Below are positions 1 to 64,000 of a DNA stretch of 64,000 nt, piece after piece. Within the stretch, counting starts at the first letter, position 1; the number at the start of each line of letters is the position of its first letter. Position numbers and translations under genes: made by a program. The notes beneath the pieces were generated by a model. That model was not told the DNA's origin. It made no database searches and saw only the letters and a list, made by a program, of their open reading frames with translations. The stretch is from NCBI GenBank assembly GCA_965197905.1, contig CBDAOB010000001.1, positions 64,001 through 128,000 on the forward strand, given 5' to 3'. The DNA is from Candidatus Latescibacterota bacterium. Its GTDB lineage: Bacteria; Latescibacterota; UBA2968; UBA8231.

Positions 1-252
1 GCGGTGGAGGCCAATGACGATGGCCAGTCCCGCACCCACCTGAAGGGCGGCAAACACCAGCGCGAAAAGGGCGAAGAGCTCGCCGTTCAACTCGCCGTGC
101 AGTCGGGCGAATCCGGCGATATTCAGCGCCGCGGCGTTGAGCATCAGCCCCGACGAAAGGACTACGGCGAGGGCGTTTCTGCGCATGAGCATGCCCGCCA
201 ATCCGATGCAGAACAGGGCGGCGCTGACGATGAGGATGGGGAACGGCTGCAT
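1..252 (-). CDS. nuoK: NADH-quinone oxidoreductase subunit K-like, 3' end runs off the window; divergent
   Basis: Hand translation MQPFPILIVSAALFCIGLAGMLMRRNALAVVLSSGLMLNAAALN...FAALQVGAGLAIVIGLHR fits the NuoK 3-TM pattern (RRN, MxNA, GLA). Its ATG overlaps the nuoJ TGA. Not in the ORF track. Confidence 0.88.
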   Translation of the reverse strand, partial: MQPFPILIVSAALFCIGLAGMLMRRNALAVVLSSGLMLNAAALNIAGFARLHGELNGELFALFALVFAALQVGAGLAIVIGLHR

Positions 253-767
253 CACGAGGTGTGTTGCCCTCCGGGGGCGCTGCCGGCGGCCGAGTCGGGA
301 CTCGTCAAGACCGACGTGCCCACAGCCACCACCAGAAACGCGAACCCGGTCAAAAGCAGTGGCAACAGGAAGTCGCCGACGAGAGACCCCGCCAGACTAC
401 CGGTCTGCTCCATCTCGGAGATTGAACCACCCGCTGGCAGAATCAAGCAGAGCAGGGAGAACAAACAGGCACAAAGGACGGCAGCGACCATGGTCCCGAC
501 GCGAACCCGTCTGACCGCGACGGCGGACTTGAGGTTGGTGGAAACCCCCACCACGAGACAGAGGAGAGCTGAGCCGGATAACCCTATAAGGACTTCGCTG
601 GCCCCCAACAAAGGAGTGCCGAGCTGCAGGAAAAGAGCGGCGATGCCAAGTGTAGTCGCGCCAAACAAGAAGGCGGCGCGCACGGCACTCCTTGCGGAGA
701 CGGTGAGAATCGCCATGATCAGACAAAAAACGGCAACCAGACCGAAGGCGGCAGCTTCCAGTGTCAT
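252..767 (-). CDS. nuoJ: NADH-quinone oxidoreductase subunit J-like; divergent
   Basis: Hydrophobic 5-TM protein MTLEAAAFGLVAVFCL...DFLLPLLLTGFAFLVVAVG located between nuoH and nuoK. ATGA overlap with the nuoH stop. Confidence 0.8.
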   Translation of the reverse strand: MTLEAAAFGLVAVFCLIMAILTVSARSAVRAAFLFGATTLGIAALFLQLGTPLLGASEVLIGLSGSALLCLVVGVSTNLKSAVAVRRVRVGTMVAAVLCACLFSLLCLILPAGGSISEMEQTGSLAGSLVGDFLLPLLLTGFAFLVVAVGTSVLTSPDSAAGSAPGGQHTS

Positions 768-2534
768 CTGTACACCAGCATATACGCAGCAATAGGAATA
801 TTGAGGGCGGTCAGAGGGATGGCCACCCTCCAAGCCCAGCACACGAGCTGGTCCATGGAGGGGCGCGGTACTACGAGGGTAGGGTCGAGAACTGGCGCGC
901 CAGCCTTAGGGTTCGGTGGGTTCCCCATGGCTTTCGCCATAGCCCTCAGTCCGACTCCCATCGCTACGTTTCCAGTTCCCGCCGCCTCAAACCGGACGTG
1001 CGGATCTCCCGCATCCGGCTTCCCGACGAACGTCACATCCAGGCACACGCCACAAGGACTTCACCTGGTAGTCAAGCTGCTTCCGATGCATACTAGTCTT
1101 ACTGCTGGAGGCAATAGGCTCACGCCACTCTCCAACCCTCTGCACTTCCGCAGCATGTCCGAAGTCAGGCCCCTTCCCTCCACCGGAGTTACCCGGCTTC
1201 CTCGGTACTACGCGCCTGTCCGCCACCTCATCCAGCCCAGTCTGGCCCTCGCGGGTTACCGGTTGGAGGCACTCGCTGCTTCCACCGGATGAGGCTTCCC
1301 GTGTTGCGCCACATCTCCTCTTACACACATGCTGTCGCCACTACCCCGGCGGAACAGCTGGGTGCGCTTGTCGCTCGACTTCCCCAGCTGCAGCGGCCTT
1401 CCCTGGTTTACGGGCAGGTCGGCTTCCGCATTACACTTTTCGAGGCCTGCTCAGCGTTTACTCACGTTACGGCCTGTGTGCTCGCCAAGTCGCCCAAGGC
1501 GACCCTCTACACCGGAGGCTTCAGCGGCTTCGTCGCCTCCACCACTGCTCCGATTGCTACCGGCTGGAGCGACCCTTGCCGGGTGGGATTCGCACCCACT
1601 GAAGATGTGCGCCTTAGCACGGCGCACCGTAACCATTGTGTGAACAACATGAACAGCATCGATTTCGCCAACAGCAGAGCGACCCCAAGGAGCGCCCACC
1701 CCCCCCTCCTTCCCCTTCCGCGACGAACGGCAAGTGCCAGCCGCCAAGGTAGAGCGTCGCCACCAGCAGGCTCGCGGCCAGCAATCGCAAGCGCCCGGCA
1801 AGGGCCAGCAAACCCAGCGGGAGTCCGCTGTAGGAGGCTGCGTAACCGGCCTCCATTTCCTGAGACCGGCCCGAATCGAGTGGTAGGCGGTCGGCGAACG
1901 CGAAGGTTGCCGCCACCATTCCGAGGAAACCAAGTGGCTGGACCAGCAGATTCCACCGTGGCAGAAGCCCTGGAGTTGCCGCTTGGGAGCGAACGATCTC
2001 CGCCAGTTGCATGGATCCGCCGGCCAATGCCACGCCAGCTATCGCCAATCCTGCAGCGATACCAAAACTCACGACCTGCGACGCCATATTCAGCGAAGCG
2101 ATCTGGGCATAACCGTGACCGGAACCCCGGCCCGCCGCGATCAACCCGAAAGCGGCAAGCGGGATTAGCGCCACGACAACCATTGTACCGGCGCCGGCGG
2201 ATGCCAGCTGCAGTGACATGGAGAGTCCTCCGATCTCAACATCTTTCCCGAATGGAATCAAGCCAAGCAGAATCAGCGGCGGCAGCAGCGAAACGAGGGG
2301 CGCCAGGAAGAATATTCGTCGGTCACCAGCCTCCGGAGCCACACACTCCTTGCACATCAGCTTCAGGCCATCGGCGTAGGTTTGCAGCAGTCCAACGCCC
2401 CTAGCCCCGTCGTACCGTCCAGTGGCGACCCGGGTCCAACCCCTTTCAAGGAGAATGGAGAGCGGAATGAGGATACCGAAGGTCGCCCCCAGCAGCACTG
2501 CCGCCTTGATCACCAGAATGGGAATCTCTTGCAT
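764..2534 (-). CDS. nuoH: NADH-quinone oxidoreductase subunit H-like; exon 1 2534-1628, exon 2 878-764; frameshift at the C8 run 1699-1706
   Basis: LLER..GLLQTYADGLKLMCKE..FFLAP..YLGGW motifs. After the frameshift and intron removal it reads AKSMLFMLFTQWLR/LVVPRPSMDQLVCWAWRVAIPL, matching the NuoH C-terminal WxRxxxPRxRxDQL pattern. Confidence 0.88.
879..1627 (-). mobile_element. ORF-less group II intron (749 nt, IIB-like) inserted in nuoH
   Basis: 5' end GTGCG; 3' end ...TCGACCCTAC. Domain V GAAGCCGGATGCGGGAGATCCGCACGTCCGGTTTG at ~988-1022 with AGC triad. DIII-like GTAGTACCGAGGAAGCCGGGTAACTCCGGTGGAGGGAAGG. Removal restores the nuoH frame. No RT ORF. Confidence 0.93.
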
Positions 2535-2580
2535 GACTAACGTTCGCTCGTGTCCTCTACGAGAAATAGGTTGACCGTCG

Positions 2581-2684
2581 TCTGCTGCCGAGGCGCGGGG
2601 ATTGCAAGGCGCCTGAGCGAGCCTGTACTGGTGGAGTACGGCGAGTGAAGGCAACGCCGCAAGCCCCGATGGATCGGCGGCAGA
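2581..2684. repeat. Structured palindromic intergenic repeat (ERIC/MITE-like), copy 1
   Basis: Terminal inverted repeat TCTGCTGCCGA...TCGGCGGCAGA with inner stems; colinear and similar to 34495-34600. Confidence 0.75.
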
Positions 2685-4343
2685 CTACTTGCGATGGTCG
2701 TCCACATGCAGAAACCCCCATTGCTGTAAGCGATCTGACCAGCCGGCCCCGTAGGCCTGCCCAACTACTCTCTCGTCCTGTTCGCGACTCTGCAGCGACT
2801 CGTAGGTGAGTTCGCTGAATATGCCGCCGACCTCTTGACTCATTTCCACCAGTATCTCCTCTGGTTGCTGGAACTGCCGCTGCATCGCGGTCGCGGCCAG
2901 CCGTTGCAACACCTGCCATTCGGGCAGCACGCCGGGTGGCCCGGCGATGCAGCCCCGTATCCGCTGCACTCTACCGTCGAAATTGGTAAAGGTGCCTTCC
3001 TTTTCGAAAGGCGTCAGTCCGGGAACCACCAGATGCGCGGACTCGGTCAGCGACGAAGGGATGGTCGCGTGGACGACCAGCAACTCTAACTCGTCGAAGG
3101 TGTAGCCACCCGTCGACATCGATTCCACCAGCGCATCCGAGCCGACGACATAGGCGCGGGTGATGGTGCGGTCGACGATACCCGCCATCAAGCGCTGTGT
3201 GGATTCCAGCTCAATGTCGAGTGCACTGGCGATCTCCTTTACTCCGCGCCCGTTGGGTGTTCTGTCCTCACGGATTGTGAACCCCGACTTGAAGGCGATT
3301 TCCCGGCCCTTTCTACCTTCTTCGAAACAGACCAGTTGCGCGCCCCAGACATCCGTGGCCAGCTTCAGCAGCAGGTACGCCTCCTCGTTGGTCAGTGTGC
3401 CATTCAGCACCACCGCCAAACCGCCCTCCGCACCCAACAGGTGACGGTCGGCAAACGCCAGTGCCTGTTCCCACGTCGCCTGCTCTTGGTCGCCGCCCTC
3501 CCGGATACGCGGTTCCGCGAGCCGATCGTGGCGCTGGATTTCCCGCCAGCCGTAGCGGCCCTCGTCGCACATCCAATAGCCGTTTACCGCCAGGTTGGCT
3601 CGAGGTTTGAGCCGCTGGATGTCGCCGCTGTAGACATCGACCCTGATATTGCAGCCGGAACTGCAACCGGGGCAGATCGAGTTTATACCCTGAAGTGTCC
3701 AAGGAGGTGGATCGAATCGAGACTCGGGTTCGACTAGAGCGCCCACGGGGCAGATGTCAACGTTGTTCCCGGACATACCGTCTTGCAGTTCTCTTCCAGG
3801 AAACAGGCTGACCACGGTTTCCGCTCCCCGAAATGCCGGACTGAGCTCGCCTCCCCCCGAGATCTCATCCGTGAACCGGGCACAGCGATTACAGCCAATG
3901 CAACGGCTGGAATAATACGACACCTGCGGACCAAAGCGTACCGGCGGCGCGTTCCTTTTCGGCCATTCCGCATCGCTCCATTTTGGACCATGGGAGTCGG
4001 CATGATCCTGCAGCTCGCATTCGCCGGCTTTGGAGCAGGTGGAACAGTCGAGAGCGTGTTTCCGAAGCAGAAACTCCAATACATCCGATCTCGCTTTCAG
4101 CACCGCCTCGGAGTTCGTGGAAACAACTAGTCCGTCCACCACCGGCTGGTTGCAGGTAGGCGCCAGCACGGTGGAACCGCCGTCGCCGAACTCGGCCACG
4201 CACAGCCTGCAGCTGGCGGGACTGGAGAGTGCCGGATGGAAACAGAAGTGTGGAATGAACTCACCGGCTTGCAAGGCGGCGAGCAGTAGGTTGCCGCCCT
4301 GGCGCACCTCTATCGTTTCGCCGTTCAGCTGGATTGTTGGCAT
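2685..4343 (-). CDS. nuoG: NADH-quinone oxidoreductase subunit G-like Fe-S protein (short form)
   Basis: IPHFCFHP..SCRLC..PTC (2Fe-2S), HALDCSTCSKAGECELQD, RCIGCNRC..DICPVGAL, SICPGCSSGC..WMCDEGR. Likely start MPTIQLNG. Confidence 0.88.
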   Translation of the reverse strand: MPTIQLNGETIEVRQGGNLLLAALQAGEFIPHFCFHPALSSPASCRLCVAEFGDGGSTVLAPTCNQPVVDGLVVSTNSEAVLKARSDVLEFLLRKHALDCSTCSKAGECELQDHADSHGPKWSDAEWPKRNAPPVRFGPQVSYYSSRCIGCNRCARFTDEISGGGELSPAFRGAETVVSLFPGRELQDGMSGNNVDICPVGALVEPESRFDPPPWTLQGINSICPGCSSGCNIRVDVYSGDIQRLKPRANLAVNGYWMCDEGRYGWREIQRHDRLAEPRIREGGDQEQATWEQALAFADRHLLGAEGGLAVVLNGTLTNEEAYLLLKLATDVWGAQLVCFEEGRKGREIAFKSGFTIREDRTPNGRGVKEIASALDIELESTQRLMAGIVDRTITRAYVVGSDALVESMSTGGYTFDELELLVVHATIPSSLTESAHLVVPGLTPFEKEGTFTNFDGRVQRIRGCIAGPPGVLPEWQVLQRLAATAMQRQFQQPEEILVEMSQEVGGIFSELTYESLQSREQDERVVGQAYGAGWSDRLQQWGFLHVDDHRK

Positions 4344-4397
4344 GGTTTCCGATGGTCGCAATATGTCAAAACGTTGACGCTGGTGTTGAGCATCGTG

Positions 4398-5740
4398 TTA
4401 GAAGCGGACGCTGACCGCTTCGGGGACCTTGATCGCCAGATCTTTTTCGACGGGACAGCCGCCAGAATCGATATGCTGTCTGAATTCGCTCTCGAACGCG
4501 CTTACAAACCCTGCAGCGGCCAGGCGAAGGCGGCTCCCAGGCCACACAGCATCGGCGATGCCGAAACCATCAGCGGCCCCATTTTTTCACCTAACTCGAA
4601 CAACCTGCCGAGATCTCCTTCCGTACCTTCCCCCGATTCGACCCGGGCGATAATGTCGCGCATCCACGGCATCCCCTCGCGGCACGGGGTGCACTCGCCG
4701 CAGGATTGCCCGGCGTAGAATTCGGCTAGATTGAGGGCGGCATCTACCATACAGGTCGTCTCGTCCATGACAATGATCCCGCCAGTGCCGAAAACACCGC
4801 CGAACTCTCCTCCTCCCGGGTGCAGCCACGCTGCCGGATCCAGAGGCACATCCAGCTGGTCGGCGTGTAGAACCGGCGACCGACCTCCCCCCGGAAGCAC
4901 GGCCTTCAGCTGATGCCCCGAGCGCACGCCACCCCCCATCTCGTAGATGACTTCACGCAAGGTCGAAGCCCCCAGCGGCAGTTCGTATAGGCCCGGCCTG
5001 CTCACGTGTCCGCTCAGGCAAAAAACGAGGGTGCCGGGATACCCCTCGCTACCGATGCCTCGGAACCAGTCGGCGCCGTTGTTCACGATGTGAGGCAGAT
5101 ATGCCAGGGTACCGATATTGGCGACCTCCGCCGGCTTGCCGAAGAGCTCCGGGACGACCGCGGTGCCGCGGGGTTCCGCCCTGAAACCTTCGATAGAGCG
5201 CAGGAGAGCCGTCGCTTCGGTCTCGATATAGGCGTCCCCGCCTGGATGTACATACACCTCGAGAGCATAACCCGTCTCCCGAACGTTGGCGCCCAGCCAG
5301 CCGTGCTCGCGCGCCGACGCTATAGCCCGCTCCAGCAACGCTCGGCCCCGGCTCATATCGCTACGCAGGCAAACGTAAACGGTCGAGGCGCGCAGAGTGT
5401 ACGCGGCGATGATAATGCCTTCGAGTATCTGATGGGGATTGCGCTCCAGCAGCTTCCGATCGCGGAACGTGCCCGGTTCGCTCTCGTTGCCACCGACACA
5501 GAGAAACTCCACTCTGCCAGCCCGTTTCTGGGCATGGTTTCTCCACCGGGCAGCGACGGGGTACCAGTCGCCGCCCCTGTCCTGCAGACCGGACTGTTCG
5601 ATCAGGTCCAGCACCTCGCCCGGTGGTCGGCGTCGCACAGCGATCTCCGCGGCGGCGTAACCTCCGTTGGCGACATAGGTGTCCCACAGTTCGATGTCGG
5701 GGACGTCGATGTCGTTCAACAGCACGCGAAACTCAGCCAC
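4398..5740 (-). CDS. nuoF: NADH-quinone oxidoreductase subunit F-like; divergent flavin site; frameshift at ~4506-4508
   Basis: ESEPGTFRDR, SGHVSRPGLYE, QSCGECTPCREG, MLCGLG. Adding one T restores the C-terminus GFVSAFESEFRQHIDSGGCP...VRF* ending at 4398. Confidence 0.88.
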
Positions 5741-6224
5741 CGGACTCTCCCTCTAGCGAAAGCTTCAATCTCTCAAGGATCTGATCGATGCGTTCCAGCG
5801 TGAGACTCTGATGCAACTCGCCATCGACCAGTATGACCGGGCCCATGCCGCAACAGGCAAGGCAATCAACTTCCTCCACGGCTACAAGCGAGTCGCTGAC
5901 GTCGATCTCCGCCAACCTCTCTTTCAGGTACTCAACCACCCGCGTGGCCCCCATCAACCGGCAGGAGAGCGTACCGCAGACACGAATCAGGTGTGCTGGC
6001 GGCGGTTGGAGACGAAAAGCGGGATAGAAGGTGGCTACTCCATAGACCCGGGCGGGAGAAAGATTCAGCTTGCCCGCAACGAACTCGATGGCCTCTTCCG
6101 AGAGGTAGCCAGCCTCACTCTGAACCAGATGCAACACCGGCAGCAAGGCCCCGGATGGCTGGGGATAACGGCGGGTGAGATCGTCGTACTCCACCACCGC
6201 TTTTGCCGAAAGCTTGAAGCTCAT
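5733..6224 (-). CDS. nuoE: NADH-quinone oxidoreductase subunit E (2Fe-2S)
   Basis: ALLPVLHLVQ..GYL..VYGVATFY, VCGTLSC, CLACC. Confidence 0.9.
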   Translation of the reverse strand: MSFKLSAKAVVEYDDLTRRYPQPSGALLPVLHLVQSEAGYLSEEAIEFVAGKLNLSPARVYGVATFYPAFRLQPPPAHLIRVCGTLSCRLMGATRVVEYLKERLAEIDVSDSLVAVEEVDCLACCGMGPVILVDGELHQSLTLERIDQILERLKLSLEGESGG

Positions 6225-7920
6225 CGATCCACCTCTCCGGCTACCACGTTGAGGCTACCCAACACCACCAGCGCCTCGGATAGGGTCATCCCATGAGCGA
6301 CATGTTCAAAGAGCTGATAATTCAGAAACGATGGCGCCCGCACCCGCAAACGGTACGGACGGTCGGAACCGTCGCTGACGATGTAGAATCCCAGCTCACC
6401 GTTGGGCGATTCGGTGGGTAAATAGGAGTCCGCGTCTGGAGGCGGCTGAATTCCGTGTCCTTCCATCCAGAGTTTGAAGTGGTGAATCATGGATGATGCC
6501 TGACTGGAGATCTCACTCCTCTGTGGGCGCCGAGCGTTTGAATTCATCGTCGAGTAGTCGCCGCCGGGAAGATCGCGGAGCGCCTGGCTGACGATGCGGC
6601 AGCTCTGGACGAGCTCTTCGACACGCACCAGATAGCGGTCGTGCACATCGCCGGTTACTCCCACAGGGACGTCGAAATCGAACTCTTCGTAGGCGCTGTA
6701 CGGCTCGTCCTTTCGCAGATCGCAACCGACGCCTGCCGCCCGCGCCACCGGGCCGCTCAACCCCCACGACCTGGCTTCGGCCACACCGATCGTCCCGACC
6801 CACGCGCCCGATCCAACCACACTCCATTGCCGTCCCACAGCGCTCGAAGCTCGGCGACCCCGCGCATCATGTCCGACAGAAATGCCGATACCCTTGCTGA
6901 GAATTCGGGCGGCAGATCGGCGGCGATTCCGCCCACGCGAACGAAGCTTGTCATCCATCGGTTTCCCGCAATGGATTCGTAGATGTCGCACAGCGCTTCC
7001 CGCCGCGTGTCAACAAGCTGGAACAGACCGTGGGCAGCGATTTGCCGGGCCTGAGACCCCAACCAGATGAGATGCTCGCCGATGCGCCCCAGTTCGCTGA
7101 GTATAACCCGGGCATACTGGGCTCTTTCAGGAACATCGACGCCCAGCAAGCGCTCGACGCACAGAACAAAGGCGAGGTTGTTGCAGAACGGCGATTGATA
7201 GTTGATCCGGTCGGTGACAGTTACAAACTGCATGTAGCTCTGATTTTCACCCAGCTTCTCTACGCCCGAATGAACAAATCCAAGATCCAACCCCACCCGA
7301 GATATCATATCCCCTTCCGCTTCCAGGTCGGCGCTCAGATTGCCTGTCATTCCCGGGTGAAGCGGCCCCAGCCGCAGGAGGTTGGAGTCGTCGACACCTT
7401 GTTGGTTCCCGGGCGCCTCCTCGCCGGGGGGCGAAACCCCGACCGGGGCAGAGCCGCACCCGGCGACGGGAAAGTCCTTGCGCAATGGAAATGATTCGAA
7501 ACTGTCGGGAAGCAGGATTCTGCGCATGTCCGGATGACCGCGGAAACGGATGCCAAACATGTCGTAGACCTCGCGCTCGAGCCAGTTCGCCGCAGGCCAC
7601 GAAGAAGCGATGCTTTCCACTTCATCGATATCCGGATCTAGTGGAACCCTGAGGCGAAGCCGGAAACCTGAGATGGACGAACGCAGTTGGTAGACGAGTT
7701 GGAAACGTTTGCCACGGCCCAGGTGGAGTCGGTCCACAGCCGTGAGGTCAACGAGGGTGTCCAACCGATCGCCATCGTGGCCGCTTAAGAATTCCAACAG
7801 AGGTTCCAGATCGGCAACCGAGACGTCCAGCGTCCACTCGCCCCGCAACTCTAGAGGTTGCAGGCGAGCTGCCCCCAGGAACTCCCGCAGGTCTAAGAGG
7901 ATCGGGGTTTCGGTTGCCAT
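6221..7920 (-). CDS. nuoCD: Fused NADH-quinone oxidoreductase subunit C/D-like; frameshift at ~6800
   Basis: NuoC motifs [33 protein letters not shown]. NuoD motifs [41 protein letters not shown]-terminal GEVDR. ORFs 6757-7971 and 6221-6991 join with one extra G in the GGG run. Confidence 0.9.
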
Positions 7921-7936
7921 AGCGGACGCAGCCAGC

Positions 7937-8311
7937 CTAGCGAAATCCGCTCTTGCGCCAAGCGTACACAAGACCGGTCCCGACGATGACCATAAAACCG
8001 AGAATCCCGGCTACCGAGTCGTGGCCGCGCTCAAGCAGAGTGCGGAATTCAGCTGCCCAAATCAGCAGGAAGGCCAAAACGCCTGGCAGCATCAAAGTCA
8101 CGAAGACAAATCCGTAATAACGGAAGGGAAATTCACGCGGTCCTCCGAACGCGGGCCGTCCCGATTCGAACCTGGAGGTTGCGGTGCCGGTGGGTTGGTC
8201 CGGCCGCAGTCGCCGTGCAATCATCGAGCAGAAAAATACCCCCGCCAGCGCCATGATTATCAGAATTGGGATGGCGGCGTACTGCTCTATCGTCGGGGGG
8301 TAGGTTGACAC
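7937..8311 (-). CDS. nuoA: NADH-quinone oxidoreductase subunit A-like; divergent
   Basis: 3-TM protein with a FESG loop, FRYY and C-terminal GLVYAWRK; first gene of the operon. Confidence 0.85.
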
Positions 8312-8422
8312 GATTAGGTGGCCGCCATGGCTCGCAAGGCACCCGGAGTGCTCAAGGACGAGCGCCGAATCAAATAATCCGGCCTCAGGCCGCGAGCCGG
8401 GATGGATCGCGGTAGCAGGAAA

Positions 8423-8665
8423 TCAGACCGTCGTCGCTTCGCTTCTGGTGCTAACTGCCTCACCCGATTGCGACGAGAACTCGTCGTCGTCCGAACACGA
8501 ACCTGGAGGAGCGCCACACTCGCAGAGGGGTTGTCCGAACTCGTCGCTCATGGCACTCAGGCCGCCACAGGACCCTTTGATACGGCGGTTGCTAAAGATC
8601 ACACCGACCGCCATACCGGCAATGACTAAGCCAAATACCAAAAGCGCTGCAACGTACTGTTCCAC
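8423..8665 (-). CDS. nqrM: Na+-NQR maturation protein NqrM (DUF539-like)
   Basis: Single TM followed by [12 protein letters not shown]; directly after nqrF. Confidence 0.85.
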
Positions 8666-8677
8666 TAATCCTCTTTC

Positions 8678-9916
8678 TCAGCCGAAGTCGTCGAAACGGA
8701 TCATTTCCTGCTCGACACCGAGGTCGTCGAGCATCTTCATCACCGCCTGCAACATCAGTGGCGGGCCGCACAAATAGTATTCGATATCTTCGGGCGCCGG
8801 GTGTTGCGACAGGTAGTTGTCGAGGACCACCTGGTGAATGAATCCCATGTAGCCAGTCCAGTTGTCTTCGGGCAACGGTTCAGACATGGCAACGTGGAAT
8901 TTGAAATTTGGATATTCCGCTTCGATCTTGCGGAAATGATCCTCGTAGAACAGCTCTTTGCTGGAACGAGCCCCGTACCAGTAGGAAACCTTGCGGTTCG
9001 TGTGTTCGGTATGAAAGAGGTGAAAGATGTGCGATCGCAACGGAGCCATGCCGGCCCCACCTCCGACGTACATCATCTCGCGCTCAGTTTCCTGAATGAA
9101 GAACTCCCCGAATGGACCGGAAATAGTCGCTTTGTCCCCCGGTTTGAGATTGAATACGTAAGAGGAGACGATTCCCGGATTCACATTCATCCACCCTCCC
9201 TTTTCGCGGTCGGGGGGAGGTGTGGCGACGCGAATATTCAACATGACGATGTTGCCTTCGGCCGGGTGGTTCGCCATGGAGTAGGCTCGGACTACGGTTT
9301 CGGGGTTGACCGTCTTCAAATCCCATACCCTGAAGCGGTCCCAGTCATCGTGGAATCTTTCTTCGATGTCGAAACCGCGGAAGTCGCATTCGAACGGCGG
9401 CACCTCAATCTGAATAAACCCTCCCGATTCGAAGTTGAGTATCTCGCCCTCGGGTAGCTTGAGAACCAGCTCTTTTATGAAGGTGGCGACGTTGTTGTTC
9501 GACACCACTTCGCACTCCCACCTCCTCACCGAGAAAACTTCTGCGGGTACGTCTATTTTCATGTCCTGCTTGACGCTGACCTGGCAGGACAGCCGCATCC
9601 CCTCGCGAGCTTCGCCCTTGGTAATGTGCTCCAGCTCGGTAGGCAGTATATCTCCGCCTCCATCGTGCACGTGGACCTTGCATTGGGCGCAGGTGCCTCC
9701 GCCACCACATGCGGACGAAACGAAGATCTGACTGTCGGCCAGTGCGTTCAACAGCTTGCCGCCAGTGGGCACCGAAATGGAGCGGTCCGGATCGTTGTTG
9801 ATAAGGATGTTGATATCGCCGCTGGGTACCAGCCGCGAGCGGGCGACGAGAATCAGCGCCACTAGAAACAACACGACCATGGTGAACATGCCGACGCCGG
9901 CGCCGATCTCAGTCAT
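8678..9916 (-). CDS. nqrF: Na+-translocating NADH:quinone reductase subunit F
   Basis: [47 protein letters not shown]. Confidence 0.97.
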
Positions 9917-9965
9917 CTGAACATTCTCTCTCTATCATTCACCCTGAGAAGCTTGCGACAGGACA

Positions 9966-10577
<612 letters not shown>

Positions 10578-10579
10578 AA

Positions 10580-11206
10580 TTAATGCCGATCCTCTTCGAT
10601 CTGCTCCATTTTAAACGACCGTAGCACCCAGATAAACACTCCGATGATGAAGAATGCACTGGGTGGCAGGAGCATCAGTCCATTCGGTGCGTACCACCCT
10701 CCCTCGGCTACGAGTGAAAAAACCTCGACTCCCAGCAGCGTGCCCGAACCGAAGAGCTCGCGAATCACCGCGACCACCAGCAAAATGACACTGTAGCCGA
10801 TGCCGTTACCGATTCCGTCCAACAGGCTCGTTCCCACCCCGTTTTTCATGGCGAACGCCTCGGCTCTACCCATGATGATGCAGTTGGTGATGATGAGACC
10901 GACAAAGACAGACAACTGCTTACTGACATCGAAGGCATACGCCTTCAGAACCTGATCAACAATGATGACCAGAGAGGCAATGACGGTCATCTGCACGATA
11001 ATGCGGATGTTGGTCGGCACGTGCTGTCGAATCAGACTGACTCCCATGTTGGAGAAAGCCAGCACGAAGATAACGGCGAGACACATCACCATCGCCGTCT
11101 CCAGTTTGCTGGTGACAGCCAGTGCCGAGCAGATACCGAGTATCTGTAGAGCGATCGGGTTGTTATTGAAGACGGGGTCGAGCAGGGTCTCTTTGTTCTT
11201 AGCCAT
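10580..11206 (-). CDS. nqrD: Na+-NQR subunit D
   Basis: [39 protein letters not shown]. Confidence 0.97.
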
Positions 11207-11975
11207 GTTTCCGCGCTTTCAACTGTTTGAGGTACGGGCCGAAACCGCTGTCGCCCAGCCAATAGGTCAACATGTTGGTTACACCTCTAGCGGTAATGGT
11301 TGCCCCCGAAATACCATCAACTTGATATCTCGATTCGAAACGCGAAGGATCCGCTTTGCCCTTGATGACGGTAATTCGCAGCTTGCCGCTCTCGTCGAAA
11401 GCGCTCTTGCCGTTCCACAGCGCTTTCCACGCCGGATTGTCCACCTCGCCACCGAGTCCGGGGGTTTCCATGTGTTCGTAGTAAACCAGAGCGCGTATCG
11501 TCGAGAGGTCGCGGGCATCAAGAGTGACGAAACCGTAAAGGGTGGACCAAAGTCCGAGCCCGTGCACTGGCAGAATGATCTTCCGGACCTCGTCGCCCTT
11601 GCGCACGAGATAGACCGAAGCCTGTTTCGCCCGGCGTTTGATATCCCCCAAGTCTTCTTCAGTTGGCACCTGGATGCTCGTCGCCGGATCCTTGGCCGCC
11701 CGGCGCTGATCGTAGGCCTGGGGGTCGATCCCTTCGGCGTAGTGACCGGTCTCCAGCTCGACCACCTTGGTTTCGATAGCCTCAAAAAGCTCGTCGATGC
11801 TCTTCTCGCCTTCCTCGAGCCCGGCAGCCATAAGGATATTGCGTTTTTTGTCGAGGCTCTTGTTGACCGTCTGAATCGGCCGCAAGTAGACAGCCGCACT
11901 CGAGACCAGCACCGAGCAAACGACACACAAAAGGAACGCCACGAAGAAGGTCTTGCCGATGGTTTCCTTAGCCAC
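11199..11975 (-). CDS. nqrC: Na+-NQR subunit C
   Basis: [20 protein letters not shown]-attachment motif DGISGATIT. Confidence 0.96.
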
Positions 11976-11998
11976 GATACACTTCCACTAGGTTGTTC

Positions 11999-13209
11999 TC
12001 ATGCTGCCGTTCGCAGCAACCGGCGTTTGATGTTCGCCTGAACCGCGAAATGGTCCAGGACCGGGGCAAATACATTTCCAAAGAGGATGGCGAGCATCAC
12101 ACCTTCCGGGAACGCCGGATTCACCACCCGAATCAGCACCGTCATGATTCCGATCAGCAAGCCGTACGCCCACTTGCCTGCGTTGGTCATGGTGGCAGAG
12201 ACCGGATCGGTGGCCATAAAGACCGTGCCGAAGGCGAATCCGCCAAGGAGGAGGTGCCACATCGGATCGACACCAAACATCGGATTGGTCGAGCTGCCGA
12301 TCGCATGCAGCAACGCCGCCAGTCCGACTGTCCCCACGGTCATGCTCAGCATGATACGCCAGGACCCAATGCCGGTGGCAATGAGAATAAAAGCGCCGAT
12401 GAGACATGCCAGGACCGAGGTTTCACCCATCGATCCGGGAATGACCCCCAGAAACGCTTCGATGGGGCTCATGCTGCTAAGGTGGGCGGCGAGGCCGTCC
12501 GCCGGCACCAGACCCAGTGGAGTCGCGTGTGTATAACCGTCCACCGCCACCCAGATCGCGTCACCCGTAATCTCGGCCGGATACGCGAAATAGAGGGAAG
12601 CGCGCGAGGTGAGCGCGGGATTCAGAAAATTCTTGCCGGTTCCGCCAAACACTTCCTTGCCGATAATGACACCGAAGGCAATGCCGATCGCCACCTGCCA
12701 GAGCGGGATGGTCGGCGGCAACGTCAGCGGGAAGAGCAAACCGGTAACAAGGAATCCCTCGTTGATATCGTGGCCGCGTATCAAGGAAAAGATCGCTTCG
12801 ATGGTACCGCCGACGATCATACATACCAGGTAGACCGGCAGAAAATAGAGGGCGCCGTGGAAGATGTTCGAGACGAAACTCCCCGGGCTGTATGGCACCT
12901 CCATTGCGTCCATTACGACGCCACGCCAGCCGCCCGCCGACTGCAGGCCCATCTGCTCCATCGCGATGTGGACCTGATAACCGGTATTCCACATCGCCAT
13001 GAAAACACACGGAATGAGCGCCACAACCACGGTGATCATCATGCGCTTGAGATCGAGCCCGTCGCGTACGTGGGAAGCCCCACTGGTGACCTGCCCTGGC
13101 GTAAACAGAAAAGTGTCTGTGGCTTCGAACGCCGGATACAGCTTTTCCAGCTTGCCCCCCTTGGTGAAGTGGGGCTCGGCCGCATCTAGCATGTCGCGCA
13201 GGAACTTCA

Positions 13210-13210
<1 letters not shown>
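11999..13210 (-). CDS. nqrB: Na+-NQR subunit B
   Basis: [50 protein letters not shown]. Confidence 0.97.
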
Positions 13211-14583
<1,373 letters not shown>

Positions 14584-14638
14584 CTAAGGTGGGATAAACC
14601 CCAGAAATATCTGGCGATTACACCCGAAGTCAAGCGCA

Positions 14639-14667
14639 AAGATAGAGAAGGCCCCGGGTATCGTCAA
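14639..14667 (-). promoter_or_regulatory. Putative sigma70 promoter for the nqr operon
   Basis: TTGACG-17 nt-TATCTT on the minus strand ~80 bp upstream of nqrA, beside an AT-rich tract. Confidence 0.55.
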
Positions 14668-14904
14668 ATAACTTTTCAGCTCTAACCGCGATTCTCATCA
14701 TTTACTTATCTATTTAAAAATCAACTACTTGAGCGTCGTGACCGAAGTGCGATAGAGAGCTACACTCGGGTTCGTGCCTTGGTTTGCTTGCCGTCGGAGA
14801 GCAAAACGCATTGCTTCTTTCGGTATGAACGGTTCGCTCCGAACAGGGCCGATCACCGGCCGAAAACCCCCGAAAGAATCCATCGCGCGCAAGGGTCGCC
14901 TACC

Positions 14905-15849
14905 GTGACCAGAGACGAGGTTGCCGAGCTGTTTCGGACCCCTCTGCTCGATCTGGTTTTCAGGGCGGCCGCTTGCCATCGCCAGCATCACCGCAGCGAT
15001 GAGGTGCAACTCTGCACGCTGCTTTCGGTGAAGACAGGAGGATGTTCAGAGGACTGTGGTTACTGTGCACAGTCGGCCCATTTTGAGACCGGCCTGGAAC
15101 GTCAGGAACTGCTGCCGTTGGATGAGGTCATGAGCGCAGCGCGGGCAGCGAAAGAGGCCGGCAGCACCCGATTTTGCATGGGGGCCGCGTGGCGCCAGAT
15201 TCGCGATGGAGAGGAGTTTGAGCGGCTCTTGGAAATGGTTCGCAACGTCGCCTCGCTGGAGATCGAGGTGTGTTGCACCCTTGGCATGGTCACGGCAGAT
15301 CAAGCCCGCAGATTGAAAACCGCCGGCCTCACGGCGTATAACCACAACCTGGATACCGGGGAAGAATTCTACGACAGGGTCGTGACGACCCATAGCTATG
15401 CCGACCGACTGCAGACGATCGGCGTTGTGGGCAAGGCGGGCATCTCCGTCTGCTGCGGCGGCATTCTCGGAATGGGTGAGTCGGATGACGACCGCATAGA
15501 TCTGCTGTTTACCCTGGCCACCTTGCCGACGCAACCGGAGTCGATTCCAGTAAATGCGATCGTACCGGTCAAGGGAACCCGTATGGGCGAGCGGCACCCT
15601 CCTTCGACCCTGGAGCTGGTGCGAGTTATCGCCGTGGCGCGAATCCTAGTGCCGACGGCGATGGTGCGACTCTCCGCCGGACGCGATCGATTCACCGACG
15701 CGGATCACGCCCTCTGCTTTCTGGCCGGAGCAAACTCGATCTTCACCGGCGACAAGCTACTTACCACTCCGCATCCGGGTCGGGAAGCAGATGCCGCGCT
15801 CCTGGATCTCTTGAACTTGCAACCCCGTTCGCCTAGTGTGCTGTCGTAG
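14905..15849 (+). CDS. bioB: Biotin synthase
   Basis: Radical SAM motif CSEDCGYC, RFCMGAAW, YNHNLDT, VRLSAGR, GANSIF.GDKLLTT. The GTG start at 14905 is inferred (ORF is open from 14779). Confidence 0.95.
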   Translation: MTRDEVAELFRTPLLDLVFRAAACHRQHHRSDEVQLCTLLSVKTGGCSEDCGYCAQSAHFETGLERQELLPLDEVMSAARAAKEAGSTRFCMGAAWRQIRDGEEFERLLEMVRNVASLEIEVCCTLGMVTADQARRLKTAGLTAYNHNLDTGEEFYDRVVTTHSYADRLQTIGVVGKAGISVCCGGILGMGESDDDRIDLLFTLATLPTQPESIPVNAIVPVKGTRMGERHPPSTLELVRVIAVARILVPTAMVRLSAGRDRFTDADHALCFLAGANSIFTGDKLLTTPHPGREADAALLDLLNLQPRSPSVLS

Positions 15850-15902
15850 AGATAAGTTGACAGATTTCTGCGACAGCACACTTAGCTCCGAGCCCACGCT
15901 GA

Positions 15903-17204
15903 TCAGATAGTTTTCACCACCTCGGCAATACAATCATATATCGCCTCCGTTTGCTCACGCTCGATGCAATAGGGGGGCAGCACATAGATCGTATTGCCGA
16001 TCGGTCGCAGCAGAAATCCGCGCTCGAGAAAACTAGCGGCCAGGGCCGTGGAGGTCGGACCGAGATAGCCACCACCTCCTTCACCCGATACCAGATCGAC
16101 AGCCGCAATGGTGCCGCAGACACGAGGCCGCTCGAGCCGGGGGTCGGAGGCCAGCCTCGTCAATCCTTCGCGGTGCCACAACTCGATCTCAGCAAGTTTC
16201 TCACTCTTTCCCTCCAGCAACTCCATCGATGTGAGCGCGGCAACGCAGCCCAGCGGATTTGCGTTGTAGGAATGGCCGTGGAATAGGGTTTTGCGCAGGT
16301 CGGTGCTGCGGAAGGCGTCGAATATCGCTTCCGTACACACGGTCGCAGCCAACGGCAGGAACCCTCCGGTGAGTCCCTTGGCCAGACAGACCAGATCGGG
16401 AGCCGTACCTGCCTTTCCGCACGCGAACCAGGAACCTGTGCGACCAAATCCGACCAGTACCTCGTCATAGATCTGGAGGATTTCGAAACGCCTGAGCAAC
16501 TGTTCGAGGCGGACAAGGAACTGGGGGCGACAGATGCGCATCCCAGCAGCCCCCTGGACCAAGGGTTCGATCACCATGGCGGCGTAATGCTCGGATCGGC
16601 CTGCTAGCAGGCTCTCGAGCTGCTCTAGGGTCTTGTCCTCCCGCTCTTGCGCCTCGCGATCTCCGATGTAGGTCGCGGGAAAATGCAGGTAATCTGCTGC
16701 GAAGAGCAGCTCTTCGAACGCCTCGCTGAATCCCGCACGCGAGCTCACCGACATTGCCCCCACCGTATCCCCGTGATATCCCCCTTCGAAGGCGAGGAAA
16801 CGAGAGCGCCCGGAAACGCCCAGGTTGCGCCAGTACTGGACTGCCATCTTCAAGGCCGTTTCCACCGCCGTGGAACCGTTGTCCGAGTAGAATACCCGGG
16901 AAGATCGGTCGGGCAGCTTCTCGACCAGTTTCCGCGCCAGGTCCTCCGCCGGTTGATGGGTGAACCCGGCGGCGATCACCTGCTCGAGCTGTTTTGCCTG
17001 GCCGGCGATCGCCCGCGCAATCGACGGTTCACAATGGCCGTGGAGATTCACCCACCAGCTCGAGATGCAGTCCATCACCTGGCGCCCATCCTCCAGCTCC
17101 AGCATCACCCCTTCGCCAGCGCGCACCAACCCTGGCGAAGGGGCGCTCTCCATCTGAGTAAACGGCATCCATACGCGAGACCCGGCTTTCTGCTTGCCAC
17201 TCAT
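15903..17204 (-). CDS. bioA: Adenosylmethionine-8-amino-7-oxononanoate aminotransferase
   Basis: VWMPFTQM, SSWWVNLHGH, YHGDT, DEVLVGFGRTG, KGLTGG, HGHSY. Confidence 0.96.
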   Translation of the reverse strand: MSGKQKAGSRVWMPFTQMESAPSPGLVRAGEGVMLELEDGRQVMDCISSWWVNLHGHCEPSIARAIAGQAKQLEQVIAAGFTHQPAEDLARKLVEKLPDRSSRVFYSDNGSTAVETALKMAVQYWRNLGVSGRSRFLAFEGGYHGDTVGAMSVSSRAGFSEAFEELLFAADYLHFPATYIGDREAQEREDKTLEQLESLLAGRSEHYAAMVIEPLVQGAAGMRICRPQFLVRLEQLLRRFEILQIYDEVLVGFGRTGSWFACGKAGTAPDLVCLAKGLTGGFLPLAATVCTEAIFDAFRSTDLRKTLFHGHSYNANPLGCVAALTSMELLEGKSEKLAEIELWHREGLTRLASDPRLERPRVCGTIAAVDLVSGEGGGGYLGPTSTALAASFLERGFLLRPIGNTIYVLPPYCIEREQTEAIYDCIAEVVKTI

Positions 17205-17833
17205 GCGTCCTCCGCCAGCTGTTCTCGGAAGAGCCGCAGCAATCCCGCACCATCTACGGTCTTCAACGGCTCGATTTCTGCCACCACCGGCAATCGTCCA
17301 TAATGCTCGATCGCGTCGCGATTACTCGAGTTCCGCGGGCCGTTCATCACGACGCCGATCAAGTCGAGGCCGGCCTGCCTCAGCTGCGCCACTGAAAGCA
17401 GGGTGTGGTTAATCGTACCCAGCGATGATCGCGCCACGAGAAGCACCGGAAGCTCGAGTTTCAACATGAGATCCACCATGGTCTGGTGGCGATTCAGCGG
17501 AACGAGAACCCCACCCGCGCCCTCCACGATCAACGGCTGTCCTCCTTGAGGGAGAGATATCTTCTCCAACGATATGGTGGCCCCGGCCATTGCGGCGGCG
17601 GCGTGGGGAGAAAGGGGGGGATCGAACCGGTACGCTTCCGGATGAATGCGCCCGGGTGGCAGATCGAGCACCCGGCGCACCCAGCTGGAATCGGTGGTTG
17701 CGGAGCACCCGGTCTGCACCGGCTTCCAGTAGTCAGCCTCCAACCCGATGGTCAGAGCCGCCGCGACCAGACTCTTGCCGACCCCGGTGTCGGTACCGGT
17801 GACGAACAGGCGATCTGGCAGCAGGGCACCCAT
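17201..17833 (-). CDS. bioD: Dethiobiotin synthetase
   Basis: TGTDTGVGKS, KPVQTG, VEGAGG, LGTINHTLL. Confidence 0.96.
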   Translation of the reverse strand: MGALLPDRLFVTGTDTGVGKSLVAAALTIGLEADYWKPVQTGCSATTDSSWVRRVLDLPPGRIHPEAYRFDPPLSPHAAAAMAGATISLEKISLPQGGQPLIVEGAGGVLVPLNRHQTMVDLMLKLELPVLLVARSSLGTINHTLLSVAQLRQAGLDLIGVVMNGPRNSSNRDAIEHYGRLPVVAEIEPLKTVDGAGLLRLFREQLAEDA

Positions 17834-17882
17834 CGGTCAAACCGACCAGATCGACGGGTGGCCACCCAATCCGTGCAGGATC

Positions 17883-19067
17883 TCAATCCTGCCGTTCACG
17901 CCAAGCTTCCAATAGGTCGGCAACGTGGTCTACCTGGTCGGCATGGTGCTCGGCGCTAATGGTGAGGCGGAGCCGGCAGCTTCCCTTTTCCACGGTGGGC
18001 GGTCTCATGGGTACGGCGAAGATTCCGTTATCCTCGAGCCATGCGGCCAACCGAATAACTTCCTGTTCCCCGCCGACGATGAGCGGCACAATCTGCGAGC
18101 TGGATTTCCTGCAATCCCAGGAGCGCGAACGCAAGGTTGTCAGCAACCTTGCGGCATTCTTCTGAAGTCGCTCACGTTCGCCGTCCATGGTCGGCACCAG
18201 ATCGAGGGCCGCGTCGATGGCACCCAGCACCCCCGGTGGCAAGGCAGTGGAAGAGATAAAACCGGAGCAGCAGTTGATGAGATAACTGCGCAGACGCTCG
18301 GAGCAGGTAGCGAATGCTCCAAAGGAACCACACGCCTTTCCAAAGGTTCCCACAACCAGATCGACGTTCGGATCGCAGGCCAGACCCGAGCCATGAGGAC
18401 CCAGCACACCGAACCCATGGGCATCGTCGACGATGAGAAAGGTGTCGAACTCGTCCCTCAGCGCCAGCAGCGACGGGAGATCGCAGCGATCCCCTTCCAT
18501 GCTGAACACGGACTCGCTAATCACGACTATCCTCTCTGTCGATCGCGCCCGCAACCTGCGCAGCTGATCACGCAATTGATCCATGTCATTGTGGGCATAA
18601 CGCCGGATGGTCGCCCGGCTCGCCAACGCGCCGTTCACCTGGCTGCTGTGGCAGGCTCGATCCATAGCGACGAACGAGTGGCGATCGCAAAGAGCCGGCA
18701 ATAGCGACGTATTCGCCTGGTAGCCGGAATTGAAAATCAGCGCGCTGGCGGCGCCTTTCATTGCCGCAAGTTTGTTCTCAAGCTCGCTCACAAGTGGGCT
18801 TGTCCCGCACACAAGACGCGAGGCGGTGGAACCAGACCCGCTCGTCCCGATCTGCTCAATGGAGCGCCGCTTCAACTCTGGATGAAATGCCAGTCCCAGA
18901 TAGTCGTTCGAACTGAAGTTGACCAGGTTGCGCCCGTCGACCTCTATCCGACCGCCGGGAAGCGGTTTCACATCGCGCAGGTGTCGCAAACGATGTAGCG
19001 CTCCGCGACGTTCAAGCTCGCGATCGACGAAGTCGTAACGGCTGGTTTTCGAGGGAGTAACGGTCAA
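17883..19067 (-). CDS. bioF: 8-amino-7-oxononanoate synthase
   Basis: NFSSNDYLGL, SGYQAN, ESVFSMEGD, DDAHG, GTFGKA, RPPTV. Confidence 0.94.
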   Translation of the reverse strand: MTVTPSKTSRYDFVDRELERRGALHRLRHLRDVKPLPGGRIEVDGRNLVNFSSNDYLGLAFHPELKRRSIEQIGTSGSGSTASRLVCGTSPLVSELENKLAAMKGAASALIFNSGYQANTSLLPALCDRHSFVAMDRACHSSQVNGALASRATIRRYAHNDMDQLRDQLRRLRARSTERIVVISESVFSMEGDRCDLPSLLALRDEFDTFLIVDDAHGFGVLGPHGSGLACDPNVDLVVGTFGKACGSFGAFATCSERLRSYLINCCSGFISSTALPPGVLGAIDAALDLVPTMDGERERLQKNAARLLTTLRSRSWDCRKSSSQIVPLIVGGEQEVIRLAAWLEDNGIFAVPMRPPTVEKGSCRLRLTISAEHHADQVDHVADLLEAWRERQD

Positions 19068-19076
19068 AATACCACC

Positions 19077-19105
19077 TTGTCTGCGGCTGCGCTGAATGCT
19101 ATAAT
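19077..19105 (+). promoter_or_regulatory. Putative sigma70 promoter for panB
   Basis: TTGTCT-17 nt-TATAAT with an extended -10 TG, 40 bp upstream of the panB ATG. Confidence 0.65.
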
Positions 19106-19145
19106 TGTAGACACCATTTTCGATCTTGTGTGAGACCGAGGAACC

Positions 19146-20054
19146 ATGTTTTCCAAGTCGGCGAAGTCAAAAATTACGGTATCCCATTTGCAGGTCAAAA
19201 AAAATGAGGGGCGGAAGATCTCCGCCTTGACCGCCTATGACTATCCCACCGCCCGACTCCAGGACAAAGTGGGCATAGACGTCATTCTGGTTGGTGATTC
19301 GCTCGGCACCAACGTGCTCGGCTATCGCACAGAGCACGAGGTCACCCTCGACGACATTCTGCATCACAGCAAGGCGGTGCGCCGAGGCGTCGAACATGCC
19401 TTTGTCCTGGCCGATATGCCGTTCATGTCCTACCAGCCATCTGCTGAGTTGGCGCTGATTAATGCCGGGAGGTTGATGCAAGAAGGTGGAGCTGACGGAG
19501 TGAAGCTGGAAGGGGGCATCCGCATTCTGCACCAGATCGAAGCTTTGATCGCCGCCGGCATACCCGCGATGGGACATCTCGGATTCACTCCCCAATCCAA
19601 AACCAGAGACTACTACCTATTTAGCGAAGGGCGTGGAACCGTACCGAAATACCAGGGAAAAGGTCCTCAGGGGGCGAAGGAGATCTTCGACGAGGCGATG
19701 ATGCTGGAAGACGCCGGAGTTTTCGCTATCGTGCTCGAGCAGGTAACCGAGGAGGCGGCCCAGATCATCTCCCAGCGCCTGACGATCCCCGTCATCGGCA
19801 TCGGCTCGGGGCGCTATTGCGACGGCCAGATTCTGGTGGTCAACGATCTGTTGGGACTGAACGAGGACGTGCCACTGCCGGCCAAAGCCTACACCTCGTT
19901 GAATGGCAAGCTTCGCGATAGCTTCACTGCATACCGACGGGAGGTGGAGGCTGGTCAGTTCCCGGCCGGGGACAACGCCGTGCACATGGAATCTGGGAAA
20001 TTGCAGAAATTCCAGGACCTCTTGGGCGAAAAACAAGAGGAACAAAAACTGTAG
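19146..20054 (+). CDS. panB: 3-methyl-2-oxobutanoate hydroxymethyltransferase
   Basis: LTAYD, LVGDSLG, ADMPFMSY, VKLEGG, GHLGFTPQ, IGIGSG..DGQILV. Confidence 0.96.
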   Translation: MFSKSAKSKITVSHLQVKKNEGRKISALTAYDYPTARLQDKVGIDVILVGDSLGTNVLGYRTEHEVTLDDILHHSKAVRRGVEHAFVLADMPFMSYQPSAELALINAGRLMQEGGADGVKLEGGIRILHQIEALIAAGIPAMGHLGFTPQSKTRDYYLFSEGRGTVPKYQGKGPQGAKEIFDEAMMLEDAGVFAIVLEQVTEEAAQIISQRLTIPVIGIGSGRYCDGQILVVNDLLGLNEDVPLPAKAYTSLNGKLRDSFTAYRREVEAGQFPAGDNAVHMESGKLQKFQDLLGEKQEEQKL

Positions 20055-20167
20055 CTCCCTGGTCGTCATTACCCCGAACGCATCTACTTCAGCTGACACA
20101 CGAGATCCATAACGAGTGTCCGGGCGCGCTGCCCCCGCGCTCCGATTTCCCGAAAACGGAGGTATAA

Positions 20168-21697
20168 GTGCATCTCAGATCGATCGCAATTGCCGCGTTT
20201 CTGGTGGTGGTCGCCGCCTCGTCCCAGGCTTGGGGACAGGACGTAGATAACACCTGGATCCAGGACAGGCTGGCGAAACTCGACGATTTCTTCGGCGCCA
20301 CGGTGGCCGTGATGGCCGCAGTACTGTTTGCCGATTTCGGCACCGGCTTGCCGCTGATAGTCGCGGTGCTGTTGGCCGGCGGCATCTACTACAGCTTTTA
20401 CTTCGGCTGGATGTCGATCCGCGGGTTCAAACATGCGATTCACGTCATTCGTGGACACTACGACAAACCGGACGATCCGGGAGAGATCTCCCATTTTCAG
20501 GCTTTGACCAGCGCGCTCTCGGCAACCGTAGGCCTGGGCAACATCGCCGGGGTGGCCATCGCTGTCAGCATCGGTGGGCCAGGTGCCATCTTCTGGATGC
20601 TCGTCACGGCCGTTTTCGGCATGTCCTCCAAGCTCGCCTCGTGCACGTTGGCGGTGATGTACCGCAAGGTGAACGCTGATGGCCACGTCTCCGGCGGACC
20701 GATGTATTACCTGGAGAACGGTTTGAGGGAAAAGGGGCTGTACCCCACCGGACGCACGCTCGCGGTGCTGTTTGCGCTGCTGACCATCGGGGGCAGCCTG
20801 GGTGGCGGCAACATGTTTCAGGCCAATCAGACGCTGGAGATTCTCGGCACTGTGTCGCCGGCGTTCAAAACCTACAACTGGGTGGTAGGAATCGGCTTGG
20901 CCGCCGTCGTAGCGGTCGTCATAATCGGCGGGATTCGGCGCATCGGCAGGGTCACCTCGCGCATCGTGCCCTTCATGTGTCTGCTCTACGTGATTACCTC
21001 GCTGATCATCATCTCCTCGCACATCGGCGAGGTACCCGCCATGCTGGCGATGATCATCAGTCAGGCGTTCGACCCGACCGCGGTTTATGGAGGATTCCTC
21101 GGCGTGATGGTGACCGGCATTCGACGGGCCGCATTCTCGAACGAGGCCGGCCTCGGGTCAGCAGCTTTCGCTCATGCCGCGGCCAAGACCGACGAGCCCG
21201 CACGGGAGGGCATGGTGGCGATGATCGGTCCGTTCATCGATACCATCGTGATCTGTCTCATGACCGGCATGGTCTGCATGGTCACCGGTATCTACAACGT
21301 CCCCGAATTCCAGGGACAACAGGGGACCGCGGTAGGGGTTCGGATGACCGCGGCCGCCTGGGATTCCTTCTTCTCGGGGGCGCGTTACATCCTGGCGGTG
21401 GCGGTCGTCTTCTTCGCCTACTCCACCATGATCTCCTGGTCATACTACGGCGAGCGCGCCTGGGAGTACTTGTTCGGGGCCCGGTCGACGCTGGTCTATC
21501 GGGTAATCTTCGTCTGTTTCGTTTTCATGGGATCGGTTGCCGCGCTCGGGAATGTTCTGGATTTCTCGGACATGATGATCCTGGGCATGGCGTTTCCGAA
21601 CATTATCGGAGGTGTGATCCTCAGCCCACAGATCAAAGCGGTTCTCCAGGACTATTGGAAACGTCTGAAATCGGGCGAGATGGTGGATTATCGCTAG
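20168..21697 (+). CDS. Alanine/glycine:cation symporter (AGCS family)
   Basis: ATVGLGNIAGVA, GGPGAIFWM, GGPMYYL, FSNEAGLGSA, FIDTIVIC. Confidence 0.93.
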   Translation: MHLRSIAIAAFLVVVAASSQAWGQDVDNTWIQDRLAKLDDFFGATVAVMAAVLFADFGTGLPLIVAVLLAGGIYYSFYFGWMSIRGFKHAIHVIRGHYDKPDDPGEISHFQALTSALSATVGLGNIAGVAIAVSIGGPGAIFWMLVTAVFGMSSKLASCTLAVMYRKVNADGHVSGGPMYYLENGLREKGLYPTGRTLAVLFALLTIGGSLGGGNMFQANQTLEILGTVSPAFKTYNWVVGIGLAAVVAVVIIGGIRRIGRVTSRIVPFMCLLYVITSLIIISSHIGEVPAMLAMIISQAFDPTAVYGGFLGVMVTGIRRAAFSNEAGLGSAAFAHAAAKTDEPAREGMVAMIGPFIDTIVICLMTGMVCMVTGIYNVPEFQGQQGTAVGVRMTAAAWDSFFSGARYILAVAVVFFAYSTMISWSYYGERAWEYLFGARSTLVYRVIFVCFVFMGSVAALGNVLDFSDMMILGMAFPNIIGGVILSPQIKAVLQDYWKRLKSGEMVDYR

Positions 21698-21699
21698 TG

Positions 21700-22899
21700 T
21701 CAGTCGACGGTAGACGTTTCCAGCTGAGCGGCTTGAGGCACCATCTCCGTAACCCTGATCGGCGCTCGCCCAGCCGGTGCGCCGCGGGGATGCGGTCCGC
21801 GCTGATAGTGACTGATTGCCTCGAGGGCGAGACCGTAGTCGGCGGAGCTTTGCCACAGCAACCAACCTTTCGCTCCCCCATCAACAGCGGCAGCAATCTG
21901 TTCGGTTAGATAGGTGCGGTCGATGTTCGGCACCCTATACGGGAACGCCTGCAACCACGGACGCACCTCAACACCGTGGGCCGCCGCCAGCTGACGCAAG
22001 CGCTCGCAACCCTGGTTAACGAAGTAGTACGGATGCTCCGCCGGGTTGACGACGTCGTCGAAGCCGGGATAAAAATGGGAGGGATAGAGCATTGGCGATA
22101 CCACGTCGAGATAGGGCAGCAGTGCAGCCAGGTCTTGACCGGTACGGTTTATGTCCGCCTTGCGCTTCCACGCCACCACTCCAAACAGATCAGCGGATAG
22201 CCGCACCTCGGTTCCCGTCAGGATCTGTCGAACGCGACCCACGAACTCCGTAATGATCTCCCGCTTCGAGCTTTCCCGCTCGTCGAACGCAAACACCGCT
22301 TCGTCGACCCGCCCCGCCGTGGGGAATCGAACGTAGTCCAGCTGAATCTCATCGACACCGAAAGCGGCCACTTCGCTGACGAGGTCGAGGATGTATTGCT
22401 GCACTTCGGGCAATGACGGATCGAGCCAGGCCAGACGACCTCTTTCCCGCCACAGCTCCATCTCACCTCGGGTGTGCGGCACCAGGTCCGGCCGCGCTGC
22501 GGCCAGGTGCCGGTCATAGAAGCAGCTGATACGCGCCACGGTGTAGATTCCGCGCGTCTCCAGCTGCGCCACCAGTCCGGCGGGATCGGCAATGGAGGCT
22601 CTCCGGGAAGCGCCGATTTCTATCGCCAACGGCACCCTCGATAGGTAGCTCAGCTCCCCCGGTTGATCCTTGATATCGAAAACGATGGTGTTGCCCCCCG
22701 CAGCCACCAGGCTGTCCGCCAGATCGAGAAATCCAGCCCCACCCGCAACTCCTGCGCTGGCGTAGATGCCCCGACACGGTTGTCCCTGCACCTGCTCGGC
22801 TCGCGCCGGGCTTCCGACCCCAACCAGCAGAATCAACGCCGCCAAGCCGTGCAGAACGCGTCTGACCCGCCGTGATATTATCATTTTCGCCATTTGCAC
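21700..22899 (-). CDS. Exported putative glycoside hydrolase (DUF4015/GHL-like TIM barrel)
   Basis: Signal peptide (..PARA), NTIVFDIKD, DEIQLDYVRFP, SPMLYPSHF, RPWLQAF. Start uncertain. Confidence 0.75.
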   Translation of the reverse strand: MQMAKMIISRRVRRVLHGLAALILLVGVGSPARAEQVQGQPCRGIYASAGVAGGAGFLDLADSLVAAGGNTIVFDIKDQPGELSYLSRVPLAIEIGASRRASIADPAGLVAQLETRGIYTVARISCFYDRHLAAARPDLVPHTRGEMELWRERGRLAWLDPSLPEVQQYILDLVSEVAAFGVDEIQLDYVRFPTAGRVDEAVFAFDERESSKREIITEFVGRVRQILTGTEVRLSADLFGVVAWKRKADINRTGQDLAALLPYLDVVSPMLYPSHFYPGFDDVVNPAEHPYYFVNQGCERLRQLAAAHGVEVRPWLQAFPYRVPNIDRTYLTEQIAAAVDGGAKGWLLWQSSADYGLALEAISHYQRGPHPRGAPAGRAPIRVTEMVPQAAQLETSTVD

Positions 22900-23110
22900 A
22901 ATGTTTTAAAAATTAACGACTTATACATAATACCACGGCTCCGGATATCGAGCAATAGGGATTCCTCGCTGCGGCTGTATCGAGGGGTTCCGGAAAACGC
23001 TCCTCGGACGGGCAACCCCAGCCGATCGCGGGGTTTGTTTTTTGCCGCAACCCTCCGCATTCGTTAGCTTTTTCTCTTTCCACGAGGAATTCGCCAAGCG
23101 AGGATAGTCC

Positions 23111-25795
23111 ATGAGCCAGGTAATACGGCTGAGCGACGAAAAGGAGGAATTGGATCCCGTAGAGATCCAGGAATGGCTGGATTCCATGGACTACGTGTTG
23201 GCCAGCTATCCTCCGGATCAGGTGCGCCACCTTCTGGGGTTGCTGCAACTGCATGCCGAGAAGGAGGGTGTCAGCCTCCCGTTCAGCGCCAACACCGCCT
23301 ACATCAATACAATCAATCGAAACGACCAACCGGCCTTCCCCGGCAACCGGGAGATTGAGCGGCGGATCAAAAGCCTGGTGCGTTGGAACGCCATGGCGAT
23401 GGTGGTTCGGGCCAACAAGGAGGATGATGGGATCGGTGGTCACATCTCCACCTATGCCTCGGCAGCCACCTTGTACGAGATCGGGTACAACCATTTCTTT
23501 CGTGGCAAGGATCACCCCGACGGAGCCGACCAGATCTATTTCCAGGGACATGCCTCCCCCGGAGTCTACGCGAGGGCCTATCTCGAAGGGCGCCTGTCTG
23601 AAAAAGATCTGGGGAATTTCCGCCGCGAGTTGAAGGAAGGGGGCGGGCTTTCCTCTTATCCGCATCCGTGGCTGATGCCCGAATTCTGGGAATTCCCGAC
23701 GGTCTCCATGGGACTCGGTCCGATTCTTTCCATTTATCAGGCCCGCTTCAACCGCTATCTGGAGGATCGCGGACTGAAGGAGACCAAAAACTCCCACGTA
23801 TGGGCCTTCCTAGGCGACGGCGAAACCGATGAGCCCGAAACCCTGGGAGCGATAACACTGGCGTCGAGGGAAAAGCTAGACAACCTGATTTTTGTGATTA
23901 ACTGCAATCTGCAGCGGCTGGATGGCCCGGTGAGAGGCAACGGCAAGATTATCCAGGAGCTGGAAGCTGCCTTCCGCGGGGCCGGCTGGAATGTCATTAA
24001 GGTGATATGGGGTGAGGATTGGGATCCGCTGCTGGAGATGGATCACGATGGCATACTGACCCGGCGTATGGGCGAGGTGGTGGACGGCGAGTACCAGAAG
24101 TACACCGTCGAATCGGGGTCTTACATTCGCGAGCATTTCTTCGGAGCCGATCCGCGGCTTTCCTCCATGGTTCGCTCCTTCTCCGACGAACAGCTGCAGC
24201 GTCTGCGGCGCGGCGGACACGATCCGGAAAAGGTCTATACAGCGTTCCGCGCCGCCGTTGAGCATACCGGCTCGCCCACGGTGATCCTTGCCAAAACCAT
24301 CAAGGGGTATGGCCTCGGCGAAGCGGGGGAAGGCAAGAACATCACCCATCAACAGAAGAAGCTGAACGAAGATGAGCTAGGGGCGTTTCGCAGCCGCTTC
24401 GGAATCCCCATTTCGGATGAAGAGGTCGCCAAAGCGCCGTTCTACCGACCTCCAGAGGACAGTCCCGAGGTCAAGTATCTCCGCGCCCGCCGCCAGGAAC
24501 TCGGGGGGTTCGTGCCGGCGCGGCGCGTGCAGGCACCGCCACTTCCAACACCGGACCCTGCTGTGTTCGAGGAATTCACCCACGGCTCGGAAGATCGCAG
24601 CATCTCCACGACGATGGCTTTTGTCGCTCTCCTGCGAGCGCTGATGCGGGATGAAAATGTAGGCAAGTACGTGGTTCCCATCGTGCCGGACGAGGCGAGG
24701 ACCTTCGGCATGGAAGCGCTTTTTCGACAGTTCGGCATCTACTCGCACGTGGGCCAGCTCTACGAACCGGTGGACAAGGCTTCGCTCCTGTACTACAAGG
24801 AGGCCACCGACGGGCAGATTCTGGAGGAGGGTCTCACGGAAGCTGGCTCCATGTCTTCGTTTATTGCGGCAGGCACCGCCAATGCCACCCACGGCGTCAA
24901 CACGATCCCGTTCTTCATCTACTATTCCATGTTCGGCTTGCAGCGGGTCGGGGACCTGGTCTGGCTGGCCGGCGACATGCGTTGCCGTGGATTTCTGGTC
25001 GGCGCTACCGCCGGCCGCACCACCCTGAACGGGGAAGGGCTGCAGCACGAGGATGGCAACAGTCACCTGCTGGCGTATCCCGTACCGAACCTGGTGGCCT
25101 ACGATCTGGCGTTCGCCTACGAGATTGCCGTGGTGGTGAAGGAAGGCATTCGTCGCATGTATCAGGAGCAGGAGGATGTCTTCTATTATTTGACGGTAGA
25201 GAACGAGGATTATCCCATGCCGCCGATGCCCCCGGGGGTGGAACAGGGCATCATCAAGGGGATGTACAAATACAAACCCGCGGACAAGAAGCGGAGCAAG
25301 CTCAAGGCCCAGCTGTTTGCCAGCGGTCCAATCTTGAACAGCGCCCTGGAGGCACAGACAATGCTGGCCGAGCAATTCAACGTAGCCGCCGACGTCTGGA
25401 GCGTCACCAGCTTCAAGGAGCTCTACAAGGAGGCCAGCGCCACCGAGCGCTGGAACCGGATGCACCCTACGGCTCCTGCTCGCAAGACCTACATCGACGA
25501 GTGCCTCGATGGTGAAAAAGGTGTATGTGTCATCGCCTCTGACCACGTGCGCACGCTGCCGGATTCGATCTCGGCCTGGTTCCCCGCCGATACGGTATGC
25601 CTGGGCACCGACGGATTTGGCCGCAGCGACAGTCGCGAGGCGTTGCGCGACTTCTTTGAGGTCGACGCACGATTCATGGTGCTGGGTGTACTCGAGGCCC
25701 TTGCCAAGCAAAAACAGATCGAGAAGGCTCTCGTGGAAAAGGCTATGAAAGAGTTGCAGATCGACCCCGAAAAACCGAACCCGGCCAGCAGCTGA
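23111..25795 (+). CDS. aceE: Pyruvate dehydrogenase E1, homodimeric type, copy 1
   Basis: GGHISTYAS, SSYPHPWLMP, GDGETDEPE, NCNLQRLDGPVRGN, PDEARTFG, GEGLQH, GTDGFGRSD. Confidence 0.96.
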   Translation: MSQVIRLSDEKEELDPVEIQEWLDSMDYVLASYPPDQVRHLLGLLQLHAEKEGVSLPFSANTAYINTINRNDQPAFPGNREIERRIKSLVRWNAMAMVVRANKEDDGIGGHISTYASAATLYEIGYNHFFRGKDHPDGADQIYFQGHASPGVYARAYLEGRLSEKDLGNFRRELKEGGGLSSYPHPWLMPEFWEFPTVSMGLGPILSIYQARFNRYLEDRGLKETKNSHVWAFLGDGETDEPETLGAITLASREKLDNLIFVINCNLQRLDGPVRGNGKIIQELEAAFRGAGWNVIKVIWGEDWDPLLEMDHDGILTRRMGEVVDGEYQKYTVESGSYIREHFFGADPRLSSMVRSFSDEQLQRLRRGGHDPEKVYTAFRAAVEHTGSPTVILAKTIKGYGLGEAGEGKNITHQQKKLNEDELGAFRSRFGIPISDEEVAKAPFYRPPEDSPEVKYLRARRQELGGFVPARRVQAPPLPTPDPAVFEEFTHGSEDRSISTTMAFVALLRALMRDENVGKYVVPIVPDEARTFGMEALFRQFGIYSHVGQLYEPVDKASLLYYKEATDGQILEEGLTEAGSMSSFIAAGTANATHGVNTIPFFIYYSMFGLQRVGDLVWLAGDMRCRGFLVGATAGRTTLNGEGLQHEDGNSHLLAYPVPNLVAYDLAFAYEIAVVVKEGIRRMYQEQEDVFYYLTVENEDYPMPPMPPGVEQGIIKGMYKYKPADKKRSKLKAQLFASGPILNSALEAQTMLAEQFNVAADVWSVTSFKELYKEASATERWNRMHPTAPARKTYIDECLDGEKGVCVIASDHVRTLPDSISAWFPADTVCLGTDGFGRSDSREALRDFFEVDARFMVLGVLEALAKQKQIEKALVEKAMKELQIDPEKPNPASS

Positions 25796-25826
25796 GGTCG
25801 GACTCGCCACCGGTCAGAAGATCCTG

Positions 25827-27479
25827 ATGAAACACGAATTCAAGCTCCCAGATCTTGGTGAAAACATCGAAGGCGGAGACATCATCGGGGTTCTGGTAGC
25901 CGTTGGGGACCAGCTGGCCGAAGATCAGCCCGTCATCGAGCTGGAAACGGACAAAGCGGTCATAGAGGTGCCGTCCTCGGTCGCGGGCAAGATCGTCGAC
26001 ATCTATGTGAAACAGGGTGATCGCGCCGTGGTTGGGGCAAGCATCCTGTCCGTCGAAGCAGATAGTATGGATGGGGCAGAGCCGGATCTTGTGGAAACTG
26101 TGGAGCCGGTGCAGACCGAAGCAGTCACCGAGACGGTTCCGACTGTGGTTGAATCGACGACGGTGCCTGCACCCACCAGCTCCGCGACATCCTTCGAGTT
26201 TCGCTTGCCCGACCTGGGCGAGAATATCGAAGCGGGAGAGGTGGTAAACCTGCTGGCGAAGTCCGGTGACAGCGTTGCCCAGGATCAACCACTCATTGAA
26301 CTCGAAACCGACAAAGCGGTAATCGAGGTTCCCTCTTCCGTCAGCGGTACGGTGGTGGAGATGCACGTAACCGTTGGCGACAGGGTAGCGATCGGCCAGC
26401 TCGTCGCCACGCTCTCCGGCGCCGGTGCGATGCCGTCGGCACCGCCGGCGAAAACTACCGCGTCTGCAGCCCCCACCGCTCCTGCCGCCACCGCGGCAGC
26501 GGCAGCGGCCAGCCCGGAGCGGGTCGCCCCGACTGTTCAGGCAGTGGACTCCGCACCAGACGCGCCGGCGAAGCTCGTTCCCGCGGCGCCGTCGGTAAGA
26601 CGTCTTGCCCGCGAGATCGGCGTAAACATAGCCGCAGTAGAAGGCACCGGTCCTGGTGGCCGCATTTCGCAAAACGATGTAAAGGCCCATGCCCGCGCGC
26701 TCAACACTGAGCGCGCCGCAGCACTGGCGGAGGGTCCTGCGACCGGCGCTATGCCGCTGCCCGATTTCAGCCAGTGGGGCGAGATCGAGCGCGAGTCGAT
26801 GAGCAACGTGCGACGCACTACGGCAGTTCGCCTGAGCCAGGCGTGGGCAACTATTCCGCACGTCACGCAGTTCGACAAAGCAGACGTCACCGAGCTGGAG
26901 ATAGCGCGCAAGAAATTTGCCAAGAAGGTGGAAGCTGCAGGCGGCAAGCTGACGCCTGCAGCCATCGTTCTCAAGGTGGTCGCCTCCGCTCTCAAGGTGT
27001 TCCCCCAGTTCAGCGCCAGCATCGACATGGCCAACCAGGAAGTCATCTACAAGCGTTATTCCCATATCGGCGTGGCGGTGGATACCGACCGGGGGCTGCT
27101 GGTGCCAGTGGTTCGGGATGTCGATCAGAAGAATCTGATAGAACTAGCCCTGGAGCTGGGGGAGATCGCGGCCAAGGCCAGAGGGAAGAAGCTGCGTCCC
27201 GACGACATGCAGGGTGGCTGTTTTACAGTAAGCAATCTCGGCAGCATCGGCGGGACCGGCTTCGCGCCCATCGTCAATCCACCCGAGGTCGCGATTCTCG
27301 GAGTGGCGCGCAGCGTTCAGGAACCGGTTTTCCTGGATGGTGAATTCAAGCCCCGGCTGATGATGCCGCTCTCCCTCTCCTACGATCACCGCTTGATCGA
27401 CGGCGCAGACGGCGCCCGATTCCTTCGTTGGATCTCCGAGGCGCTGGAGAATCCTCTGCTGATTCTCCTCGAGGGTTAG
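25827..27479 (+). CDS. aceF: Dihydrolipoamide acetyltransferase E2 with two lipoyl domains
   Basis: Two ELETDKAVIEVPS lipoyl motifs, PSBD AAPSVRRLARE, catalytic YDHRLIDG. Confidence 0.95.
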   Translation: MKHEFKLPDLGENIEGGDIIGVLVAVGDQLAEDQPVIELETDKAVIEVPSSVAGKIVDIYVKQGDRAVVGASILSVEADSMDGAEPDLVETVEPVQTEAVTETVPTVVESTTVPAPTSSATSFEFRLPDLGENIEAGEVVNLLAKSGDSVAQDQPLIELETDKAVIEVPSSVSGTVVEMHVTVGDRVAIGQLVATLSGAGAMPSAPPAKTTASAAPTAPAATAAAAAASPERVAPTVQAVDSAPDAPAKLVPAAPSVRRLAREIGVNIAAVEGTGPGGRISQNDVKAHARALNTERAAALAEGPATGAMPLPDFSQWGEIERESMSNVRRTTAVRLSQAWATIPHVTQFDKADVTELEIARKKFAKKVEAAGGKLTPAAIVLKVVASALKVFPQFSASIDMANQEVIYKRYSHIGVAVDTDRGLLVPVVRDVDQKNLIELALELGEIAAKARGKKLRPDDMQGGCFTVSNLGSIGGTGFAPIVNPPEVAILGVARSVQEPVFLDGEFKPRLMMPLSLSYDHRLIDGADGARFLRWISEALENPLLILLEG

Positions 27480-27483
27480 CCCG

Positions 27484-28896
27484 TTGGAGAATCAGCTCGT
27501 CGTGCTCGGCGCCGGCCCCGGAGGATATGTCGCAGCTTTCAAAGCGGCCGACATGGGCATGCGGGTTACCCTCGTCGACGCCGCTGTGAATCCCGGCGGG
27601 GTTTGTCTCTATCGCGGTTGCATTCCGTCAAAAGCACTGTTGCATGTGGCGAAGGTCCTGAGTGAATCCAAGGAAGCCGTCGAATGGGGCGTAGCGTTCG
27701 AACCACCGACCATCGATGTAGACAAGCTTCGCGGCTGGAAAGATGACGTCATCGGCAAGATGACCGGGGGTCTTGGCCAACTCGTAAAAGCACGCAAGAT
27801 CGACTACCAACAGGGTCGAGGCACCTTCCTGGACGATCGAACGCTGCGTATCCACCGCGAAGAAGGAGGTGATGTCGAGCTCAGTTTCGAACACGCAGTT
27901 CTTGCCACCGGTTCGCTGCCCGCCACCATTCCGCTCTTCGACATCGGCAGCGACCGCATTCTCGATTCCACCTCCGCCCTCGAGCTGTCCGATATTCCCG
28001 AGACCATGCTGGTGGTTGGCGGAGGTTATATCGGCTTGGAGCTGGGCTCCGCATACGCGGCGCTGGGCACCTCGGTTTCGGTGGTGGAAATGACCGACGG
28101 ACTGATTCCACCGGCTGACCGCGACCTCATCAAACCGCTTGCCCGCCGACTCGAACGCGATTTCGAACAGATCATGCTCAGCACGAAGGTCGTGGGGGTT
28201 CAGGAGGAAGGAGCCGGAGTGCAGGTGGACTTCGAGAAGGCTGACGGGAGCTCGCTCAGCGGCAACTACGACAAGCTGCTGGTCGCCGTCGGTCGCAAAC
28301 CTAACTCGACCGGTCTGGGACTGGAACAGACCTCGGTCAAGCTCGATGAAAAGGGGTTCGTGCTGGTCGACCACCAGCGCCGGACGGCGGCCTCGTCCAT
28401 TTTCGCGATAGGCGATATCGCCGGCGAACCGATGCTCGCTCACAAGGCGTTCCACGAGGCAACCGTGGCGGTGGAAGCGATCGGCGGCCACAAGATCGCC
28501 TACGAGCCAAACGCGATTCCAGCCGTAGTTTTCACCGATCCGGAAATCGCCTGGTGCGGGCTCACAGAGCGAGAGGCGGCGGAGCAGCAGCGGCCAGTGG
28601 AGATCGCCCGCTTCCCCTGGGCGGCATCCGGGCGCGCAACTACCCTCGGCAGCAGCGACGGCCTCACCAAGCTCGTGGTCGATCCGCAGACCGAACGCGT
28701 CCTGGGCATGGGCATCGTCGGCACTGGAGCCGGCGAGTTGATTGCGGAGGGGGTGCTTGCCGTCGAAATGGCCGCCCTGACTGCAGACATAAAGCTCAGC
28801 ATTCACCCCCATCCCACCCTCTCAGAGACGGTTATGGAAGCGGCCGAAGCCTTCTTCGGCGAAAGCGCCCACCTCTACGCCCCCAAGAGGAAGTAG
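27484..28896 (+). CDS. lpdA: Dihydrolipoamide dehydrogenase E3
   Basis: GAGPGGY, GGVCLYRGCIPSK, GGGYIGLE, HPHPTLSE. Confidence 0.96.
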   Translation: MENQLVVLGAGPGGYVAAFKAADMGMRVTLVDAAVNPGGVCLYRGCIPSKALLHVAKVLSESKEAVEWGVAFEPPTIDVDKLRGWKDDVIGKMTGGLGQLVKARKIDYQQGRGTFLDDRTLRIHREEGGDVELSFEHAVLATGSLPATIPLFDIGSDRILDSTSALELSDIPETMLVVGGGYIGLELGSAYAALGTSVSVVEMTDGLIPPADRDLIKPLARRLERDFEQIMLSTKVVGVQEEGAGVQVDFEKADGSSLSGNYDKLLVAVGRKPNSTGLGLEQTSVKLDEKGFVLVDHQRRTAASSIFAIGDIAGEPMLAHKAFHEATVAVEAIGGHKIAYEPNAIPAVVFTDPEIAWCGLTEREAAEQQRPVEIARFPWAASGRATTLGSSDGLTKLVVDPQTERVLGMGIVGTGAGELIAEGVLAVEMAALTADIKLSIHPHPTLSETVMEAAEAFFGESAHLYAPKRK

Positions 28897-28902
28897 TGTG
28901 AT

Positions 28903-31569
28903 ATGGGCGAGTGTGACGATGATGCTGCCCTAGAAGCAGCCGAGACCGACGAGTGGCTCGAGTCCCTCGACTACGTGTTGAGCGTTGGCGGCGAAGAGCG
29001 GGTTAGAGAGCTTCTCGAGCGCCTGAGAGACCATGCACAGCGGTCAGGCGTGCCGCTGCCCACCACGGCCAATACCCCGTACATAAACAGCATCCCGCCC
29101 GATCGGCAGCCCCCCTACCCGGGAAGCCACGGGTTAGAGGAGCATTTGGGCAACATCCTGCGGTGGAATGCTATGATCATGGTGGTGCGAGCAAACAGCC
29201 AGGATCCAACCATCGGCGGACATCTCTCGACCTACGCGTCGGCCGCAACCCTCTACGAAATCGGTTTCAACCACTTCTTTCGTGGCAACGACGGAGAGAA
29301 CGCCGGCGACCATATCTATTTCCAGGCCCATACCGCGCCGGGCATCTATGCTCGCGCCTTTCTGGAAGGTCGGCTGTCGGAAGCTGAACTGAGCAACTAT
29401 CGACGCGAGCTGGCGCCGGGGGGCGGCTTGTCCTCCTATCCGCACCCCTGGCTCATGCCCGATTTCTGGCAGTTTCCCTCCGCATCCATGGGGTTGAGCC
29501 CGATCATGGCGATCTATCAGGCGCGTTTCAATCATTACCTGGAAGACCGGGATTTGAAAGCTGCTGGAAACACCAAGGTCTGGTCGTTTCTCGGCGACGG
29601 CGAAACGGACGAGCCGGAGACCCTGGGAGCAATCAGTCTAGCCGGCAGGGAAGGATTGGACAACCTGATCTTCGTGATCAACTGCAATCTGCAACGATTG
29701 GACGGTCCGGTTCGCGGCAACGGCAAGATCATCCAGGAGCTGGAGACGATCTTCAGCGGGGCGGGATGGAACGTCATCAAGGTGATATGGGGCAGCGACT
29801 GGGACCCGTTGCTGGCACTGGATAAGGAGGGACGGCTCGCGCGGCGCATGGGCGAGATCGTCGACGGCCAGTACCAGAAGTACACGGTGGAGAGCGGCGC
29901 CTACGGACGGGAGCACTTCTTCGGGGTCGATCCGCACCTGCTGGAGCTGGCGGATCAGCTTACCGATGAGCAGATTCGCACCATTCGGCGGGGCGGACAC
30001 GACCCGGAGAAGGTGTACGCCGCCTACAAGGCTGCTGTGGAACACGAGGGATCGCCGACGGTAATCCTCGCCAAGACGATCAAAGGGTACGGGCTCGGGG
30101 ACAGCGCCGAGGGCAAGAACATCGCCCACCAGCAAAAACGGCTCGACGAGGAGCAGCTGCGTTCCTTCAGGACCCGATTCGGCATTCCACTTTCCGATGA
30201 GGAGGTAGCCCGATTCCCGTTCTACCGCCCGCCGGAAGAGAGTCCCGAGCTAGAGTATCTCAAGGAACGGCGGCAATCCCTGGGCGGGTATCTGCCCCGA
30301 AGGGAGGTGTCGAACCCGAAGCTTGCGCCGCCTCCCGACGAGATCTTCGCCGACTTCGAAGCCGGCACCGGCGAGCGAACGGTCTCCACGACCATGTCCC
30401 TGGTGCGGTTGCTCACCCGCCTGCTGCACGATCCGGATCTGGGAAAATTGATCGTGCCGATCGTGCCGGATGAGGCGCGGACCTTCGGCATGGAATCGCT
30501 CTTTCGGCAGTGCGGAATCTATTCCCACGCCGGTCAGCTCTACGATCCGGTGGATCGGGACACGTTGCTGTATTACAAGGAAGCCCAGGACGGCCAGATC
30601 CTCGAGGAGGGGATCACCGAAGCGGGCGCGATGGCCTCCTTCATCGCCGCCGGCACCGCCTACTCCACCCACGGCATCAACGCCATACCTTTCTTCATCT
30701 TCTATTCCATGTTCGGAATGCAGCGGGTGGGAGATCTCATCTGGGCCGCGGGAGACATGCGGACCCGCGGTTTCCTCATCGGTGGCACTTCCGGTCGCAC
30801 GACCCTGAACGGCGAGGGGCTGCAACATCAGGATGGTCATAGTCACCTGCTGGCTTACACGATTCCGAACCTGGTTACCTACGACCCGGCCTTCAGCTAC
30901 GAACTGGCGACCATCATCCGCGATGGTATCCGGCGGATGTACGTCGACCAGGAGGATATATTCTATTACCTCACTGTCTTGAACGAGAGTTACTCGATGC
31001 CTCCGATGCCCGAAGGAGCGGAAGAGGGTATTTTGAAGGGCATGTATCGCCTTCGTGAGTCCGTCGCCGACAAAGCAATGGTTCACCTCTTCGGTTCCGG
31101 CTCGATTTTGAACGAAGCGTTGAAGGCGCAGGAGATTCTCCGGCAGCAGTACGAGGTAGAAGCCGATGTCTGGTCCATAACCAGCTTCAAGGAGCTGCAC
31201 CGGGATGGCGTCGAGACCGAGCGCTGGAATCTGCTGCATCCCGAAAAGGAGCCCAGGGTTCCCTATCTCACGCGCTGCCTGCAGAATGAGGAAGGTGCCT
31301 TCGTCGTCGCATCGGACTACATGAAGGCGTTGCCCAACTCCGTAGCTCGCTGGTTCCCGCACCCTCCCGTTGCCCTCGGCACCGACGGATTTGGCCGCAG
31401 CGATGGTCGCGGCGCCCTCAGAGATTTCTTCGAGGTGGACGCGCGCTATTACGTCCTGGGTGCCTTGGGTGATCTGGCGCGGCAGGGCAAGCTCTCCGCA
31501 GATCGGGTCTCGGAAGCCAGATCGGCGCTTCAGATCGACCCGGAAAAGATCGATCCACTGTGCCATTGA
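28903..31569 (+). CDS. aceE: Pyruvate dehydrogenase E1, homodimeric type, copy 2
   Basis: Same motif set as copy 1 (GGHLSTYAS, GDGETDEPE, GEGLQHQDG), clearly diverged. Confidence 0.94.
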   Translation: MGECDDDAALEAAETDEWLESLDYVLSVGGEERVRELLERLRDHAQRSGVPLPTTANTPYINSIPPDRQPPYPGSHGLEEHLGNILRWNAMIMVVRANSQDPTIGGHLSTYASAATLYEIGFNHFFRGNDGENAGDHIYFQAHTAPGIYARAFLEGRLSEAELSNYRRELAPGGGLSSYPHPWLMPDFWQFPSASMGLSPIMAIYQARFNHYLEDRDLKAAGNTKVWSFLGDGETDEPETLGAISLAGREGLDNLIFVINCNLQRLDGPVRGNGKIIQELETIFSGAGWNVIKVIWGSDWDPLLALDKEGRLARRMGEIVDGQYQKYTVESGAYGREHFFGVDPHLLELADQLTDEQIRTIRRGGHDPEKVYAAYKAAVEHEGSPTVILAKTIKGYGLGDSAEGKNIAHQQKRLDEEQLRSFRTRFGIPLSDEEVARFPFYRPPEESPELEYLKERRQSLGGYLPRREVSNPKLAPPPDEIFADFEAGTGERTVSTTMSLVRLLTRLLHDPDLGKLIVPIVPDEARTFGMESLFRQCGIYSHAGQLYDPVDRDTLLYYKEAQDGQILEEGITEAGAMASFIAAGTAYSTHGINAIPFFIFYSMFGMQRVGDLIWAAGDMRTRGFLIGGTSGRTTLNGEGLQHQDGHSHLLAYTIPNLVTYDPAFSYELATIIRDGIRRMYVDQEDIFYYLTVLNESYSMPPMPEGAEEGILKGMYRLRESVADKAMVHLFGSGSILNEALKAQEILRQQYEVEADVWSITSFKELHRDGVETERWNLLHPEKEPRVPYLTRCLQNEEGAFVVASDYMKALPNSVARWFPHPPVALGTDGFGRSDGRGALRDFFEVDARYYVLGALGDLARQGKLSADRVSEARSALQIDPEKIDPLCH

Positions 31570-31764
31570 GGACGGGAAAAACCTGCTAACAGCCTGGGGG
31601 GCGGGGAATTTTGTTCCCTCGCTCCCGAGCCGGTGACTACTGCTTAACTCACTTCTGACACAGTACTTACACCAACCTGTCTCAGTCCTCAGGAGACCCT
31701 TCATCAAGGTACGGTATTTGCAAACACCGCTTCCAGGAAACTCCCAGTCAAGTGGAAATGAAGG

Positions 31765-31977
31765 ATGAATACGTCACCGCTGTCACAGAATTTCGATATC
31801 CGCCTGGAACGGCTGAACCGCGAGATCCGGCAGGGTCTGGATGAAGTGCGCCGCCGCATCCACGAGCTGGAAAGGGTAGAGGAGAGCACCCGCCCCGGCG
31901 CTGCTGAAAAGGGTTCGGACTTCGGTGCCGTGCTGCGCGAAAGGCTGGAGCAGACCCAGAGTTCCCCACCGAAGTAA
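31765..31977 (+). CDS. Small hypothetical coiled-coil protein
   Basis: 70 aa with a heptad-like N-half; purine-rich sequence upstream; co-oriented with neighbours. Confidence 0.5.
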   Translation: MNTSPLSQNFDIRLERLNREIRQGLDEVRRRIHELERVEESTRPGAAEKGSDFGAVLRERLEQTQSSPPK

Positions 31978-32150
31978 AGGCTCATCCCCCGCCGGATAAG
32001 CCTCGTTGAAGCCGATCCACCTCCCCGATTTTTCCCTTGGTCGCCACACACCAGGGGCAGTATCTTCGTATTCTATTACTTTGTCGTCACCCTGTTGGAG
32101 CCGGTGCGATTCCGCGACAGGGCTACAACCACCCTCACCTGACTAATCAG

Positions 32151-34287
32151 ATGCGAACGAATACGAGATTGGCGTGGAGCACCGCCGGGATAAGCCTTCT
32201 CGTACTGCTGCCCTTTCTCGCTAGGTGGGTCATGCAGGAGACCGCCAGGTACCGAATCCGCGGCGACGAATCAAGGGTTTCCGAGCTTTTGGCCAACAAA
32301 AAGTTCAAGCAGGCTCGACGGCTGGCGACGAAGCTCGCCGCTCGCGAGGATCTCGAGCAGCAACCGCGCAACAAGCTCATTCTGCAGAAGGCTATCAGCG
32401 AGCTCTCCATGGGAAAACCGGAACAGGCGTACGCCGATCTGCACGAGATCGAAGGCACCCTGGAGCTGCTGGCGGATCATCTCAGTTTCTGGATGGCCCA
32501 GGCGCTGGAGAACATGGGTGAGCGCCAGGGAGCTATCTCCGCGTACGAGGACTTCCTCATGCGTTCCGAACACCGGGCGCTGCGGGACTCGGTCAGTCTC
32601 CGTCTGGCGACCCTCTACGCGAAACACAATAACTTCGAGCGACCCCTGGAACTCTACGAAGAGACGGTTCGCCGGTCCCCCCATTTGAGACCCGAGGCGC
32701 TCTTTCTCATGGGTCAGACCCTGGAAGCAGACGAGAGCCGGGAAGCGGCACGGAAGAAATGGAGACAGCTGATCGCCAGCTATCCCGCCCATCCCCGCGC
32801 CTTGCAGGCGGTTTGGAAGCTACCGGCCAAATCCGGTCCGCTGGGAGCGTATCGGCGGGCGATCGTCTACTACCGACATGGTCAACACCGCCGTGCAGCC
32901 CGCGCTTTCCGGCAGTTTCTTGCCAAGTACCCGAAGCACAATCTGGCCAGCGATGCGGAGTACCAGCTCGGCCGTTCTTACCTTGGTTCGGGCCAATATG
33001 CCAAGGCGGAACAAACCTTTTCGAAAGCACACCGGAAACACCGGATACCGGCCGCCCTCTATCGCATGGCGGGCATTCAGGTCAGAAAGAACCGCGACCT
33101 GGAAGCAACCGGCACCTACGAGCAATTCGCCGACAAGTATCCGCGTCACGAGCTCGCTCCCAGGGCGCTGTGGCAGGCGGCCAAAGCCGCCGAGCGCCAC
33201 AACCGGTTTGCCAGCGCCGAGCAGTACTACACAGCGCTCGCGGAGCGATACCCCGAAAGCGATTATCGCGAGCCGGCCGCCTGGAGCGTCGGTTTCATGC
33301 GCTATTGCCAGGACGAATACCGGGAAGCGATGCAGTTGTTCGGGGAGCTCGCCCTCTCGATGCGCGAGCCCCATCTGGTCGACCAGAGCTTTTACTGGGC
33401 TGGGAAGTCGGCGGAGCGCCTGAAGCTGAAACAGCGCGCCCAGAGCTATTTCACCAAGGCCGCCAGAGGTTTCCCTCGCTCATACTACTCGGCCCGTGCG
33501 TTGAGCCTGGGCTACTCGAATCCGACCCAGGTGAAACCGCGTCCGGGGCTGCGTGCACCTCCCGAAGATATGGCCGGGATCGACCAAATCGAATTCCTGC
33601 AACGAGCCGATATCCTGCACGAGCTCGGACTCGATCATCTGGCTGCGGTGGAACTGCGGGAGGTGGAGCGGATCAACACCAAGAATACCGCCGCCCTGAA
33701 GGTGATCAGGGACCGCTACGAGAGCTTCGGGCTATTGGACCGCGCACTGGTGATGGCGACGCGAATTGCCAACGCGGATTCCAGCGAGGCGACCCTGGCC
33801 CACCTCTATCCGGACTATTATTGGAGCGAAGTCGTCAAGGCGAGCCGGGAGGCCGATCTCGATCCCTACCTGATCCTGGCCGTCATCCGGCAGGAAAGTT
33901 TCTTCAACGAGGACGCCGTATCCCGAGTCGGGGCGCGGGGATTGATGCAGATAATGCCCCGCACCGGCCGCCGTCTCGCCCGCAGCATGGGGGTTGCGGC
34001 GGTTCGAGAGTCGGACCCTGTTCGACCCCTCGGTTTCCATTCGCATGGGCAGCCGCTTTCTCGGCGATCAGGTCCGGGCATTCGACGGTCAAACCAGCGG
34101 GATGGGGTTCCAGCTGGGCTTGGCGGCCTACAACGCGGGACCCCACATCGCCCGCAAGTGGATCGACCGCTTTCCTCTGGAGGATCCGGACGCCTTCGTG
34201 GAGCGGATTCCGTACCGCGAGACCCGACTCTACGTCAAGAAGATCTTGAAGAACTACACGATCTACAAAGCGTTGGCGGATGTCTGA
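32151..34287 (+). CDS. TPR-containing soluble lytic transglycosylase (Slt70-like); frameshift at the G5 run 33989-33993
   Basis: N-terminal TM and TPR repeats; [22 protein letters not shown], then in the next frame [23 protein letters not shown]. Confidence 0.9.
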
Positions 34288-34494
34288 GCTGCCAACCGAC
34301 GACCGGGGATCCGAAACTGGGGAGAGGACATCTTCATCATCCTCTGCATCGGGAGCTTGTGGCCCACCATCGTCGGCTGGACCAATCCGATCTACGAGTT
34401 CCTCCTCTACGGCGCGCTGATCGGCCTGGCCGTGATCTTCGTTCGTCGCGTCCGGCGCCTGCGCCAGGCCCGGGATGAGCTGCACAACGATTGA
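34280..34494 (+). CDS. Small 2-TM membrane protein (frameshift at the G4 run 34305-34308); not in the ORF track
   Basis: ATG overlaps the slt stop region. The shifted frame reads [58 protein letters not shown]. Confidence 0.55.
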
Positions 34495-34600
34495 TCGACC
34501 ACCGAGGCGCACAGCTCGTAAGGCGTCTGAACGAGCCCCTGTACTTCAGGAGTACGGCGAGAGAAGGCAACGCAGCGAGCCGGGATGGATCGGTGGTCGA
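34495..34600. repeat. Structured palindromic intergenic repeat (ERIC/MITE-like), copy 2
   Basis: Terminal inverted repeat TCGACCACCGA...TCGGTGGTCGA; shares the AAGGCG, GTACT..AGTACGGCGAG, GAAGGCAACGC and GATGGATCGG blocks with 2581-2684. Confidence 0.75.
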
Positions 34601-35227
34601 CTAGTGGGACCAGAATTTTATCAGGTAAAACCCTCCCACCAGCAGAATCACAAAGAGAATACTCAGCAGATTGAACCGCCGGTCGATGAAGTCCCTGATC
34701 GGCTCGCCGTAGCGCCACAGCAGATAGGCGACCAGAAAGAACCGCGCCGCCCGACTCAGGGCAGAGGCGACGACGAATATGGCAAACGAGATGTCGAACG
34801 CGCCTGCCGAGATAGTGATGATCTTGTATGGAATCGGGGTGAATCCGGCGGTGAACACGACCCAGAAATCCCACTTGTCGTAGAGACCCTGCACCCGATC
34901 GAACTGTTCCACCGAAAATCCGGGCACGTTGTCGAAGAAGAACTGTGCGATGGAGCTGAATTCGCCGGGGCCTGCCCACCACAGGTAGGAGCCGACGAGA
35001 TATCCGGCGATACCTCCCAACACCGACGCTATGGAGATGAGCAGGGCGAAGTAGAAAGCGCGCAATCGAGCTCCCAGGACCATGGCGATGAGGAAAGCGT
35101 CGGGCGGAATGGGAAAGAAAGAAGATTCGGCGAACGACCAGATGAAGAGCACGATGCCGCCGTACGGGGTTGCCGCCCAATGCAGCAGCCATTCGTATAG
35201 CCGACGGATCCAGCTTTTCTGCGGCAT
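34601..35227 (-). CDS. DedA/YqaA (SNARE-associated) membrane protein
   Basis: SFAESSFFPIPPD, ASVLGG..GY, AGFTPIPYK, SRAARFF. Confidence 0.9.
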   Translation of the reverse strand: MPQKSWIRRLYEWLLHWAATPYGGIVLFIWSFAESSFFPIPPDAFLIAMVLGARLRAFYFALLISIASVLGGIAGYLVGSYLWWAGPGEFSSIAQFFFDNVPGFSVEQFDRVQGLYDKWDFWVVFTAGFTPIPYKIITISAGAFDISFAIFVVASALSRAARFFLVAYLLWRYGEPIRDFIDRRFNLLSILFVILLVGGFYLIKFWSH

Positions 35228-35247
35228 GTAGTTATTCCTTGACCCAA

Positions 35248-35339
35248 CAGCCCGTGGCAAAAAGCCATTCGGGCTGCGGCCGGGCTTTGTGGCCGTGTTT
35301 TGCGGCCTCGCTGTTCAAAGCGCCTTTCACCACGGGCTG
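35248..35339. repeat. Inverted-repeat element overlapping the mutY 3' end
   Basis: Imperfect terminal inverted repeat CAGCCCGTGGCAAAAG...CTTTCACCACGGGCTG enclosing ~60 nt. Confidence 0.45.
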
Positions 35340-36460
35340 CGAGCTAGCAGATCGAGAAGCCGGCGATGGGCGCGATCGAACGGCAGTTCGTTAAGCTGTG
35401 TCGATCCCGCCCAACACCAGTCGGTGCCTTCCCTGTTGCCAGGATGACCGTCGGCAAGGGTCGCCGCGACCGCACTCAGAGTGATGGTGAAATGTGAATA
35501 CCCGTGAGAAATCTCCGCCAGCTGTAGCCCGGCTTCCACCGAGATTCCGAGCTGCTCCCGCAAGGTTCTGCGCAACGCGGCAGCGGGACGCTCGCCGCGT
35601 TTGAACCGTCCGCCCGGAAGTTCCCACAGGCCACCTAACATCGCATTGGAGGGACGCTTCGTCACCAACAGTGCGGTATCCTGGCGAATAACCCCGGCAA
35701 CCTCGTGGTGGTGCGGCCTGGATTTCTTCGGCGCTTTGAGCGGCAGTCGTGCGGGATCGTCCAACTCCTGGCGCGCGCGGCACCAACCCCGGAGCGGGCA
35801 GCGCTCGCACGCCGGATTTAGCGGCGTGCAGACGCCGGCACCCAGCTCCATCAGTGCCTGGTTGAAGTCTCCGGGTTGCTCGGGGGAGATCAGCGTTTCG
35901 CCGGCGGCGATGAGCCTGGCCCGGATCGATGTCTTGCGCGGATTATCTTCGATGCGGAGCACGCGACAAAGGACCCGTGTGACGTTGCCATCCAGCACGG
36001 GATGGGGCCGATCGAACGCAATGCTGCTGACAGCGGCTGCGGTGTACGGCCCAATGCCCGGAAGATCCAGCAGCTCCTCGTAGGTGTCCGGGAGCACCCC
36101 TTCGCGCTCCTTGGCGACCTGTTGAGCGGCGCGACACATGTTCCTCGCCCGCGCGTAATACCCCAAACCCTCCCAGGCCTTGAGAACCTGTTCCTCCGAT
36201 GCCCTGGCGAGGTCGCCCAGGGTAGGGAAACGATCCAGAAATCTTCGGAAGTAGGCGTCCATTTGATCTACCCGGGTCTGCTGCAGCATGATCTCGGACA
36301 CCCAGATGGCGTACGGTTCCTTGTTTTTGCGCCAGGCGAGCGGCCGTTTGTTTTTTCGGTACCACAACAACAAGACACGGCGCAGATCCGCAACCATCTC
36401 TGGATCGTCGAGGAGATTCACGGCGCAACTCTCCGAAATCTCTTCACGGCTTCGGGCCAC
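35327..36460 (-). CDS. mutY: A/G-specific adenine DNA glycosylase
   Basis: WVSEIMLQQT, WEGLGYYARARN, LPGIGPYTA, DGNVTRV, CTPLNPACERCP..C, C-terminal NUDIX-like domain. Confidence 0.95.
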   Translation of the reverse strand: MARSREEISESCAVNLLDDPEMVADLRRVLLLWYRKNKRPLAWRKNKEPYAIWVSEIMLQQTRVDQMDAYFRRFLDRFPTLGDLARASEEQVLKAWEGLGYYARARNMCRAAQQVAKEREGVLPDTYEELLDLPGIGPYTAAAVSSIAFDRPHPVLDGNVTRVLCRVLRIEDNPRKTSIRARLIAAGETLISPEQPGDFNQALMELGAGVCTPLNPACERCPLRGWCRARQELDDPARLPLKAPKKSRPHHHEVAGVIRQDTALLVTKRPSNAMLGGLWELPGGRFKRGERPAAALRRTLREQLGISVEAGLQLAEISHGYSHFTITLSAVAATLADGHPGNREGTDWCWAGSTQLNELPFDRAHRRLLDLLARSPW

Positions 36461-37479
36461 CCTTCCACGCCCAGCGCTGGCAGCTGAATACCGTTTCTAC
36501 GTATCGAATCAGCGGCCAACAACCCGTTCACGACTGCCTCTTCGCAGCAGTCGGCGGCAGCCACCGATAATTCCCGCAGCAGATCGTCCCCGGCACTCTG
36601 GAATCGCTGATGGTCGCCCGCGGTTCCCGCTCGTTCTGCGGGAATTGTTGAAAACGCCAGCGTGATGCCTTCGTCGGTGCGGGCTTCGGCGAGTCCTACC
36701 CGGTAGAGCCCCGAAGTCGCACGAAATGCCAGCTGCTGGCACTGCACCGGAATCAGCGGGGCATCGGTGGTGACCACTGCCGCGAATGTCCGTGGACGGC
36801 CGGGAAGCGGATCGACACGTTCCGACGCCGTTATCGGATAGCGATCGACACAGAGGTCCCCAAGCTCACCCCCATTGACGGCGACAAGAGCTCCGACGCG
36901 GAACGACACATCCGTACGCTGCACGAGCCGCGAGGCAGTTCCTACACCCCCTTTCATCCCAAAGGCGCACAAACCGCGACCGACACCGGCGTTTCCCTGG
37001 GCAACCTCGCCGGCTTCGAGATGCCGGAGGGCGTTTTGCAGGTGTTCTTCTCGAAACGAACCGTAGGAGGTCGCCGGAGGGTTGAGGATCGAATCGTTGA
37101 GTCCGACAACGATGGGAGGCCAGCCGGCGTAGGTGGACAACCCCGGGTCGCGACTGAGGCCGTGCTGGATCAAGCTGTCGTAGACGCGCCCGACCGTGGC
37201 GTCGGGGACGAGGGCGATGGGCGAAGAGAAGGTGCCGAAGTCCTCCGCAACACCCAGTCCGGTCAGGGAATCGCTGGCAGCGAGGGACCATTTGCCGATG
37301 GGGAGCATCCTTGCGCCGACCGTGGCCGGATACGGCCCGACAACGGTTAATCCACTCATGAGATCGTTGTCGGAGATATCCTCATGACCAACGGAGAGTC
37401 CGGACACGTCGGTGATGGCGTTTAGCGAGCCCGCCGCCAGCTTTCCGATAGACAAACCCAGATCCTGCAAGCGATTCAT
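36418..37479 (-). CDS. DmpA/P1 (S58) peptidase-like protein; divergent
   Basis: NAITDVSGLSVGH, GMKGGVGTASR, TTDAPL, EEAVVNGL; lacks the GSGD motif. Confidence 0.8.
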   Translation of the reverse strand: MNRLQDLGLSIGKLAAGSLNAITDVSGLSVGHEDISDNDLMSGLTVVGPYPATVGARMLPIGKWSLAASDSLTGLGVAEDFGTFSSPIALVPDATVGRVYDSLIQHGLSRDPGLSTYAGWPPIVVGLNDSILNPPATSYGSFREEHLQNALRHLEAGEVAQGNAGVGRGLCAFGMKGGVGTASRLVQRTDVSFRVGALVAVNGGELGDLCVDRYPITASERVDPLPGRPRTFAAVVTTDAPLIPVQCQQLAFRATSGLYRVGLAEARTDEGITLAFSTIPAERAGTAGDHQRFQSAGDDLLRELSVAAADCCEEAVVNGLLAADSIRRNGIQLPALGVEGWPEAVKRFRRVAP

Positions 37480-37543
37480 GAACGGGCGGGGGGCGGGCGC
37501 TTTGTGCCGGGATACGACCCCGCGAGATCGACCTGTGTGCGGT

Positions 37544-38737
37544 TCATTTGATCCGGCCGTGGGCGCGCATGACTTCCACCAGGCGATCCAGCGGCAACGC
37601 GTGAATCGTGTTGCCGTCCCTGCCAACCATAGTGGAAGCGGAGGTGAGGGAATTGAGAATCGCTTCCTCGGTTGCCTCGACAACCGCCTGGAAGACCGGA
37701 TTTATGGCGCTGTTGGCAACGGTCGTGTGGGCTCTCAGCTCGGTGTCAGTCACTCTGTTGGCTGTGGAGAAGGCAAGCACCAGGTCGCCGCTGCCGTGAG
37801 TGGAGATTCCTCCGGTGCGAGCCATACCGATTCCGGCCCGTTTGCACAAACGCCTCAACTGGATCGGCAGCAGGGGAGCATTTGTGGCGATGGCTACCAA
37901 CAGGGATTTGTTCTTGGCGGCTTCGCCCTCTTCCGGCAGCAGATCGGGAATCTCGTGACCGACCGGTACGCCGTCGACGAGCAGCTGTTCGCGCCGCCCG
38001 AAGTTTGCCTGGACCAAAACCCCAACGGTGTATCCGGGCCGCAGTTCCGGAAGATGTCGGGACGCCGTTCCGATGCCAGCTTTGAAACCGAACGCGCGCA
38101 TGCCGGTACCGCCCCCAACAGATCCTTCCGCAAGGGCGTCGGAACGAGCAGAGCTCAGGGCCTCGCGCACGTGGCGGGCTTGGAGATGGCGTCCGGCGGT
38201 ATCGTTGAGAAAGTCCGCCCACGTCTCCCCCACCACCGGGACAGGTCGGGGGGAACGGTTTAAGAGTGCCGGATTCGCCTCGAGCATCAAACCCACGGCG
38301 GCGTCATAGACCGCGCCCAGGCTCGACGTATTGGTAAACAGGATGGGGGCGCCGAGGCGGCCGGTCTGGCGTATGTAACCGAGTCCCGTCATCTCGCCGT
38401 TGCCGTTGAGGGTGAAATCGGCGGCGTAGAGCTGCTCGCGCGTGAGGTCGCCGTCGTGGGGCAGAATCGCGGTCACGCCGGTTCGCACCGGACCCATTCC
38501 CACCTGCAGGGGACCGTGGCCTTCGATCAAGGTCACGTGACCAACGCACACCCCCGGGACATCGGCGATGGTGTTGGAGGGTCCCGGCGTCAGCTGTCCA
38601 ACGATTATGCCAAGATCGCGTAGCCGCGCCCGCTGGCGCGGAATCCCGAAAACCGTGGAGTCTGCCAAGGGCAACAGCGCAGCGGTTGCGGTCAATTGCA
38701 GGAAGCGCCGACGCCCCATTGGAATAAGGGAATTCAT
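37544..38737 (-). CDS. DmpA/P1 (S58) aminopeptidase with a Tat signal
   Basis: RRRFLQL Tat motif; NTIADVPGVCVGH, VRTGVTAI, NGNGEMTG, EGSVGGGTGM, HGSGDLVLAFSTAN. Confidence 0.9.
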   Translation of the reverse strand: MNSLIPMGRRRFLQLTATAALLPLADSTVFGIPRQRARLRDLGIIVGQLTPGPSNTIADVPGVCVGHVTLIEGHGPLQVGMGPVRTGVTAILPHDGDLTREQLYAADFTLNGNGEMTGLGYIRQTGRLGAPILFTNTSSLGAVYDAAVGLMLEANPALLNRSPRPVPVVGETWADFLNDTAGRHLQARHVREALSSARSDALAEGSVGGGTGMRAFGFKAGIGTASRHLPELRPGYTVGVLVQANFGRREQLLVDGVPVGHEIPDLLPEEGEAAKNKSLLVAIATNAPLLPIQLRRLCKRAGIGMARTGGISTHGSGDLVLAFSTANRVTDTELRAHTTVANSAINPVFQAVVEATEEAILNSLTSASTMVGRDGNTIHALPLDRLVEVMRAHGRIK

Positions 38738-38783
38738 CGATCGTTCAGAGAATGTTTCCAATGGAATCCGGCTTGGGGGACAA

Positions 38784-39863
38784 CTACGAAAGGTCCTGGA
38801 TAATCTCGTCCGCCAACTGCCCCGTGCTCATTGCGCCCCCAATATCGGGAGTGCCCACACCAGGCCTTCCCAGGCTCTCGCGCACCGCCCTCTCGATCCG
38901 GTCGCCGTCGGCTATGGCTTTCTCGTCGGCATGTTTCGTCCCCAGCCACTTGAGCATCATCGCCGCGGAGAGAATGGTGGCCACCGGATTTGCAATCCCC
39001 TTGCCGGCGATGTCGGGGCCGGTACCGTGGGAGGGTTGAAAAACCGCTGCCTTCTCCCCGATGTCGCCGGATGGAGCCATGCCCATGCCTCCTACCAACC
39101 CTGCCGCCAGGTCCGAGACAATATCGCCGTACATGTTTTCCATAACCATAACATCGTAGGTTTCGGGACGCTGCACGAGGTAGAGCACCAGCGCGTCGAT
39201 GTAGACCCGTTCCTGCTCGACCTCGGGATATTTGCTGCTCACTTCGTCGTAGATGCTTCTGAAGAACGCCATCGACCGCAAGATGTTCGCTTTGTCGACG
39301 CAAGTGACCTTCATCGGGCGCGACCGGCGCTCCCGCGCCAGCTCGAATGCAAACCTCACGAGCCGCTCGGTGCCGGTTCTGGTGATCACCATGGAATCCA
39401 CCGCCACCTCGCCACGTATGTCGATACCCGCGTTCATCGAAGCGAAGAGACCTTCCACATCCTCACGCAACACGACCAGATCGATATCACCGGCAGCCAA
39501 CCCCTTCAACGGGGTGTGTTCGGTGGCGTAGAGATATATCGGTCTGACCCCGGCGTAGAGGTCCAGCTTGATGCGCAGATCGACCTGAGGCCTCATCTCG
39601 GTTCCATCCGGCCAGCGTACCTCGGGCAACCCCATGGCACCGACGAGCACCGCATCCGCCTCCCGGCAGGCCTGGAGCGTTGAAGCAGGCAGCGGGTCGC
39701 CCTGCTCCAGATAACAGCGGGCGCCGCACGGGTACTCGGTGAATTGCATCTTGGAGCCGTCGGAGAGCATCAATTGATTCAGCACTCTCAACGTGTGGTC
39801 CACCACCTCGATGCCGACACCGTCACCTTTCAGAACGGCGATCTCATATGTCTTTGCGACCAT
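38784..39863 (-). CDS. Isocitrate/isopropylmalate/tartrate dehydrogenase family protein
   Basis: [43 protein letters not shown]. Substrate cannot be assigned from sequence alone. Confidence 0.88.
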
Positions 39864-40138
39864 AATAGCCTGGAATTCAGCGACCTTTTCCGAAAACAGA
39901 GCCCAACGGTACTCAAACGCCTGCTGGGGGTCAATAGGTTCCGCCGCGCGAGTCGCAGCCAGACTCCGTACTGCCAAAAAGGACAAAACTTAGACCGAAC
40001 AGACAACGCTACGCATATTCATGGGCCGGCCGGCGCGCATAATTCTTTACTTTGCAGCATTGATTTTACATTGCATAGCTGATGTATGCGACCGCGTGGT
40101 CGTTTGTAACACACCACAGGATCAACGACATAGATAGC

Positions 40139-41265
40139 ATGCAGCCAAGATTCGACTTTCAAGCCGCCGCCGACACGATCCTAAATTCCGGAGACGTTCT
40201 CGTCACCGATGCGGAGGCCCTGGGACAGATCGATCCGGCCCCGGAGCGGGATATCTTGATAGACGGGGATCTGCAGCAAGGCACCGCGTTCCAAAGCCAA
40301 CAATCACTTGTCGTCAATGGATCGATACGCGGCCTCGAAAACAACACATGCCGCATCGAGGCGCGTCAAGACCTGCTGATCGCTGGTGATGCTTGTCACG
40401 CGCATCTTGAGGGTCGAAACATTCATATTGGGGGCGGTAGCAAAGCGAGCGAGCTGCGCGCTCAAGAGCAGATCAGCCTTGGGGCGGATATGGTGGCCAC
40501 GAAGCTCAAGGTTGGCAACGGAGGATCCTGCAACGGCGCTGCGAAGATTTGCGCCGGCGGTTGGTTCGCCACGAGTCGAGCAAACAGCGGTGCGATCGTC
40601 AGCGGACGCAGGATGAGAAGATTCTCGATCGCACATGCCAGCTGACGAGCTTGCCGCTGGATTTGAACCTGGGAAAGCTCATTCGCCACGGAGACGGCCG
40701 CGTGCAAATCGATCTCGAATCGGTGTACCGATCTCTGGAGGACGCTTCCGAGAAGCATCTGCGGGCCGCGTTGAACGAGTTTTTCGCCAAGGGCATTATG
40801 GGCGCATTGGCTCGCACGAATCGGAAGTACATCGTCAACAATCCAACGCGGGCGCGGGTTTTCACGCAGTTTATTGGCAAATTGCGCGACTTGTACGATC
40901 TGGTGGCGAAATGCGATCACTTGGGTCGATCTCTGGAGCGGGATCGATCCGAGCTGGAGTCGCTCATTGCCCATCTACCGGAAGAACTCGGTTCGGTCCT
41001 GGTAGGAGGCTCAATCGTCGCACCTGTAACGATGGATTTCGAGCTGGCTGACATCCGCTCGCGCGATTCGAAGATCGAGGCGAGAACCGCGCGCCTGCAG
41101 ATCGAGACCCTCGAAAACGAGAACGATATCCTGCTCGACATCAGTGATATCTCCGGCGAGCACCACCGGGAGGTCTCGACAGCAGACGACCTGACGGCGG
41201 TAGAGATTCGCTCTGAGGGCGGTCGGCCTACCCTGTTGTCGCAGGTTGCGGAACTGATCTCCTGA
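40139..41265 (+). CDS. Hypothetical protein with a possible FapA/DUF342-like beta-solenoid plus coiled coil; frameshift at ~40520
   Basis: Repeating I.I.GD / V.G.I units in ORF 40082-40645 continue into the helical ORF 40549-41265. Confidence 0.5.
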
Positions 41266-41377
41266 ACAGCCACTCACGTTTCTCGCCAGATCCGCTGCAG
41301 AAGTCTCAGCCCGATTCTCCAACGCTCCTGCGGCACCGCGACCCGAGTCCCCTGCCCTCGAACCCATTTGATCGTAG

Positions 41378-42487
41378 ATGACGACATCGATTGATATCAT
41401 GGACTCGCAGGTGACGGAAGACATGCTCACCTTCCGCAACTTGATCCTCTCCACGCAGCTCGAAGCATCCATGGACGGAATCCTGGTGGTGAACCGGAAG
41501 CGCGAGTGGATTTCCTACAATCAGCGCTTTCTGGAGATGTGGCAGATTCCGTCTGAAGTGGCCGCTAGCAAAGACAGCAGACTTGCCCTTGAAGGTGTGC
41601 GAAACCTGGTGACGGAACCGGAGTACTTCCTCGAACGCATAGAGGAGCTTTACGCAAACGAAGCGACGCGCAGCCAGGAAGAGATAGAGCTACGCGACGG
41701 CCGCGTCCTCGATCGATATTCTGCTCCTATGGTTGCGGGCAACCGGTACTTTGGGCGCGTCTGGTTTTATCGCGATCTAACCGACCAGAAGTTGGCTGAA
41801 AGATCACTCCGGCAGAGCGAGGAAAAGCTGAGGTTTCTGACGCGCCGATTGGTGAAGATCCAGGAACAAGAGCGGCGCAACTTAGCTCGGGAGCTCCACG
41901 ATGAGGTGGGTCAGTTCCTGACCGGCATCAAACTGATCCTGGGCACCGTGAAGCGAACCCCGGCAAGAGACATCAAAGAGTCCTTGAGCCAGGTTGAGGA
42001 CGAAATCAACGAATTGATGGACAAAATCCGGGAACTGTCTCTCGACCTGCGGCCTGCCATGCTCGACGACCTGGGGCTCCTGCCCACCCTTCGCTGGCAC
42101 TTCAAGCGCTTTTCGAAGCAGACCGGCATCGAGTTAGAATTTCTGCACTCCGGAATCGCCGACCGACATGACCCCGAGATCGAGCTCGGCGCCTATCGCG
42201 TTGTTCAGGAAGGGTTGACCAACATCGCGCGTCACGCCGAGTCGACGATCGCCGCGGTGCACATCCACGTCATGGATCGGAGACTGGAGATCCGCATCGA
42301 GGATGAGGGGGTCGGCTTCGACAAGGAGGATAGATTGGCGCGTCCCGACACCAGCGGCATATTGGGCATGAGTGAGCGCGTATCGCTCCTTGGAGGTGAG
42401 CTCTCATTGAGCTCCGCGCCGGGGGAAGGCACACAATTAACGGTTGTTATTCCCCTCTCGGACGGTCGACCGGATGAACGCGACTGA
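41378..42487 (+). CDS. PAS sensor histidine kinase (HisKA_3 / NarX-UhpB type)
   Basis: PAS domain; ERRNLARELHDEVGQ, QEGLTNIARHA, DEGVGFD, GILGMSERV. Confidence 0.93.
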   Translation: MTTSIDIMDSQVTEDMLTFRNLILSTQLEASMDGILVVNRKREWISYNQRFLEMWQIPSEVAASKDSRLALEGVRNLVTEPEYFLERIEELYANEATRSQEEIELRDGRVLDRYSAPMVAGNRYFGRVWFYRDLTDQKLAERSLRQSEEKLRFLTRRLVKIQEQERRNLARELHDEVGQFLTGIKLILGTVKRTPARDIKESLSQVEDEINELMDKIRELSLDLRPAMLDDLGLLPTLRWHFKRFSKQTGIELEFLHSGIADRHDPEIELGAYRVVQEGLTNIARHAESTIAAVHIHVMDRRLEIRIEDEGVGFDKEDRLARPDTSGILGMSERVSLLGGELSLSSAPGEGTQLTVVIPLSDGRPDERD

Positions 42488-43121
42488 AATACTGATAGCC
42501 GACGATCACGAAATCGTTCGCCGTGGCATCCGCACTCTGCTGGAATCGGAGCCCGACCTCAAGGTTGTTGGGGAAGCCGGCGATGGCTTGGAGACGGTCG
42601 AAGCGGTGCGGAGATTACAGCCCGACATCCTGGTGCTCGATCTCATGTTGCCGGGAAAGACAGGCCTGGAGGTACTTCAGCAGCTGGCGGAATGGAACGT
42701 GGCCACTGGGGTTATCGTTTTTACCATGTACAGCAACGAAGCTTACGCCGTCGAGGCTCTCAAATATGGAGCCCGGGCGTACGTAATAAAAAATTCCGAC
42801 ACCGACGAGCTGATTACCGCCATTCGCGATGTTCTCGACGGGCGCCGGTATTTGAGCCCGCCGTTGTCGGAAGCCGATGTCGAAGCGTTCATGGAAGAGA
42901 CGGAAGGTCAAGGCGACCGGTTTCAGATGCTCACGCCTAGAGAAAAACAGGTTCTACGATTGGTCGCGGAAGGATCCACCAATGCAGATACCGCGCGGCA
43001 GCTCAATCTGAGCGTGCGCACGATAGAGGTTCACCGCAGTCGCTTGATGCGCAAGCTGAACCTCAAGAATCAAGCCGAGCTGATGCGGTTCGCAGTACAG
43101 CGAGGCATCGTAACTCTTTGA
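42474..43121 (+). CDS. NarL/LuxR-family response regulator
   Basis: IADDHEIVRRG, LDLMLPG, LTPREKQVL..LSVRTIEVHR. Confidence 0.95.
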   Translation: MNATEILIADDHEIVRRGIRTLLESEPDLKVVGEAGDGLETVEAVRRLQPDILVLDLMLPGKTGLEVLQQLAEWNVATGVIVFTMYSNEAYAVEALKYGARAYVIKNSDTDELITAIRDVLDGRRYLSPPLSEADVEAFMEETEGQGDRFQMLTPREKQVLRLVAEGSTNADTARQLNLSVRTIEVHRSRLMRKLNLKNQAELMRFAVQRGIVTL

Positions 43122-43125
43122 GCCA

Positions 43126-44439
43126 ATGGCCGACGCCGACCGCGAACTGGCACTTTTAGTTGCGGACGAGGGAGAACCTCAGGAGCTGCTGCTGCGGCCG
43201 CTGAAGCTGCAATTGAACTACCAGTTCGGTTTGGAGGCCGTGGCCTGCTCTGACCTCGACGTGGCCATGTCGAGGTTACTGGAAAACCGCGAATGTGTTC
43301 GATGCATCTGCATTCTAGGTCGTGAGGTTGTCGACAGCCAGACCGCGCTGGGCGCGAACAGTCATGCCCCCTTGCTTTTCAGCATGCCCGACGAGGTGCT
43401 TGAGCAGCAGCGTCTGAACTGCGCCGAGATGAGTGCGGTATACTTCTGCTCCTGGGAGGAGGCACTGGGCAACGGTGAGAGCAACCTGCGCCTGATTGTC
43501 GAAGAGGCGCTGACGGCGAGCGAAATCGGCGATCTGTTCGTGGATCTGGAAACAGAGACCTACTCTGCCGCCAAACGTCGGGTCGACCGCAGGCTCAAGA
43601 ACATTTCGACGTTGCCGACCCTCCCCGAGATCATTACGCGCATTCTGCAGACGATCAATGAGCCGCGGTCGACGGTGTCAGAGCTGGAGGAGCTGCTGTG
43701 TCGCGACCCCGCCATCGTCATCAAGCTGCTGCAGGTCATGAAGAGCCCTGCGTTTGCAGGAACGGGCCGAAGAGCGGGCTGGTCGCTGCCGGAAGTTATC
43801 ACCAGGCTGGGGCTCAAGAAGGTCGGGACTCTGGCGCAGCAGGTGAAATTGATCAACAGCCTCGTCCGCCCCGAGGACAGCGCCTTCGACCTTCGTCGGT
43901 TCTGGGAACACTCCGTGGGGTGCGCACTCATCATCGACAAGCTCTACCACGAACGGCTACTCCCCCAACCAATCAGCGTGCCCTTTCACGAATACTGGGC
44001 GGCCGCCCTGTTGCATGACGTGGGCAAGCTGGTATTGGGATTTTTCTACTGGGGCTGGTTTGCACGCGTGGCGGAAATAATGGGAGGCTCGGTTACCACT
44101 TTTCACGAAGCCGAAACGCAACTTGGAAGCGTGGCCAATCACGAACGACTGAGCAAGCTGCTCCTGCTGAATGCCGATATGGGTGAGGGGGTTGTTCAAG
44201 CCGTCGGGAACCACCACGCTGTCCCTGAGGATTCGACCGACCTCGACTGCTTGCTGCACATCGCCAACGGCCTTTGTAAGGATCTGGGGCTGGGTTATTT
44301 CACCGACGAAGCGGGAGAGTACGATCCGGAGATCCTGGATCGCCTGGGAATGTCTGGAGAGCAGATGGAGGTAGCGAGGGATACCCTTGCAAGCGACGTC
44401 GGGCCGGAGATCAAACAGATGGTTGAGGCGTGTTTGTAG
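43126..44439 (+). CDS. HDOD domain protein with a degenerate receiver-like N-terminus
   Basis: LPTLPEI, DPAIVIKLL, FWEHS, ALLHDVGKL. Confidence 0.88.
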   Translation: MADADRELALLVADEGEPQELLLRPLKLQLNYQFGLEAVACSDLDVAMSRLLENRECVRCICILGREVVDSQTALGANSHAPLLFSMPDEVLEQQRLNCAEMSAVYFCSWEEALGNGESNLRLIVEEALTASEIGDLFVDLETETYSAAKRRVDRRLKNISTLPTLPEIITRILQTINEPRSTVSELEELLCRDPAIVIKLLQVMKSPAFAGTGRRAGWSLPEVITRLGLKKVGTLAQQVKLINSLVRPEDSAFDLRRFWEHSVGCALIIDKLYHERLLPQPISVPFHEYWAAALLHDVGKLVLGFFYWGWFARVAEIMGGSVTTFHEAETQLGSVANHERLSKLLLLNADMGEGVVQAVGNHHAVPEDSTDLDCLLHIANGLCKDLGLGYFTDEAGEYDPEILDRLGMSGEQMEVARDTLASDVGPEIKQMVEACL

Positions 44440-44927
44440 AAAAGGATGGCGTTGAGCCGCAAGAGATTTCAGCTGCTGACGCTGATGAGCTCTTCAGCGG
44501 CACCGAAACAAACCTAGAGACCGACTCCGCGAGCTCCGTTTCCGAAAGGAGACTGCGCAAACTGATTCTGGTGATCGATGATTCCAAAATGATGAGATTT
44601 GCGATCTGCGATCTGATCGGCAAGATGGGGTACCGCACCCTCGAGGCGGGAGATTCGATGGAGGGGTTCACCAAGGCGATGGATTCCGCTCCGGATCTGA
44701 TCATGCTGGACGTCGAGATGCCGGTGCAGAACGGCATCGAACTCTTGATAGAATTGCGTAAGACTGAAAAACACAAAACCACGCCGGTGATAATTCTTAC
44801 AGTTTCCGGAGAACGTTACGACATCGAGGCGGCAAACGCTCTCGATGTGGCCGACTACATGCTCAAGCCGCCGGAAGCAAAAAAGCTGGAAGCAAGTATT
44901 GCGAAGTGTTTGAATCTCGGTGTTTGA
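44430..44927 (+). CDS. Single-domain response regulator
   Basis: VIDDS, LDVEMP, ILT, KP. Confidence 0.88.
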   Translation: MFVEKDGVEPQEISAADADELFSGTETNLETDSASSVSERRLRKLILVIDDSKMMRFAICDLIGKMGYRTLEAGDSMEGFTKAMDSAPDLIMLDVEMPVQNGIELLIELRKTEKHKTTPVIILTVSGERYDIEAANALDVADYMLKPPEAKKLEASIAKCLNLGV

Positions 44928-45038
44928 GGTGTGGCACTTTTCTAGCTCGTCCTCCATCTTATAGTCGCAATCAATGGTGCTCCTCGCGGGTCCAGTTCGA
45001 GCTGAGCATCGGACACACTCTCCTGTTGGGAGCCCCTG

Positions 45039-45611
45039 TTGCGCATCGTCGCTGGCGACCTTCGCGGTCGGGAAATCTCTTTCAATCCTCGCCGCCACGG
45101 CGACATCCGCGTGACCTCCTCGCGTTTGAAGGAGTCGTTGTTTGGCATGCTGGGGCCCGACCTGAACGGTCAAACCTTTCTCGATCTATGCGCGGGTTGC
45201 GGCCAGATCGGACTCGAAGCCCACAGCCGCGGTGGCAAGGTGACGATGAACGAACCGCACCGAAAACGCAGCAAACTGCTCAAGGAGCTGGTCCGCGAAT
45301 GGAGATTGCGGGGCGTAGAGCTGGTGAGTGCCAAAGCCCAGGTTCTGATCCCGCGGTTTGCGGAGCAGGGCCGGGGGTTCGACACGATCTACCTCGACCC
45401 TCCGTATTGCGCCCGCTTGGGCGCCGCTCGGCTTTTTTTGGCGCTGGTCGACCGACTGAGTGACGGGGCCCTCTTGAACCCGGGGGGCCTGCTTGCCGTT
45501 CAGCACACGCGCGACGCCGAGCTGGACTCTGCATGCGGGCTCCTGCACATGGTGCGGCAACGCCAGTATGGGGATACCCATCTGAGCATTTTCGCCGCGC
45601 CTGATTCTTGA
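45039..45611 (+). CDS. rsmD: 16S rRNA m2G966 methyltransferase-like protein
   Basis: MRIVAG..RGR, KESLF, LDLCAGCG..GLEA.SRG, DPPY, YGDT. Confidence 0.88.
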   Translation: MRIVAGDLRGREISFNPRRHGDIRVTSSRLKESLFGMLGPDLNGQTFLDLCAGCGQIGLEAHSRGGKVTMNEPHRKRSKLLKELVREWRLRGVELVSAKAQVLIPRFAEQGRGFDTIYLDPPYCARLGAARLFLALVDRLSDGALLNPGGLLAVQHTRDAELDSACGLLHMVRQRQYGDTHLSIFAAPDS

Positions 45612-45627
45612 GCGACTCGATGAAGAC

Positions 45628-46404
45628 ATGCGTTTCCGTCCCTGCATAGATCTCCACAACGGGGTCGTCAAGCAGATTGTCGGCGCCTCTCTCGGCGAAG
45701 GGAACGAACCTGTTACCAACTTCGCAAGCGACAAGTCTGCCTCCTACTACGCCCAGCTCTACCGCGACGACGGCCTGGCGGGCGGTCACGTAATCATGTT
45801 GGGCCCGGGAAACGAAGCCGCCGCTGAGGAAACATTGAGCGCCTTCCCCAACGGATTGCAACTCGGGGGTGGTATCGACCACGGCAACGCCCGAAGCTGG
45901 CTGGAGCGGGGCGCCGCACAGATCATCGTCAACTCATACCTGTTCGTTGACGGCCGTTTCCAACAAGATCGATTGGAAAACCTGGCATGGGAGGTTGGTA
46001 GCGAAAACTTGGTGGTAGATCTGAGCTGTGCCCGTTCAGGTGAAGGCTTCGTGGCGATGACCGATCGTTGGCAGCGCCCGACCGACCTGGAAATCACCGA
46101 GCCGAATCTGACGATGCTCTCCGAGTTCTGCTCTCAGTTTCTCGTGCACGCAACCGAGGTGGAAGGCAAGCAGGAGGGCATCGCCACCGGCGTTGTTGAA
46201 CTCCTCGGAGAAATAGCTCCTATTACGACGACCTACGCGGGAGGGATCCGCAGCTTCAAGGAGATCGAGCGCATCGACGAGCTCGCCCAGGGCCGGTTGG
46301 ACTTCACCGTGGGCAGCGCCCTGGACATCTTCGGCGGGACCGGAATTCGCTACCGCGACCTCGTAGCCTTCAACCGCGCTCGCGAGGAAAACGGCGACAG
46401 CTGA
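45628..46404 (+). CDS. hisA: ProFAR isomerase, eukaryote (His6)-type HisA
   Basis: FRPCIDLHNGVVKQIVG, GGHVIMLG, LVVDLSC, TYAGG, TVGSALDIFGG. Confidence 0.92.
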   Translation: MRFRPCIDLHNGVVKQIVGASLGEGNEPVTNFASDKSASYYAQLYRDDGLAGGHVIMLGPGNEAAAEETLSAFPNGLQLGGGIDHGNARSWLERGAAQIIVNSYLFVDGRFQQDRLENLAWEVGSENLVVDLSCARSGEGFVAMTDRWQRPTDLEITEPNLTMLSEFCSQFLVHATEVEGKQEGIATGVVELLGEIAPITTTYAGGIRSFKEIERIDELAQGRLDFTVGSALDIFGGTGIRYRDLVAFNRAREENGDS

Positions 46405-46405
46405 G

Positions 46406-46639
46406 CTAGTGGGAGCCGCTGCTGTCCGGCATAACGTCTGAGAGGTTTTTGTCTACGAAGCTGGCCGGTGCCATATCGGGGGGCACATCCGGCGTCGGAA
46501 TGTATTCGAGAAACACTCCCCCGCGGTTCACACGGAACATCATGTCCGGGACCGCAAAGAGCAGCGCGTTCTTCAGCTTTTCGCTCTTGCTCAGTGCCTC
46601 CTTTGACACAGTCTCTTCCAGACGCGTTTTCTGTGACAT
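46406..46639 (-). pseudogene. Truncated PAS-domain fragment
   Basis: KSEKLKNALLFAVPDMMFRVNRGGVFLEY..FVDKNLSDVMP resembles the first half of a PAS domain and stops abruptly against hisA. Confidence 0.5.
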
Positions 46640-46651
46640 TCACCCCAATCC

Positions 46652-46679
46652 TTGATCGACGAGAGATGTGGAATATAAT
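46652..46679 (+). promoter_or_regulatory. Putative sigma70 promoter
   Basis: TTGATC-16 nt-TATAAT upstream of the receiver gene at 46765. Confidence 0.5.
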
Positions 46680-46764
46680 AATTAACTATGAGGCGTGTGG
46701 ACTATCGAGTGTGGTGGTGATAGTTTCTCTTTCCGACGGACTCACAGGGAGGGAGGATTGTGCG

Positions 46765-47124
46765 ATGCCGACCATACTGCTGGTAGAAGACAACGAGATG
46801 AATCGAGATATGTTGAGCCGGCGCCTGGAGCGTCGGGACTTCCAGGTACTCATTGCCGTCGATGGACGCGAGGGAGTGGAGACGGCAAGCCGCGAGCTGC
46901 CCGACCTCGTGCTCATGGACATGAGTCTGCCGGAGATGGACGGATGGGAGGCGACGCGGCTGCTCAAGGGCGACGAAAAAACATCTGCCATACCGGTGAT
47001 CGCCCTGACCGCCCATGCCATGGCAGGAGATCGGGAGAAAGCGCTGGAGGCCGGCTGCGACGACTACGACAGCAAACCCGTGGACTTCAAACGACTCCTC
47101 GCGAAGATCGAAGCACTTTTGTAG
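46765..47124 (+). CDS. Single-domain response regulator (DivK/CheY-like)
   Basis: LLVEDNEMNRDMLSRRL, MDMSLP.MDGW, ALTAHAM, SKP; GGAGG RBS. Confidence 0.93.
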   Translation: MPTILLVEDNEMNRDMLSRRLERRDFQVLIAVDGREGVETASRELPDLVLMDMSLPEMDGWEATRLLKGDEKTSAIPVIALTAHAMAGDREKALEAGCDDYDSKPVDFKRLLAKIEALL

Positions 47125-47349
47125 CCCCTCGGACCTACGAGGCTGAACCCTTACCCGCAACAGAGAAAGAGGATCGTGAATCAGGAGGCAAAGCGCGAAG
47201 CTGACAACGGTAGAACCGGTCTCGAGGAGATAACAAATCGAGCCAGAACAAGGACGAGCTCTTGCAGAGCATAACCGATCTGGTTGATAAACTTGAAGAG
47301 CAGACCAACGTATGAAATCCGTCGAAAACTCTAGACCCATCGCAGGTGC

Positions 47350-48576
47350 ATGGTTTGTCGCGCGTACCCGACGGCAACGAAGAGCCCAGTTTTGAGTCCA
47401 AGCAAGTCCAAAATTCTGGTGGTGGACGACTCGGCCATAGTGCGGCATACGGTGGCGGAGATAATTCGCAAAATGGGTCACACAGTGATCGAAGCCGAGG
47501 ATGGTACCGCTGTCCTGCCGCTGGTCGCTGAGCATCATCCGGCTCTGATTATCCTCGATATTCACATGCCCGAGAAAAGCGGATTCCAGGCTCTGGAGGA
47601 GTTGCGCGCGTCGGAAGGGGATGGGAGCGATACCCCGGTCATCATTCTCACCGCGTCCGCCGAACCCCGTTACGTGCGTCAGGCCCTGGGAATGGTGATC
47701 AGCGGCTATCTGGTAAAGTCGAGTCTTGTAGCCGCCGAGATACGGGAGCGGGTCAACCAGACGCTTCAGAAACCGGTGCGGACGAAGACTGCTGCCCGCC
47801 ATGTACGCGCAGCCAATCTCGAGTTTCACGTTCTGCTGGCAGACGACAGCTCGCAGGATCGTCAGCTCCTGTCCGGCTTGCTGTCCAAGTGGGGCTGTTT
47901 GACTACGGCGGTGGAAAACGGGAAGGAGGTCTTGAGCGTTCTAGCGGAGGACGGTTCCGTAGACGTGCTCATCATCAACGATACCATGCCTGAAATGGAT
48001 GGTTATGAGGCGACCCAAACGCTGCGGGAAAAAGAGAGTTCCGGCTCGGGTCGTTTGCCCGTTATCCTGATTTCCTCGCAACCTCTGGAGTCCGTAAGGG
48101 AGCGTTGTCTGTCGGCCGGGATGGATGCCTACATCGGCAAGCCGGTCAACCCCGACAAGCTTTACAGAACGCTCGGGGATATTCACACTCTCCGCCTCGT
48201 GGAGGAAACGCCGGCCCGATCGAGTGATGCCGTCTACGACTGGGAAGAGCTCATGGAGCGGGTCGATGATGACATCGAGCTGCTGCAGCGCATGCTGTAC
48301 CTCTTTGGCAGAGATTATCCGCAGCTGCTCGTAGAGATTCGCACGGCCGTCGAATCAGCGAATCTCGAGTCGCTGAAAGAGGCCGCGCATACCCTCCGAG
48401 GTATGCTGGCTAATTTGACGGCTCACCTAGCTGCCGACATCGCCGCAGAGCTGGAGAACGTTGAAGAGTCACGAGATCTTGCAGAATACGCGGAGATGCC
48501 GGCTCGGTTAGAAACGGAGGTGGAGCGGGCGAATGAGCAGCTTTCCAGCGAGCTCTCCAGAGTCACCAAACCGTAA
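47350..48576 (+). CDS. REC-REC-Hpt phosphorelay protein
   Basis: Two receiver domains (LDIHMP; INDTMPEMDG) and a C-terminal Hpt (AAHTLRG). Start uncertain. Confidence 0.88.
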   Translation: MVCRAYPTATKSPVLSPSKSKILVVDDSAIVRHTVAEIIRKMGHTVIEAEDGTAVLPLVAEHHPALIILDIHMPEKSGFQALEELRASEGDGSDTPVIILTASAEPRYVRQALGMVISGYLVKSSLVAAEIRERVNQTLQKPVRTKTAARHVRAANLEFHVLLADDSSQDRQLLSGLLSKWGCLTTAVENGKEVLSVLAEDGSVDVLIINDTMPEMDGYEATQTLREKESSGSGRLPVILISSQPLESVRERCLSAGMDAYIGKPVNPDKLYRTLGDIHTLRLVEETPARSSDAVYDWEELMERVDDDIELLQRMLYLFGRDYPQLLVEIRTAVESANLESLKEAAHTLRGMLANLTAHLAADIAAELENVEESRDLAEYAEMPARLETEVERANEQLSSELSRVTKP

Positions 48577-48605
48577 CCTCGCTGACTCAGGCAGTTGCCA
48601 CAACC

Positions 48606-49526
48606 TCAAGCGATGGTAAAGAAGGCCAGGACCGAGTTGAGTCCCTTGACCCTAGGCCGGTGAAGTAAAGGGAGCGCTTCGATATCGAATCTCCGCCGCT
48701 CACCTCCCAGATCGACTTCCTCCGATCCGCGGGAAAGCTTGCCGTTGCGCGCAGCTTGAATTAAACAGCTTCTCTTCTCGAATCCTGGAAAGGTGGGTAT
48801 GAAAAGCTTGCTGGCGGCGAAACTGATTGAGTAGGTCGTCGCGACCACCCTCATACCACCCTCCTGCGTAGCTCCGCCCTTCTTACAACGGCGAGAACGC
48901 TGCCGGCTGCCGGGATCAGGCTCCGCCAAGACCAGCGCGCAACGGTGCAGATCGCACTCCACCATGCGCCGACAGACCGCCTCCTGTGACGCGCCGTACC
49001 GGCGACATAAACCCTCCACCGAGCTCAGCGCGAAACCGGCGCAGGCCAGATCGCTCTTGAATAGATCGATGGGCATGGCAAACTCTGCCGCGGCCACATC
49101 GCAAAGGTGCTCCAGAAAACCCTGGCGGCCAAAATGGCGAACCTTCGAACCACGCATCAACGGGTTGCTGCGGTAGTCGGGAAAGAGGGTGTGGGCAAGC
49201 TCGTGGAAGATGCTGAATCGGGTTCGCACCCTGGAGCGGCCCCGGCGAAACAGAATCGTCGGCGTTCCGTTCTGAACCATGATCATCGCGTCGTCCAATC
49301 CGGGCTCATCCACCGAGACGCAACGGTATCCCAGAGCTTGCGCGATCAGCACCGGGTCGACCGGCGGAGGTGCCCAGCGGTCATCGATCTCGCGAAGAAT
49401 CCGGTCTGCATGGGCGAATCTCTCCCGGGCACGGGTTCGCACCTCATCTTCCGGTGAAACCTGGCCACCCCCGATTTCCTCGCGTTGGCCAGCGGCCAGG
49501 TCGAGCTGAAGCAGGTCGGCGCCCAT
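48606..49526 (-). CDS. ImmA/IrrE (CapP-like) Zn metallopeptidase
   Basis: RTRFSIFHELAHTLFP (HExxH), EHLCDVAAAEFAMP, HTH-like YGASQEA, C-terminal extra domain. Confidence 0.88.
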   Translation of the reverse strand: MGADLLQLDLAAGQREEIGGGQVSPEDEVRTRARERFAHADRILREIDDRWAPPPVDPVLIAQALGYRCVSVDEPGLDDAMIMVQNGTPTILFRRGRSRVRTRFSIFHELAHTLFPDYRSNPLMRGSKVRHFGRQGFLEHLCDVAAAEFAMPIDLFKSDLACAGFALSSVEGLCRRYGASQEAVCRRMVECDLHRCALVLAEPDPGSRQRSRRCKKGGATQEGGMRVVATTYSISFAASKLFIPTFPGFEKRSCLIQAARNGKLSRGSEEVDLGGERRRFDIEALPLLHRPRVKGLNSVLAFFTIA

Positions 49527-49528
49527 CG

Positions 49529-49933
49529 CTACTCTCCGGTCATCTCCCTTAAAAGGCCGTAGATCAATGCCCACTGATCCCGGGTGGTCGGGCGCCCGCC
49601 ACGCAGCTGGACGAAAGAGAGCGATTTGATCTCTTCCGGATCGAGCGGTTGCCCCTGCACCTTGCGCTGATTGATAAAGGCACGCAACCCCTCGTTTATC
49701 TCAGGTTCTATAAGATCGAGCGCGCCCTCTGACAGCTGCTTGCCCATCAGATGAGCCAGTGTAACACCGAGGGCTTCGGCCAACCTGAAGAGTACCTCCG
49801 CCCCAGGTCGCTTGCTCTTCCCCGCCTCTATCTCCCACAGAAATGCCTTGGAAACCTGGGCTTTGGTGGCCAGATCTGGTAGAGTAAGACCACGTATCTG
49901 CCTGTATTTCTTAATGTTATTTCCTATTTCCAT
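49529..49933 (-). CDS. XRE-family HTH repressor (ImmR/CapH-like)
   Basis: IGNNIKKYRQIRGLTLPDLATKAQVSKAFLWEIEAGKSKRP..LFRLAEALGV. Confidence 0.92.
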   Translation of the reverse strand: MEIGNNIKKYRQIRGLTLPDLATKAQVSKAFLWEIEAGKSKRPGAEVLFRLAEALGVTLAHLMGKQLSEGALDLIEPEINEGLRAFINQRKVQGQPLDPEEIKSLSFVQLRGGRPTTRDQWALIYGLLREMTGE

Positions 49934-49995
49934 TACCGCAATGCCCCCTGCATAGAATCCTTTCTCGGGAAAGTAACTCCTGATATCAACAAAAG

Positions 49996-50014
49996 CAAAC
50001 TTATGTAAAGTTTG
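49996..50014. promoter_or_regulatory. Palindromic operator candidate in the divergent promoter region
   Basis: Perfect inverted repeat CAAACTT-ATGTA-AAGTTTG in an AT-rich intergenic region. Confidence 0.55.
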
Positions 50015-50102
50015 GTTTGTTAAAGAAAACTGTTGTGTCTGAGAATCGAAAGCGTAGATTTGTGGGCTACAGTTCGTAAAAGCGAACCAAAAGGAGGCTC
50101 CG

Positions 50103-50312
50103 ATGCAGTTGACGTGCAGAGACCGGGTGGAACGCGCCGCCCGGATCTACACCAGCAATAAGGAAGCAAGCCGTGCTCTCGGTATTGCGGCGGGCAGCTT
50201 CGGCAGATTGTGTCTCCGCTACGGCATCGAAACACCGCATGCCAGGCGCCGACGGCGGCGGGGGGAAATGAAAATGGGAGGTCCCGCCGGGGTAATCCGG
50301 AGTGACGGCTGA
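50103..50312 (+). CDS. Small basic HTH (Fis-like) protein
   Basis: AGGAGG RBS; ERAARIYTSNKEASRALGIAAGSFGRLCLRYGI followed by a poly-Arg tract. Confidence 0.75.
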   Translation: MQLTCRDRVERAARIYTSNKEASRALGIAAGSFGRLCLRYGIETPHARRRRRRGEMKMGGPAGVIRSDG

Positions 50313-50330
50313 GCCAGCGACCGAATGTTT

Positions 50331-51353
50331 CTAAGGTGTTGGAGCATCCTCTCGCAAGAGACCTTCAGACTTCAGCTCCGACCAGAGATCAGCGGGAACG
50401 GCCTGCCGGTAGAGATTCAGATTCTGCTTAACGTGGTCGGGTGCCAGCGCTCCGGGAATAATCGCCGACACGATCGGATGAGCCAGCGGAAACTGCAATG
50501 CTGCTGCTGCCAGGGGGGTCTCGTGACGGGCGCAAACAGCCTCCATCTGGCGGACCTTCTCCTGAACCTCGGCTTCGGCCGGCGCATACTTGTATTTGGC
50601 ACCCTCCACCGGCCCGGTGGCGAGAATGCCTGACGCAAATACGGCTCCGATCACGACGCGGACACCGCGCTCTTCGCATTGGGGGAATTCCGTATCCAAA
50701 ACCTCCTGGTCCAACAAGGTGTACGGCAGCGCTACCAGGAAGAAGTCGAGATCCACCATCTCCAAAAACCGAGGCATCATTCCCATCTCGTTGATGCCGG
50801 CCCCAACTCCCTTGATCAATCCGTCTGCACGCAAACGCTCCAACGCCCGCCAACCGCTGGTGGCCAGCTGATCGAGATACGCCTGCACCTTCTTCTCCGT
50901 CAGGTGAAACCAGAAATCAAGGTCGTGTATGATCAGGTATTCGACCGAAGGCAAACCCAATCGCTGCAAGCTGTCTTTGAACGAACGCATGATGCCGTCG
51001 TAGCTGTAGTCGAACTCCAGGTCGAACGGCAATCCGCCGGCCCAGAAACCCGAGTCGAAGCTGGACGGATCGCGGGTTGGGCGCAGCACCCTGCCCACCT
51101 TGGTCGAGAGCGCGAACTGGGGCCGCTCCTGCTGGCGCAGGAAATGGCCGACCCGGTGTTCACTCTTGCCGTACCCATAAAAAGGGGCGGTATCGAAATA
51201 GCGGATCCCATCGTTCCAGGCCGCTTCTAAAATCTGTTGCGCCGTAGTTTCGCCGATCACTTCGAAGAGATCCCCCAGGGGGACTCCGCCAAGCCCGATT
51301 TCACTTATTGCGGCTCCGGTACGGCCAAGGGGACGGGTTGGTATTGCTGCCAT
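50331..51353 (-). CDS. Aldo/keto reductase (aldose 1-dehydrogenase-like)
   Basis: RYFDTAPFYG.G.SE, STKVGR, FDYSYDG, IHDLD, AALQFPL. Confidence 0.92.
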   Translation of the reverse strand: MAAIPTRPLGRTGAAISEIGLGGVPLGDLFEVIGETTAQQILEAAWNDGIRYFDTAPFYGYGKSEHRVGHFLRQQERPQFALSTKVGRVLRPTRDPSSFDSGFWAGGLPFDLEFDYSYDGIMRSFKDSLQRLGLPSVEYLIIHDLDFWFHLTEKKVQAYLDQLATSGWRALERLRADGLIKGVGAGINEMGMMPRFLEMVDLDFFLVALPYTLLDQEVLDTEFPQCEERGVRVVIGAVFASGILATGPVEGAKYKYAPAEAEVQEKVRQMEAVCARHETPLAAAALQFPLAHPIVSAIIPGALAPDHVKQNLNLYRQAVPADLWSELKSEGLLREDAPTP

Positions 51354-51394
51354 ATCTGATTGTCCTCGTCTGGTTAGCTTTCCGCTGAGGTGCT

Positions 51395-52216
51395 TTAAAC
51401 CCTAGCCCGTTCGAGCAGGTTTCGGAACTCGGTGGCGTACTGGCTCAACACCCCGTCCGCGTCATGATCACTCCCCGGCGGGTGAATGATCTCCACCGAG
51501 AAATACCCGTCAAAGTCGGCGGCACTCAACAGCTGCAGCGGAGCGAAGTGATCGAAAATGCCTTGCCCCAACGGCAGGGTCGTTATCCTTCCATCCACGA
51601 ATGTGCCATCGTGTGCGTGGGTATGGACCACGTACGGCCTCAGCACCTCGAAACTCTCCGCCGGCCGCTCGAATACGCGTTGCGGGTGCATTAAATCCCA
51701 CAGTGCCTGCAGATTGGGATGGTTTGTTTGCTCCAACACCGCGCGCACCGACACCGAGTTACTCCAGTGGTCGTGGGTCTCGAGCAAAATCGTCACCCCG
51801 CGCTCACGCGCCTGATCCAGCACCTGGGCGTATCCCTCGACCATGTAGTCCACCATCACCTTGAGCTCTTTGTCGTGGGTCCAGATACCCCCGAAGGTTC
51901 GCAGCAGGGGACAGTTCAAATCAGCGGCAAGATCGATGTAGCGGCGCAGGTCGTCTACGTGGCCGGCACGCACGGCCTTGTCTTCAGCCGCCATCTGGAC
52001 ACCCGTGGCGATACAACAGAGCTCGAGACCTTCGCCGGCAAACCGAGCTTTAAGTTCCCGCCGTTCCTCCGCTGTGCGCTCCAGCTCAATGCCGCAGGCG
52101 TGATCCCATTCCACCCGGGGTTCGAATCCTCGGTAGCCATGGCGCTTCATGCCGGCGAAAACATCATCAAGCTTCCAGTCTGGACATACGCTGCTCATGG
52201 TCGCCAATTTGATCAT
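51395..52216 (-). CDS. Sugar phosphate isomerase/epimerase (AP endonuclease 2 TIM barrel)
   Basis: LLETHD, LWD..H, HTHAHD, LGQG, SVE. Confidence 0.88.
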   Translation of the reverse strand: MIKLATMSSVCPDWKLDDVFAGMKRHGYRGFEPRVEWDHACGIELERTAEERRELKARFAGEGLELCCIATGVQMAAEDKAVRAGHVDDLRRYIDLAADLNCPLLRTFGGIWTHDKELKVMVDYMVEGYAQVLDQARERGVTILLETHDHWSNSVSVRAVLEQTNHPNLQALWDLMHPQRVFERPAESFEVLRPYVVHTHAHDGTFVDGRITTLPLGQGIFDHFAPLQLLSAADFDGYFSVEIIHPPGSDHDADGVLSQYATEFRNLLERARV

Positions 52217-52346
52217 CGATAGAGCCTCCTCATCGTTTCAATCTGCTCCATCCGCGGGCCTCTTGCAACCGTCTTGCCAGCATTGGATTAGCTTGATTCA
52301 GGTCTTCAATCAGGTATGTTTGGTCACTCGTCAACAGGGGGAAACT

Positions 52347-53162
52347 ATGAAATATCGTTTTGCGGAGATGCTCTGGAAGGAAACCAAAGAAGCAGCTGAG
52401 CAAAATCGAATTGCCGTCGTGCCGGTCGCCACCCACGAAGACCATGGACCCCATCTACCGGTCGATACCGACGTTGTGCTCACCAACGAGATCTGCGAGC
52501 GAGCGGTGGCGCGCATTCCCGGCGAGGCCGTGCTTGTGCCTCCTGTCGTTCACGGTTACAGTCCCCATCACATGGATTTCCACGGCACCCTGACCATCGC
52601 CTGGGATACCTTCATCAAATACGTGAAGGATGTCTGCTGCAGCCTTGCCCACCACGGGTTCCTGCGCATTCTCGTGGTCAACGGGCACGGCAGCAACAGC
52701 TCGCCGCTGGACATGTCGGCGCGGTTGTCCAATCTGGAATACAACGGGGAAATCCTCTGCGCCACCGTCAATCACTGGGACCTACGGCGCGTCAAGGATC
52801 TCGCAGTCGAGCTGCGAGACAGCAGTTACGGTGGCGCCGCGCATGCCGGCGAGTATGAAACCTCCCTCTACCTGGCATTGCGACCGGAGCTCGTAGAGAT
52901 GGACAAGGCAGTGGACGAACGCACCCCACTGCCCCCCAGTTTCCAGATCGATCTTCTCGCCGGCATCCACCCCGAAGGCTCGGGCGCCAAGATGGTTCCG
53001 TACTGGAGCTCGCAGACTGCCAGCGGAGTCCTAGGCGACGCCACCAAGGCATCCGTCGAAAAGGGTGAGAAGTTTCTTGAGGCCGCCACCGAAGGTCTGG
53101 TCGATTTGATTCGCGAGCTGAGGGGCACCGAGATCCCGCCGCGACGCAACCAGCACACCTGA
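52347..53162 (+). CDS. Creatininase-family amidohydrolase
   Basis: EDHGPHLPVDTD, GYSPHHMDFHGT, NGHGSN, HAGEYETS, SGVLGD. Confidence 0.92.
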   Translation: MKYRFAEMLWKETKEAAEQNRIAVVPVATHEDHGPHLPVDTDVVLTNEICERAVARIPGEAVLVPPVVHGYSPHHMDFHGTLTIAWDTFIKYVKDVCCSLAHHGFLRILVVNGHGSNSSPLDMSARLSNLEYNGEILCATVNHWDLRRVKDLAVELRDSSYGGAAHAGEYETSLYLALRPELVEMDKAVDERTPLPPSFQIDLLAGIHPEGSGAKMVPYWSSQTASGVLGDATKASVEKGEKFLEAATEGLVDLIRELRGTEIPPRRNQHT

Positions 53163-53185
53163 ACCTTGGTACACGGCGATTCGAG

Positions 53186-54487
53186 ATGAGGTTTCGATTG
53201 GCTCGTAGAGACGGTGTCCTGGGCGCCATTGTATTGCTCCTCCTGGTACCGCTGTTTCCGGTCGCCATAGAGGCTTCCGGCACCGCCACGACCAGAGCCG
53301 ACAGCCTGTCCCTGGCGCCTGCGAAACCTCTCCGCTATCGCTCCCGCGGTGAGCAGGCGCTCGCCGTACCCGGGCGCATCGTGCATTTCCCGTTTCACCT
53401 GTTGTTCGTTGGCGGCCGCTACAGCGCTCATCTCGTTTGGGAGGTCCGCTTGATCGATCGGTTGAAAGGTTGGCTCACCACGGAGGATGGGCGGATTGGG
53501 ATTCGTCCACTCTCCAACACCGATATCGGATCCGGTTTCCGTCTTTTTTACAAGCGCCTGCCGAGCACAGCAGACGGCGAGCTTACTTCAACCGTTGGCG
53601 CTGCACCGCGCCAGCGCCAACACCACACCGTTGCGCTGGCGTGGGATAAACCTGCTGCCCTTCCGGGGCGCCTGCATTTGGATGCAGGTCTGCGCAAGGA
53701 ACCGAAAGAAAGCTACTTCGGGGTCGGCCAGGAAACTCCAAAGAATGACCGCACGAGTTTCTTTCAGGAAGACCTCCATGCAGGGCTGCGCTGGGAGCAC
53801 CGGATCGATCGTTCGTTGAAAGGCCAGGCCGCCATCGGCTACCACTCTGTAGACATCGGTGCCGGACAGAGCTCCACGGCCCCAGAGATCGGCATTGCCT
53901 ACACTCCCGTTACCTTGCCCGGCCTCGATCAACGGGTGCATTTCATCGAAAGCTCCGTCGGCGTGCACCGCGAGGTCGTCGACGTTCCGGGAAGTCCGAC
54001 CCGTGGCAATCGCACCCGGCTGCTGCTGGCATACCACCGCGCGTTGGACGAAAAATTCTCGCACCTGCGCATCAACGCAGTGAGCGAGCAGTTCGTCGAG
54101 CTCTTCTACCGACGCACCGCATCCTTGCGCCTGGGCATGGATTGGCGCCACGCCCCTGGGGATGATCGAGTCCCGTTCTACAACCTTGCCTACCTGGGCG
54201 GGATCGAGAATCTGCGCGGTTACACAAGGGGCAGATTTCGCGATCGCGGAACCCTGTTTGCTTCTGTCACCTACAAGTACCCGGTATGGCGCCTGGTGGA
54301 CGGTACTCTGTTTTACGAATCCGGGCGCGCCTTCCATGCCCTGGACGAGCTGGAGCTGGGGGGATGGGCGAGCTCGATGGGAGCCGGCTTGCGAGTGTGG
54401 GTACCCGGCGGCCTGGTTTTCGAACAGCTGGTAGCTCGCAGCGAGGAGGAGCTTCGTCTGTTGGTCAATTTCAAAACAATCTTCTAA
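53186..54487 (+). CDS. Omp85/BamA-TamA family outer-membrane beta-barrel without POTRA domains
   Basis: Signal peptide, amphipathic strands, LGGIENLRGYTRGRFRD loop-6 motif, C-terminal Phe (FKTIF). Confidence 0.85.
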   Translation: MRFRLARRDGVLGAIVLLLLVPLFPVAIEASGTATTRADSLSLAPAKPLRYRSRGEQALAVPGRIVHFPFHLLFVGGRYSAHLVWEVRLIDRLKGWLTTEDGRIGIRPLSNTDIGSGFRLFYKRLPSTADGELTSTVGAAPRQRQHHTVALAWDKPAALPGRLHLDAGLRKEPKESYFGVGQETPKNDRTSFFQEDLHAGLRWEHRIDRSLKGQAAIGYHSVDIGAGQSSTAPEIGIAYTPVTLPGLDQRVHFIESSVGVHREVVDVPGSPTRGNRTRLLLAYHRALDEKFSHLRINAVSEQFVELFYRRTASLRLGMDWRHAPGDDRVPFYNLAYLGGIENLRGYTRGRFRDRGTLFASVTYKYPVWRLVDGTLFYESGRAFHALDELELGGWASSMGAGLRVWVPGGLVFEQLVARSEEELRLLVNFKTIF

Positions 54488-54491
54488 GTCT

Positions 54492-56135
54492 ATGTTTGCT
54501 AAATTGATACCGATCCTTGCGATCTGCCTCGGTTGCGGAAGCGCCCTGCCGCCGCCGCCGTCGGCGGCCTTTCCCGATCCCGCCCGCCCACTGGCGAAAC
54601 CAAAACGGCGCAAATCGCGTTTGGTCGTAGAGATCATCGATAAGAGCTTCGACTACCAGATCAGTCAGGTGCTGGATCTTCCGCGCATGGGGAGGAGGTT
54701 GATCGGCCGCCCGTATGAAGCGCTCAACGTGGACGAATTTGATGAGGTGTCCAACTCCGCCTGGTTCACCAACCGCAACGGCGTAGAGCCGCTTTCGCCG
54801 CAAGCCATCAGCCGCGGTCCCAATCGATCGAACGGACCCGACATGTCAGCGCCGTGGAAAGTGGTAGCAATCAAATCCGCTGGCGTGACGCCTGGAATGA
54901 CCATTCTCGACGGCAGGGACGACCGGTATATCATCAAGTTCGACCCGCCCGACTTTCCGCAGCTTGCCAGCGCCGCCGAGGTGGTCGCCGCTCGACTGCT
55001 CCATGCCGCCGGCTACAACGTGCCCGAAAACTACATCACCTACGTGGAGAAACGGCGACTCACGTTGGAGTCGGAGGCGAGGCTTACGGTCACCACCAAC
55101 GATTCGCGACCGCCCATCAGCTCGCGCTCGGTGCGCAGAGTCGATCTGGAGGGGCTCCTCGAACGTGCAGGCAGCGACGGCGGCCCCATACGAGTCCTGG
55201 CCAGTCGCTTTCTCGAAGGCATACCGATCGGTCCGTGGTCCTACACCGGGGTTCGGCGGGACGATCCGAACGACATCTACGCCCATGAGCATCGACGGGA
55301 AATTCGCGGCTTCTACGTCATTGCCTCCTGGCTCAACCACGCCGACATGAAGGAGGAGAACACGCTGGACATGTATGACCCGAAAACAAAGCAAGTAACA
55401 CACTACCTCATCGACTTCGGCGCCTCCATGGGCAGCAACAGCACCCACGCTAGCAATCCGCGACGCGGACAGGCAAACAGCTTGGATGTGAGAGACTCGC
55501 TCACGCGCCTGTTTTCCCTGGGGCTCTACGTTCACAACTACGAGAAGGCTCCCCGAACGGTATTCCACCCCTCGGTCGGATATCTCGACAATCGGCTTTT
55601 CAAAGCCGATCGCTGGAAGCCGATGTACCCGGTGCCGGCCTTCGAGAACATGACCAACCGCGACGCGTTCTGGGGTGCCGCCATCGTGACCTCTTTCTCG
55701 AAGGCTCAGATTGAAGCGGCGGTGGCGGCGGCGGAGTTGTCCGAACCGAAAGCCGCCCAGGGATTGGTAAACTTCCTAGCCGAGCGCCGCGATCGCGTGG
55801 GGGCGTACTGGTTTAGCCGGCTCAACGCGCTGACCAGGTTTCAGATCGAGAATGGAGACCGATTGAGCGGATCGGACCTGGCGGTGACCCGAGGTTATGC
55901 GGCTACGCAGGAGACCCGTTATCGAATCCGCGTCTGGTCCGACGGCCGACAGCTACTCCAACTGGAGAACCTCGAACCGACGTTGACATTGGAGACGAGC
56001 TGGCAGAAGCTGGGTTCGGTGGCCGTCTCGTTTCTGCCGCTCAGGGTGAACCGAGAATCTCCCAAACCAGTATGGGTCTATCTCAATTCTACGGCGGGCA
56101 GGTGGAAATTGGCAGGGTTGCGGCGGTTGGACTAG
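54492..56135 (+). CDS. Exported (possible lipoprotein) atypical protein-kinase-like protein
   Basis: Signal peptide ending LGC; AGVTPG loop, YIIKFD (Lys), AAEVV (Glu), HADMKEEN catalytic loop, YLIDFG. Confidence 0.72.
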   Translation: MFAKLIPILAICLGCGSALPPPPSAAFPDPARPLAKPKRRKSRLVVEIIDKSFDYQISQVLDLPRMGRRLIGRPYEALNVDEFDEVSNSAWFTNRNGVEPLSPQAISRGPNRSNGPDMSAPWKVVAIKSAGVTPGMTILDGRDDRYIIKFDPPDFPQLASAAEVVAARLLHAAGYNVPENYITYVEKRRLTLESEARLTVTTNDSRPPISSRSVRRVDLEGLLERAGSDGGPIRVLASRFLEGIPIGPWSYTGVRRDDPNDIYAHEHRREIRGFYVIASWLNHADMKEENTLDMYDPKTKQVTHYLIDFGASMGSNSTHASNPRRGQANSLDVRDSLTRLFSLGLYVHNYEKAPRTVFHPSVGYLDNRLFKADRWKPMYPVPAFENMTNRDAFWGAAIVTSFSKAQIEAAVAAAELSEPKAAQGLVNFLAERRDRVGAYWFSRLNALTRFQIENGDRLSGSDLAVTRGYAATQETRYRIRVWSDGRQLLQLENLEPTLTLETSWQKLGSVAVSFLPLRVNRESPKPVWVYLNSTAGRWKLAGLRRLD

Positions 56136-56196
56136 CAGCCGGCTGTGAATGCCATGACGCCGAGTTCTTGGAATTCGGTACAAGTCCCTGTGCGTG

Positions 56197-58181
56197 CTAG
56201 ACGGTTTCCTGCAATCCCACCGGCAGAACAACCGTGAAGGTAGTGCCTTCCCCGACCTTGCTTTCCACGTCGATGCGACCTTTGTGATCGGCCATGATCT
56301 GTTGACAGATCGCCAGTCCCAGCCCGGTTCCGGTGGCGGCGCCTTTGGTGGTAAACCCCGACTCGAAGATCCTCGCCAGGCTGTCGGGCTCGATGCCCGA
56401 TCCGGTGTCGCTGATGCTGACGCATGCCTCGCCGTCCCGCAAAAACGTAGCGACGCGAATAGTCCCTTTGCCGTCGATGGCCTGCTGAGCATTGTTGAGG
56501 ATATTCAGGAATACCTGGTTGAGACGACTCGGATAACAAGCGATTGCCGGAAGTTCGGCGTACTCTTTCACGACTTCGATTCTGTTCTTGATGTCATGAT
56601 GCACGAGCATCAGGGTGTCGTTTAGACCGTCGTGAATATCTACCTCGGTCAGGTGATCGTGATCGAGGCGGGCGAAATTTCGAAGACTGCGAACGATCGT
56701 AGTCACTCTGGATGTCCCCGTCTCGATGACCCGATTGCTGTCTTCGATAATCTTCAAAACACCCTGTAACCCCATGTGTTCCTTGCAGTCCTTCGGAAAG
56801 TCCCGCTCGATGGTCGACTTGAGCTTTCCAACTGCTCGCACCAGGGTATCGTGCATGCTATGGATGGCACCGACGGGGGTGTTGATCTCATGAGCGATGC
56901 CGGCCACCAGGTTTCCCAACGCCGCCATCTTTTCGGATTGCAGCAGCTGGGTATGCGCATCGCTGATCTGTTGGAGGTCACCCATGCGGCGAAAACCCTC
57001 CGACAGCACAGCCGCCAGCTCCTTCAGCACCTCCAGCACCTGCTCCGAATAGGCATTCGGCTCGTCGCTGGTCAACCGTAGTGTTCCTTCAGAGAACGGT
57101 ACGTCTACCACGGAACGAACGTCAACGTGGTGCGACTTCTCGAACGGATCCTCCGCCCCAAGGTCGTCCCTGCATGAACACTCCTGCGACTGCCACATCT
57201 TGGTGAGCTCCCCCACCCCCTTCTCCGAGTCCGACACTAGCCATTGACCCTGGCGACTCATACTGCGGGACTTTACCACCGGCGGCTCCACTGTCGTGTC
57301 GATGACGTTGATGCCGCATTCCAGATATTCGATCGCCAGCTGCTCCAACCCCTCCCCGATCGCCGCCAACACATTGGCGATGTCGTCAGCGTCTACCATC
57401 TTCCACACCTCCTCGCGCACGCGTTGCATAACGCCACCGCGCAGTTCGGTGCGTTTGCGCTCGGTAATATCGCGGGCAAACCCCACGTGGCAGAGTACCT
57501 CGCCGTTGTCGTTTTTCACCGGAAAAGCCAGCAGTTCGATATCGATCCACCGCCCCACTTTGGTCTGACTGCGAATCTCACCGCGGAAGCTGCCTTTTTC
57601 CCAGATTTCCTTACCAACCCGCTCGAAGGTCTCTTGATCGGTGTGTAGGGCGGGGGTATGCCCTGCCAGCTCTTCGTCGGTGTAACCCAGCATCTCTCGA
57701 TGCGCCAGGTTCTGCTCGATGTAGTTTCTATTGGCGTCGAGAATCACCACGGCGTCCTGGGTATTGGTGACAATCTCTTTGTAGAGCAGCAAGTTGTCTT
57801 CTAGTTGCTTGCGCTCGGTCACGTCCCGGGCGATGCCTTCATTGCGCACGAACTCGCCATTCTCGAAAATAAGGCGGCGGTTGCCTCGAAGAACTTTACC
57901 TCGCCTCCTTTGGCGAGCATGCGAAACTCGAATCGCCTCACTTCCTGGTCCTGCTTGCTCATGGCCTCTTCGAGGCCCGCTTTCATCTGCGCTTGATCGT
58001 CCGGGTGGATGAATTGGAGCGCGGAGACCCCGATCAGCTCGGCCCGCGAGTATCCGAGGATGTCTTCGGCGGCTTTATTCAGGCTCACAAAGGCGCCCTT
58101 GCCGTCGAGGGCGTAGACGATGTCCGGAACATTCTCCGTCCCCGGCAGGAGCTGTTCGTGCATTTTGCTCATTCGATCCAC
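56197..58181 (-). CDS. PAS-PAS-GAF-like sensor histidine kinase (NtrB type); frameshift at ~57882
   Basis: Two PAS domains; QSEKMAALGNLVAGIAHEINTP, NQVFLNILNNA, DTGSGI, GTGLGL. ORFs 57819-58181 and 56197-57849 join as EANRRLIFENGEFVRNEGIARD. Confidence 0.9.
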
Positions 58182-58660
58182 TATGAAAACGCCTTCAGAA
58201 TCTCCTGCTGAATGCCCTGAAGATCGGAATACGCCTTGTTGATCTCCGAGATCTTCCGCTGCAGCTCCGTCGCCAGCCGGTGTTTCTCAAGACCGTTGCG
58301 GATGATGATCTGCAGCTGGTCGTTGTCCCACGGTTTTTCGATGTACTGGAACAGTCCTATGTCGTTTATCGCTTTGATGGCATTTTCTTTATCGGCGTAT
58401 CCGGTCAGTATGATGCGCGGTATCTGTGGCTTCACCTCTCTCACCTTGGCGAGAAAACTGATTCCGTCCATCTCCGGCATCAGGTAGTCGGAAATCACCA
58501 TGTCGACGCGATTGCCGTTGATGAAGTCGAGCGCCTCGCCTGGAGACAGGAACGTCTTTACCTCGTATTCGGTCTCGAGCATCAAGAAAGAGCTGAGAAT
58601 GGTGAGCACCATCTCTTCATCGTCGACGAGTACTATGGTTTCGTTGCTGCCTTCCAACAT
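58181..58660 (-). CDS. Response regulator receiver plus coiled coil
   Basis: LVDDE, SDYLMP.MDG, ILTGYAD, EKPWD. Confidence 0.92.
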   Translation of the reverse strand: MLEGSNETIVLVDDEEMVLTILSSFLMLETEYEVKTFLSPGEALDFINGNRVDMVISDYLMPEMDGISFLAKVREVKPQIPRIILTGYADKENAIKAINDIGLFQYIEKPWDNDQLQIIIRNGLEKHRLATELQRKISEINKAYSDLQGIQQEILKAFS

Positions 58661-58685
58661 GTATTACTCCTGTCTTACCAGCGTA

Positions 58686-59120
58686 CTAGGAACCGGGGGC
58701 ACCGACTCGGCCCAGCAATCCACGCACGCGATCTACCAACGCCTTGAGAACTCCCTGGGTGATCGCCACGTTGTCGGCAAGCAGGTCGATGAAATCTTCC
58801 TTGTTCAACCGCAGCAGACGCACGTCCTCCAACGGCGTCGCCGCAGTGACTCTGGGCTCGTCGTCAAAGAGCGCCCATGTACCGAACGGCTCCCCGGGAC
58901 CGACCACGTTAATCTCCAGATCAGACCGATGTAATCGCACCTTGCCTTCTAATACGACGAACATGGAGTCAGCTGGATCCTGCTCGCTGAAAATCGCTTG
59001 TCCCTTGGGGTGATCTTCCTCTTCGAGGATCGCTGCGAGGTAGGCCAGTTGTTCCGTCGACACCTCTGAAAAGACATCGACGCTCTGCAGGGAAATTACC
59101 TTTTCAATCGTAGTCAGCAT
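58686..59120 (-). CDS. Stand-alone cyclic-nucleotide-binding domain protein
   Basis: MLTTIEKVISLQSVDVFS, IFSEQD..SMFVVLEGKV, FGTWALFDDEPR; no HTH. Confidence 0.9.
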   Translation of the reverse strand: MLTTIEKVISLQSVDVFSEVSTEQLAYLAAILEEEDHPKGQAIFSEQDPADSMFVVLEGKVRLHRSDLEINVVGPGEPFGTWALFDDEPRVTAATPLEDVRLLRLNKEDFIDLLADNVAITQGVLKALVDRVRGLLGRVGAPGS

Positions 59121-59220
59121 ACGGGGGCATTGTACAGGTTCGCCGTACGAGTGTCAATGATTCCAGAATATACGAGAGCGCGCTTGACGGCGCTCACCGT
59201 CGGTTCGGCCGCTGGGGGAG

Positions 59221-61944
59221 CTAAGCCGAGGTCCGCAGCACCATCTCCGCGGTTTCGCGTACGACCTGGTTGGCATCGTTGCGCGCCAGCCTTACCAGCT
59301 CTTCCTTACCGCTGGCGGCCCCTTCGGTAGTGCTGAACAGCGAACAAGCGCGCAACCACGGATCCCGATTATTTACCAGAAATGCCAGCACTTCCTGCTC
59401 GCCACTCATTCGGGCGTTAAAGGTTCTCTCCCCATGATCGATCGCGGCATCGACTGAAAGTGGATCGAGCAAAGGGATGAGCTGTTCCTTGAGGTGACGA
59501 TCAAGGAGATTGTCGAGGAACTCGATGGCGCTGGCCCGTGTAGACCGGTTGCCGCTGACAAGACCCAGATAGGCGAAGTACATGTCCTGCGCATCGAACT
59601 GCAACCCCAGCAGCCTGAAAATTCGCTCCGTGTTCTGATCCTGTTTCTCCTTCAGCGCGCGCTTGAGCAACTGCAGTGCGTGGCGTCCGTCGCGATCTTC
59701 GTAAAAATGGATCGCCTGTAGTAGGTCGAAATAAGCTCTGAGCGCCCGTTGCAAAAGCTGGTCGATCAACCCCCGATCGAACTCGAGACCATCGCCCCTG
59801 CTACGCAGTTTGCTCAACGATTTAATGAGGGCGAACTGCAACTGAGGTTCCACCTCGTCCAGCATACTCAACAGCAGGTCTACCGATTCCTGTTCGGCCA
59901 CCTGCCCCATGATGCGGGCACCGTTAACGCGATCGCCGTACTCTGCTTCTGCGTCCCTCACAATGGCCGCAACGGGCTCGAGAGCGTCGGACCCGTACTG
60001 GGCGAGAGCGCGCCGCGCCGCCAGTCGGTAGCGCCGGTCTCCCATCTTCTCCAGGAGCAATGGAAGAAAGTGAGGATCGCGCAGTCCACCCATGCTCAGT
60101 ATCATCTCTTCGACGACGGCGGGTTCGGGGTCGTTGAGGAACTGGGTAATGATTTCGTTGAGGTACGGCCGACCGTTTCGCTGCAGACTGGAGACGATCC
60201 TGGCGGCTTGAACCCGTTCGCTCACACCTATGGGTCCCGAAGAGGCGATGTGATGGCGAATCAACTCCTCGTCGACCAGCTGGTTCTCCTCCTCCGTACC
60301 GTATCTAGCGATGCAGCCGATAGCCGCCGACCGCAACAGGCCGTCATCGCTGTTCACTGCATTTTCGAAACACTGCTGCCGTGGTTCCCCTCCATGCACA
60401 CTGAGGTAATGCAACGCCTCGATCCTTACATCCAGTTCGCCATCCTGAGTCAGGGGTCTGACATCCTCGGGTGATATGGCAACCTCTTGACCCAAAAGAA
60501 CCTTCAAGGCCTTTTGTCGCACCACCCCGGAAGAATGTTGCAGCAGTCGGCGCGAAGGTTCCACTAGACGGCGGGCCCTGACCGCGGACAGCATGTCCAG
60601 CGCGTAATCCAGCTGTCGTTCATTCTCGCTTTCCAGGGAGGCAACCAGACTGTCCAGCGCCGCCGCCTCGTTGATATCGACGGTCAGCTCCCCGACGTCG
60701 ATCTCCCGTTTTTCCAGCGCTTGACGGAAGCTGTTCACGTAGGCCCCGCGTCCATGAAAGACCAACGCCATCCACAGCGCGATCAGCGCCAGCGAGAGAA
60801 AGCTGAGATGCTGATACGAAACCCCGAATACGGAAATTGCCAGCAGCACCAGAACCGCACCGAGTCCGGTACAGAGGTTGTCTACAGTCGTATCCAACAG
60901 CACCTTCGTCCGCTGTTTTATCGCCGCCGGAATCGGCAGGAACAGAATCTCCACCGCGGATTTGTGGATCGAGTGCCGAAAACCGCCATCCCCCAGCTTT
61001 ACCAGGATACCGGCCATCAAACCCGGGATTGCCAGCAAGGCAACCGATCCGACTGCGAGACTCACCGGCAGGAACAAAAGCGCGGAAACCACACCGAACT
61101 TGCGCAGGAAACGGGGCGTTACGAACACCTGGAAGAGGAACGCTAGAGCGCTCAGATAGGCGAAGAACTGACCGAAGAACGCGGTCTTGGCATCCTTTGA
61201 GGGAAAAGCACGATCGGCGATGTCGTTGAACTGCACGTCGACGATTGCCGCAACTACGGCGACAAGGGCGGCCATTCCTGCCAGCAACCGCAGGAGATCA
61301 GAACCGCGCACGGTCGCCCAGACATTTTGGGTCGTCGCTTGTTTCTCGCTCGGGGCGGCCGCCTGTCTCGAGCGCACGAAGTAGAGCAGCAGTAAACTCG
61401 CCAGCAGCATGCCAGCGCAGACGATGAGCAGGTTCTCGGTGCCAACCCTGCTGACGATCCAGCTGGTCACCGCACCACCGGCGATGCCGGCAGCGCCGAT
61501 AAACCCGAACAGCCGTCTCGCCTCCCGGGCGTCGAACAGGGCGTTGGCCAAGAGCCAGAGCAGCGATGTCGCCATCAACCCGTAGATGTTTACCCACACG
61601 TAAAAGAGGTAGAAGCTCCACGCCCAGCCACGGGGCAGAACGAGCCAGAAGAGCAACAGGTTGCTCAGGAGAATCAGAAAAACGACCGGAATAATGCGGT
61701 CGAGCCGCGTGCGCTGCGAAAGACCCGCGAAAAGCACTGCAACACCCGCTCCGACGAACGCCACCAGGAGCAGCACGTAAGGCAGCTGCTCGACCCCCAG
61801 CTTATCGAGAAAGAGCGCGTTGCGGACCGGCTTTAGCACGTAGAGGGAAGCCATGACCAGTCCGTACGCCAAGGTCAGCGGCAGGATGCGTGGTAACTCC
61901 TGCCGGCGTAGATCGACGACGCTGCTCAGCAGCCTATGAATCAT
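59221..61944 (-). CDS. NTT/TLC-family (Npt1/Npt2-like) transporter fused to HEAT-like repeats
   Basis: N-terminal multi-TM domain (YVLKPVRNALFL, FDAREARRLFG, EILFLPI) followed by ~500 aa of HEAT-like repeats (DVRIEALHYL, DPWLRAC, VVRETA). Confidence 0.85.
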   Translation of the reverse strand: MIHRLLSSVVDLRRQELPRILPLTLAYGLVMASLYVLKPVRNALFLDKLGVEQLPYVLLLVAFVGAGVAVLFAGLSQRTRLDRIIPVVFLILLSNLLLFWLVLPRGWAWSFYLFYVWVNIYGLMATSLLWLLANALFDAREARRLFGFIGAAGIAGGAVTSWIVSRVGTENLLIVCAGMLLASLLLLYFVRSRQAAAPSEKQATTQNVWATVRGSDLLRLLAGMAALVAVVAAIVDVQFNDIADRAFPSKDAKTAFFGQFFAYLSALAFLFQVFVTPRFLRKFGVVSALLFLPVSLAVGSVALLAIPGLMAGILVKLGDGGFRHSIHKSAVEILFLPIPAAIKQRTKVLLDTTVDNLCTGLGAVLVLLAISVFGVSYQHLSFLSLALIALWMALVFHGRGAYVNSFRQALEKREIDVGELTVDINEAAALDSLVASLESENERQLDYALDMLSAVRARRLVEPSRRLLQHSSGVVRQKALKVLLGQEVAISPEDVRPLTQDGELDVRIEALHYLSVHGGEPRQQCFENAVNSDDGLLRSAAIGCIARYGTEEENQLVDEELIRHHIASSGPIGVSERVQAARIVSSLQRNGRPYLNEIITQFLNDPEPAVVEEMILSMGGLRDPHFLPLLLEKMGDRRYRLAARRALAQYGSDALEPVAAIVRDAEAEYGDRVNGARIMGQVAEQESVDLLLSMLDEVEPQLQFALIKSLSKLRSRGDGLEFDRGLIDQLLQRALRAYFDLLQAIHFYEDRDGRHALQLLKRALKEKQDQNTERIFRLLGLQFDAQDMYFAYLGLVSGNRSTRASAIEFLDNLLDRHLKEQLIPLLDPLSVDAAIDHGERTFNARMSGEQEVLAFLVNNRDPWLRACSLFSTTEGAASGKEELVRLARNDANQVVRETAEMVLRTSA

Positions 61945-61966
61945 GGTTTCTGTCTGGGATTTGTGG

Positions 61967-63370
61967 TCAGCTCGACAGCCCGGTTTCCTTTTCACCGAAG
62001 GACCTGCCCGCGTAGCGGGCGGCGGCGATCCAAACCACCAAGATTACAATGGTCGCCAGCGACAACCAGCGAATCGCCCCGAAGCCGGCAAAGAGGGTGA
62101 CAATCAACAGGTTGACGCCCACTGCCAGCGCCTTGGCGAAACGTTGTACGAACATGTCGATGAACGCCTTCGCTTTGTATTTCTCGTCGCGGGTAGTGGG
62201 AACGTACAATACCTCCTTGGCCGATTGGTTGATGGAATAGCTCAAGCCGTTGTCGGAGGTGTTTAGCAAGCTTCCGATCAGCAGAACCGGGGCGATGAGA
62301 AACCCCGCGGAGCCCAGCAGAGCCGCGACGGGCAGGAAGAGCAACGCGGTACCGACGCCAAAGCGAGTCATTACAAAACTGGTAAGCAGCAGCTGGACGA
62401 TCAGCGCCACCATGTTTGTGAAGGAGAAGACCCGCGGAAAGTGCTCGCCGATGGCGGCGCCTTCGAGGTGGTGGACCACTGCCGAAGTGAACTGGAAGTC
62501 CATGATCGTGGAAACCATCTCGTAGAGACCCACGATAGCCACGATCGACAACAGGTACTTCGAACGGAAGACCAGTCGGGCGCCTTCGAAAGCCGCATTC
62601 CCTTGCGGTTTCTCTTCCGACTTTGCCTCCACTTCCGCTTCCGGCGGTGGATTCTTGGCGACCACGCGGCCAGCGGCCATGGCTATGAGCGCGATGGCCA
62701 GAGCAATGCCGAGACAGACCCACATCCACAGAGAGGGACTCGAAGCCTTCACGTAGATACCGACCACCGAGCTCCCGAAGAATCCGCCAAGGACCCCGCC
62801 GAGCCCAATCAGTCCATACAACCTCTTGGCGGCGGCCGGCGCAACGCTGTCGTTGAGGAAGGCGAAGAAGCTCGCCACCATCAGGGTGCTGAACAGGTCG
62901 CCGAAGAGATAGAACGACCAGATAGTGAATGCACCGGGACTGTTCAGCAGGAAGCTGTACACCGCATACGCCAGCACGAAAAAAATGCTCAACGCATATG
63001 TAAGCTGCTGGCGACGCAGGGACCGGGCGAGGATCGTGAATATGGTCGCGGCGGCGAACGCCACCGCCATGTTCAACACCTTGGCAATCTGCTCTGCGCC
63101 TGGACCGTCGAGAACCCACCCAAACAGATCAAACGGAGTCGAGCTGTAGAACTCGAGGAAGGAGGTTTTCTTGATCGGTTTGAGAATCCAGAAGGTGGTG
63201 ATGACCAAAAAGAAATAGAGGAACATTAGCAGGGCTTGAGCCCGTTCTTCTGGGCGGAACCCTTTGATCTGTCGTCCGACGAGAACCAGAAAGATGAGCA
63301 CCAGCGGCCATTGGAGAGCCGCCACATAAGACATGAAGCTCTCAAAGAAAGCAAAACCTACCGATTCCAA
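61967..63370 (-). CDS. NTT/TLC-family ATP/ADP translocase-like transporter
   Basis: WILKPIKK, AKRLYGLIG, YSINQSAKEVLYVPT..KYKAKAFIDMFVQRFAK. Confidence 0.87.
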   Translation of the reverse strand: MESVGFAFFESFMSYVAALQWPLVLIFLVLVGRQIKGFRPEERAQALLMFLYFFLVITTFWILKPIKKTSFLEFYSSTPFDLFGWVLDGPGAEQIAKVLNMAVAFAAATIFTILARSLRRQQLTYALSIFFVLAYAVYSFLLNSPGAFTIWSFYLFGDLFSTLMVASFFAFLNDSVAPAAAKRLYGLIGLGGVLGGFFGSSVVGIYVKASSPSLWMWVCLGIALAIALIAMAAGRVVAKNPPPEAEVEAKSEEKPQGNAAFEGARLVFRSKYLLSIVAIVGLYEMVSTIMDFQFTSAVVHHLEGAAIGEHFPRVFSFTNMVALIVQLLLTSFVMTRFGVGTALLFLPVAALLGSAGFLIAPVLLIGSLLNTSDNGLSYSINQSAKEVLYVPTTRDEKYKAKAFIDMFVQRFAKALAVGVNLLIVTLFAGFGAIRWLSLATIVILVVWIAAARYAGRSFGEKETGLSS

Positions 63371-63380
63371 TGTGTCCCCC

Positions 63381-64000
63381 TTATTCCTGACGCCCGATAC
63401 CGGCTATCCGGAGCACTCCGGCACCGTCGGCATAGACATAAACGCGCGTGTATTTACTCCACCTTCCCGAGTTCTGACGCTGGGTGCGGATCTCGAAGCC
63501 GCGCACGACCATCGGTTTCAGCTCCAGATCCACCCTCCAGCGAGGTGACTCAGAGAGCTTGTCCACTCCGACGCGCCTGCCCCCGGCGTCGATGGCATGG
63601 TAGCGATAGCTAGCGGAGGAGGTCAACCCTCCCGCAACTGCCAGATCCGCGAAGCGCAGCTCGCCATCGACCACGACGAAACGATCCAACGGATTTACGC
63701 GTGCGAACCAGTATTTGCCAATCATGTCGCGGCGCTCCACCAACAATCGGGTGAGCTCGGCGGCGGCCCGCGGATCGGAATACTGGCCCATGGCCACCAT
63801 CGCTGCAATCTCCTCCTCGTTGAAGTTCATGAGGATTTTCGCTCCCCAATAGCCGTCGCGGTTGGTGCAGCGCTCGAAGGCCGGGTTGGGATAGGTAGGC
63901 ACCCAGCTGGCAGCGTCGAAGGTTTCGTTCTCGAAGTAACCCAGCTCGGGGTATTTCATGGGCAGCGGCTCTTCCCAGGGTTTGCGGTAGAACCCGAGAG
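63381..64000 (-). CDS. C-terminal part of a paralog of the kinase-like protein at 54492 (5' end outside the window)
   Basis: LGFYRKPW..PELGY..WVPTYPNPAFERCTNRDGYWGAKI..LVERRDMIGKYWFARVNPLDRF aligns by eye with LGLYVHNY..PSVGY..WKPMYPVPAFENMTNRDAFWGAAI..LAERRDRVGAYWFSRLNALTRF. The frame is open to the window edge. Confidence 0.85.
   Translation of the reverse strand, partial: LGFYRKPWEEPLPMKYPELGYFENETFDAASWVPTYPNPAFERCTNRDGYWGAKILMNFNEEEIAAMVAMGQYSDPRAAAELTRLLVERRDMIGKYWFARVNPLDRFVVVDGELRFADLAVAGGLTSSASYRYHAIDAGGRRVGVDKLSESPRWRVDLELKPMVVRGFEIRTQRQNSGRWSKYTRVYVYADGAGVLRIAGIGRQE

Follow-up and report, generated by a model that had tools for sequence, protein, structure and literature searches.

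The balance of our evidence leans towards an ancient, structurally conserved and catalytically inert paralogue of respiratory complex I as the product of the nuo-like operon at the start of the window (the whole 64-kb stretch of DNA that was analysed). In such a paralogue the fold would have been retained and the chemistry lost, i.e. a complex I-shaped particle would still be built from the subunits but would neither oxidise NADH, reduce quinone nor pump protons. The particle may be retained for a non-catalytic role, most plausibly as a structural partner within the respiratory membrane. The Fe-S cysteines and most of the fold-determining residues are retained under purifying selection.

With somewhat less than even confidence, we further propose that this is complex I as a pseudoenzyme: 11 subunits lacking the N2/N6 subunits, the flavin and quinone sites and the proton path, selected for a structural or regulatory role and long maintained in a deep clade of Latescibacterota-related bacteria. 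If true, it would be the first case of a complex I kept for its shape and not for its chemistry. The original prediction, that the operon does not encode a standard pumping complex I, is upheld by the residue losses, the selection and the deep monophyletic family of altered proteins described below. It had offered a repurposed or a slowly decaying paralogue as alternatives, and each applies at its own level: the family may be a maintained, repurposed or inert paralogue, while the window copy may be just starting to decay or may carry assembly errors.

Operon layout and the intron in nuoH

The operon occupies positions 1-8311 on the minus strand in the order nuoA-CD-E-F-G-H-J-K, as read from the ORF listing and Pfam matches, and is flanked by nqr and ATP synthase operons. 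The features are as follows.

8423..14559, minus strand: nqrA-F and an nqrM-like gene (Pfam), all intact, directly upstream on the same strand
7937..8311, minus strand: nuoA-like, 124 aa, GTG start (Pfam PF00507)
6221..7920, minus strand: fused nuoCD-like, broken (Pfam PF00329 and a split PF00346 match)
5733..6224, minus strand: nuoE-like, 163 aa (Pfam PF01257)
4502..5740, minus strand: nuoF-like with an early stop, 412 aa vs. 448 aa in L001
2685..4361, minus strand: nuoG-like, 558 aa (Pfam), 90% identical to L001 NuoG; translation may instead begin at the ATG at 4343
764..2534, minus strand: nuoH-like, whole span, two exons and an intron
1628..2534, minus strand: nuoH-like exon 1, with a +2 frameshift (comparison with L001 and P0123)
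879..1627, minus strand: ORF-less group II intron, 749 nt (Rfam RF02003 and RF00029; fold)
764..878, minus strand: nuoH-like exon 2, its stop overlapping the nuoJ ATG (ATGA)
252..767, minus strand: nuoJ-like, 171 aa (Pfam PF00499)
1..255, minus strand: nuoK-like, first 85 codons, continuing past the window edge (Pfam PF00420)

A 16-nt gap (7921-7936) separates the nuoA stop from the nuoCD ATG, the ATGA of nuoE overlaps the nuoCD stop, and an ATGA at 764-767 is common to the nuoH stop and the nuoJ start. The predicted gene order, A/CD gap and H/J overlap are confirmed by these ORF coordinates and the Pfam matches. L001, an intact relative (a Latescibacterota MAG; 21.7 kb compared, 88% DNA identity to the window), has the same order continuing into L-M-N, with 11 of 11 genes intact and the same nqr order; the gene context of the altered operon comes from two genomes, the window's and L001. 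Pfam scores for A, H and J are one third to one half of canonical, e.g. 44.7 bits for the window nuoA against PF00507 (120 bits for canonical L002 NuoA) and 42.6 bits for nuoJ against PF00499 (140 bits).

In complex I, NuoB (cluster N2) and NuoI carry electrons to quinone, and acidic residues couple this reaction to proton pumping. Here, nuoB is absent from the 16-nt A/CD gap and nuoI from the H/J overlap. With canonical Latescibacterota NuoB and NuoI from L002 as tblastn queries (E<=1e-5), neither was matched in the 64-kb window or in L001 (21.7 kb), and among 54 further window ORFs Pfam analysis revealed neither a NuoB domain (PF01058) nor a ferredoxin of the NuoI type. The set of core subunits that defines complex I, including NuoB (cluster N2) and NuoI (N6a/b), is incomplete in the operon, the window and the L001 region alike. 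On the L001 chromosome (OZ244235.1), no second NuoG locus was detected by a scan that catches only NuoG with the exact peptide NGYWMCDE, found at 80 of 80 loci in the NuoG scan. Two other Latescibacterota operons, L023 and L042, also miss nuoI between H and J (Pfam) yet keep all canonical residues, and five more canonical-residue operons of this phylum are without nuoI in cis by tblastn only. In view of L023 and L042, the absence here is shown in cis, and the gene may lie elsewhere in the genome. The prediction that B and I are cleanly absent therefore holds in cis, by tblastn and Pfam, and does not extend beyond it.

The sequence interrupting nuoH scores 106.8 bits against Rfam RF02003 (gathering 49) and 39.2 bits against RF00029 (domain 5/6), slightly below the gathering value of 40. 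It begins with 5′ GUGCG, which fits the group II GUGYG, ends with CUAC (3′ AY), and folds with a domain 5 hairpin and a domain 6 whose bulged branch A lies 7 nt from the end. Its removal restores the exon junction WLR/LVVPRPSMDQ, identical to that of the intronless L001 and P0123, and it is missing in a relative with a 97.6% identical NuoH. The intron was inserted recently and is apparently splice-competent. Pfam gave no match for two minus-strand ORFs (987-1328 and 764-1048), and hence no reverse transcriptase or maturase of the kind encoded in domain 4; since there is no intron-encoded protein, the intron probably relies on a trans-acting maturase. The intron resembles bacterial ORF-less group II introns in its ends, its bulged-A domain 6 and its Rfam D1-D4 and D5/6 matches, but differs from them in interrupting a conserved protein-coding gene with exact frame restoration.

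Replaced and retained residues

Residue equivalence was checked by alignment to solved complex I chains (T. thermophilus, E. coli and M. smegmatis). The replacements predicted in NuoD, A, H, J and K all proved real in these alignments, and the losses extend to NuoF and to the NuoD Asp. In NuoD, the motif GPxHPxxHG reads GPLHPGMTG, its second quinone-site His being T in the window and in L001 as predicted for the window, and the Asp of the canonical ALDxGA is Q in both. The DRxxY Tyr is present in the window and missing in 8 of 17 members of the altered clade described below, all of them deeper ones; of the quinone-site His, Asp and Tyr, the first two are replaced. The DR Arg and the RIxxH His, which we take to be neighbours of cluster N2, are invariant throughout the altered clade, which would fit NuoB still being bound. 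In NuoF, GAGFPTGxK has become GGWYSVAAR, YICGEE has become YIETEA and NVET has become NIGT; GG(D/G)WY(P/S)VAARW, YIETEA and NIGT stand in place of the flavin/NADH motifs GAGFPTGxKW, YICGEE and NNVET. Canonical NuoF, NuoD and NuoH motifs are kept at every other locus with a readable motif.

The Fe-S ligands of the peripheral arm are retained in the window, in agreement with the original prediction. These include four of four 2Fe-2S cysteines in NuoE (alignment with canonical NuoE), four of four N3 cysteines in NuoF, and every ligand position of NuoG that is conserved in canonical NuoG. In L001, one Cys is missing from the N4 motif (CxxCxxC...CP), a hint of relaxed constraint that counts against an inert but maintained complex.

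The membrane arm is altered throughout. Both membrane Glu of NuoK are replaced, by G and Q, and NuoA FDxE has become LPG(V/I), with LPGV in the window where FDVE was expected. NuoH has SFG for SYE, PLDSG(R/T)S(Q/R)EM (PLDSGRSQEM in the window) for the acidic loop PFDxxExExE, and A(A/S)YSG for EYSG. In NuoJ, YVGA has given way to G(L/V)SG, the Tyr of the VYxGA helix being G (VYAGA to IGLSG in the window). The acidic chain of NuoH, NuoA, the NuoJ Tyr and the NuoK Glu pair is thus replaced in full. Among related loci, SYE is kept in 45 of 46 NuoH, each Glu in 28 of 29 NuoK and FDx(E/D) in 39 of 40 NuoA, and the sole exception each time is L001; given this near-universal conservation, the replacements are far beyond chance.

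Because the window ends in nuoK, NuoL, NuoM and NuoN were read in L001, where the inspection that the original prediction called for showed most of the channel Lys/Glu/His to be absent. The changes are E to V, K to R and KD to TG in NuoL; K to N, H to Q, H to R and E to Q in NuoM; and K to G, H to Q and K to R in NuoN. One Glu (presumably of helix 5) and one Lys (presumably of helix 7) of the channel set are kept in NuoM and NuoN.

An altered family and the state of the window copy

The altered proteins form a family. NuoCD without the His or Tyr accounts for 17 of 122 sequences, all in one clade (support 1.0) that reaches ~45% identity with full-length proteins. Among 97 NuoCD positions taken as invariant (conservation of at least 95% across 105 canonical sequences), 71 are still at least 90% conserved in the clade, 22 do so partly and 4 are lost, these four including the loop Asn, the His and the Asp. 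The altered flavin site is common to 33 of 120 NuoF matches, all 119 full-length NuoF matches keep the four N3 cysteines, and 15 of 150 NuoH representatives are without the SYE Glu. Altered NuoF and NuoCD clusters lie on contigs of matching size (135308; 9296; 143661 and 49432), implying that the two are co-located in deep members. In the NuoF clade, deep members retain YIAGEET, and nucleotide binding may not be fully lost in them. One clade member is labelled Candidatus Handelsmanbacteria.

Selection has acted on the operon, as predicted; besides the depth of the family and the kept overlaps and Fe-S cysteines, dN/dS between the window and L001 is far from 1, at 0.180 for the eight genes together (95% CI 0.154-0.209). 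Each gene's CI lies below 1, including those of nuoA (0.32) and nuoJ (0.45). The operon value is threefold higher than that of the neighbouring nqr genes (0.058), which counts against a maintained inert complex. The window lineage has no excess of amino-acid changes (NuoCD, 8 vs. 9 and 5 vs. 9; NuoH, 4 vs. 2 and 3 vs. 3).

The long ORFs cited in the original prediction as a sign of selection do not hold up for three of the eight genes, since nuoCD, nuoF and nuoH have one frameshift apiece relative to the intact L001, and nuoH has the intron besides. In nuoCD, the loss of 1 nt near 6799 leaves two overlapping ORFs (6757-7971 and 6221-6991); in nuoF, the loss of 1 nt near 4507 brings in a premature stop that removes the last ~36 residues; and nuoH has a +2 frameshift at a run of 8 G (1699-1706) that is 6 G in an intact relative. 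The window's nearest relative has an intact NuoCD (P0002, 566 aa, 95.9% identical to the window's) and an intact NuoH (P0123). The same comparison over 5.6 kb of nqr genes gave zero frameshifts vs. three plus the intron in ~7.7 kb here, and the other ~50 window genes have at most three doubtful ORF junctions. The frameshifts and the intron indicate that the window copy is either newly inactivated or mis-assembled.

There is a substantial, though minority, chance that the three frameshifts are assembly consensus errors and that the copy is as intact as its relatives. All three fall at short same-base runs, G6 read as G8 being the clearest, and the related records appear from their titles to be long-read MAG assemblies. 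In addition, strong constraint persists on the codons 3′ of the frameshifts (dN/dS 0.08, 0.08 and 0.17), and the lineage shows no rate acceleration. Against such errors, 29 homopolymers of at least 6 bases lie outside the operon, where genes look intact, and three indels in one operon vs. zero in nqr would be an improbable random scatter.

For the family, the leading alternative, which we consider unlikely, is a complex repurposed for new chemistry or transport, e.g. a sensor or carrier using the Fe-S chain or the membrane arm. The kept Fe-S ligands agree with this, as do clade-specific conserved residues in the NuoF loop, GxWxP(V/L)Ax(R/K)W, and at about 30 NuoCD positions. However, clade members differ in what replaces the catalytic NuoD His (T, A, S, P, R or G), new Cys or His motifs are absent, and the membrane arm has lost its hydrophilic axis outright instead of having it remodelled.

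A working enzyme is slightly less probable still. NuoB and NuoI, whether from dedicated genes or in common with a canonical nuo operon, would join the complex and support an altered redox reaction, as the kept Fe-S chain of E, F and G, the NuoD residues near N2 and the same-phylum operons without nuoI in cis would allow. Supplying B and I would still leave the complex without the quinone His/Asp, the H/A/J/K acidic chain, the flavin loop and the L/M/N channel residues, all of which are gone; moreover, neither gene was found in the window or the L001 region, and the exact-peptide scan of the L001 chromosome, a weak indication, gave no second NuoG.

The nqr genes likely encode a working NADH:quinone oxidoreductase, and a functionless relic of complex I in slow decay after a Na+-NQR takeover, to which the adjoining intact nqr genes, their lack of frameshifts, the few doubtful junctions elsewhere, the lost N4 cysteine and the raised dN/dS would point, is just as improbable, because decay predicts dN/dS near 1 and breaks in all copies, whereas L001 (11 of 11 genes), P0002 and P0123 are intact, the CI is far below 1 also 3′ of the breaks, the window lineage is not accelerated, and full-length proteins with 71 of 97 invariant positions persist to ~45% identity.

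Comparison with known systems

The inert paralogue that we favour shares with canonical bacterial complex I (Nuo14/Nuo13, L002-type) 11 homologous genes in the same order, the E/F/G Fe-S cysteines and most of the invariant NuoCD positions. As in Nuo13, C and D are fused, and adjacent genes overlap as in canonical operons. Unlike canonical complex I, the operon is without nuoB and nuoI, its quinone His/Asp and NuoF flavin loop are replaced, and so are the NuoH/A/J/K acidic chain and most of the NuoL/M/N channel residues.

NDH-1, Fpo and the Campylobacter variant keep the proton-pathway residues, which the window operon loses. Like it, they belong with complex I but have an altered set of subunits, and 11-subunit complex I-like enzymes and ‘partial’ nuo operons have been argued to be functional and not relics (PMC4453560). 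NuoE, F and G are missing or replaced in these systems while NuoB and NuoI are kept; the window operon is the reverse.

A precedent is the ‘deranged’ bc1 complex and COX1-like protein of Acetobacteraceae, respiratory genes that are likewise retained without cofactor or catalytic ligands and for which a structural role is proposed (PMC10715153). There, complex III and one oxidase subunit of Alphaproteobacteria are affected, whereas here an entire 11-gene complex I of a Latescibacterota lineage is involved, with losses that run across all three modules.

Operon layout and the absence of nuoB and nuoI in cis

The nuo-like genes lie together on the minus strand of the window, where they were assigned using the ORF listing and Pfam, and a set of intact nqr genes is found directly upstream of nuoA.

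Genes of the nuo-like operon and the adjoining nqr cluster
8423-14559, minus: nqrA-F and an nqrM-like gene, intact
7937-8311, minus: nuoA
6221-7920, minus: nuoCD (fused)
5733-6224, minus: nuoE
4502-5740, minus: nuoF
2685-4361, minus: nuoG
764-2534, minus: nuoH
252-767, minus: nuoJ
1-255, minus: nuoK, first 85 codons

Only 16 nt separate the stop codon of nuoA from the ATG of nuoCD, and nuoH overlaps nuoJ at an ATGA that serves as stop of the one and start of the other; therefore, there is no space for nuoB or nuoI. NuoB and NuoI from L002, a canonical operon that exemplifies the normal 14-gene arrangement within Latescibacterota, were searched by tblastn against the window and all 80 related loci, and gave no match in the window or in L001, the nearest relative locus. 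Thus, the original prediction that both genes are cleanly absent holds in cis for the window and L001, but it does not extend beyond that: two loci with canonical residues, L023 and L042, also lack nuoI between nuoH and nuoJ (11643-13449 and 11643-13465, respectively), as do five further loci by tblastn (L022, L046, L048, L050 and L056). L042 is also without nuoA-D nearby, and nuoL of L023 is present as two ORFs (13773-14579 and 14667-15638). No second NuoG locus was returned for the L001 chromosome by a scan that catches only NuoG with the exact peptide NGYWMCDE, which is present in 80 of the 80 loci of that scan.

In L001, the operon continues with nuoL, nuoM and nuoN, directly followed by the ATP synthase a, b and delta genes (18504-21674), giving the order nqr, putatively dead nuo, atp. 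Scanning between nqr and nuoA found no promoter. The stretch from the nqrM-like gene to nuoA does contain a weak terminator-like GC hairpin (8380-8392, minus), which does not settle whether the two are co-transcribed. Elsewhere in the window, E2 and E3 genes have a full-length gene for pyruvate dehydrogenase E1 on either side (894 and 888 aa; 23111-31569, plus), and a tandem pair of Peptidase_S58 (DmpA-like) paralogues is found at 36418-38761 (minus).

Residue changes and the family of altered subunits

Each of the residue replacements originally listed for NuoK, NuoH, NuoA, NuoJ and NuoD was confirmed by alignment to solved complex I chains. In NuoK, one conserved Glu is changed to G and another to Q. 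NuoH has SFG for SYE, AAYSG for EYSG and PRPSMDQ for PRFRYDQ, and has lost its acidic loop. FDxE of NuoA is replaced by LPG(V/I), a conserved Tyr of NuoJ by G, and HPxxHG of NuoD by HPGMTG; in addition to what had been listed, the Asp of ALDxGA in NuoD is changed to Q. The conserved Lys and Glu of nuoLMN, which were also to be checked, were inspected in L001, where channel residues are replaced in all three subunits: E to V, K to R and KD to TG in NuoL; K to N, H to Q, H to R and E to Q in NuoM; and K to G, H to Q and K to R in NuoN.

The flavin/NADH motifs of NuoF are rewritten as well (GAGFPTGxKW to GG(D/G)WY(P/S)VAARW, YICGEE to YIETEA and NVET to NIGT), with the four N3 cysteines retained, and NuoE and NuoG of the window keep all of their Fe-S ligand positions. 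The CxxCxxC...CP cluster motif of NuoG is kept in the window, but its first Cys is an Arg in L001 (10001-11677). Among the 80 related loci, the canonical residues are present in 45 of 46 NuoH, 28 of 29 NuoK and 39 of 40 NuoA, the sole outlier being L001; the NuoF, NuoD and NuoH motifs of the other loci are canonical wherever readable. Two partial arrangements, A-C-G-H in Acidobacteriota and A-E-F-G-H-J-K-L in NC10, were considered as the same type and rejected, as they keep canonical NuoH, NuoK and NuoA residues. The short Acidobacteriota clusters (L012, L014, L015, L016 and L020) consist of nuoA, nuoC, nuoG and nuoH only (about 9100-12800 in L012), with canonical NuoH and NuoA residues, and are followed by a gene on the opposite strand.

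The altered subunits belong to a wider family. In a set comprising 120 NuoCD matches, the window and L001, 17 sequences lack the quinone-site His and/or Tyr, and all of them fall in one clade (local support 1.0) in which identity extends down to about 43-52%. Canonical fused NuoCD, one of them labelled Latescibacteria, make up its sister group, with poor support (0.48). The canonical reference of 105 sequences has 97 positions that are at least 95% conserved. Among 12 non-redundant members of the clade, 71 of these are still at least 90% conserved, 22 partly so and 4 are lost, including the loop Asn, the His and the Asp. We take this targeted loss of residues on a conserved scaffold as a pseudoenzyme signature. 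Two NuoD residues that neighbour cluster N2 are invariant in the clade.

The altered flavin site is found in 33 of 120 NuoF matches, while all 119 full-length matches have the four N3 cysteines. The Glu of SYE is missing from 15 of 150 NuoH representatives (exhaustive HMMER search; fast alignment), mostly together with the acidic loop. The contigs carrying altered NuoF and NuoCD match in size, which implies that the two clusters are co-located in deep members as well. One member of the altered family is labelled Candidatus Handelsmanbacteria. A further 16 of the 120 NuoF matches (P0153, P0157, P0162-P0167 and others), some labelled Latescibacteria or Gemmatimonadetes, have GAWF(P/N/S)TG for GAGFPTG with the remaining motifs canonical, and may be the sister group of the altered form that still works.

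Selection, frameshifts and an intron in nuoH

The original prediction had taken long ORFs as a sign of selection. This does not hold for three of the eight genes of the window copy, as nuoCD, nuoF and nuoH each have a frameshift and nuoH also has an intron. Four small indels of note were read from the alignment to L001, the chromosome of a Latescibacterota MAG that is about 88% identical to the window in DNA (NuoG 90% identical).

Indels of the window copy relative to L001, and the nuoH intron
near 6799: 1-nt deletion splitting nuoCD into two frames
near 4507: 1-nt deletion ending nuoF about 36 codons early
2669: 1-nt insertion upstream of the nuoH start
1699-1706: 2-nt insertion in a G run, shifting the nuoH frame
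879-1627, minus: group II intron of 749 nt inside nuoH (Rfam RF02003, 106.8 bits; gathering 49)

The proposed dN/dS comparison, run against L001, does argue for selection. The pairwise value for eight pooled genes is 0.180 (bootstrap 95% CI 0.154-0.209), far from 1, and single genes range from 0.05 (nuoK) to 0.45 (nuoJ), with all upper bounds below 1; the value for the nqr genes is 0.058. In L001, all 11 genes are intact and free of the intron. Two proteins of a closer relative are also intact, namely a NuoCD (P0002) and an intronless NuoH (P0123), which are 95.9% and 97.6% identical to those of the window, respectively, and which we take to come from one contig since both list a longest contig of 1,122,029. 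Amino-acid changes on the window lineage are not in excess (8 vs. 9 and 5 vs. 9 for NuoCD; 4 vs. 2 and 3 vs. 3 for NuoH). Judged from these comparisons, the operon of the window does not appear to be in simple decay.

Since the codons downstream of the three breaks are constrained (dN/dS of 0.08, 0.08 and 0.17), the relatives are intact and the window lineage has no excess of changes, the breaks are either very recent or errors. All three lie at short same-base runs, and the nqr genes, aligned to L001 in the same way, contain no frameshifts. Outside the operon, however, the window has 29 homopolymers of at least 6 bases in sequence with intact-looking genes, and at most three doubtful ORF junctions were seen. 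Same-strand ORFs overlap in different frames at 57819-57849 (minus; PAS and PAS-kinase), 61967-61995 (minus; TLC/MFS and MFS-HEAT) and 40549-40645 (plus; two ORFs without Pfam matches). These pairs could be ordinary gene overlaps or more frameshifts, and they bear on the assembly error rate.

The ends of the intron were placed at 1627 (5' GUGCG) and 879 (3' ...CUAC). Its domain 5/6 matches Rfam at 39.2 bits (gathering 40), and in the predicted fold domain 5 forms a hairpin, while the long domain 6 carries a bulged A that lies 7 nt from the 3' end. The exon ends in the six bases GTTACG, for which CGTAAC at position 157 of the intron is a possible pairing partner, and excision joins ...TQWLR to LVVPRPSMDQ..., identical to the intronless relatives. 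The insertion is recent, because it is missing from L001 and P0123. Neither of two intron ORFs tested has a Pfam match, and the ORF-less intron would have to rely on a maturase encoded at another place in the genome. No further copies were found in the window or the loci. Bacterial group II introns are rare within conserved protein-coding genes, and for this one a near-identical intronless relative is available for comparison.

A probably inert complex I paralogue

Taken together, the residue losses, the dN/dS values and the clade bear out the main line of the original prediction, that of a non-standard complex I under selection. On sequence grounds, the best reading is that the nuo-like operon encodes an ancient paralogue of complex I that is structurally conserved, probably without catalytic activity and most plausibly structural in its role. 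The copy in the window has recently received an intron and carries three frameshifts that may be real or assembly errors.

Genome annotation for metabolism usually scores complex I as present or absent. The few named records of the family carry ordinary Nuo subunit labels; therefore, metabolic reconstructions would credit these lineages with a proton-pumping NADH dehydrogenase that is probably missing. If inert but selected, the paralogue is a natural experiment that would separate the parts of complex I needed for folding and assembly from the catalytic ones, and it would raise the question of what role a particle shaped like complex I, but lacking NuoB and NuoI, has in the membrane.

We found no description in the open-access literature of a complex I operon that lacks nuoB and nuoI and has such residue losses. 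The partial operons discussed by Spero et al. (PMC4453560) are without NuoEFG rather than B and I. The nearest concept comes from Degli Esposti et al. (PMC10715153), who propose structural roles as the reason why 'deranged' bc1 and COX1-like proteins that have no cofactor ligands are kept.

What the first reader, a model, noticed from the sequence alone, without database searches (positions are those of the whole stretch)
53186..64000. Candidate new system: ATP/ADP-translocase-family carriers clustered with exported kinase-like proteins and a POTRA-less Omp85
Seen: on the + strand, an Omp85 barrel and, 4 bp later, a signal-peptide-bearing protein with ordered kinase motifs. On the - strand converging on them, a paralog of that protein, then NTT, NTT-HEAT, a cNMP-binding protein, a receiver and a histidine kinase (10 bp between paralog and NTT, 22 bp between the two NTTs). 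Known: NTT/TLC carriers exchange ATP/ADP in parasites and plastids; NTT-HEAT/cNMP forms occur in free-living bacteria with unclear function; the periplasm is generally considered to lack an ATP supply. Inference: the NTTs export ATP (and recover ADP) to fuel periplasmic or surface kinases, with the Omp85 acting as translocator, pore or scaffold and the HEAT/cNMP module as regulator. That would amount to an extracytoplasmic phosphorylation pathway. The catalytic half of the paralog lies outside the window.
Basis: partly seen in the sequence, partly recalled or inferred. Interest (0 to 1): 0.88.

Follow-up and report, generated by a model that had tools for sequence, protein, structure and literature searches.

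The report
Barrel-docked exported kinase with nucleotide carriers
This bacterium keeps an outer-membrane barrel, an exported kinase-shaped protein predicted to dock under it, and ATP/ADP-carrier-type transporters together, a set that recurs in many phyla and suggests, without proving, ATP-driven phosphorylation in the periplasm, a compartment thought to lack ATP.

Summary
The genes lie at the stated coordinates. The paralog, read past the window's end, is complete and has its own Omp85 gene directly upstream.

- **Kinase-like protein:** it belongs to a large family that neither Pfam nor NCBIfam models. The model has a protein-kinase-like fold plus an FN3-like domain. The Lys, HxDxxxxN and DFG residues are kept in 234-237 of 241 relatives, and 224 of 241 have an N-terminal signal-like region.
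- **Barrel:** the Omp85 model is a 16-strand barrel with no POTRA domain. A complex model docks the kinase on its periplasmic face (score 0.71, best control 0.08).
- **Linkage:** Omp85 lies directly upstream in 72 of 74 loci, and an NTT gene directly downstream in 27 of 80.
- **Co-occurrence in three genome samples:** 37/41, 49/54 and 19/21 kinase-positive genomes carry an NTT, against 23/127, 83/247 and 7/180 kinase-negative ones.

My best reading (about 0.5) is that the NTTs exchange ATP for ADP to feed a periplasmic phosphotransferase. Substrate, activity and transport direction are all untested. I found no published description.

The parts
53186..54487 (+). Omp85-1: an Omp85-family outer-membrane barrel without POTRA domains (433 aa). 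It has a signal peptide, an N-terminal helix and 16 strands.
   Evidence: PF01103 scores 42.8 bits against a cut-off of 24. The AF2 model has pLDDT 84, helices 54-85 and 89-97, and 16 strands over 104-429. The nearest solved folds are TamA and BamA barrels, E 2.5e-12.
54492..56135 (+). KL1: an exported protein with a protein-kinase-like fold (547 aa). It is a probable lipoprotein (Cys15) with a C-terminal FN3-like domain (about 445-536).
   Evidence: It has no Pfam or NCBIfam family. The AF2 model has pLDDT 91. VIA Z is 14.0 to CtkA, 12.7 to Fam20, 12.2 to CotH and 12.1 to PI4KII-alpha. K149, D285, N290 and D308 are kept in 234-237 of 241 relatives. The predicted complex with Omp85-1 scores 0.71 against a best control of 0.08.
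56197..57849 (-). PAS sensor histidine kinase, the last gene of the minus-strand set.
   Evidence: PAS_4, HisKA and HATPase_c domains. Histidine kinases follow the NTT-HEAT/cNMP/receiver genes in other phyla as well.
58181..58660 (-). Stand-alone response-regulator receiver (159 aa).
   Evidence: PF00072 scores 89.5 bits. The same gene follows the cNMP-binding gene in L006, L009, L010, L046 and L068; in L003 a receiver directly follows NTT-HEAT.
58686..59120 (-). Small cyclic-nucleotide-binding protein (144 aa).
   Evidence: PF00027 scores 70 bits. It sits next to NTT-HEAT in 16 of 80 loci. This architecture is described in PMC5381601.
59221..61995 (-). [quoted passage not shown] The likely start is the ATG at 61944.
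   Evidence: MFS_1 and HEAT_2 domains. TIGR00769 scores 34.8 bits, below its cut-off. It is 33% identical to the NTT over 140 aa, E 6e-17. Orthologues L006 and L009 reach PF03219.
61967..63370 (-). NTT: a single-domain member of the TLC/NTT family (467 aa), 10 bp downstream of KL2.
   Evidence: PF03219 scores 67.1 bits against a cut-off of 21. It matches plastid NTT1 (PDB 9j3j) at E 6.6e-14. Close orthologues (E 2.3e-74 or better) occur in 21 of 168 genomes of the phylum sample, and all 21 are KL-positive.
63381..64000 (-). KL2: the C-terminal part of the paralogous exported kinase-like protein. The gene runs on to window-equivalent position 65078. Its own Omp85 gene follows at about 65075-66466, outside the window.
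   Evidence: The full protein is P0004, 39% identical to KL1. The second Omp85 scores 51.6 bits on PF01103.

Best explanation
This is a conserved envelope module. Its core is a two-gene cassette: an Omp85 barrel without POTRA domains, and an exported protein-kinase-like enzyme (KL), usually a lipoprotein. KL sits in the periplasm, docked on the barrel's periplasmic turns and N-terminal helix.

KL has a complete kinase active site, so it needs a nucleoside triphosphate on the far side of the inner membrane. The adjacent NTT-type carriers supply it. They are antiporters in every characterised case (recalled knowledge). Here they would let cytoplasmic ATP out and take ADP, perhaps with phosphate, back in.

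The cytoplasmic HEAT domain, the small cNMP-binding protein, the receiver and the histidine kinase would gate this costly flux. KL then phosphorylates an envelope target. That target is unknown and could be an outer-membrane lipid or a protein. Exported metallophosphoesterases and PAP2 phosphatases, encoded in the same clusters in other genomes, could reverse the mark.

Shown here: gene order, family membership, the modelled fold, residue conservation, export signals, synteny and co-occurrence. Inferred: the carriers' substrate and direction, KL activity, its target, and the regulatory roles.
For: 1. KL fold. The AF2 model is confident (pLDDT 91.3, pTM 0.91). Its best structural matches are all kinases:
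- CtkA, Z 14.0, rmsd 3.7, 227 residues aligned.
- Hydra Fam20, Z 12.7.
- CotH, Z 12.2.
- PI4KII-alpha, Z 12.1.
- HipA, Z 10.8.
- MavQ, Z 10.4.

2. Catalytic residues, counted in 241 full-length relatives: K149 in 237, D285 in 236, N290 in 234, D308 in 237, and E/D163 in 230.

3. Export. 224 of 241 relatives have an N-terminal hydrophobic signal-like region, 175 of them with a Cys just after it. The C-terminal domain is FN3-like. One relative is fused to a PAP2 phosphatase (P0233). PAP2 active sites face the periplasm in the characterised bacterial enzymes (recalled).

4. Barrel partnership.
- Omp85 lies directly upstream on the same strand in 72 of 74 loci with at least 1.2 kb upstream. Gaps are mostly -11 to +20 bp.
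- Two of the 4 longer relatives found carry PF01103, so they are Omp85-KL fusions.
- The complex model scores ipSAE 0.71, 0.69 and 0.72 against a best control of 0.08. That mark was reached by 116 of 157 solved complexes and 2 of 215 mismatched pairs. The runs agree in at least 81% of contacts and the partner's pLDDT is at least 86. My own alignments were used, so these calibration counts hold only roughly.
- The barrel residues in contact are 44-86, 307-310 and 363-375. These are the N-terminal segment (residues 44-52 fall in the low-confidence disordered stretch, 54-85 are the first helix) and the turns between strands 10-11 and 12-13, which are periplasmic in the Omp85 topology.

5. NTT linkage.
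- An NTT-family gene lies within 10 kb in 33 of 80 loci.
- It lies on the same strand within 2.6 kb downstream in 27 of 80 loci, of which 68 have at least 2.5 kb downstream.
- The 27 loci have record titles naming Latescibacterota, Zixiibacteriota, Ignavibacteria, Cytophagia, Rhodothermales, Balneolaceae, KSB1, Krumholzibacteriia, Eisenbacteria and several Acidobacteriota groups.

6. Co-occurrence in three samples, counted by hand from the tables:
- Own phylum, 168 genomes: 37 of 41 KL-positive genomes have an NTT, against 23 of 127 KL-negative ones.
- Acidobacteriota, 301 genomes: 49 of 54 against 83 of 247.
- Class of G170, 201 genomes: 19 of 21 against 7 of 180.

In the own-phylum sample, close orthologues of the window's single-domain NTT (E 2.3e-74 or better) occur in 21 genomes. 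All 21 are KL-positive, and in at least 14 the two genes are adjacent.

7. Exported phosphatases in the same clusters. Metallophosphoesterases occur in 16 of 80 loci. The six used as queries all begin with a signal-like or lipobox-like N-terminus. PAP2 occurs in 5 of 80 loci.

8. Mechanistic fit. A review states that no route for ATP from cytosol to periplasm is known in E. coli because it lacks an ATP/ADP translocase (PMC7432876, passages read).
Against: - No transport or kinase assay exists. Characterised NTTs serve import into parasites and plastids (PMC5381601).
- The window's NTTs are distant from the solved ATP/ADP carriers (E 6.6e-14). They fall far below the NCBIfam cut-off (73.8 and 34.8 bits against 387). 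Their substrate could differ.
- 47 of 80 loci have no NTT within 10 kb. In 20 such loci that I annotated, no other transporter family takes its place.
- No NTT was found in 4 of 41, 5 of 54 and 2 of 21 KL-positive genomes. Some of these are fragmentary genomes or divergent KL copies.
- NTT-family genes are common without KL: 23/127, 83/247 and 7/180. This genome has a third copy, an NTT-HEAT-cNBD fusion, away from any KL. The carriers therefore have a KL-independent role.
- By sequence KL fits no kinase family. HipA_C scores 17.9 bits, below its 30.5 cut-off. No PDB sequence matches. The best Foldseek E-value is only 1.3e-3.
- One relative is fused to a cytoplasmic-type GT4 glycosyltransferase (P0263). 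I did not check whether this is a gene-calling artefact.
- Periplasmic ATP should leak through porins (reasoning, not tested).
- Kin share genes, so the co-occurrence counts overstate independence.
Confidence: 0.5

Rival explanations
1. This is a nucleotide-scavenging route working inward. The Omp85-KL pair would capture or admit external nucleotides at the outer membrane. Exported phosphoesterases would trim nucleic acids or cyclic nucleotides. The NTTs would import the nucleotides, as they do in parasites.
For: All characterised NTTs act in uptake (PMC5381601). Exported metallophosphoesterases lie in the clusters in 16 of 80 loci. They resemble cyclic-nucleotide phosphodiesterases weakly, at 20-25 bits, far below the cut-offs. 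Mutual co-occurrence of KL and NTT fits an outer-plus-inner-membrane uptake pair equally well.
Against: A binding or gating role does not explain near-invariant catalytic Lys, Asp, Asn and Asp residues. Omp85 barrels are not known as small-solute uptake channels (recalled). The complex model puts KL on the periplasmic face, not on the surface. A kinase in an uptake route would still need a phosphate donor outside the cytoplasm.
Confidence: 0.17
2. Omp85-KL is a self-contained outer-membrane unit whose chemistry does not depend on the NTTs. The carriers would be linked only through shared regulation, or would move something other than the phosphate donor, for example a product or another metabolite.
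For: 47 of 80 loci carry the cassette without an NTT within 10 kb. 11 of 116 KL-positive genomes have no detected NTT. The NTT-HEAT/cNMP unit exists widely without KL (PMC5381601). The NTT substrates are unknown.
Against: NTT genes lie directly downstream on the same strand in 27 of 80 loci across many phyla. Close orthologues of the single-domain NTT occur only in KL-positive genomes, 21 of 21. In the class of G170, 19 of 26 NTT-positive genomes are KL-positive, and 19 of 21 the other way round. Every known enzyme of this fold uses a nucleoside triphosphate (recalled).
Confidence: 0.2
3. KL is a non-catalytic structural partner of the barrel, a BamD-like accessory that has kept a kinase shape. 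The unit would then be an assembly or secretion device.
For: The pairing is tight and a docking is predicted. Omp85 proteins commonly work with periplasmic lipoproteins (recalled: BamA-BamD).
Against: The catalytic motif residues are kept in 234-237 of 241 sequences. Pseudokinases typically lose these residues (recalled). This reading also does not explain the NTT and phosphatase linkage.
Confidence: 0.05

Closest known systems
Eukaryotic secretory-pathway kinases (Fam20C/Fam20B) supplied by an ER/Golgi ATP/ADP exchanger (recalled: SLC35B1/AXER)
   Same: A kinase-fold enzyme works in a compartment outside the cytosol and is paired with a nucleotide antiporter that brings ATP in and takes ADP or AMP out. 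Fam20 structures are among the best fold matches: Z 12.7, 12.6 and 11.4.
   Different: There is no sequence-level relation; PF06702 does not match. The carrier belongs to a different family (NTT/TLC, not SLC35). The compartment is the bacterial periplasm. The enzyme is docked to an Omp85 barrel. None of it has been tested biochemically.
Helicobacter pylori CtkA and HipA-like atypical Ser/Thr kinases
   Same: CtkA is the best structural match (3akj, Z 14.0, rmsd 3.7, 227 residues). The only Pfam signal is HipA_C. CtkA is a secreted kinase (recalled).
   Different: HipA_C scores 17.9 bits, below its 30.5 cut-off, so KL is not a member by sequence. KL adds an N-terminal helical segment, a conserved RxDDxND...HxHRRExRG stretch and an FN3-like domain. 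It is paired with an Omp85 barrel, not with an antitoxin.
NTT-HEAT fusion proteins with an adjacent cyclic-nucleotide-binding gene (Major, Embley and Williams 2017, PMC5381601)
   Same: The architecture is the same: an NTT domain, HEAT repeats, and a cNBD gene a few bases downstream. This genome also has the three-domain fusion. That paper leaves the function unknown.
   Different: The passages I read do not mention an Omp85 or an exported kinase, and the word 'periplasm' does not occur in the paper. Here the unit is tied by synteny and co-occurrence to the Omp85-KL cassette.
BamA-BamD and TamA-TamB: Omp85 barrels with periplasmic partners
   Same: The barrel's nearest solved folds are TamA and BamA (E 2.5e-12 to 1e-10). 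A lipoprotein is predicted to bind its periplasmic face.
   Different: The barrel has no POTRA domains; an N-terminal helix takes their place. It scores far below the BamA model, TIGR03303 27 bits against a cut-off of 297. The partner is a kinase-fold enzyme, not a TPR protein or an AsmA-like protein.
Bacillus CotH spore-coat kinases
   Same: They are atypical kinases acting outside the cytoplasm, with a fold match of Z 12.2 (5jda).
   Different: There is no sequence match. CotH acts in the mother cell or spore coat of monoderm bacteria (recalled). No carrier or barrel partner is involved.

Membership tests
Protein-kinase-like (PKL) fold superfamily | Two-lobed kinase fold | tested here: met
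   In the AF2 model (pLDDT 91.3) residues about 108-448 align to CtkA (Z 14.0), Fam20 (12.7), CotH (12.2), PI4KII-alpha (12.1), HipA (10.8) and MavQ (10.4). Every top Foldseek row is a kinase, although the best E-value is only 1.3e-3.
Protein-kinase-like (PKL) fold superfamily | Catalytic residues: the strand-3 Lys, the HxDxxxxN catalytic loop and the DFG Asp | tested here: met
   K149 is kept in 237, D285 in 236, N290 in 234 and D308 in 237 of 241 relatives. H283 is kept in 192, F309 in 222 and G310 in 207. I assigned the motif roles from their order and spacing, not from a residue-level superposition.
Protein-kinase-like (PKL) fold superfamily | Nucleotide-dependent phosphotransfer activity | not testable with these tools
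   This needs purified protein.
HipA / CtkA family (Pfam HipA_C, PF07804) | Score above the Pfam gathering threshold | tested here: not met
   17.9 bits against a cut-off of 30.5, over residues 130-188 only. The paralog gives no hit.
Fam20 (PF06702) | Sequence match to the family model | tested here: not met
   No Pfam hit at E 0.01 or better. The only similarity is structural, plus a weak language-model neighbour at 0.80.
Omp85 superfamily | PF01103 above threshold and a 16-strand barrel | tested here: met
   42.8 bits and 51.6 bits against a cut-off of 24. The model has 16 strands and an L6 loop carrying LRGY...RGRFRD. TamA and BamA are the best fold matches.
BamA / TamA (Omp85 with POTRA domains) | One or more N-terminal POTRA domains, and the equivalog score | tested here: not met
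   Pfam finds no POTRA domain. The model shows helices 54-85 and 89-97 in front of the barrel. TIGR03303 scores 27 bits against a cut-off of 297.
NTT / TLC nucleotide carriers (PF03219, TC 2.A.12) | Family model above threshold | tested here: met
   The single-domain NTT scores 67.1 bits against a cut-off of 21. The window's NTT-HEAT misses PF03219, but it is homologous to the NTT (E 6e-17), and its orthologues in L006 and L009 reach 27.7 and 53 bits. Both fall below the NCBIfam TIGR00769 cut-off.
NTT / TLC nucleotide carriers (PF03219, TC 2.A.12) | ATP/ADP (nucleotide) counter-exchange | not testable with these tools
   The only data are a distant match to the solved plastid NTT1 (E 6.6e-14) and a retained KE..Y.P...K.K.K..ID stretch.
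NTT-HEAT with adjacent cNBD (Major et al. 2017) | NTT domain, then C-terminal HEAT repeats, then a cNMP-binding gene directly downstream | tested here: met
   HEAT_2 scores 61.1 bits. The cNMP_binding gene starts 100 bp downstream. The same order occurs in 16 of 80 loci. The architecture is described in PMC5381601.
Two-component system | HisKA plus HATPase_c kinase and a receiver domain | tested here: met
   The receiver has no output domain.

The most novel reading that the evidence does not exclude
Many free-living diderm bacteria run a regulated ATP economy in the periplasm. The groups include Latescibacterota, Zixiibacteriota, Ignavibacteria, Rhodothermales, KSB1, Gemmatimonadota and Acidobacteriota (record titles), and Myxococcota (Kofleriaceae locus L065; commonest phylum of the nearest Atlas clusters). 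In this reading, NTT antiporters gated by a HEAT/cNMP/receiver switch export ATP and recover ADP. That ATP powers a kinase bolted under an Omp85 barrel, which writes a reversible phosphate mark on outer-membrane lipids or proteins, or energises the barrel itself. It would be a bacterial counterpart of the ER/Golgi lumen, with its ATP carrier and Fam20 kinases.
Probability: 0.42. Interest if true: 0.95.

Novelty: categorically new. Interest (0 to 1): 0.84.

Why it matters
Textbook bacteriology holds that the periplasm has no ATP. Outer-membrane processes are thought to borrow energy from the inner membrane through TonB, Lpt bridges and the like. A review I read says no route for ATP into the periplasm is known (PMC7432876).

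A widespread gene set links ATP/ADP-carrier homologues to an exported enzyme with an intact kinase site, docked to an outer-membrane barrel. That makes the question directly testable. It would also give a function to the puzzling NTT and NTT-HEAT genes of free-living bacteria (PMC5381601).

If the reading holds, it adds a new layer of envelope regulation by extracytoplasmic phosphorylation. It would also define a new kinase family of about 4,100 clusters at 50% identity.

Earlier notes of this scan record the same gene set in at least eight other genomes. This window is therefore one more member of a recurring system, not an isolated oddity. My literature searches found no paper describing it.

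Tried and rejected
- **Sequence search of KL against PDB chains:** 0 matches at E up to 10.
- **Pfam and NCBIfam on KL:** no family.
- **RNA evidence:** no RNA holder was listed among the 16 runs for the stretch.
- **Promoter and terminator scan of 52900-64000:** 4 promoter-like sites against 3.0 expected, and 12 terminator-like sites against 10.1 expected. This is not above chance. One 11-of-12 promoter-like site lies between NTT-HEAT and the cNMP gene at 59157-59129.
- **Another transporter family in place of the NTT:** I annotated 46 hand-picked ORFs from 20 loci that lack an NTT and found none. The downstream genes vary.
- **The genome's third NTT copy (NTT-HEAT-cNBD on contig 5):** I checked its neighbours for other exported ATP-using enzymes. 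I found only signalling and metabolic genes.
- **A paper on the solved NTT structures (9j3j, 9j3n), to read off the substrate-binding residues:** it is not in the library. I therefore did not test substrate-site conservation.
- **PF03219 as a whole-genome probe:** it missed the NTT-HEAT of G168 that tblastn finds. I used my own NTT alignment, A3, instead.
- **Metallophosphoesterase subtype:** only weak sub-threshold hits to cyclic-nucleotide phosphodiesterases, so I made no assignment.
- **Surface display of KL through the barrel:** I considered this. It is not favoured, because all predicted contacts are on periplasmic elements, but it is not excluded.

Full report
**What is in the window.**

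The + strand carries two genes:
- An Omp85-family gene at 53186-54487 (PF01103, 42.8 bits, cut-off 24).
- A 547-aa gene, KL1, at 54492-56135, starting 4 bp later. It has no family. Its only signal is HipA_C at 17.9 bits, below the 30.5 cut-off.

The - strand converges on these with six genes, in order:
- The 3' part of a paralog, KL2, from 63381 to the window's end.
- A TLC/NTT carrier at 61967-63370 (PF03219, 67.1 bits, cut-off 21).
- An NTT-HEAT fusion at 59221-61944/61995.
- A 144-aa cNMP-binding protein at 58686-59120.
- A stand-alone receiver at 58181-58660.
- A PAS histidine kinase at 56197-57849.

KL1 and KL2 are 39% identical over 459 aa.

**Beyond the window.**

The window is G000:C1:64001-128000. 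I read C1:125000-143000 as L001.

KL2 is complete there, with its catalytic half. Its likely start is Met68 of the longest frame, followed by a signal peptide without a Cys. A second Omp85 gene (PF01103, 51.6 bits) abuts it.

That Omp85 overlaps by 4 bp the end of an AcrB-type RND gene. Upstream of the RND gene lie HlyD-type, OEP-plus-substrate-binding-domain and Yip1 genes.

The basic unit is therefore an Omp85-KL pair, present twice. One copy heads the NTT/NTT-HEAT/cNMP/receiver/kinase run. The genome holds only these two KL copies (tblastn). It also has a third NTT-family gene, an NTT-HEAT-cNBD fusion on contig 5, next to signalling genes.

**What KL is.**

The family is large and unnamed.
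- 2517 proteins reach E 0.001 or better among 8000 scored candidates. The 120 listed have no Pfam domain, and the only names given are 'hypothetical protein'.
- A profile of 36 members finds 4126 clusters at 50% identity, 1466 of them at E 1e-30 or better.
- No PDB chain matches by sequence.

The AlphaFold model built on that alignment is confident (pLDDT 91.3, pTM 0.91). Over residues about 108-448 it matches only kinases: CtkA at Z 14.0, Fam20 at 12.7 and 12.6, CotH at 12.2, PI4KII-alpha at 12.1, HipA at 10.8, actin-fragmin kinase at 10.7 and MavQ at 10.4. Residues 445-536 form an FN3-like sandwich (Z about 8-9). Foldseek agrees on kinases, but weakly, with a best E of 1.3e-3.

For the residue counts I kept proteins of 480-660 aa, which gave 241 of the 268 stored.
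- Lys149 is kept in 237.
- Asp285 is kept in 236.
- Asn290 is kept in 234.
- Asp308 is kept in 237.

This pattern fits an active enzyme better than a pseudokinase.

A simple signal-peptide rule finds an N-terminal hydrophobic region in 224 of the 241. In 175 a Cys follows closely (lipoprotein-like), and in 49 none does. Most of the remaining 17 look truncated or mis-started. The protein atlas lists its nearest clusters as 'hypothetical protein' or 'Lipoprotein family protein' with no common Pfam family. Fam20C, HipA and PI4K clusters are the nearest named ones, at 0.79-0.80.

**The barrel and the predicted complex.**

The Omp85-1 model (pLDDT 84.3) has:
- a signal peptide;
- a disordered stretch (24-52);
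- helices 54-85 and 89-97;
- 16 strands, with the LRGY...RGRFRD motif in the loop between strands 11 and 12.

It has no POTRA fold. TamA and BamA barrels are the nearest solved structures (E 2.5e-12 and weaker).

I aligned 27 of the roughly 72 barrel partners, chosen for sensible starts. I then folded barrel residues 31-433 with KL residues 16-547. The result:
- The score was 0.71, 0.69 and 0.72, against a best control of 0.08.
- That mark was reached by 116 of 157 solved complexes and 2 of 215 mismatched pairs.
- The runs agree in at least 81% of contacts, and the partner's pLDDT is at least 86.
- I used my own alignments, so the calibration counts hold only roughly.

The barrel residues in contact are 44-86, 307-310 and 363-375. 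In the Omp85 topology these are the N-terminal segment (residues 44-52 lie in the low-confidence disordered stretch) and the turns between strands 10-11 and 12-13, which are all periplasmic. The model therefore places KL under the barrel. This supports binding but does not show it.

Rare fusions point the same way.
- Two of the 4 longer relatives carry PF01103.
- One relative is fused to a PAP2 phosphatase.
- One relative is fused to a GT4 glycosyltransferase, which is odd. I did not resolve it.

**Synteny.**

A scan of one genome per species found 571 relatives, and the best 80 loci were kept. I ran tblastn with the window's proteins against them.
- Omp85 lies directly upstream on the same strand in 72 of 74 loci that have at least 1.2 kb upstream. 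Gaps are mostly between -11 and +20 bp.
- An NTT-family gene lies within 10 kb in 33 of 80 loci.
- An NTT-family gene lies on the same strand within 2.6 kb downstream in 27 of 80 loci, of which 68 have at least 2.5 kb downstream.

I ran Pfam on 41 hand-picked ORFs from 10 NTT-bearing loci. The recurrent order is Omp85, KL, sometimes a metallophosphoesterase, then NTT, NTT-HEAT, the cNMP-binding protein, a receiver and often a histidine kinase.

Metallophosphoesterase genes occur in 16 of 80 loci. The six used as queries all begin with a signal-like or lipobox-like N-terminus. PAP2 genes occur in 5 of 80 loci.

In 20 loci without an NTT, no other transporter takes its place.

**Co-occurrence.**

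I searched whole genomes with the KL profile. For the NTT I used the window's NTT protein in the first sample, and a profile of 13 NTT domains (A3) in the other two. I counted overlaps by hand from the tables.
- **Own phylum, 168 genomes.** KL is in 41 genomes and an NTT in 60. 37 of the 41 KL-positive genomes have an NTT. The four misses are two fragmentary genomes and two genomes with only a KL fragment. 23 of 127 KL-negative genomes have an NTT. Close orthologues of the single-domain NTT (E 2.3e-74 or better) occur in 21 genomes. All 21 are KL-positive, and in at least 14 the two genes are adjacent.
- **Acidobacteriota, 301 genomes.** KL is in 54 genomes and an NTT in 132. 49 of the 54 KL-positive genomes have an NTT, against 83 of 247 KL-negative ones. 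One of the 49, G220, is an unpublished genome; without it the count is 48 of 53.
- **Class of G170, 201 genomes.** KL is in 21 genomes and an NTT in 26. 19 of the 21 KL-positive genomes have an NTT. The two misses carry only a divergent KL that aligns from profile position 78-79 onward. 7 of 180 KL-negative genomes have an NTT.

Relatives share genes, so these counts overstate independence. The same pattern in three groups is still hard to put down to chance.

**Reading.**

The facts to explain are an exported enzyme with an intact kinase site, tied to a periplasmic docking site, and linked by operon structure and phyletic pattern to homologues of ATP/ADP antiporters. The simplest account is that the carriers deliver the nucleotide the enzyme needs and recover the spent one. 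The HEAT/cNMP/receiver/kinase genes would then control the flux.

Clustered exported phosphatases, and the KL-PAP2 fusion, suggest a reversible mark. The PAP2 link and the PI4KII/MavQ-like fold hint at a lipid target, but a protein target is equally open.

A nucleotide-uptake route remains a live rival, because it predicts the same co-occurrence. It does not explain the conserved catalytic residues.

Nothing here measures transport, activity or location.

**Literature.**

- PMC5381601 (passages read) describes NTT and NTT-HEAT genes in free-living bacteria, with an adjacent cNBD gene and unknown function. The word 'periplasm' does not occur in it.
- PMC7432876 (passages read) states that it is unclear how ATP reaches the periplasm, since E. 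coli has no ATP/ADP translocase.
- Searches for periplasmic or extracytoplasmic kinases, 'NTT-HEAT', and Omp85 with kinase-like lipoproteins (listings only) returned no paper on this gene set.
- Earlier notes of this scan describe the same set in at least eight other genomes, with the same reading. These are leads, not independent evidence. I had logged my own reading before I saw them.

Noticed in passing
L001:5464-12814 (G000:C1:130463-137813, just beyond the window's end): An RND efflux gene set lies directly upstream of the second Omp85 gene: AcrB-type, HlyD-type, an OEP fused to an ABC-type substrate-binding domain, and Yip1. The AcrB gene overlaps the Omp85 gene by 4 bp. Close orthologues lie beside the cassette elsewhere: AcrB at 60-76% identity in L011 and L043, and the OEP-SBP fusion in L006, L043 and L066. 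I do not know whether it belongs to the system.
   Followed up: partly
L082:9244-12417 (G000:C5:2362243-2365416): [quoted passage not shown] It is not near any KL or Omp85. A PAS-HisKA protein and an HDOD protein lie beside it.
   Followed up: partly
proteins P0233, P0269, P0272, P0263: Four fused forms of the kinase-like protein: one with a C-terminal PAP2 phosphatase, two carrying an Omp85 domain, and one behind a GT4 glycosyltransferase. The GT4 fusion does not fit an exported enzyme and may be a gene-calling artefact.
   Followed up: no
L041:8763-9889: In one Latescibacterota genome a DDE transposase, split into two ORFs, sits where the Omp85 gene normally precedes the kinase-like gene. 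No Omp85 was detected upstream there.
   Followed up: no
L057:11547-16635: In another Latescibacterota genome the kinase-like gene is followed by a patatin-Omp85 fusion (PlpD-like) and a further Omp85-domain protein. That makes three Omp85-type genes in a row.
   Followed up: no
window 50331-53162: Just upstream of Omp85-1 lie an aldo/keto reductase, a xylose-isomerase-like TIM-barrel protein and a creatininase-family hydrolase. The last two hit inositol-catabolism models (IolO, IolN) weakly and below cut-off. They look unrelated to the finding.
   Followed up: no
window 59129-59157 (- strand): A near-consensus sigma-70-like site (TTGACA, 17-nt spacer, TACAAT; 11 of 12 matches) lies in the 100-bp gap between NTT-HEAT and the cNMP-binding gene. 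It could be an internal promoter for the regulatory genes. The scan as a whole is not above chance.
   Followed up: no
(genome handles G501, G587, G591, G523, G521, G621 and others): A divergent KL subfamily aligns only from profile position 73-79 onward, so it lacks the N-terminal segment predicted to bind the barrel helix. It occurs as a second copy, or alone in genomes where no NTT was found.
   Followed up: no
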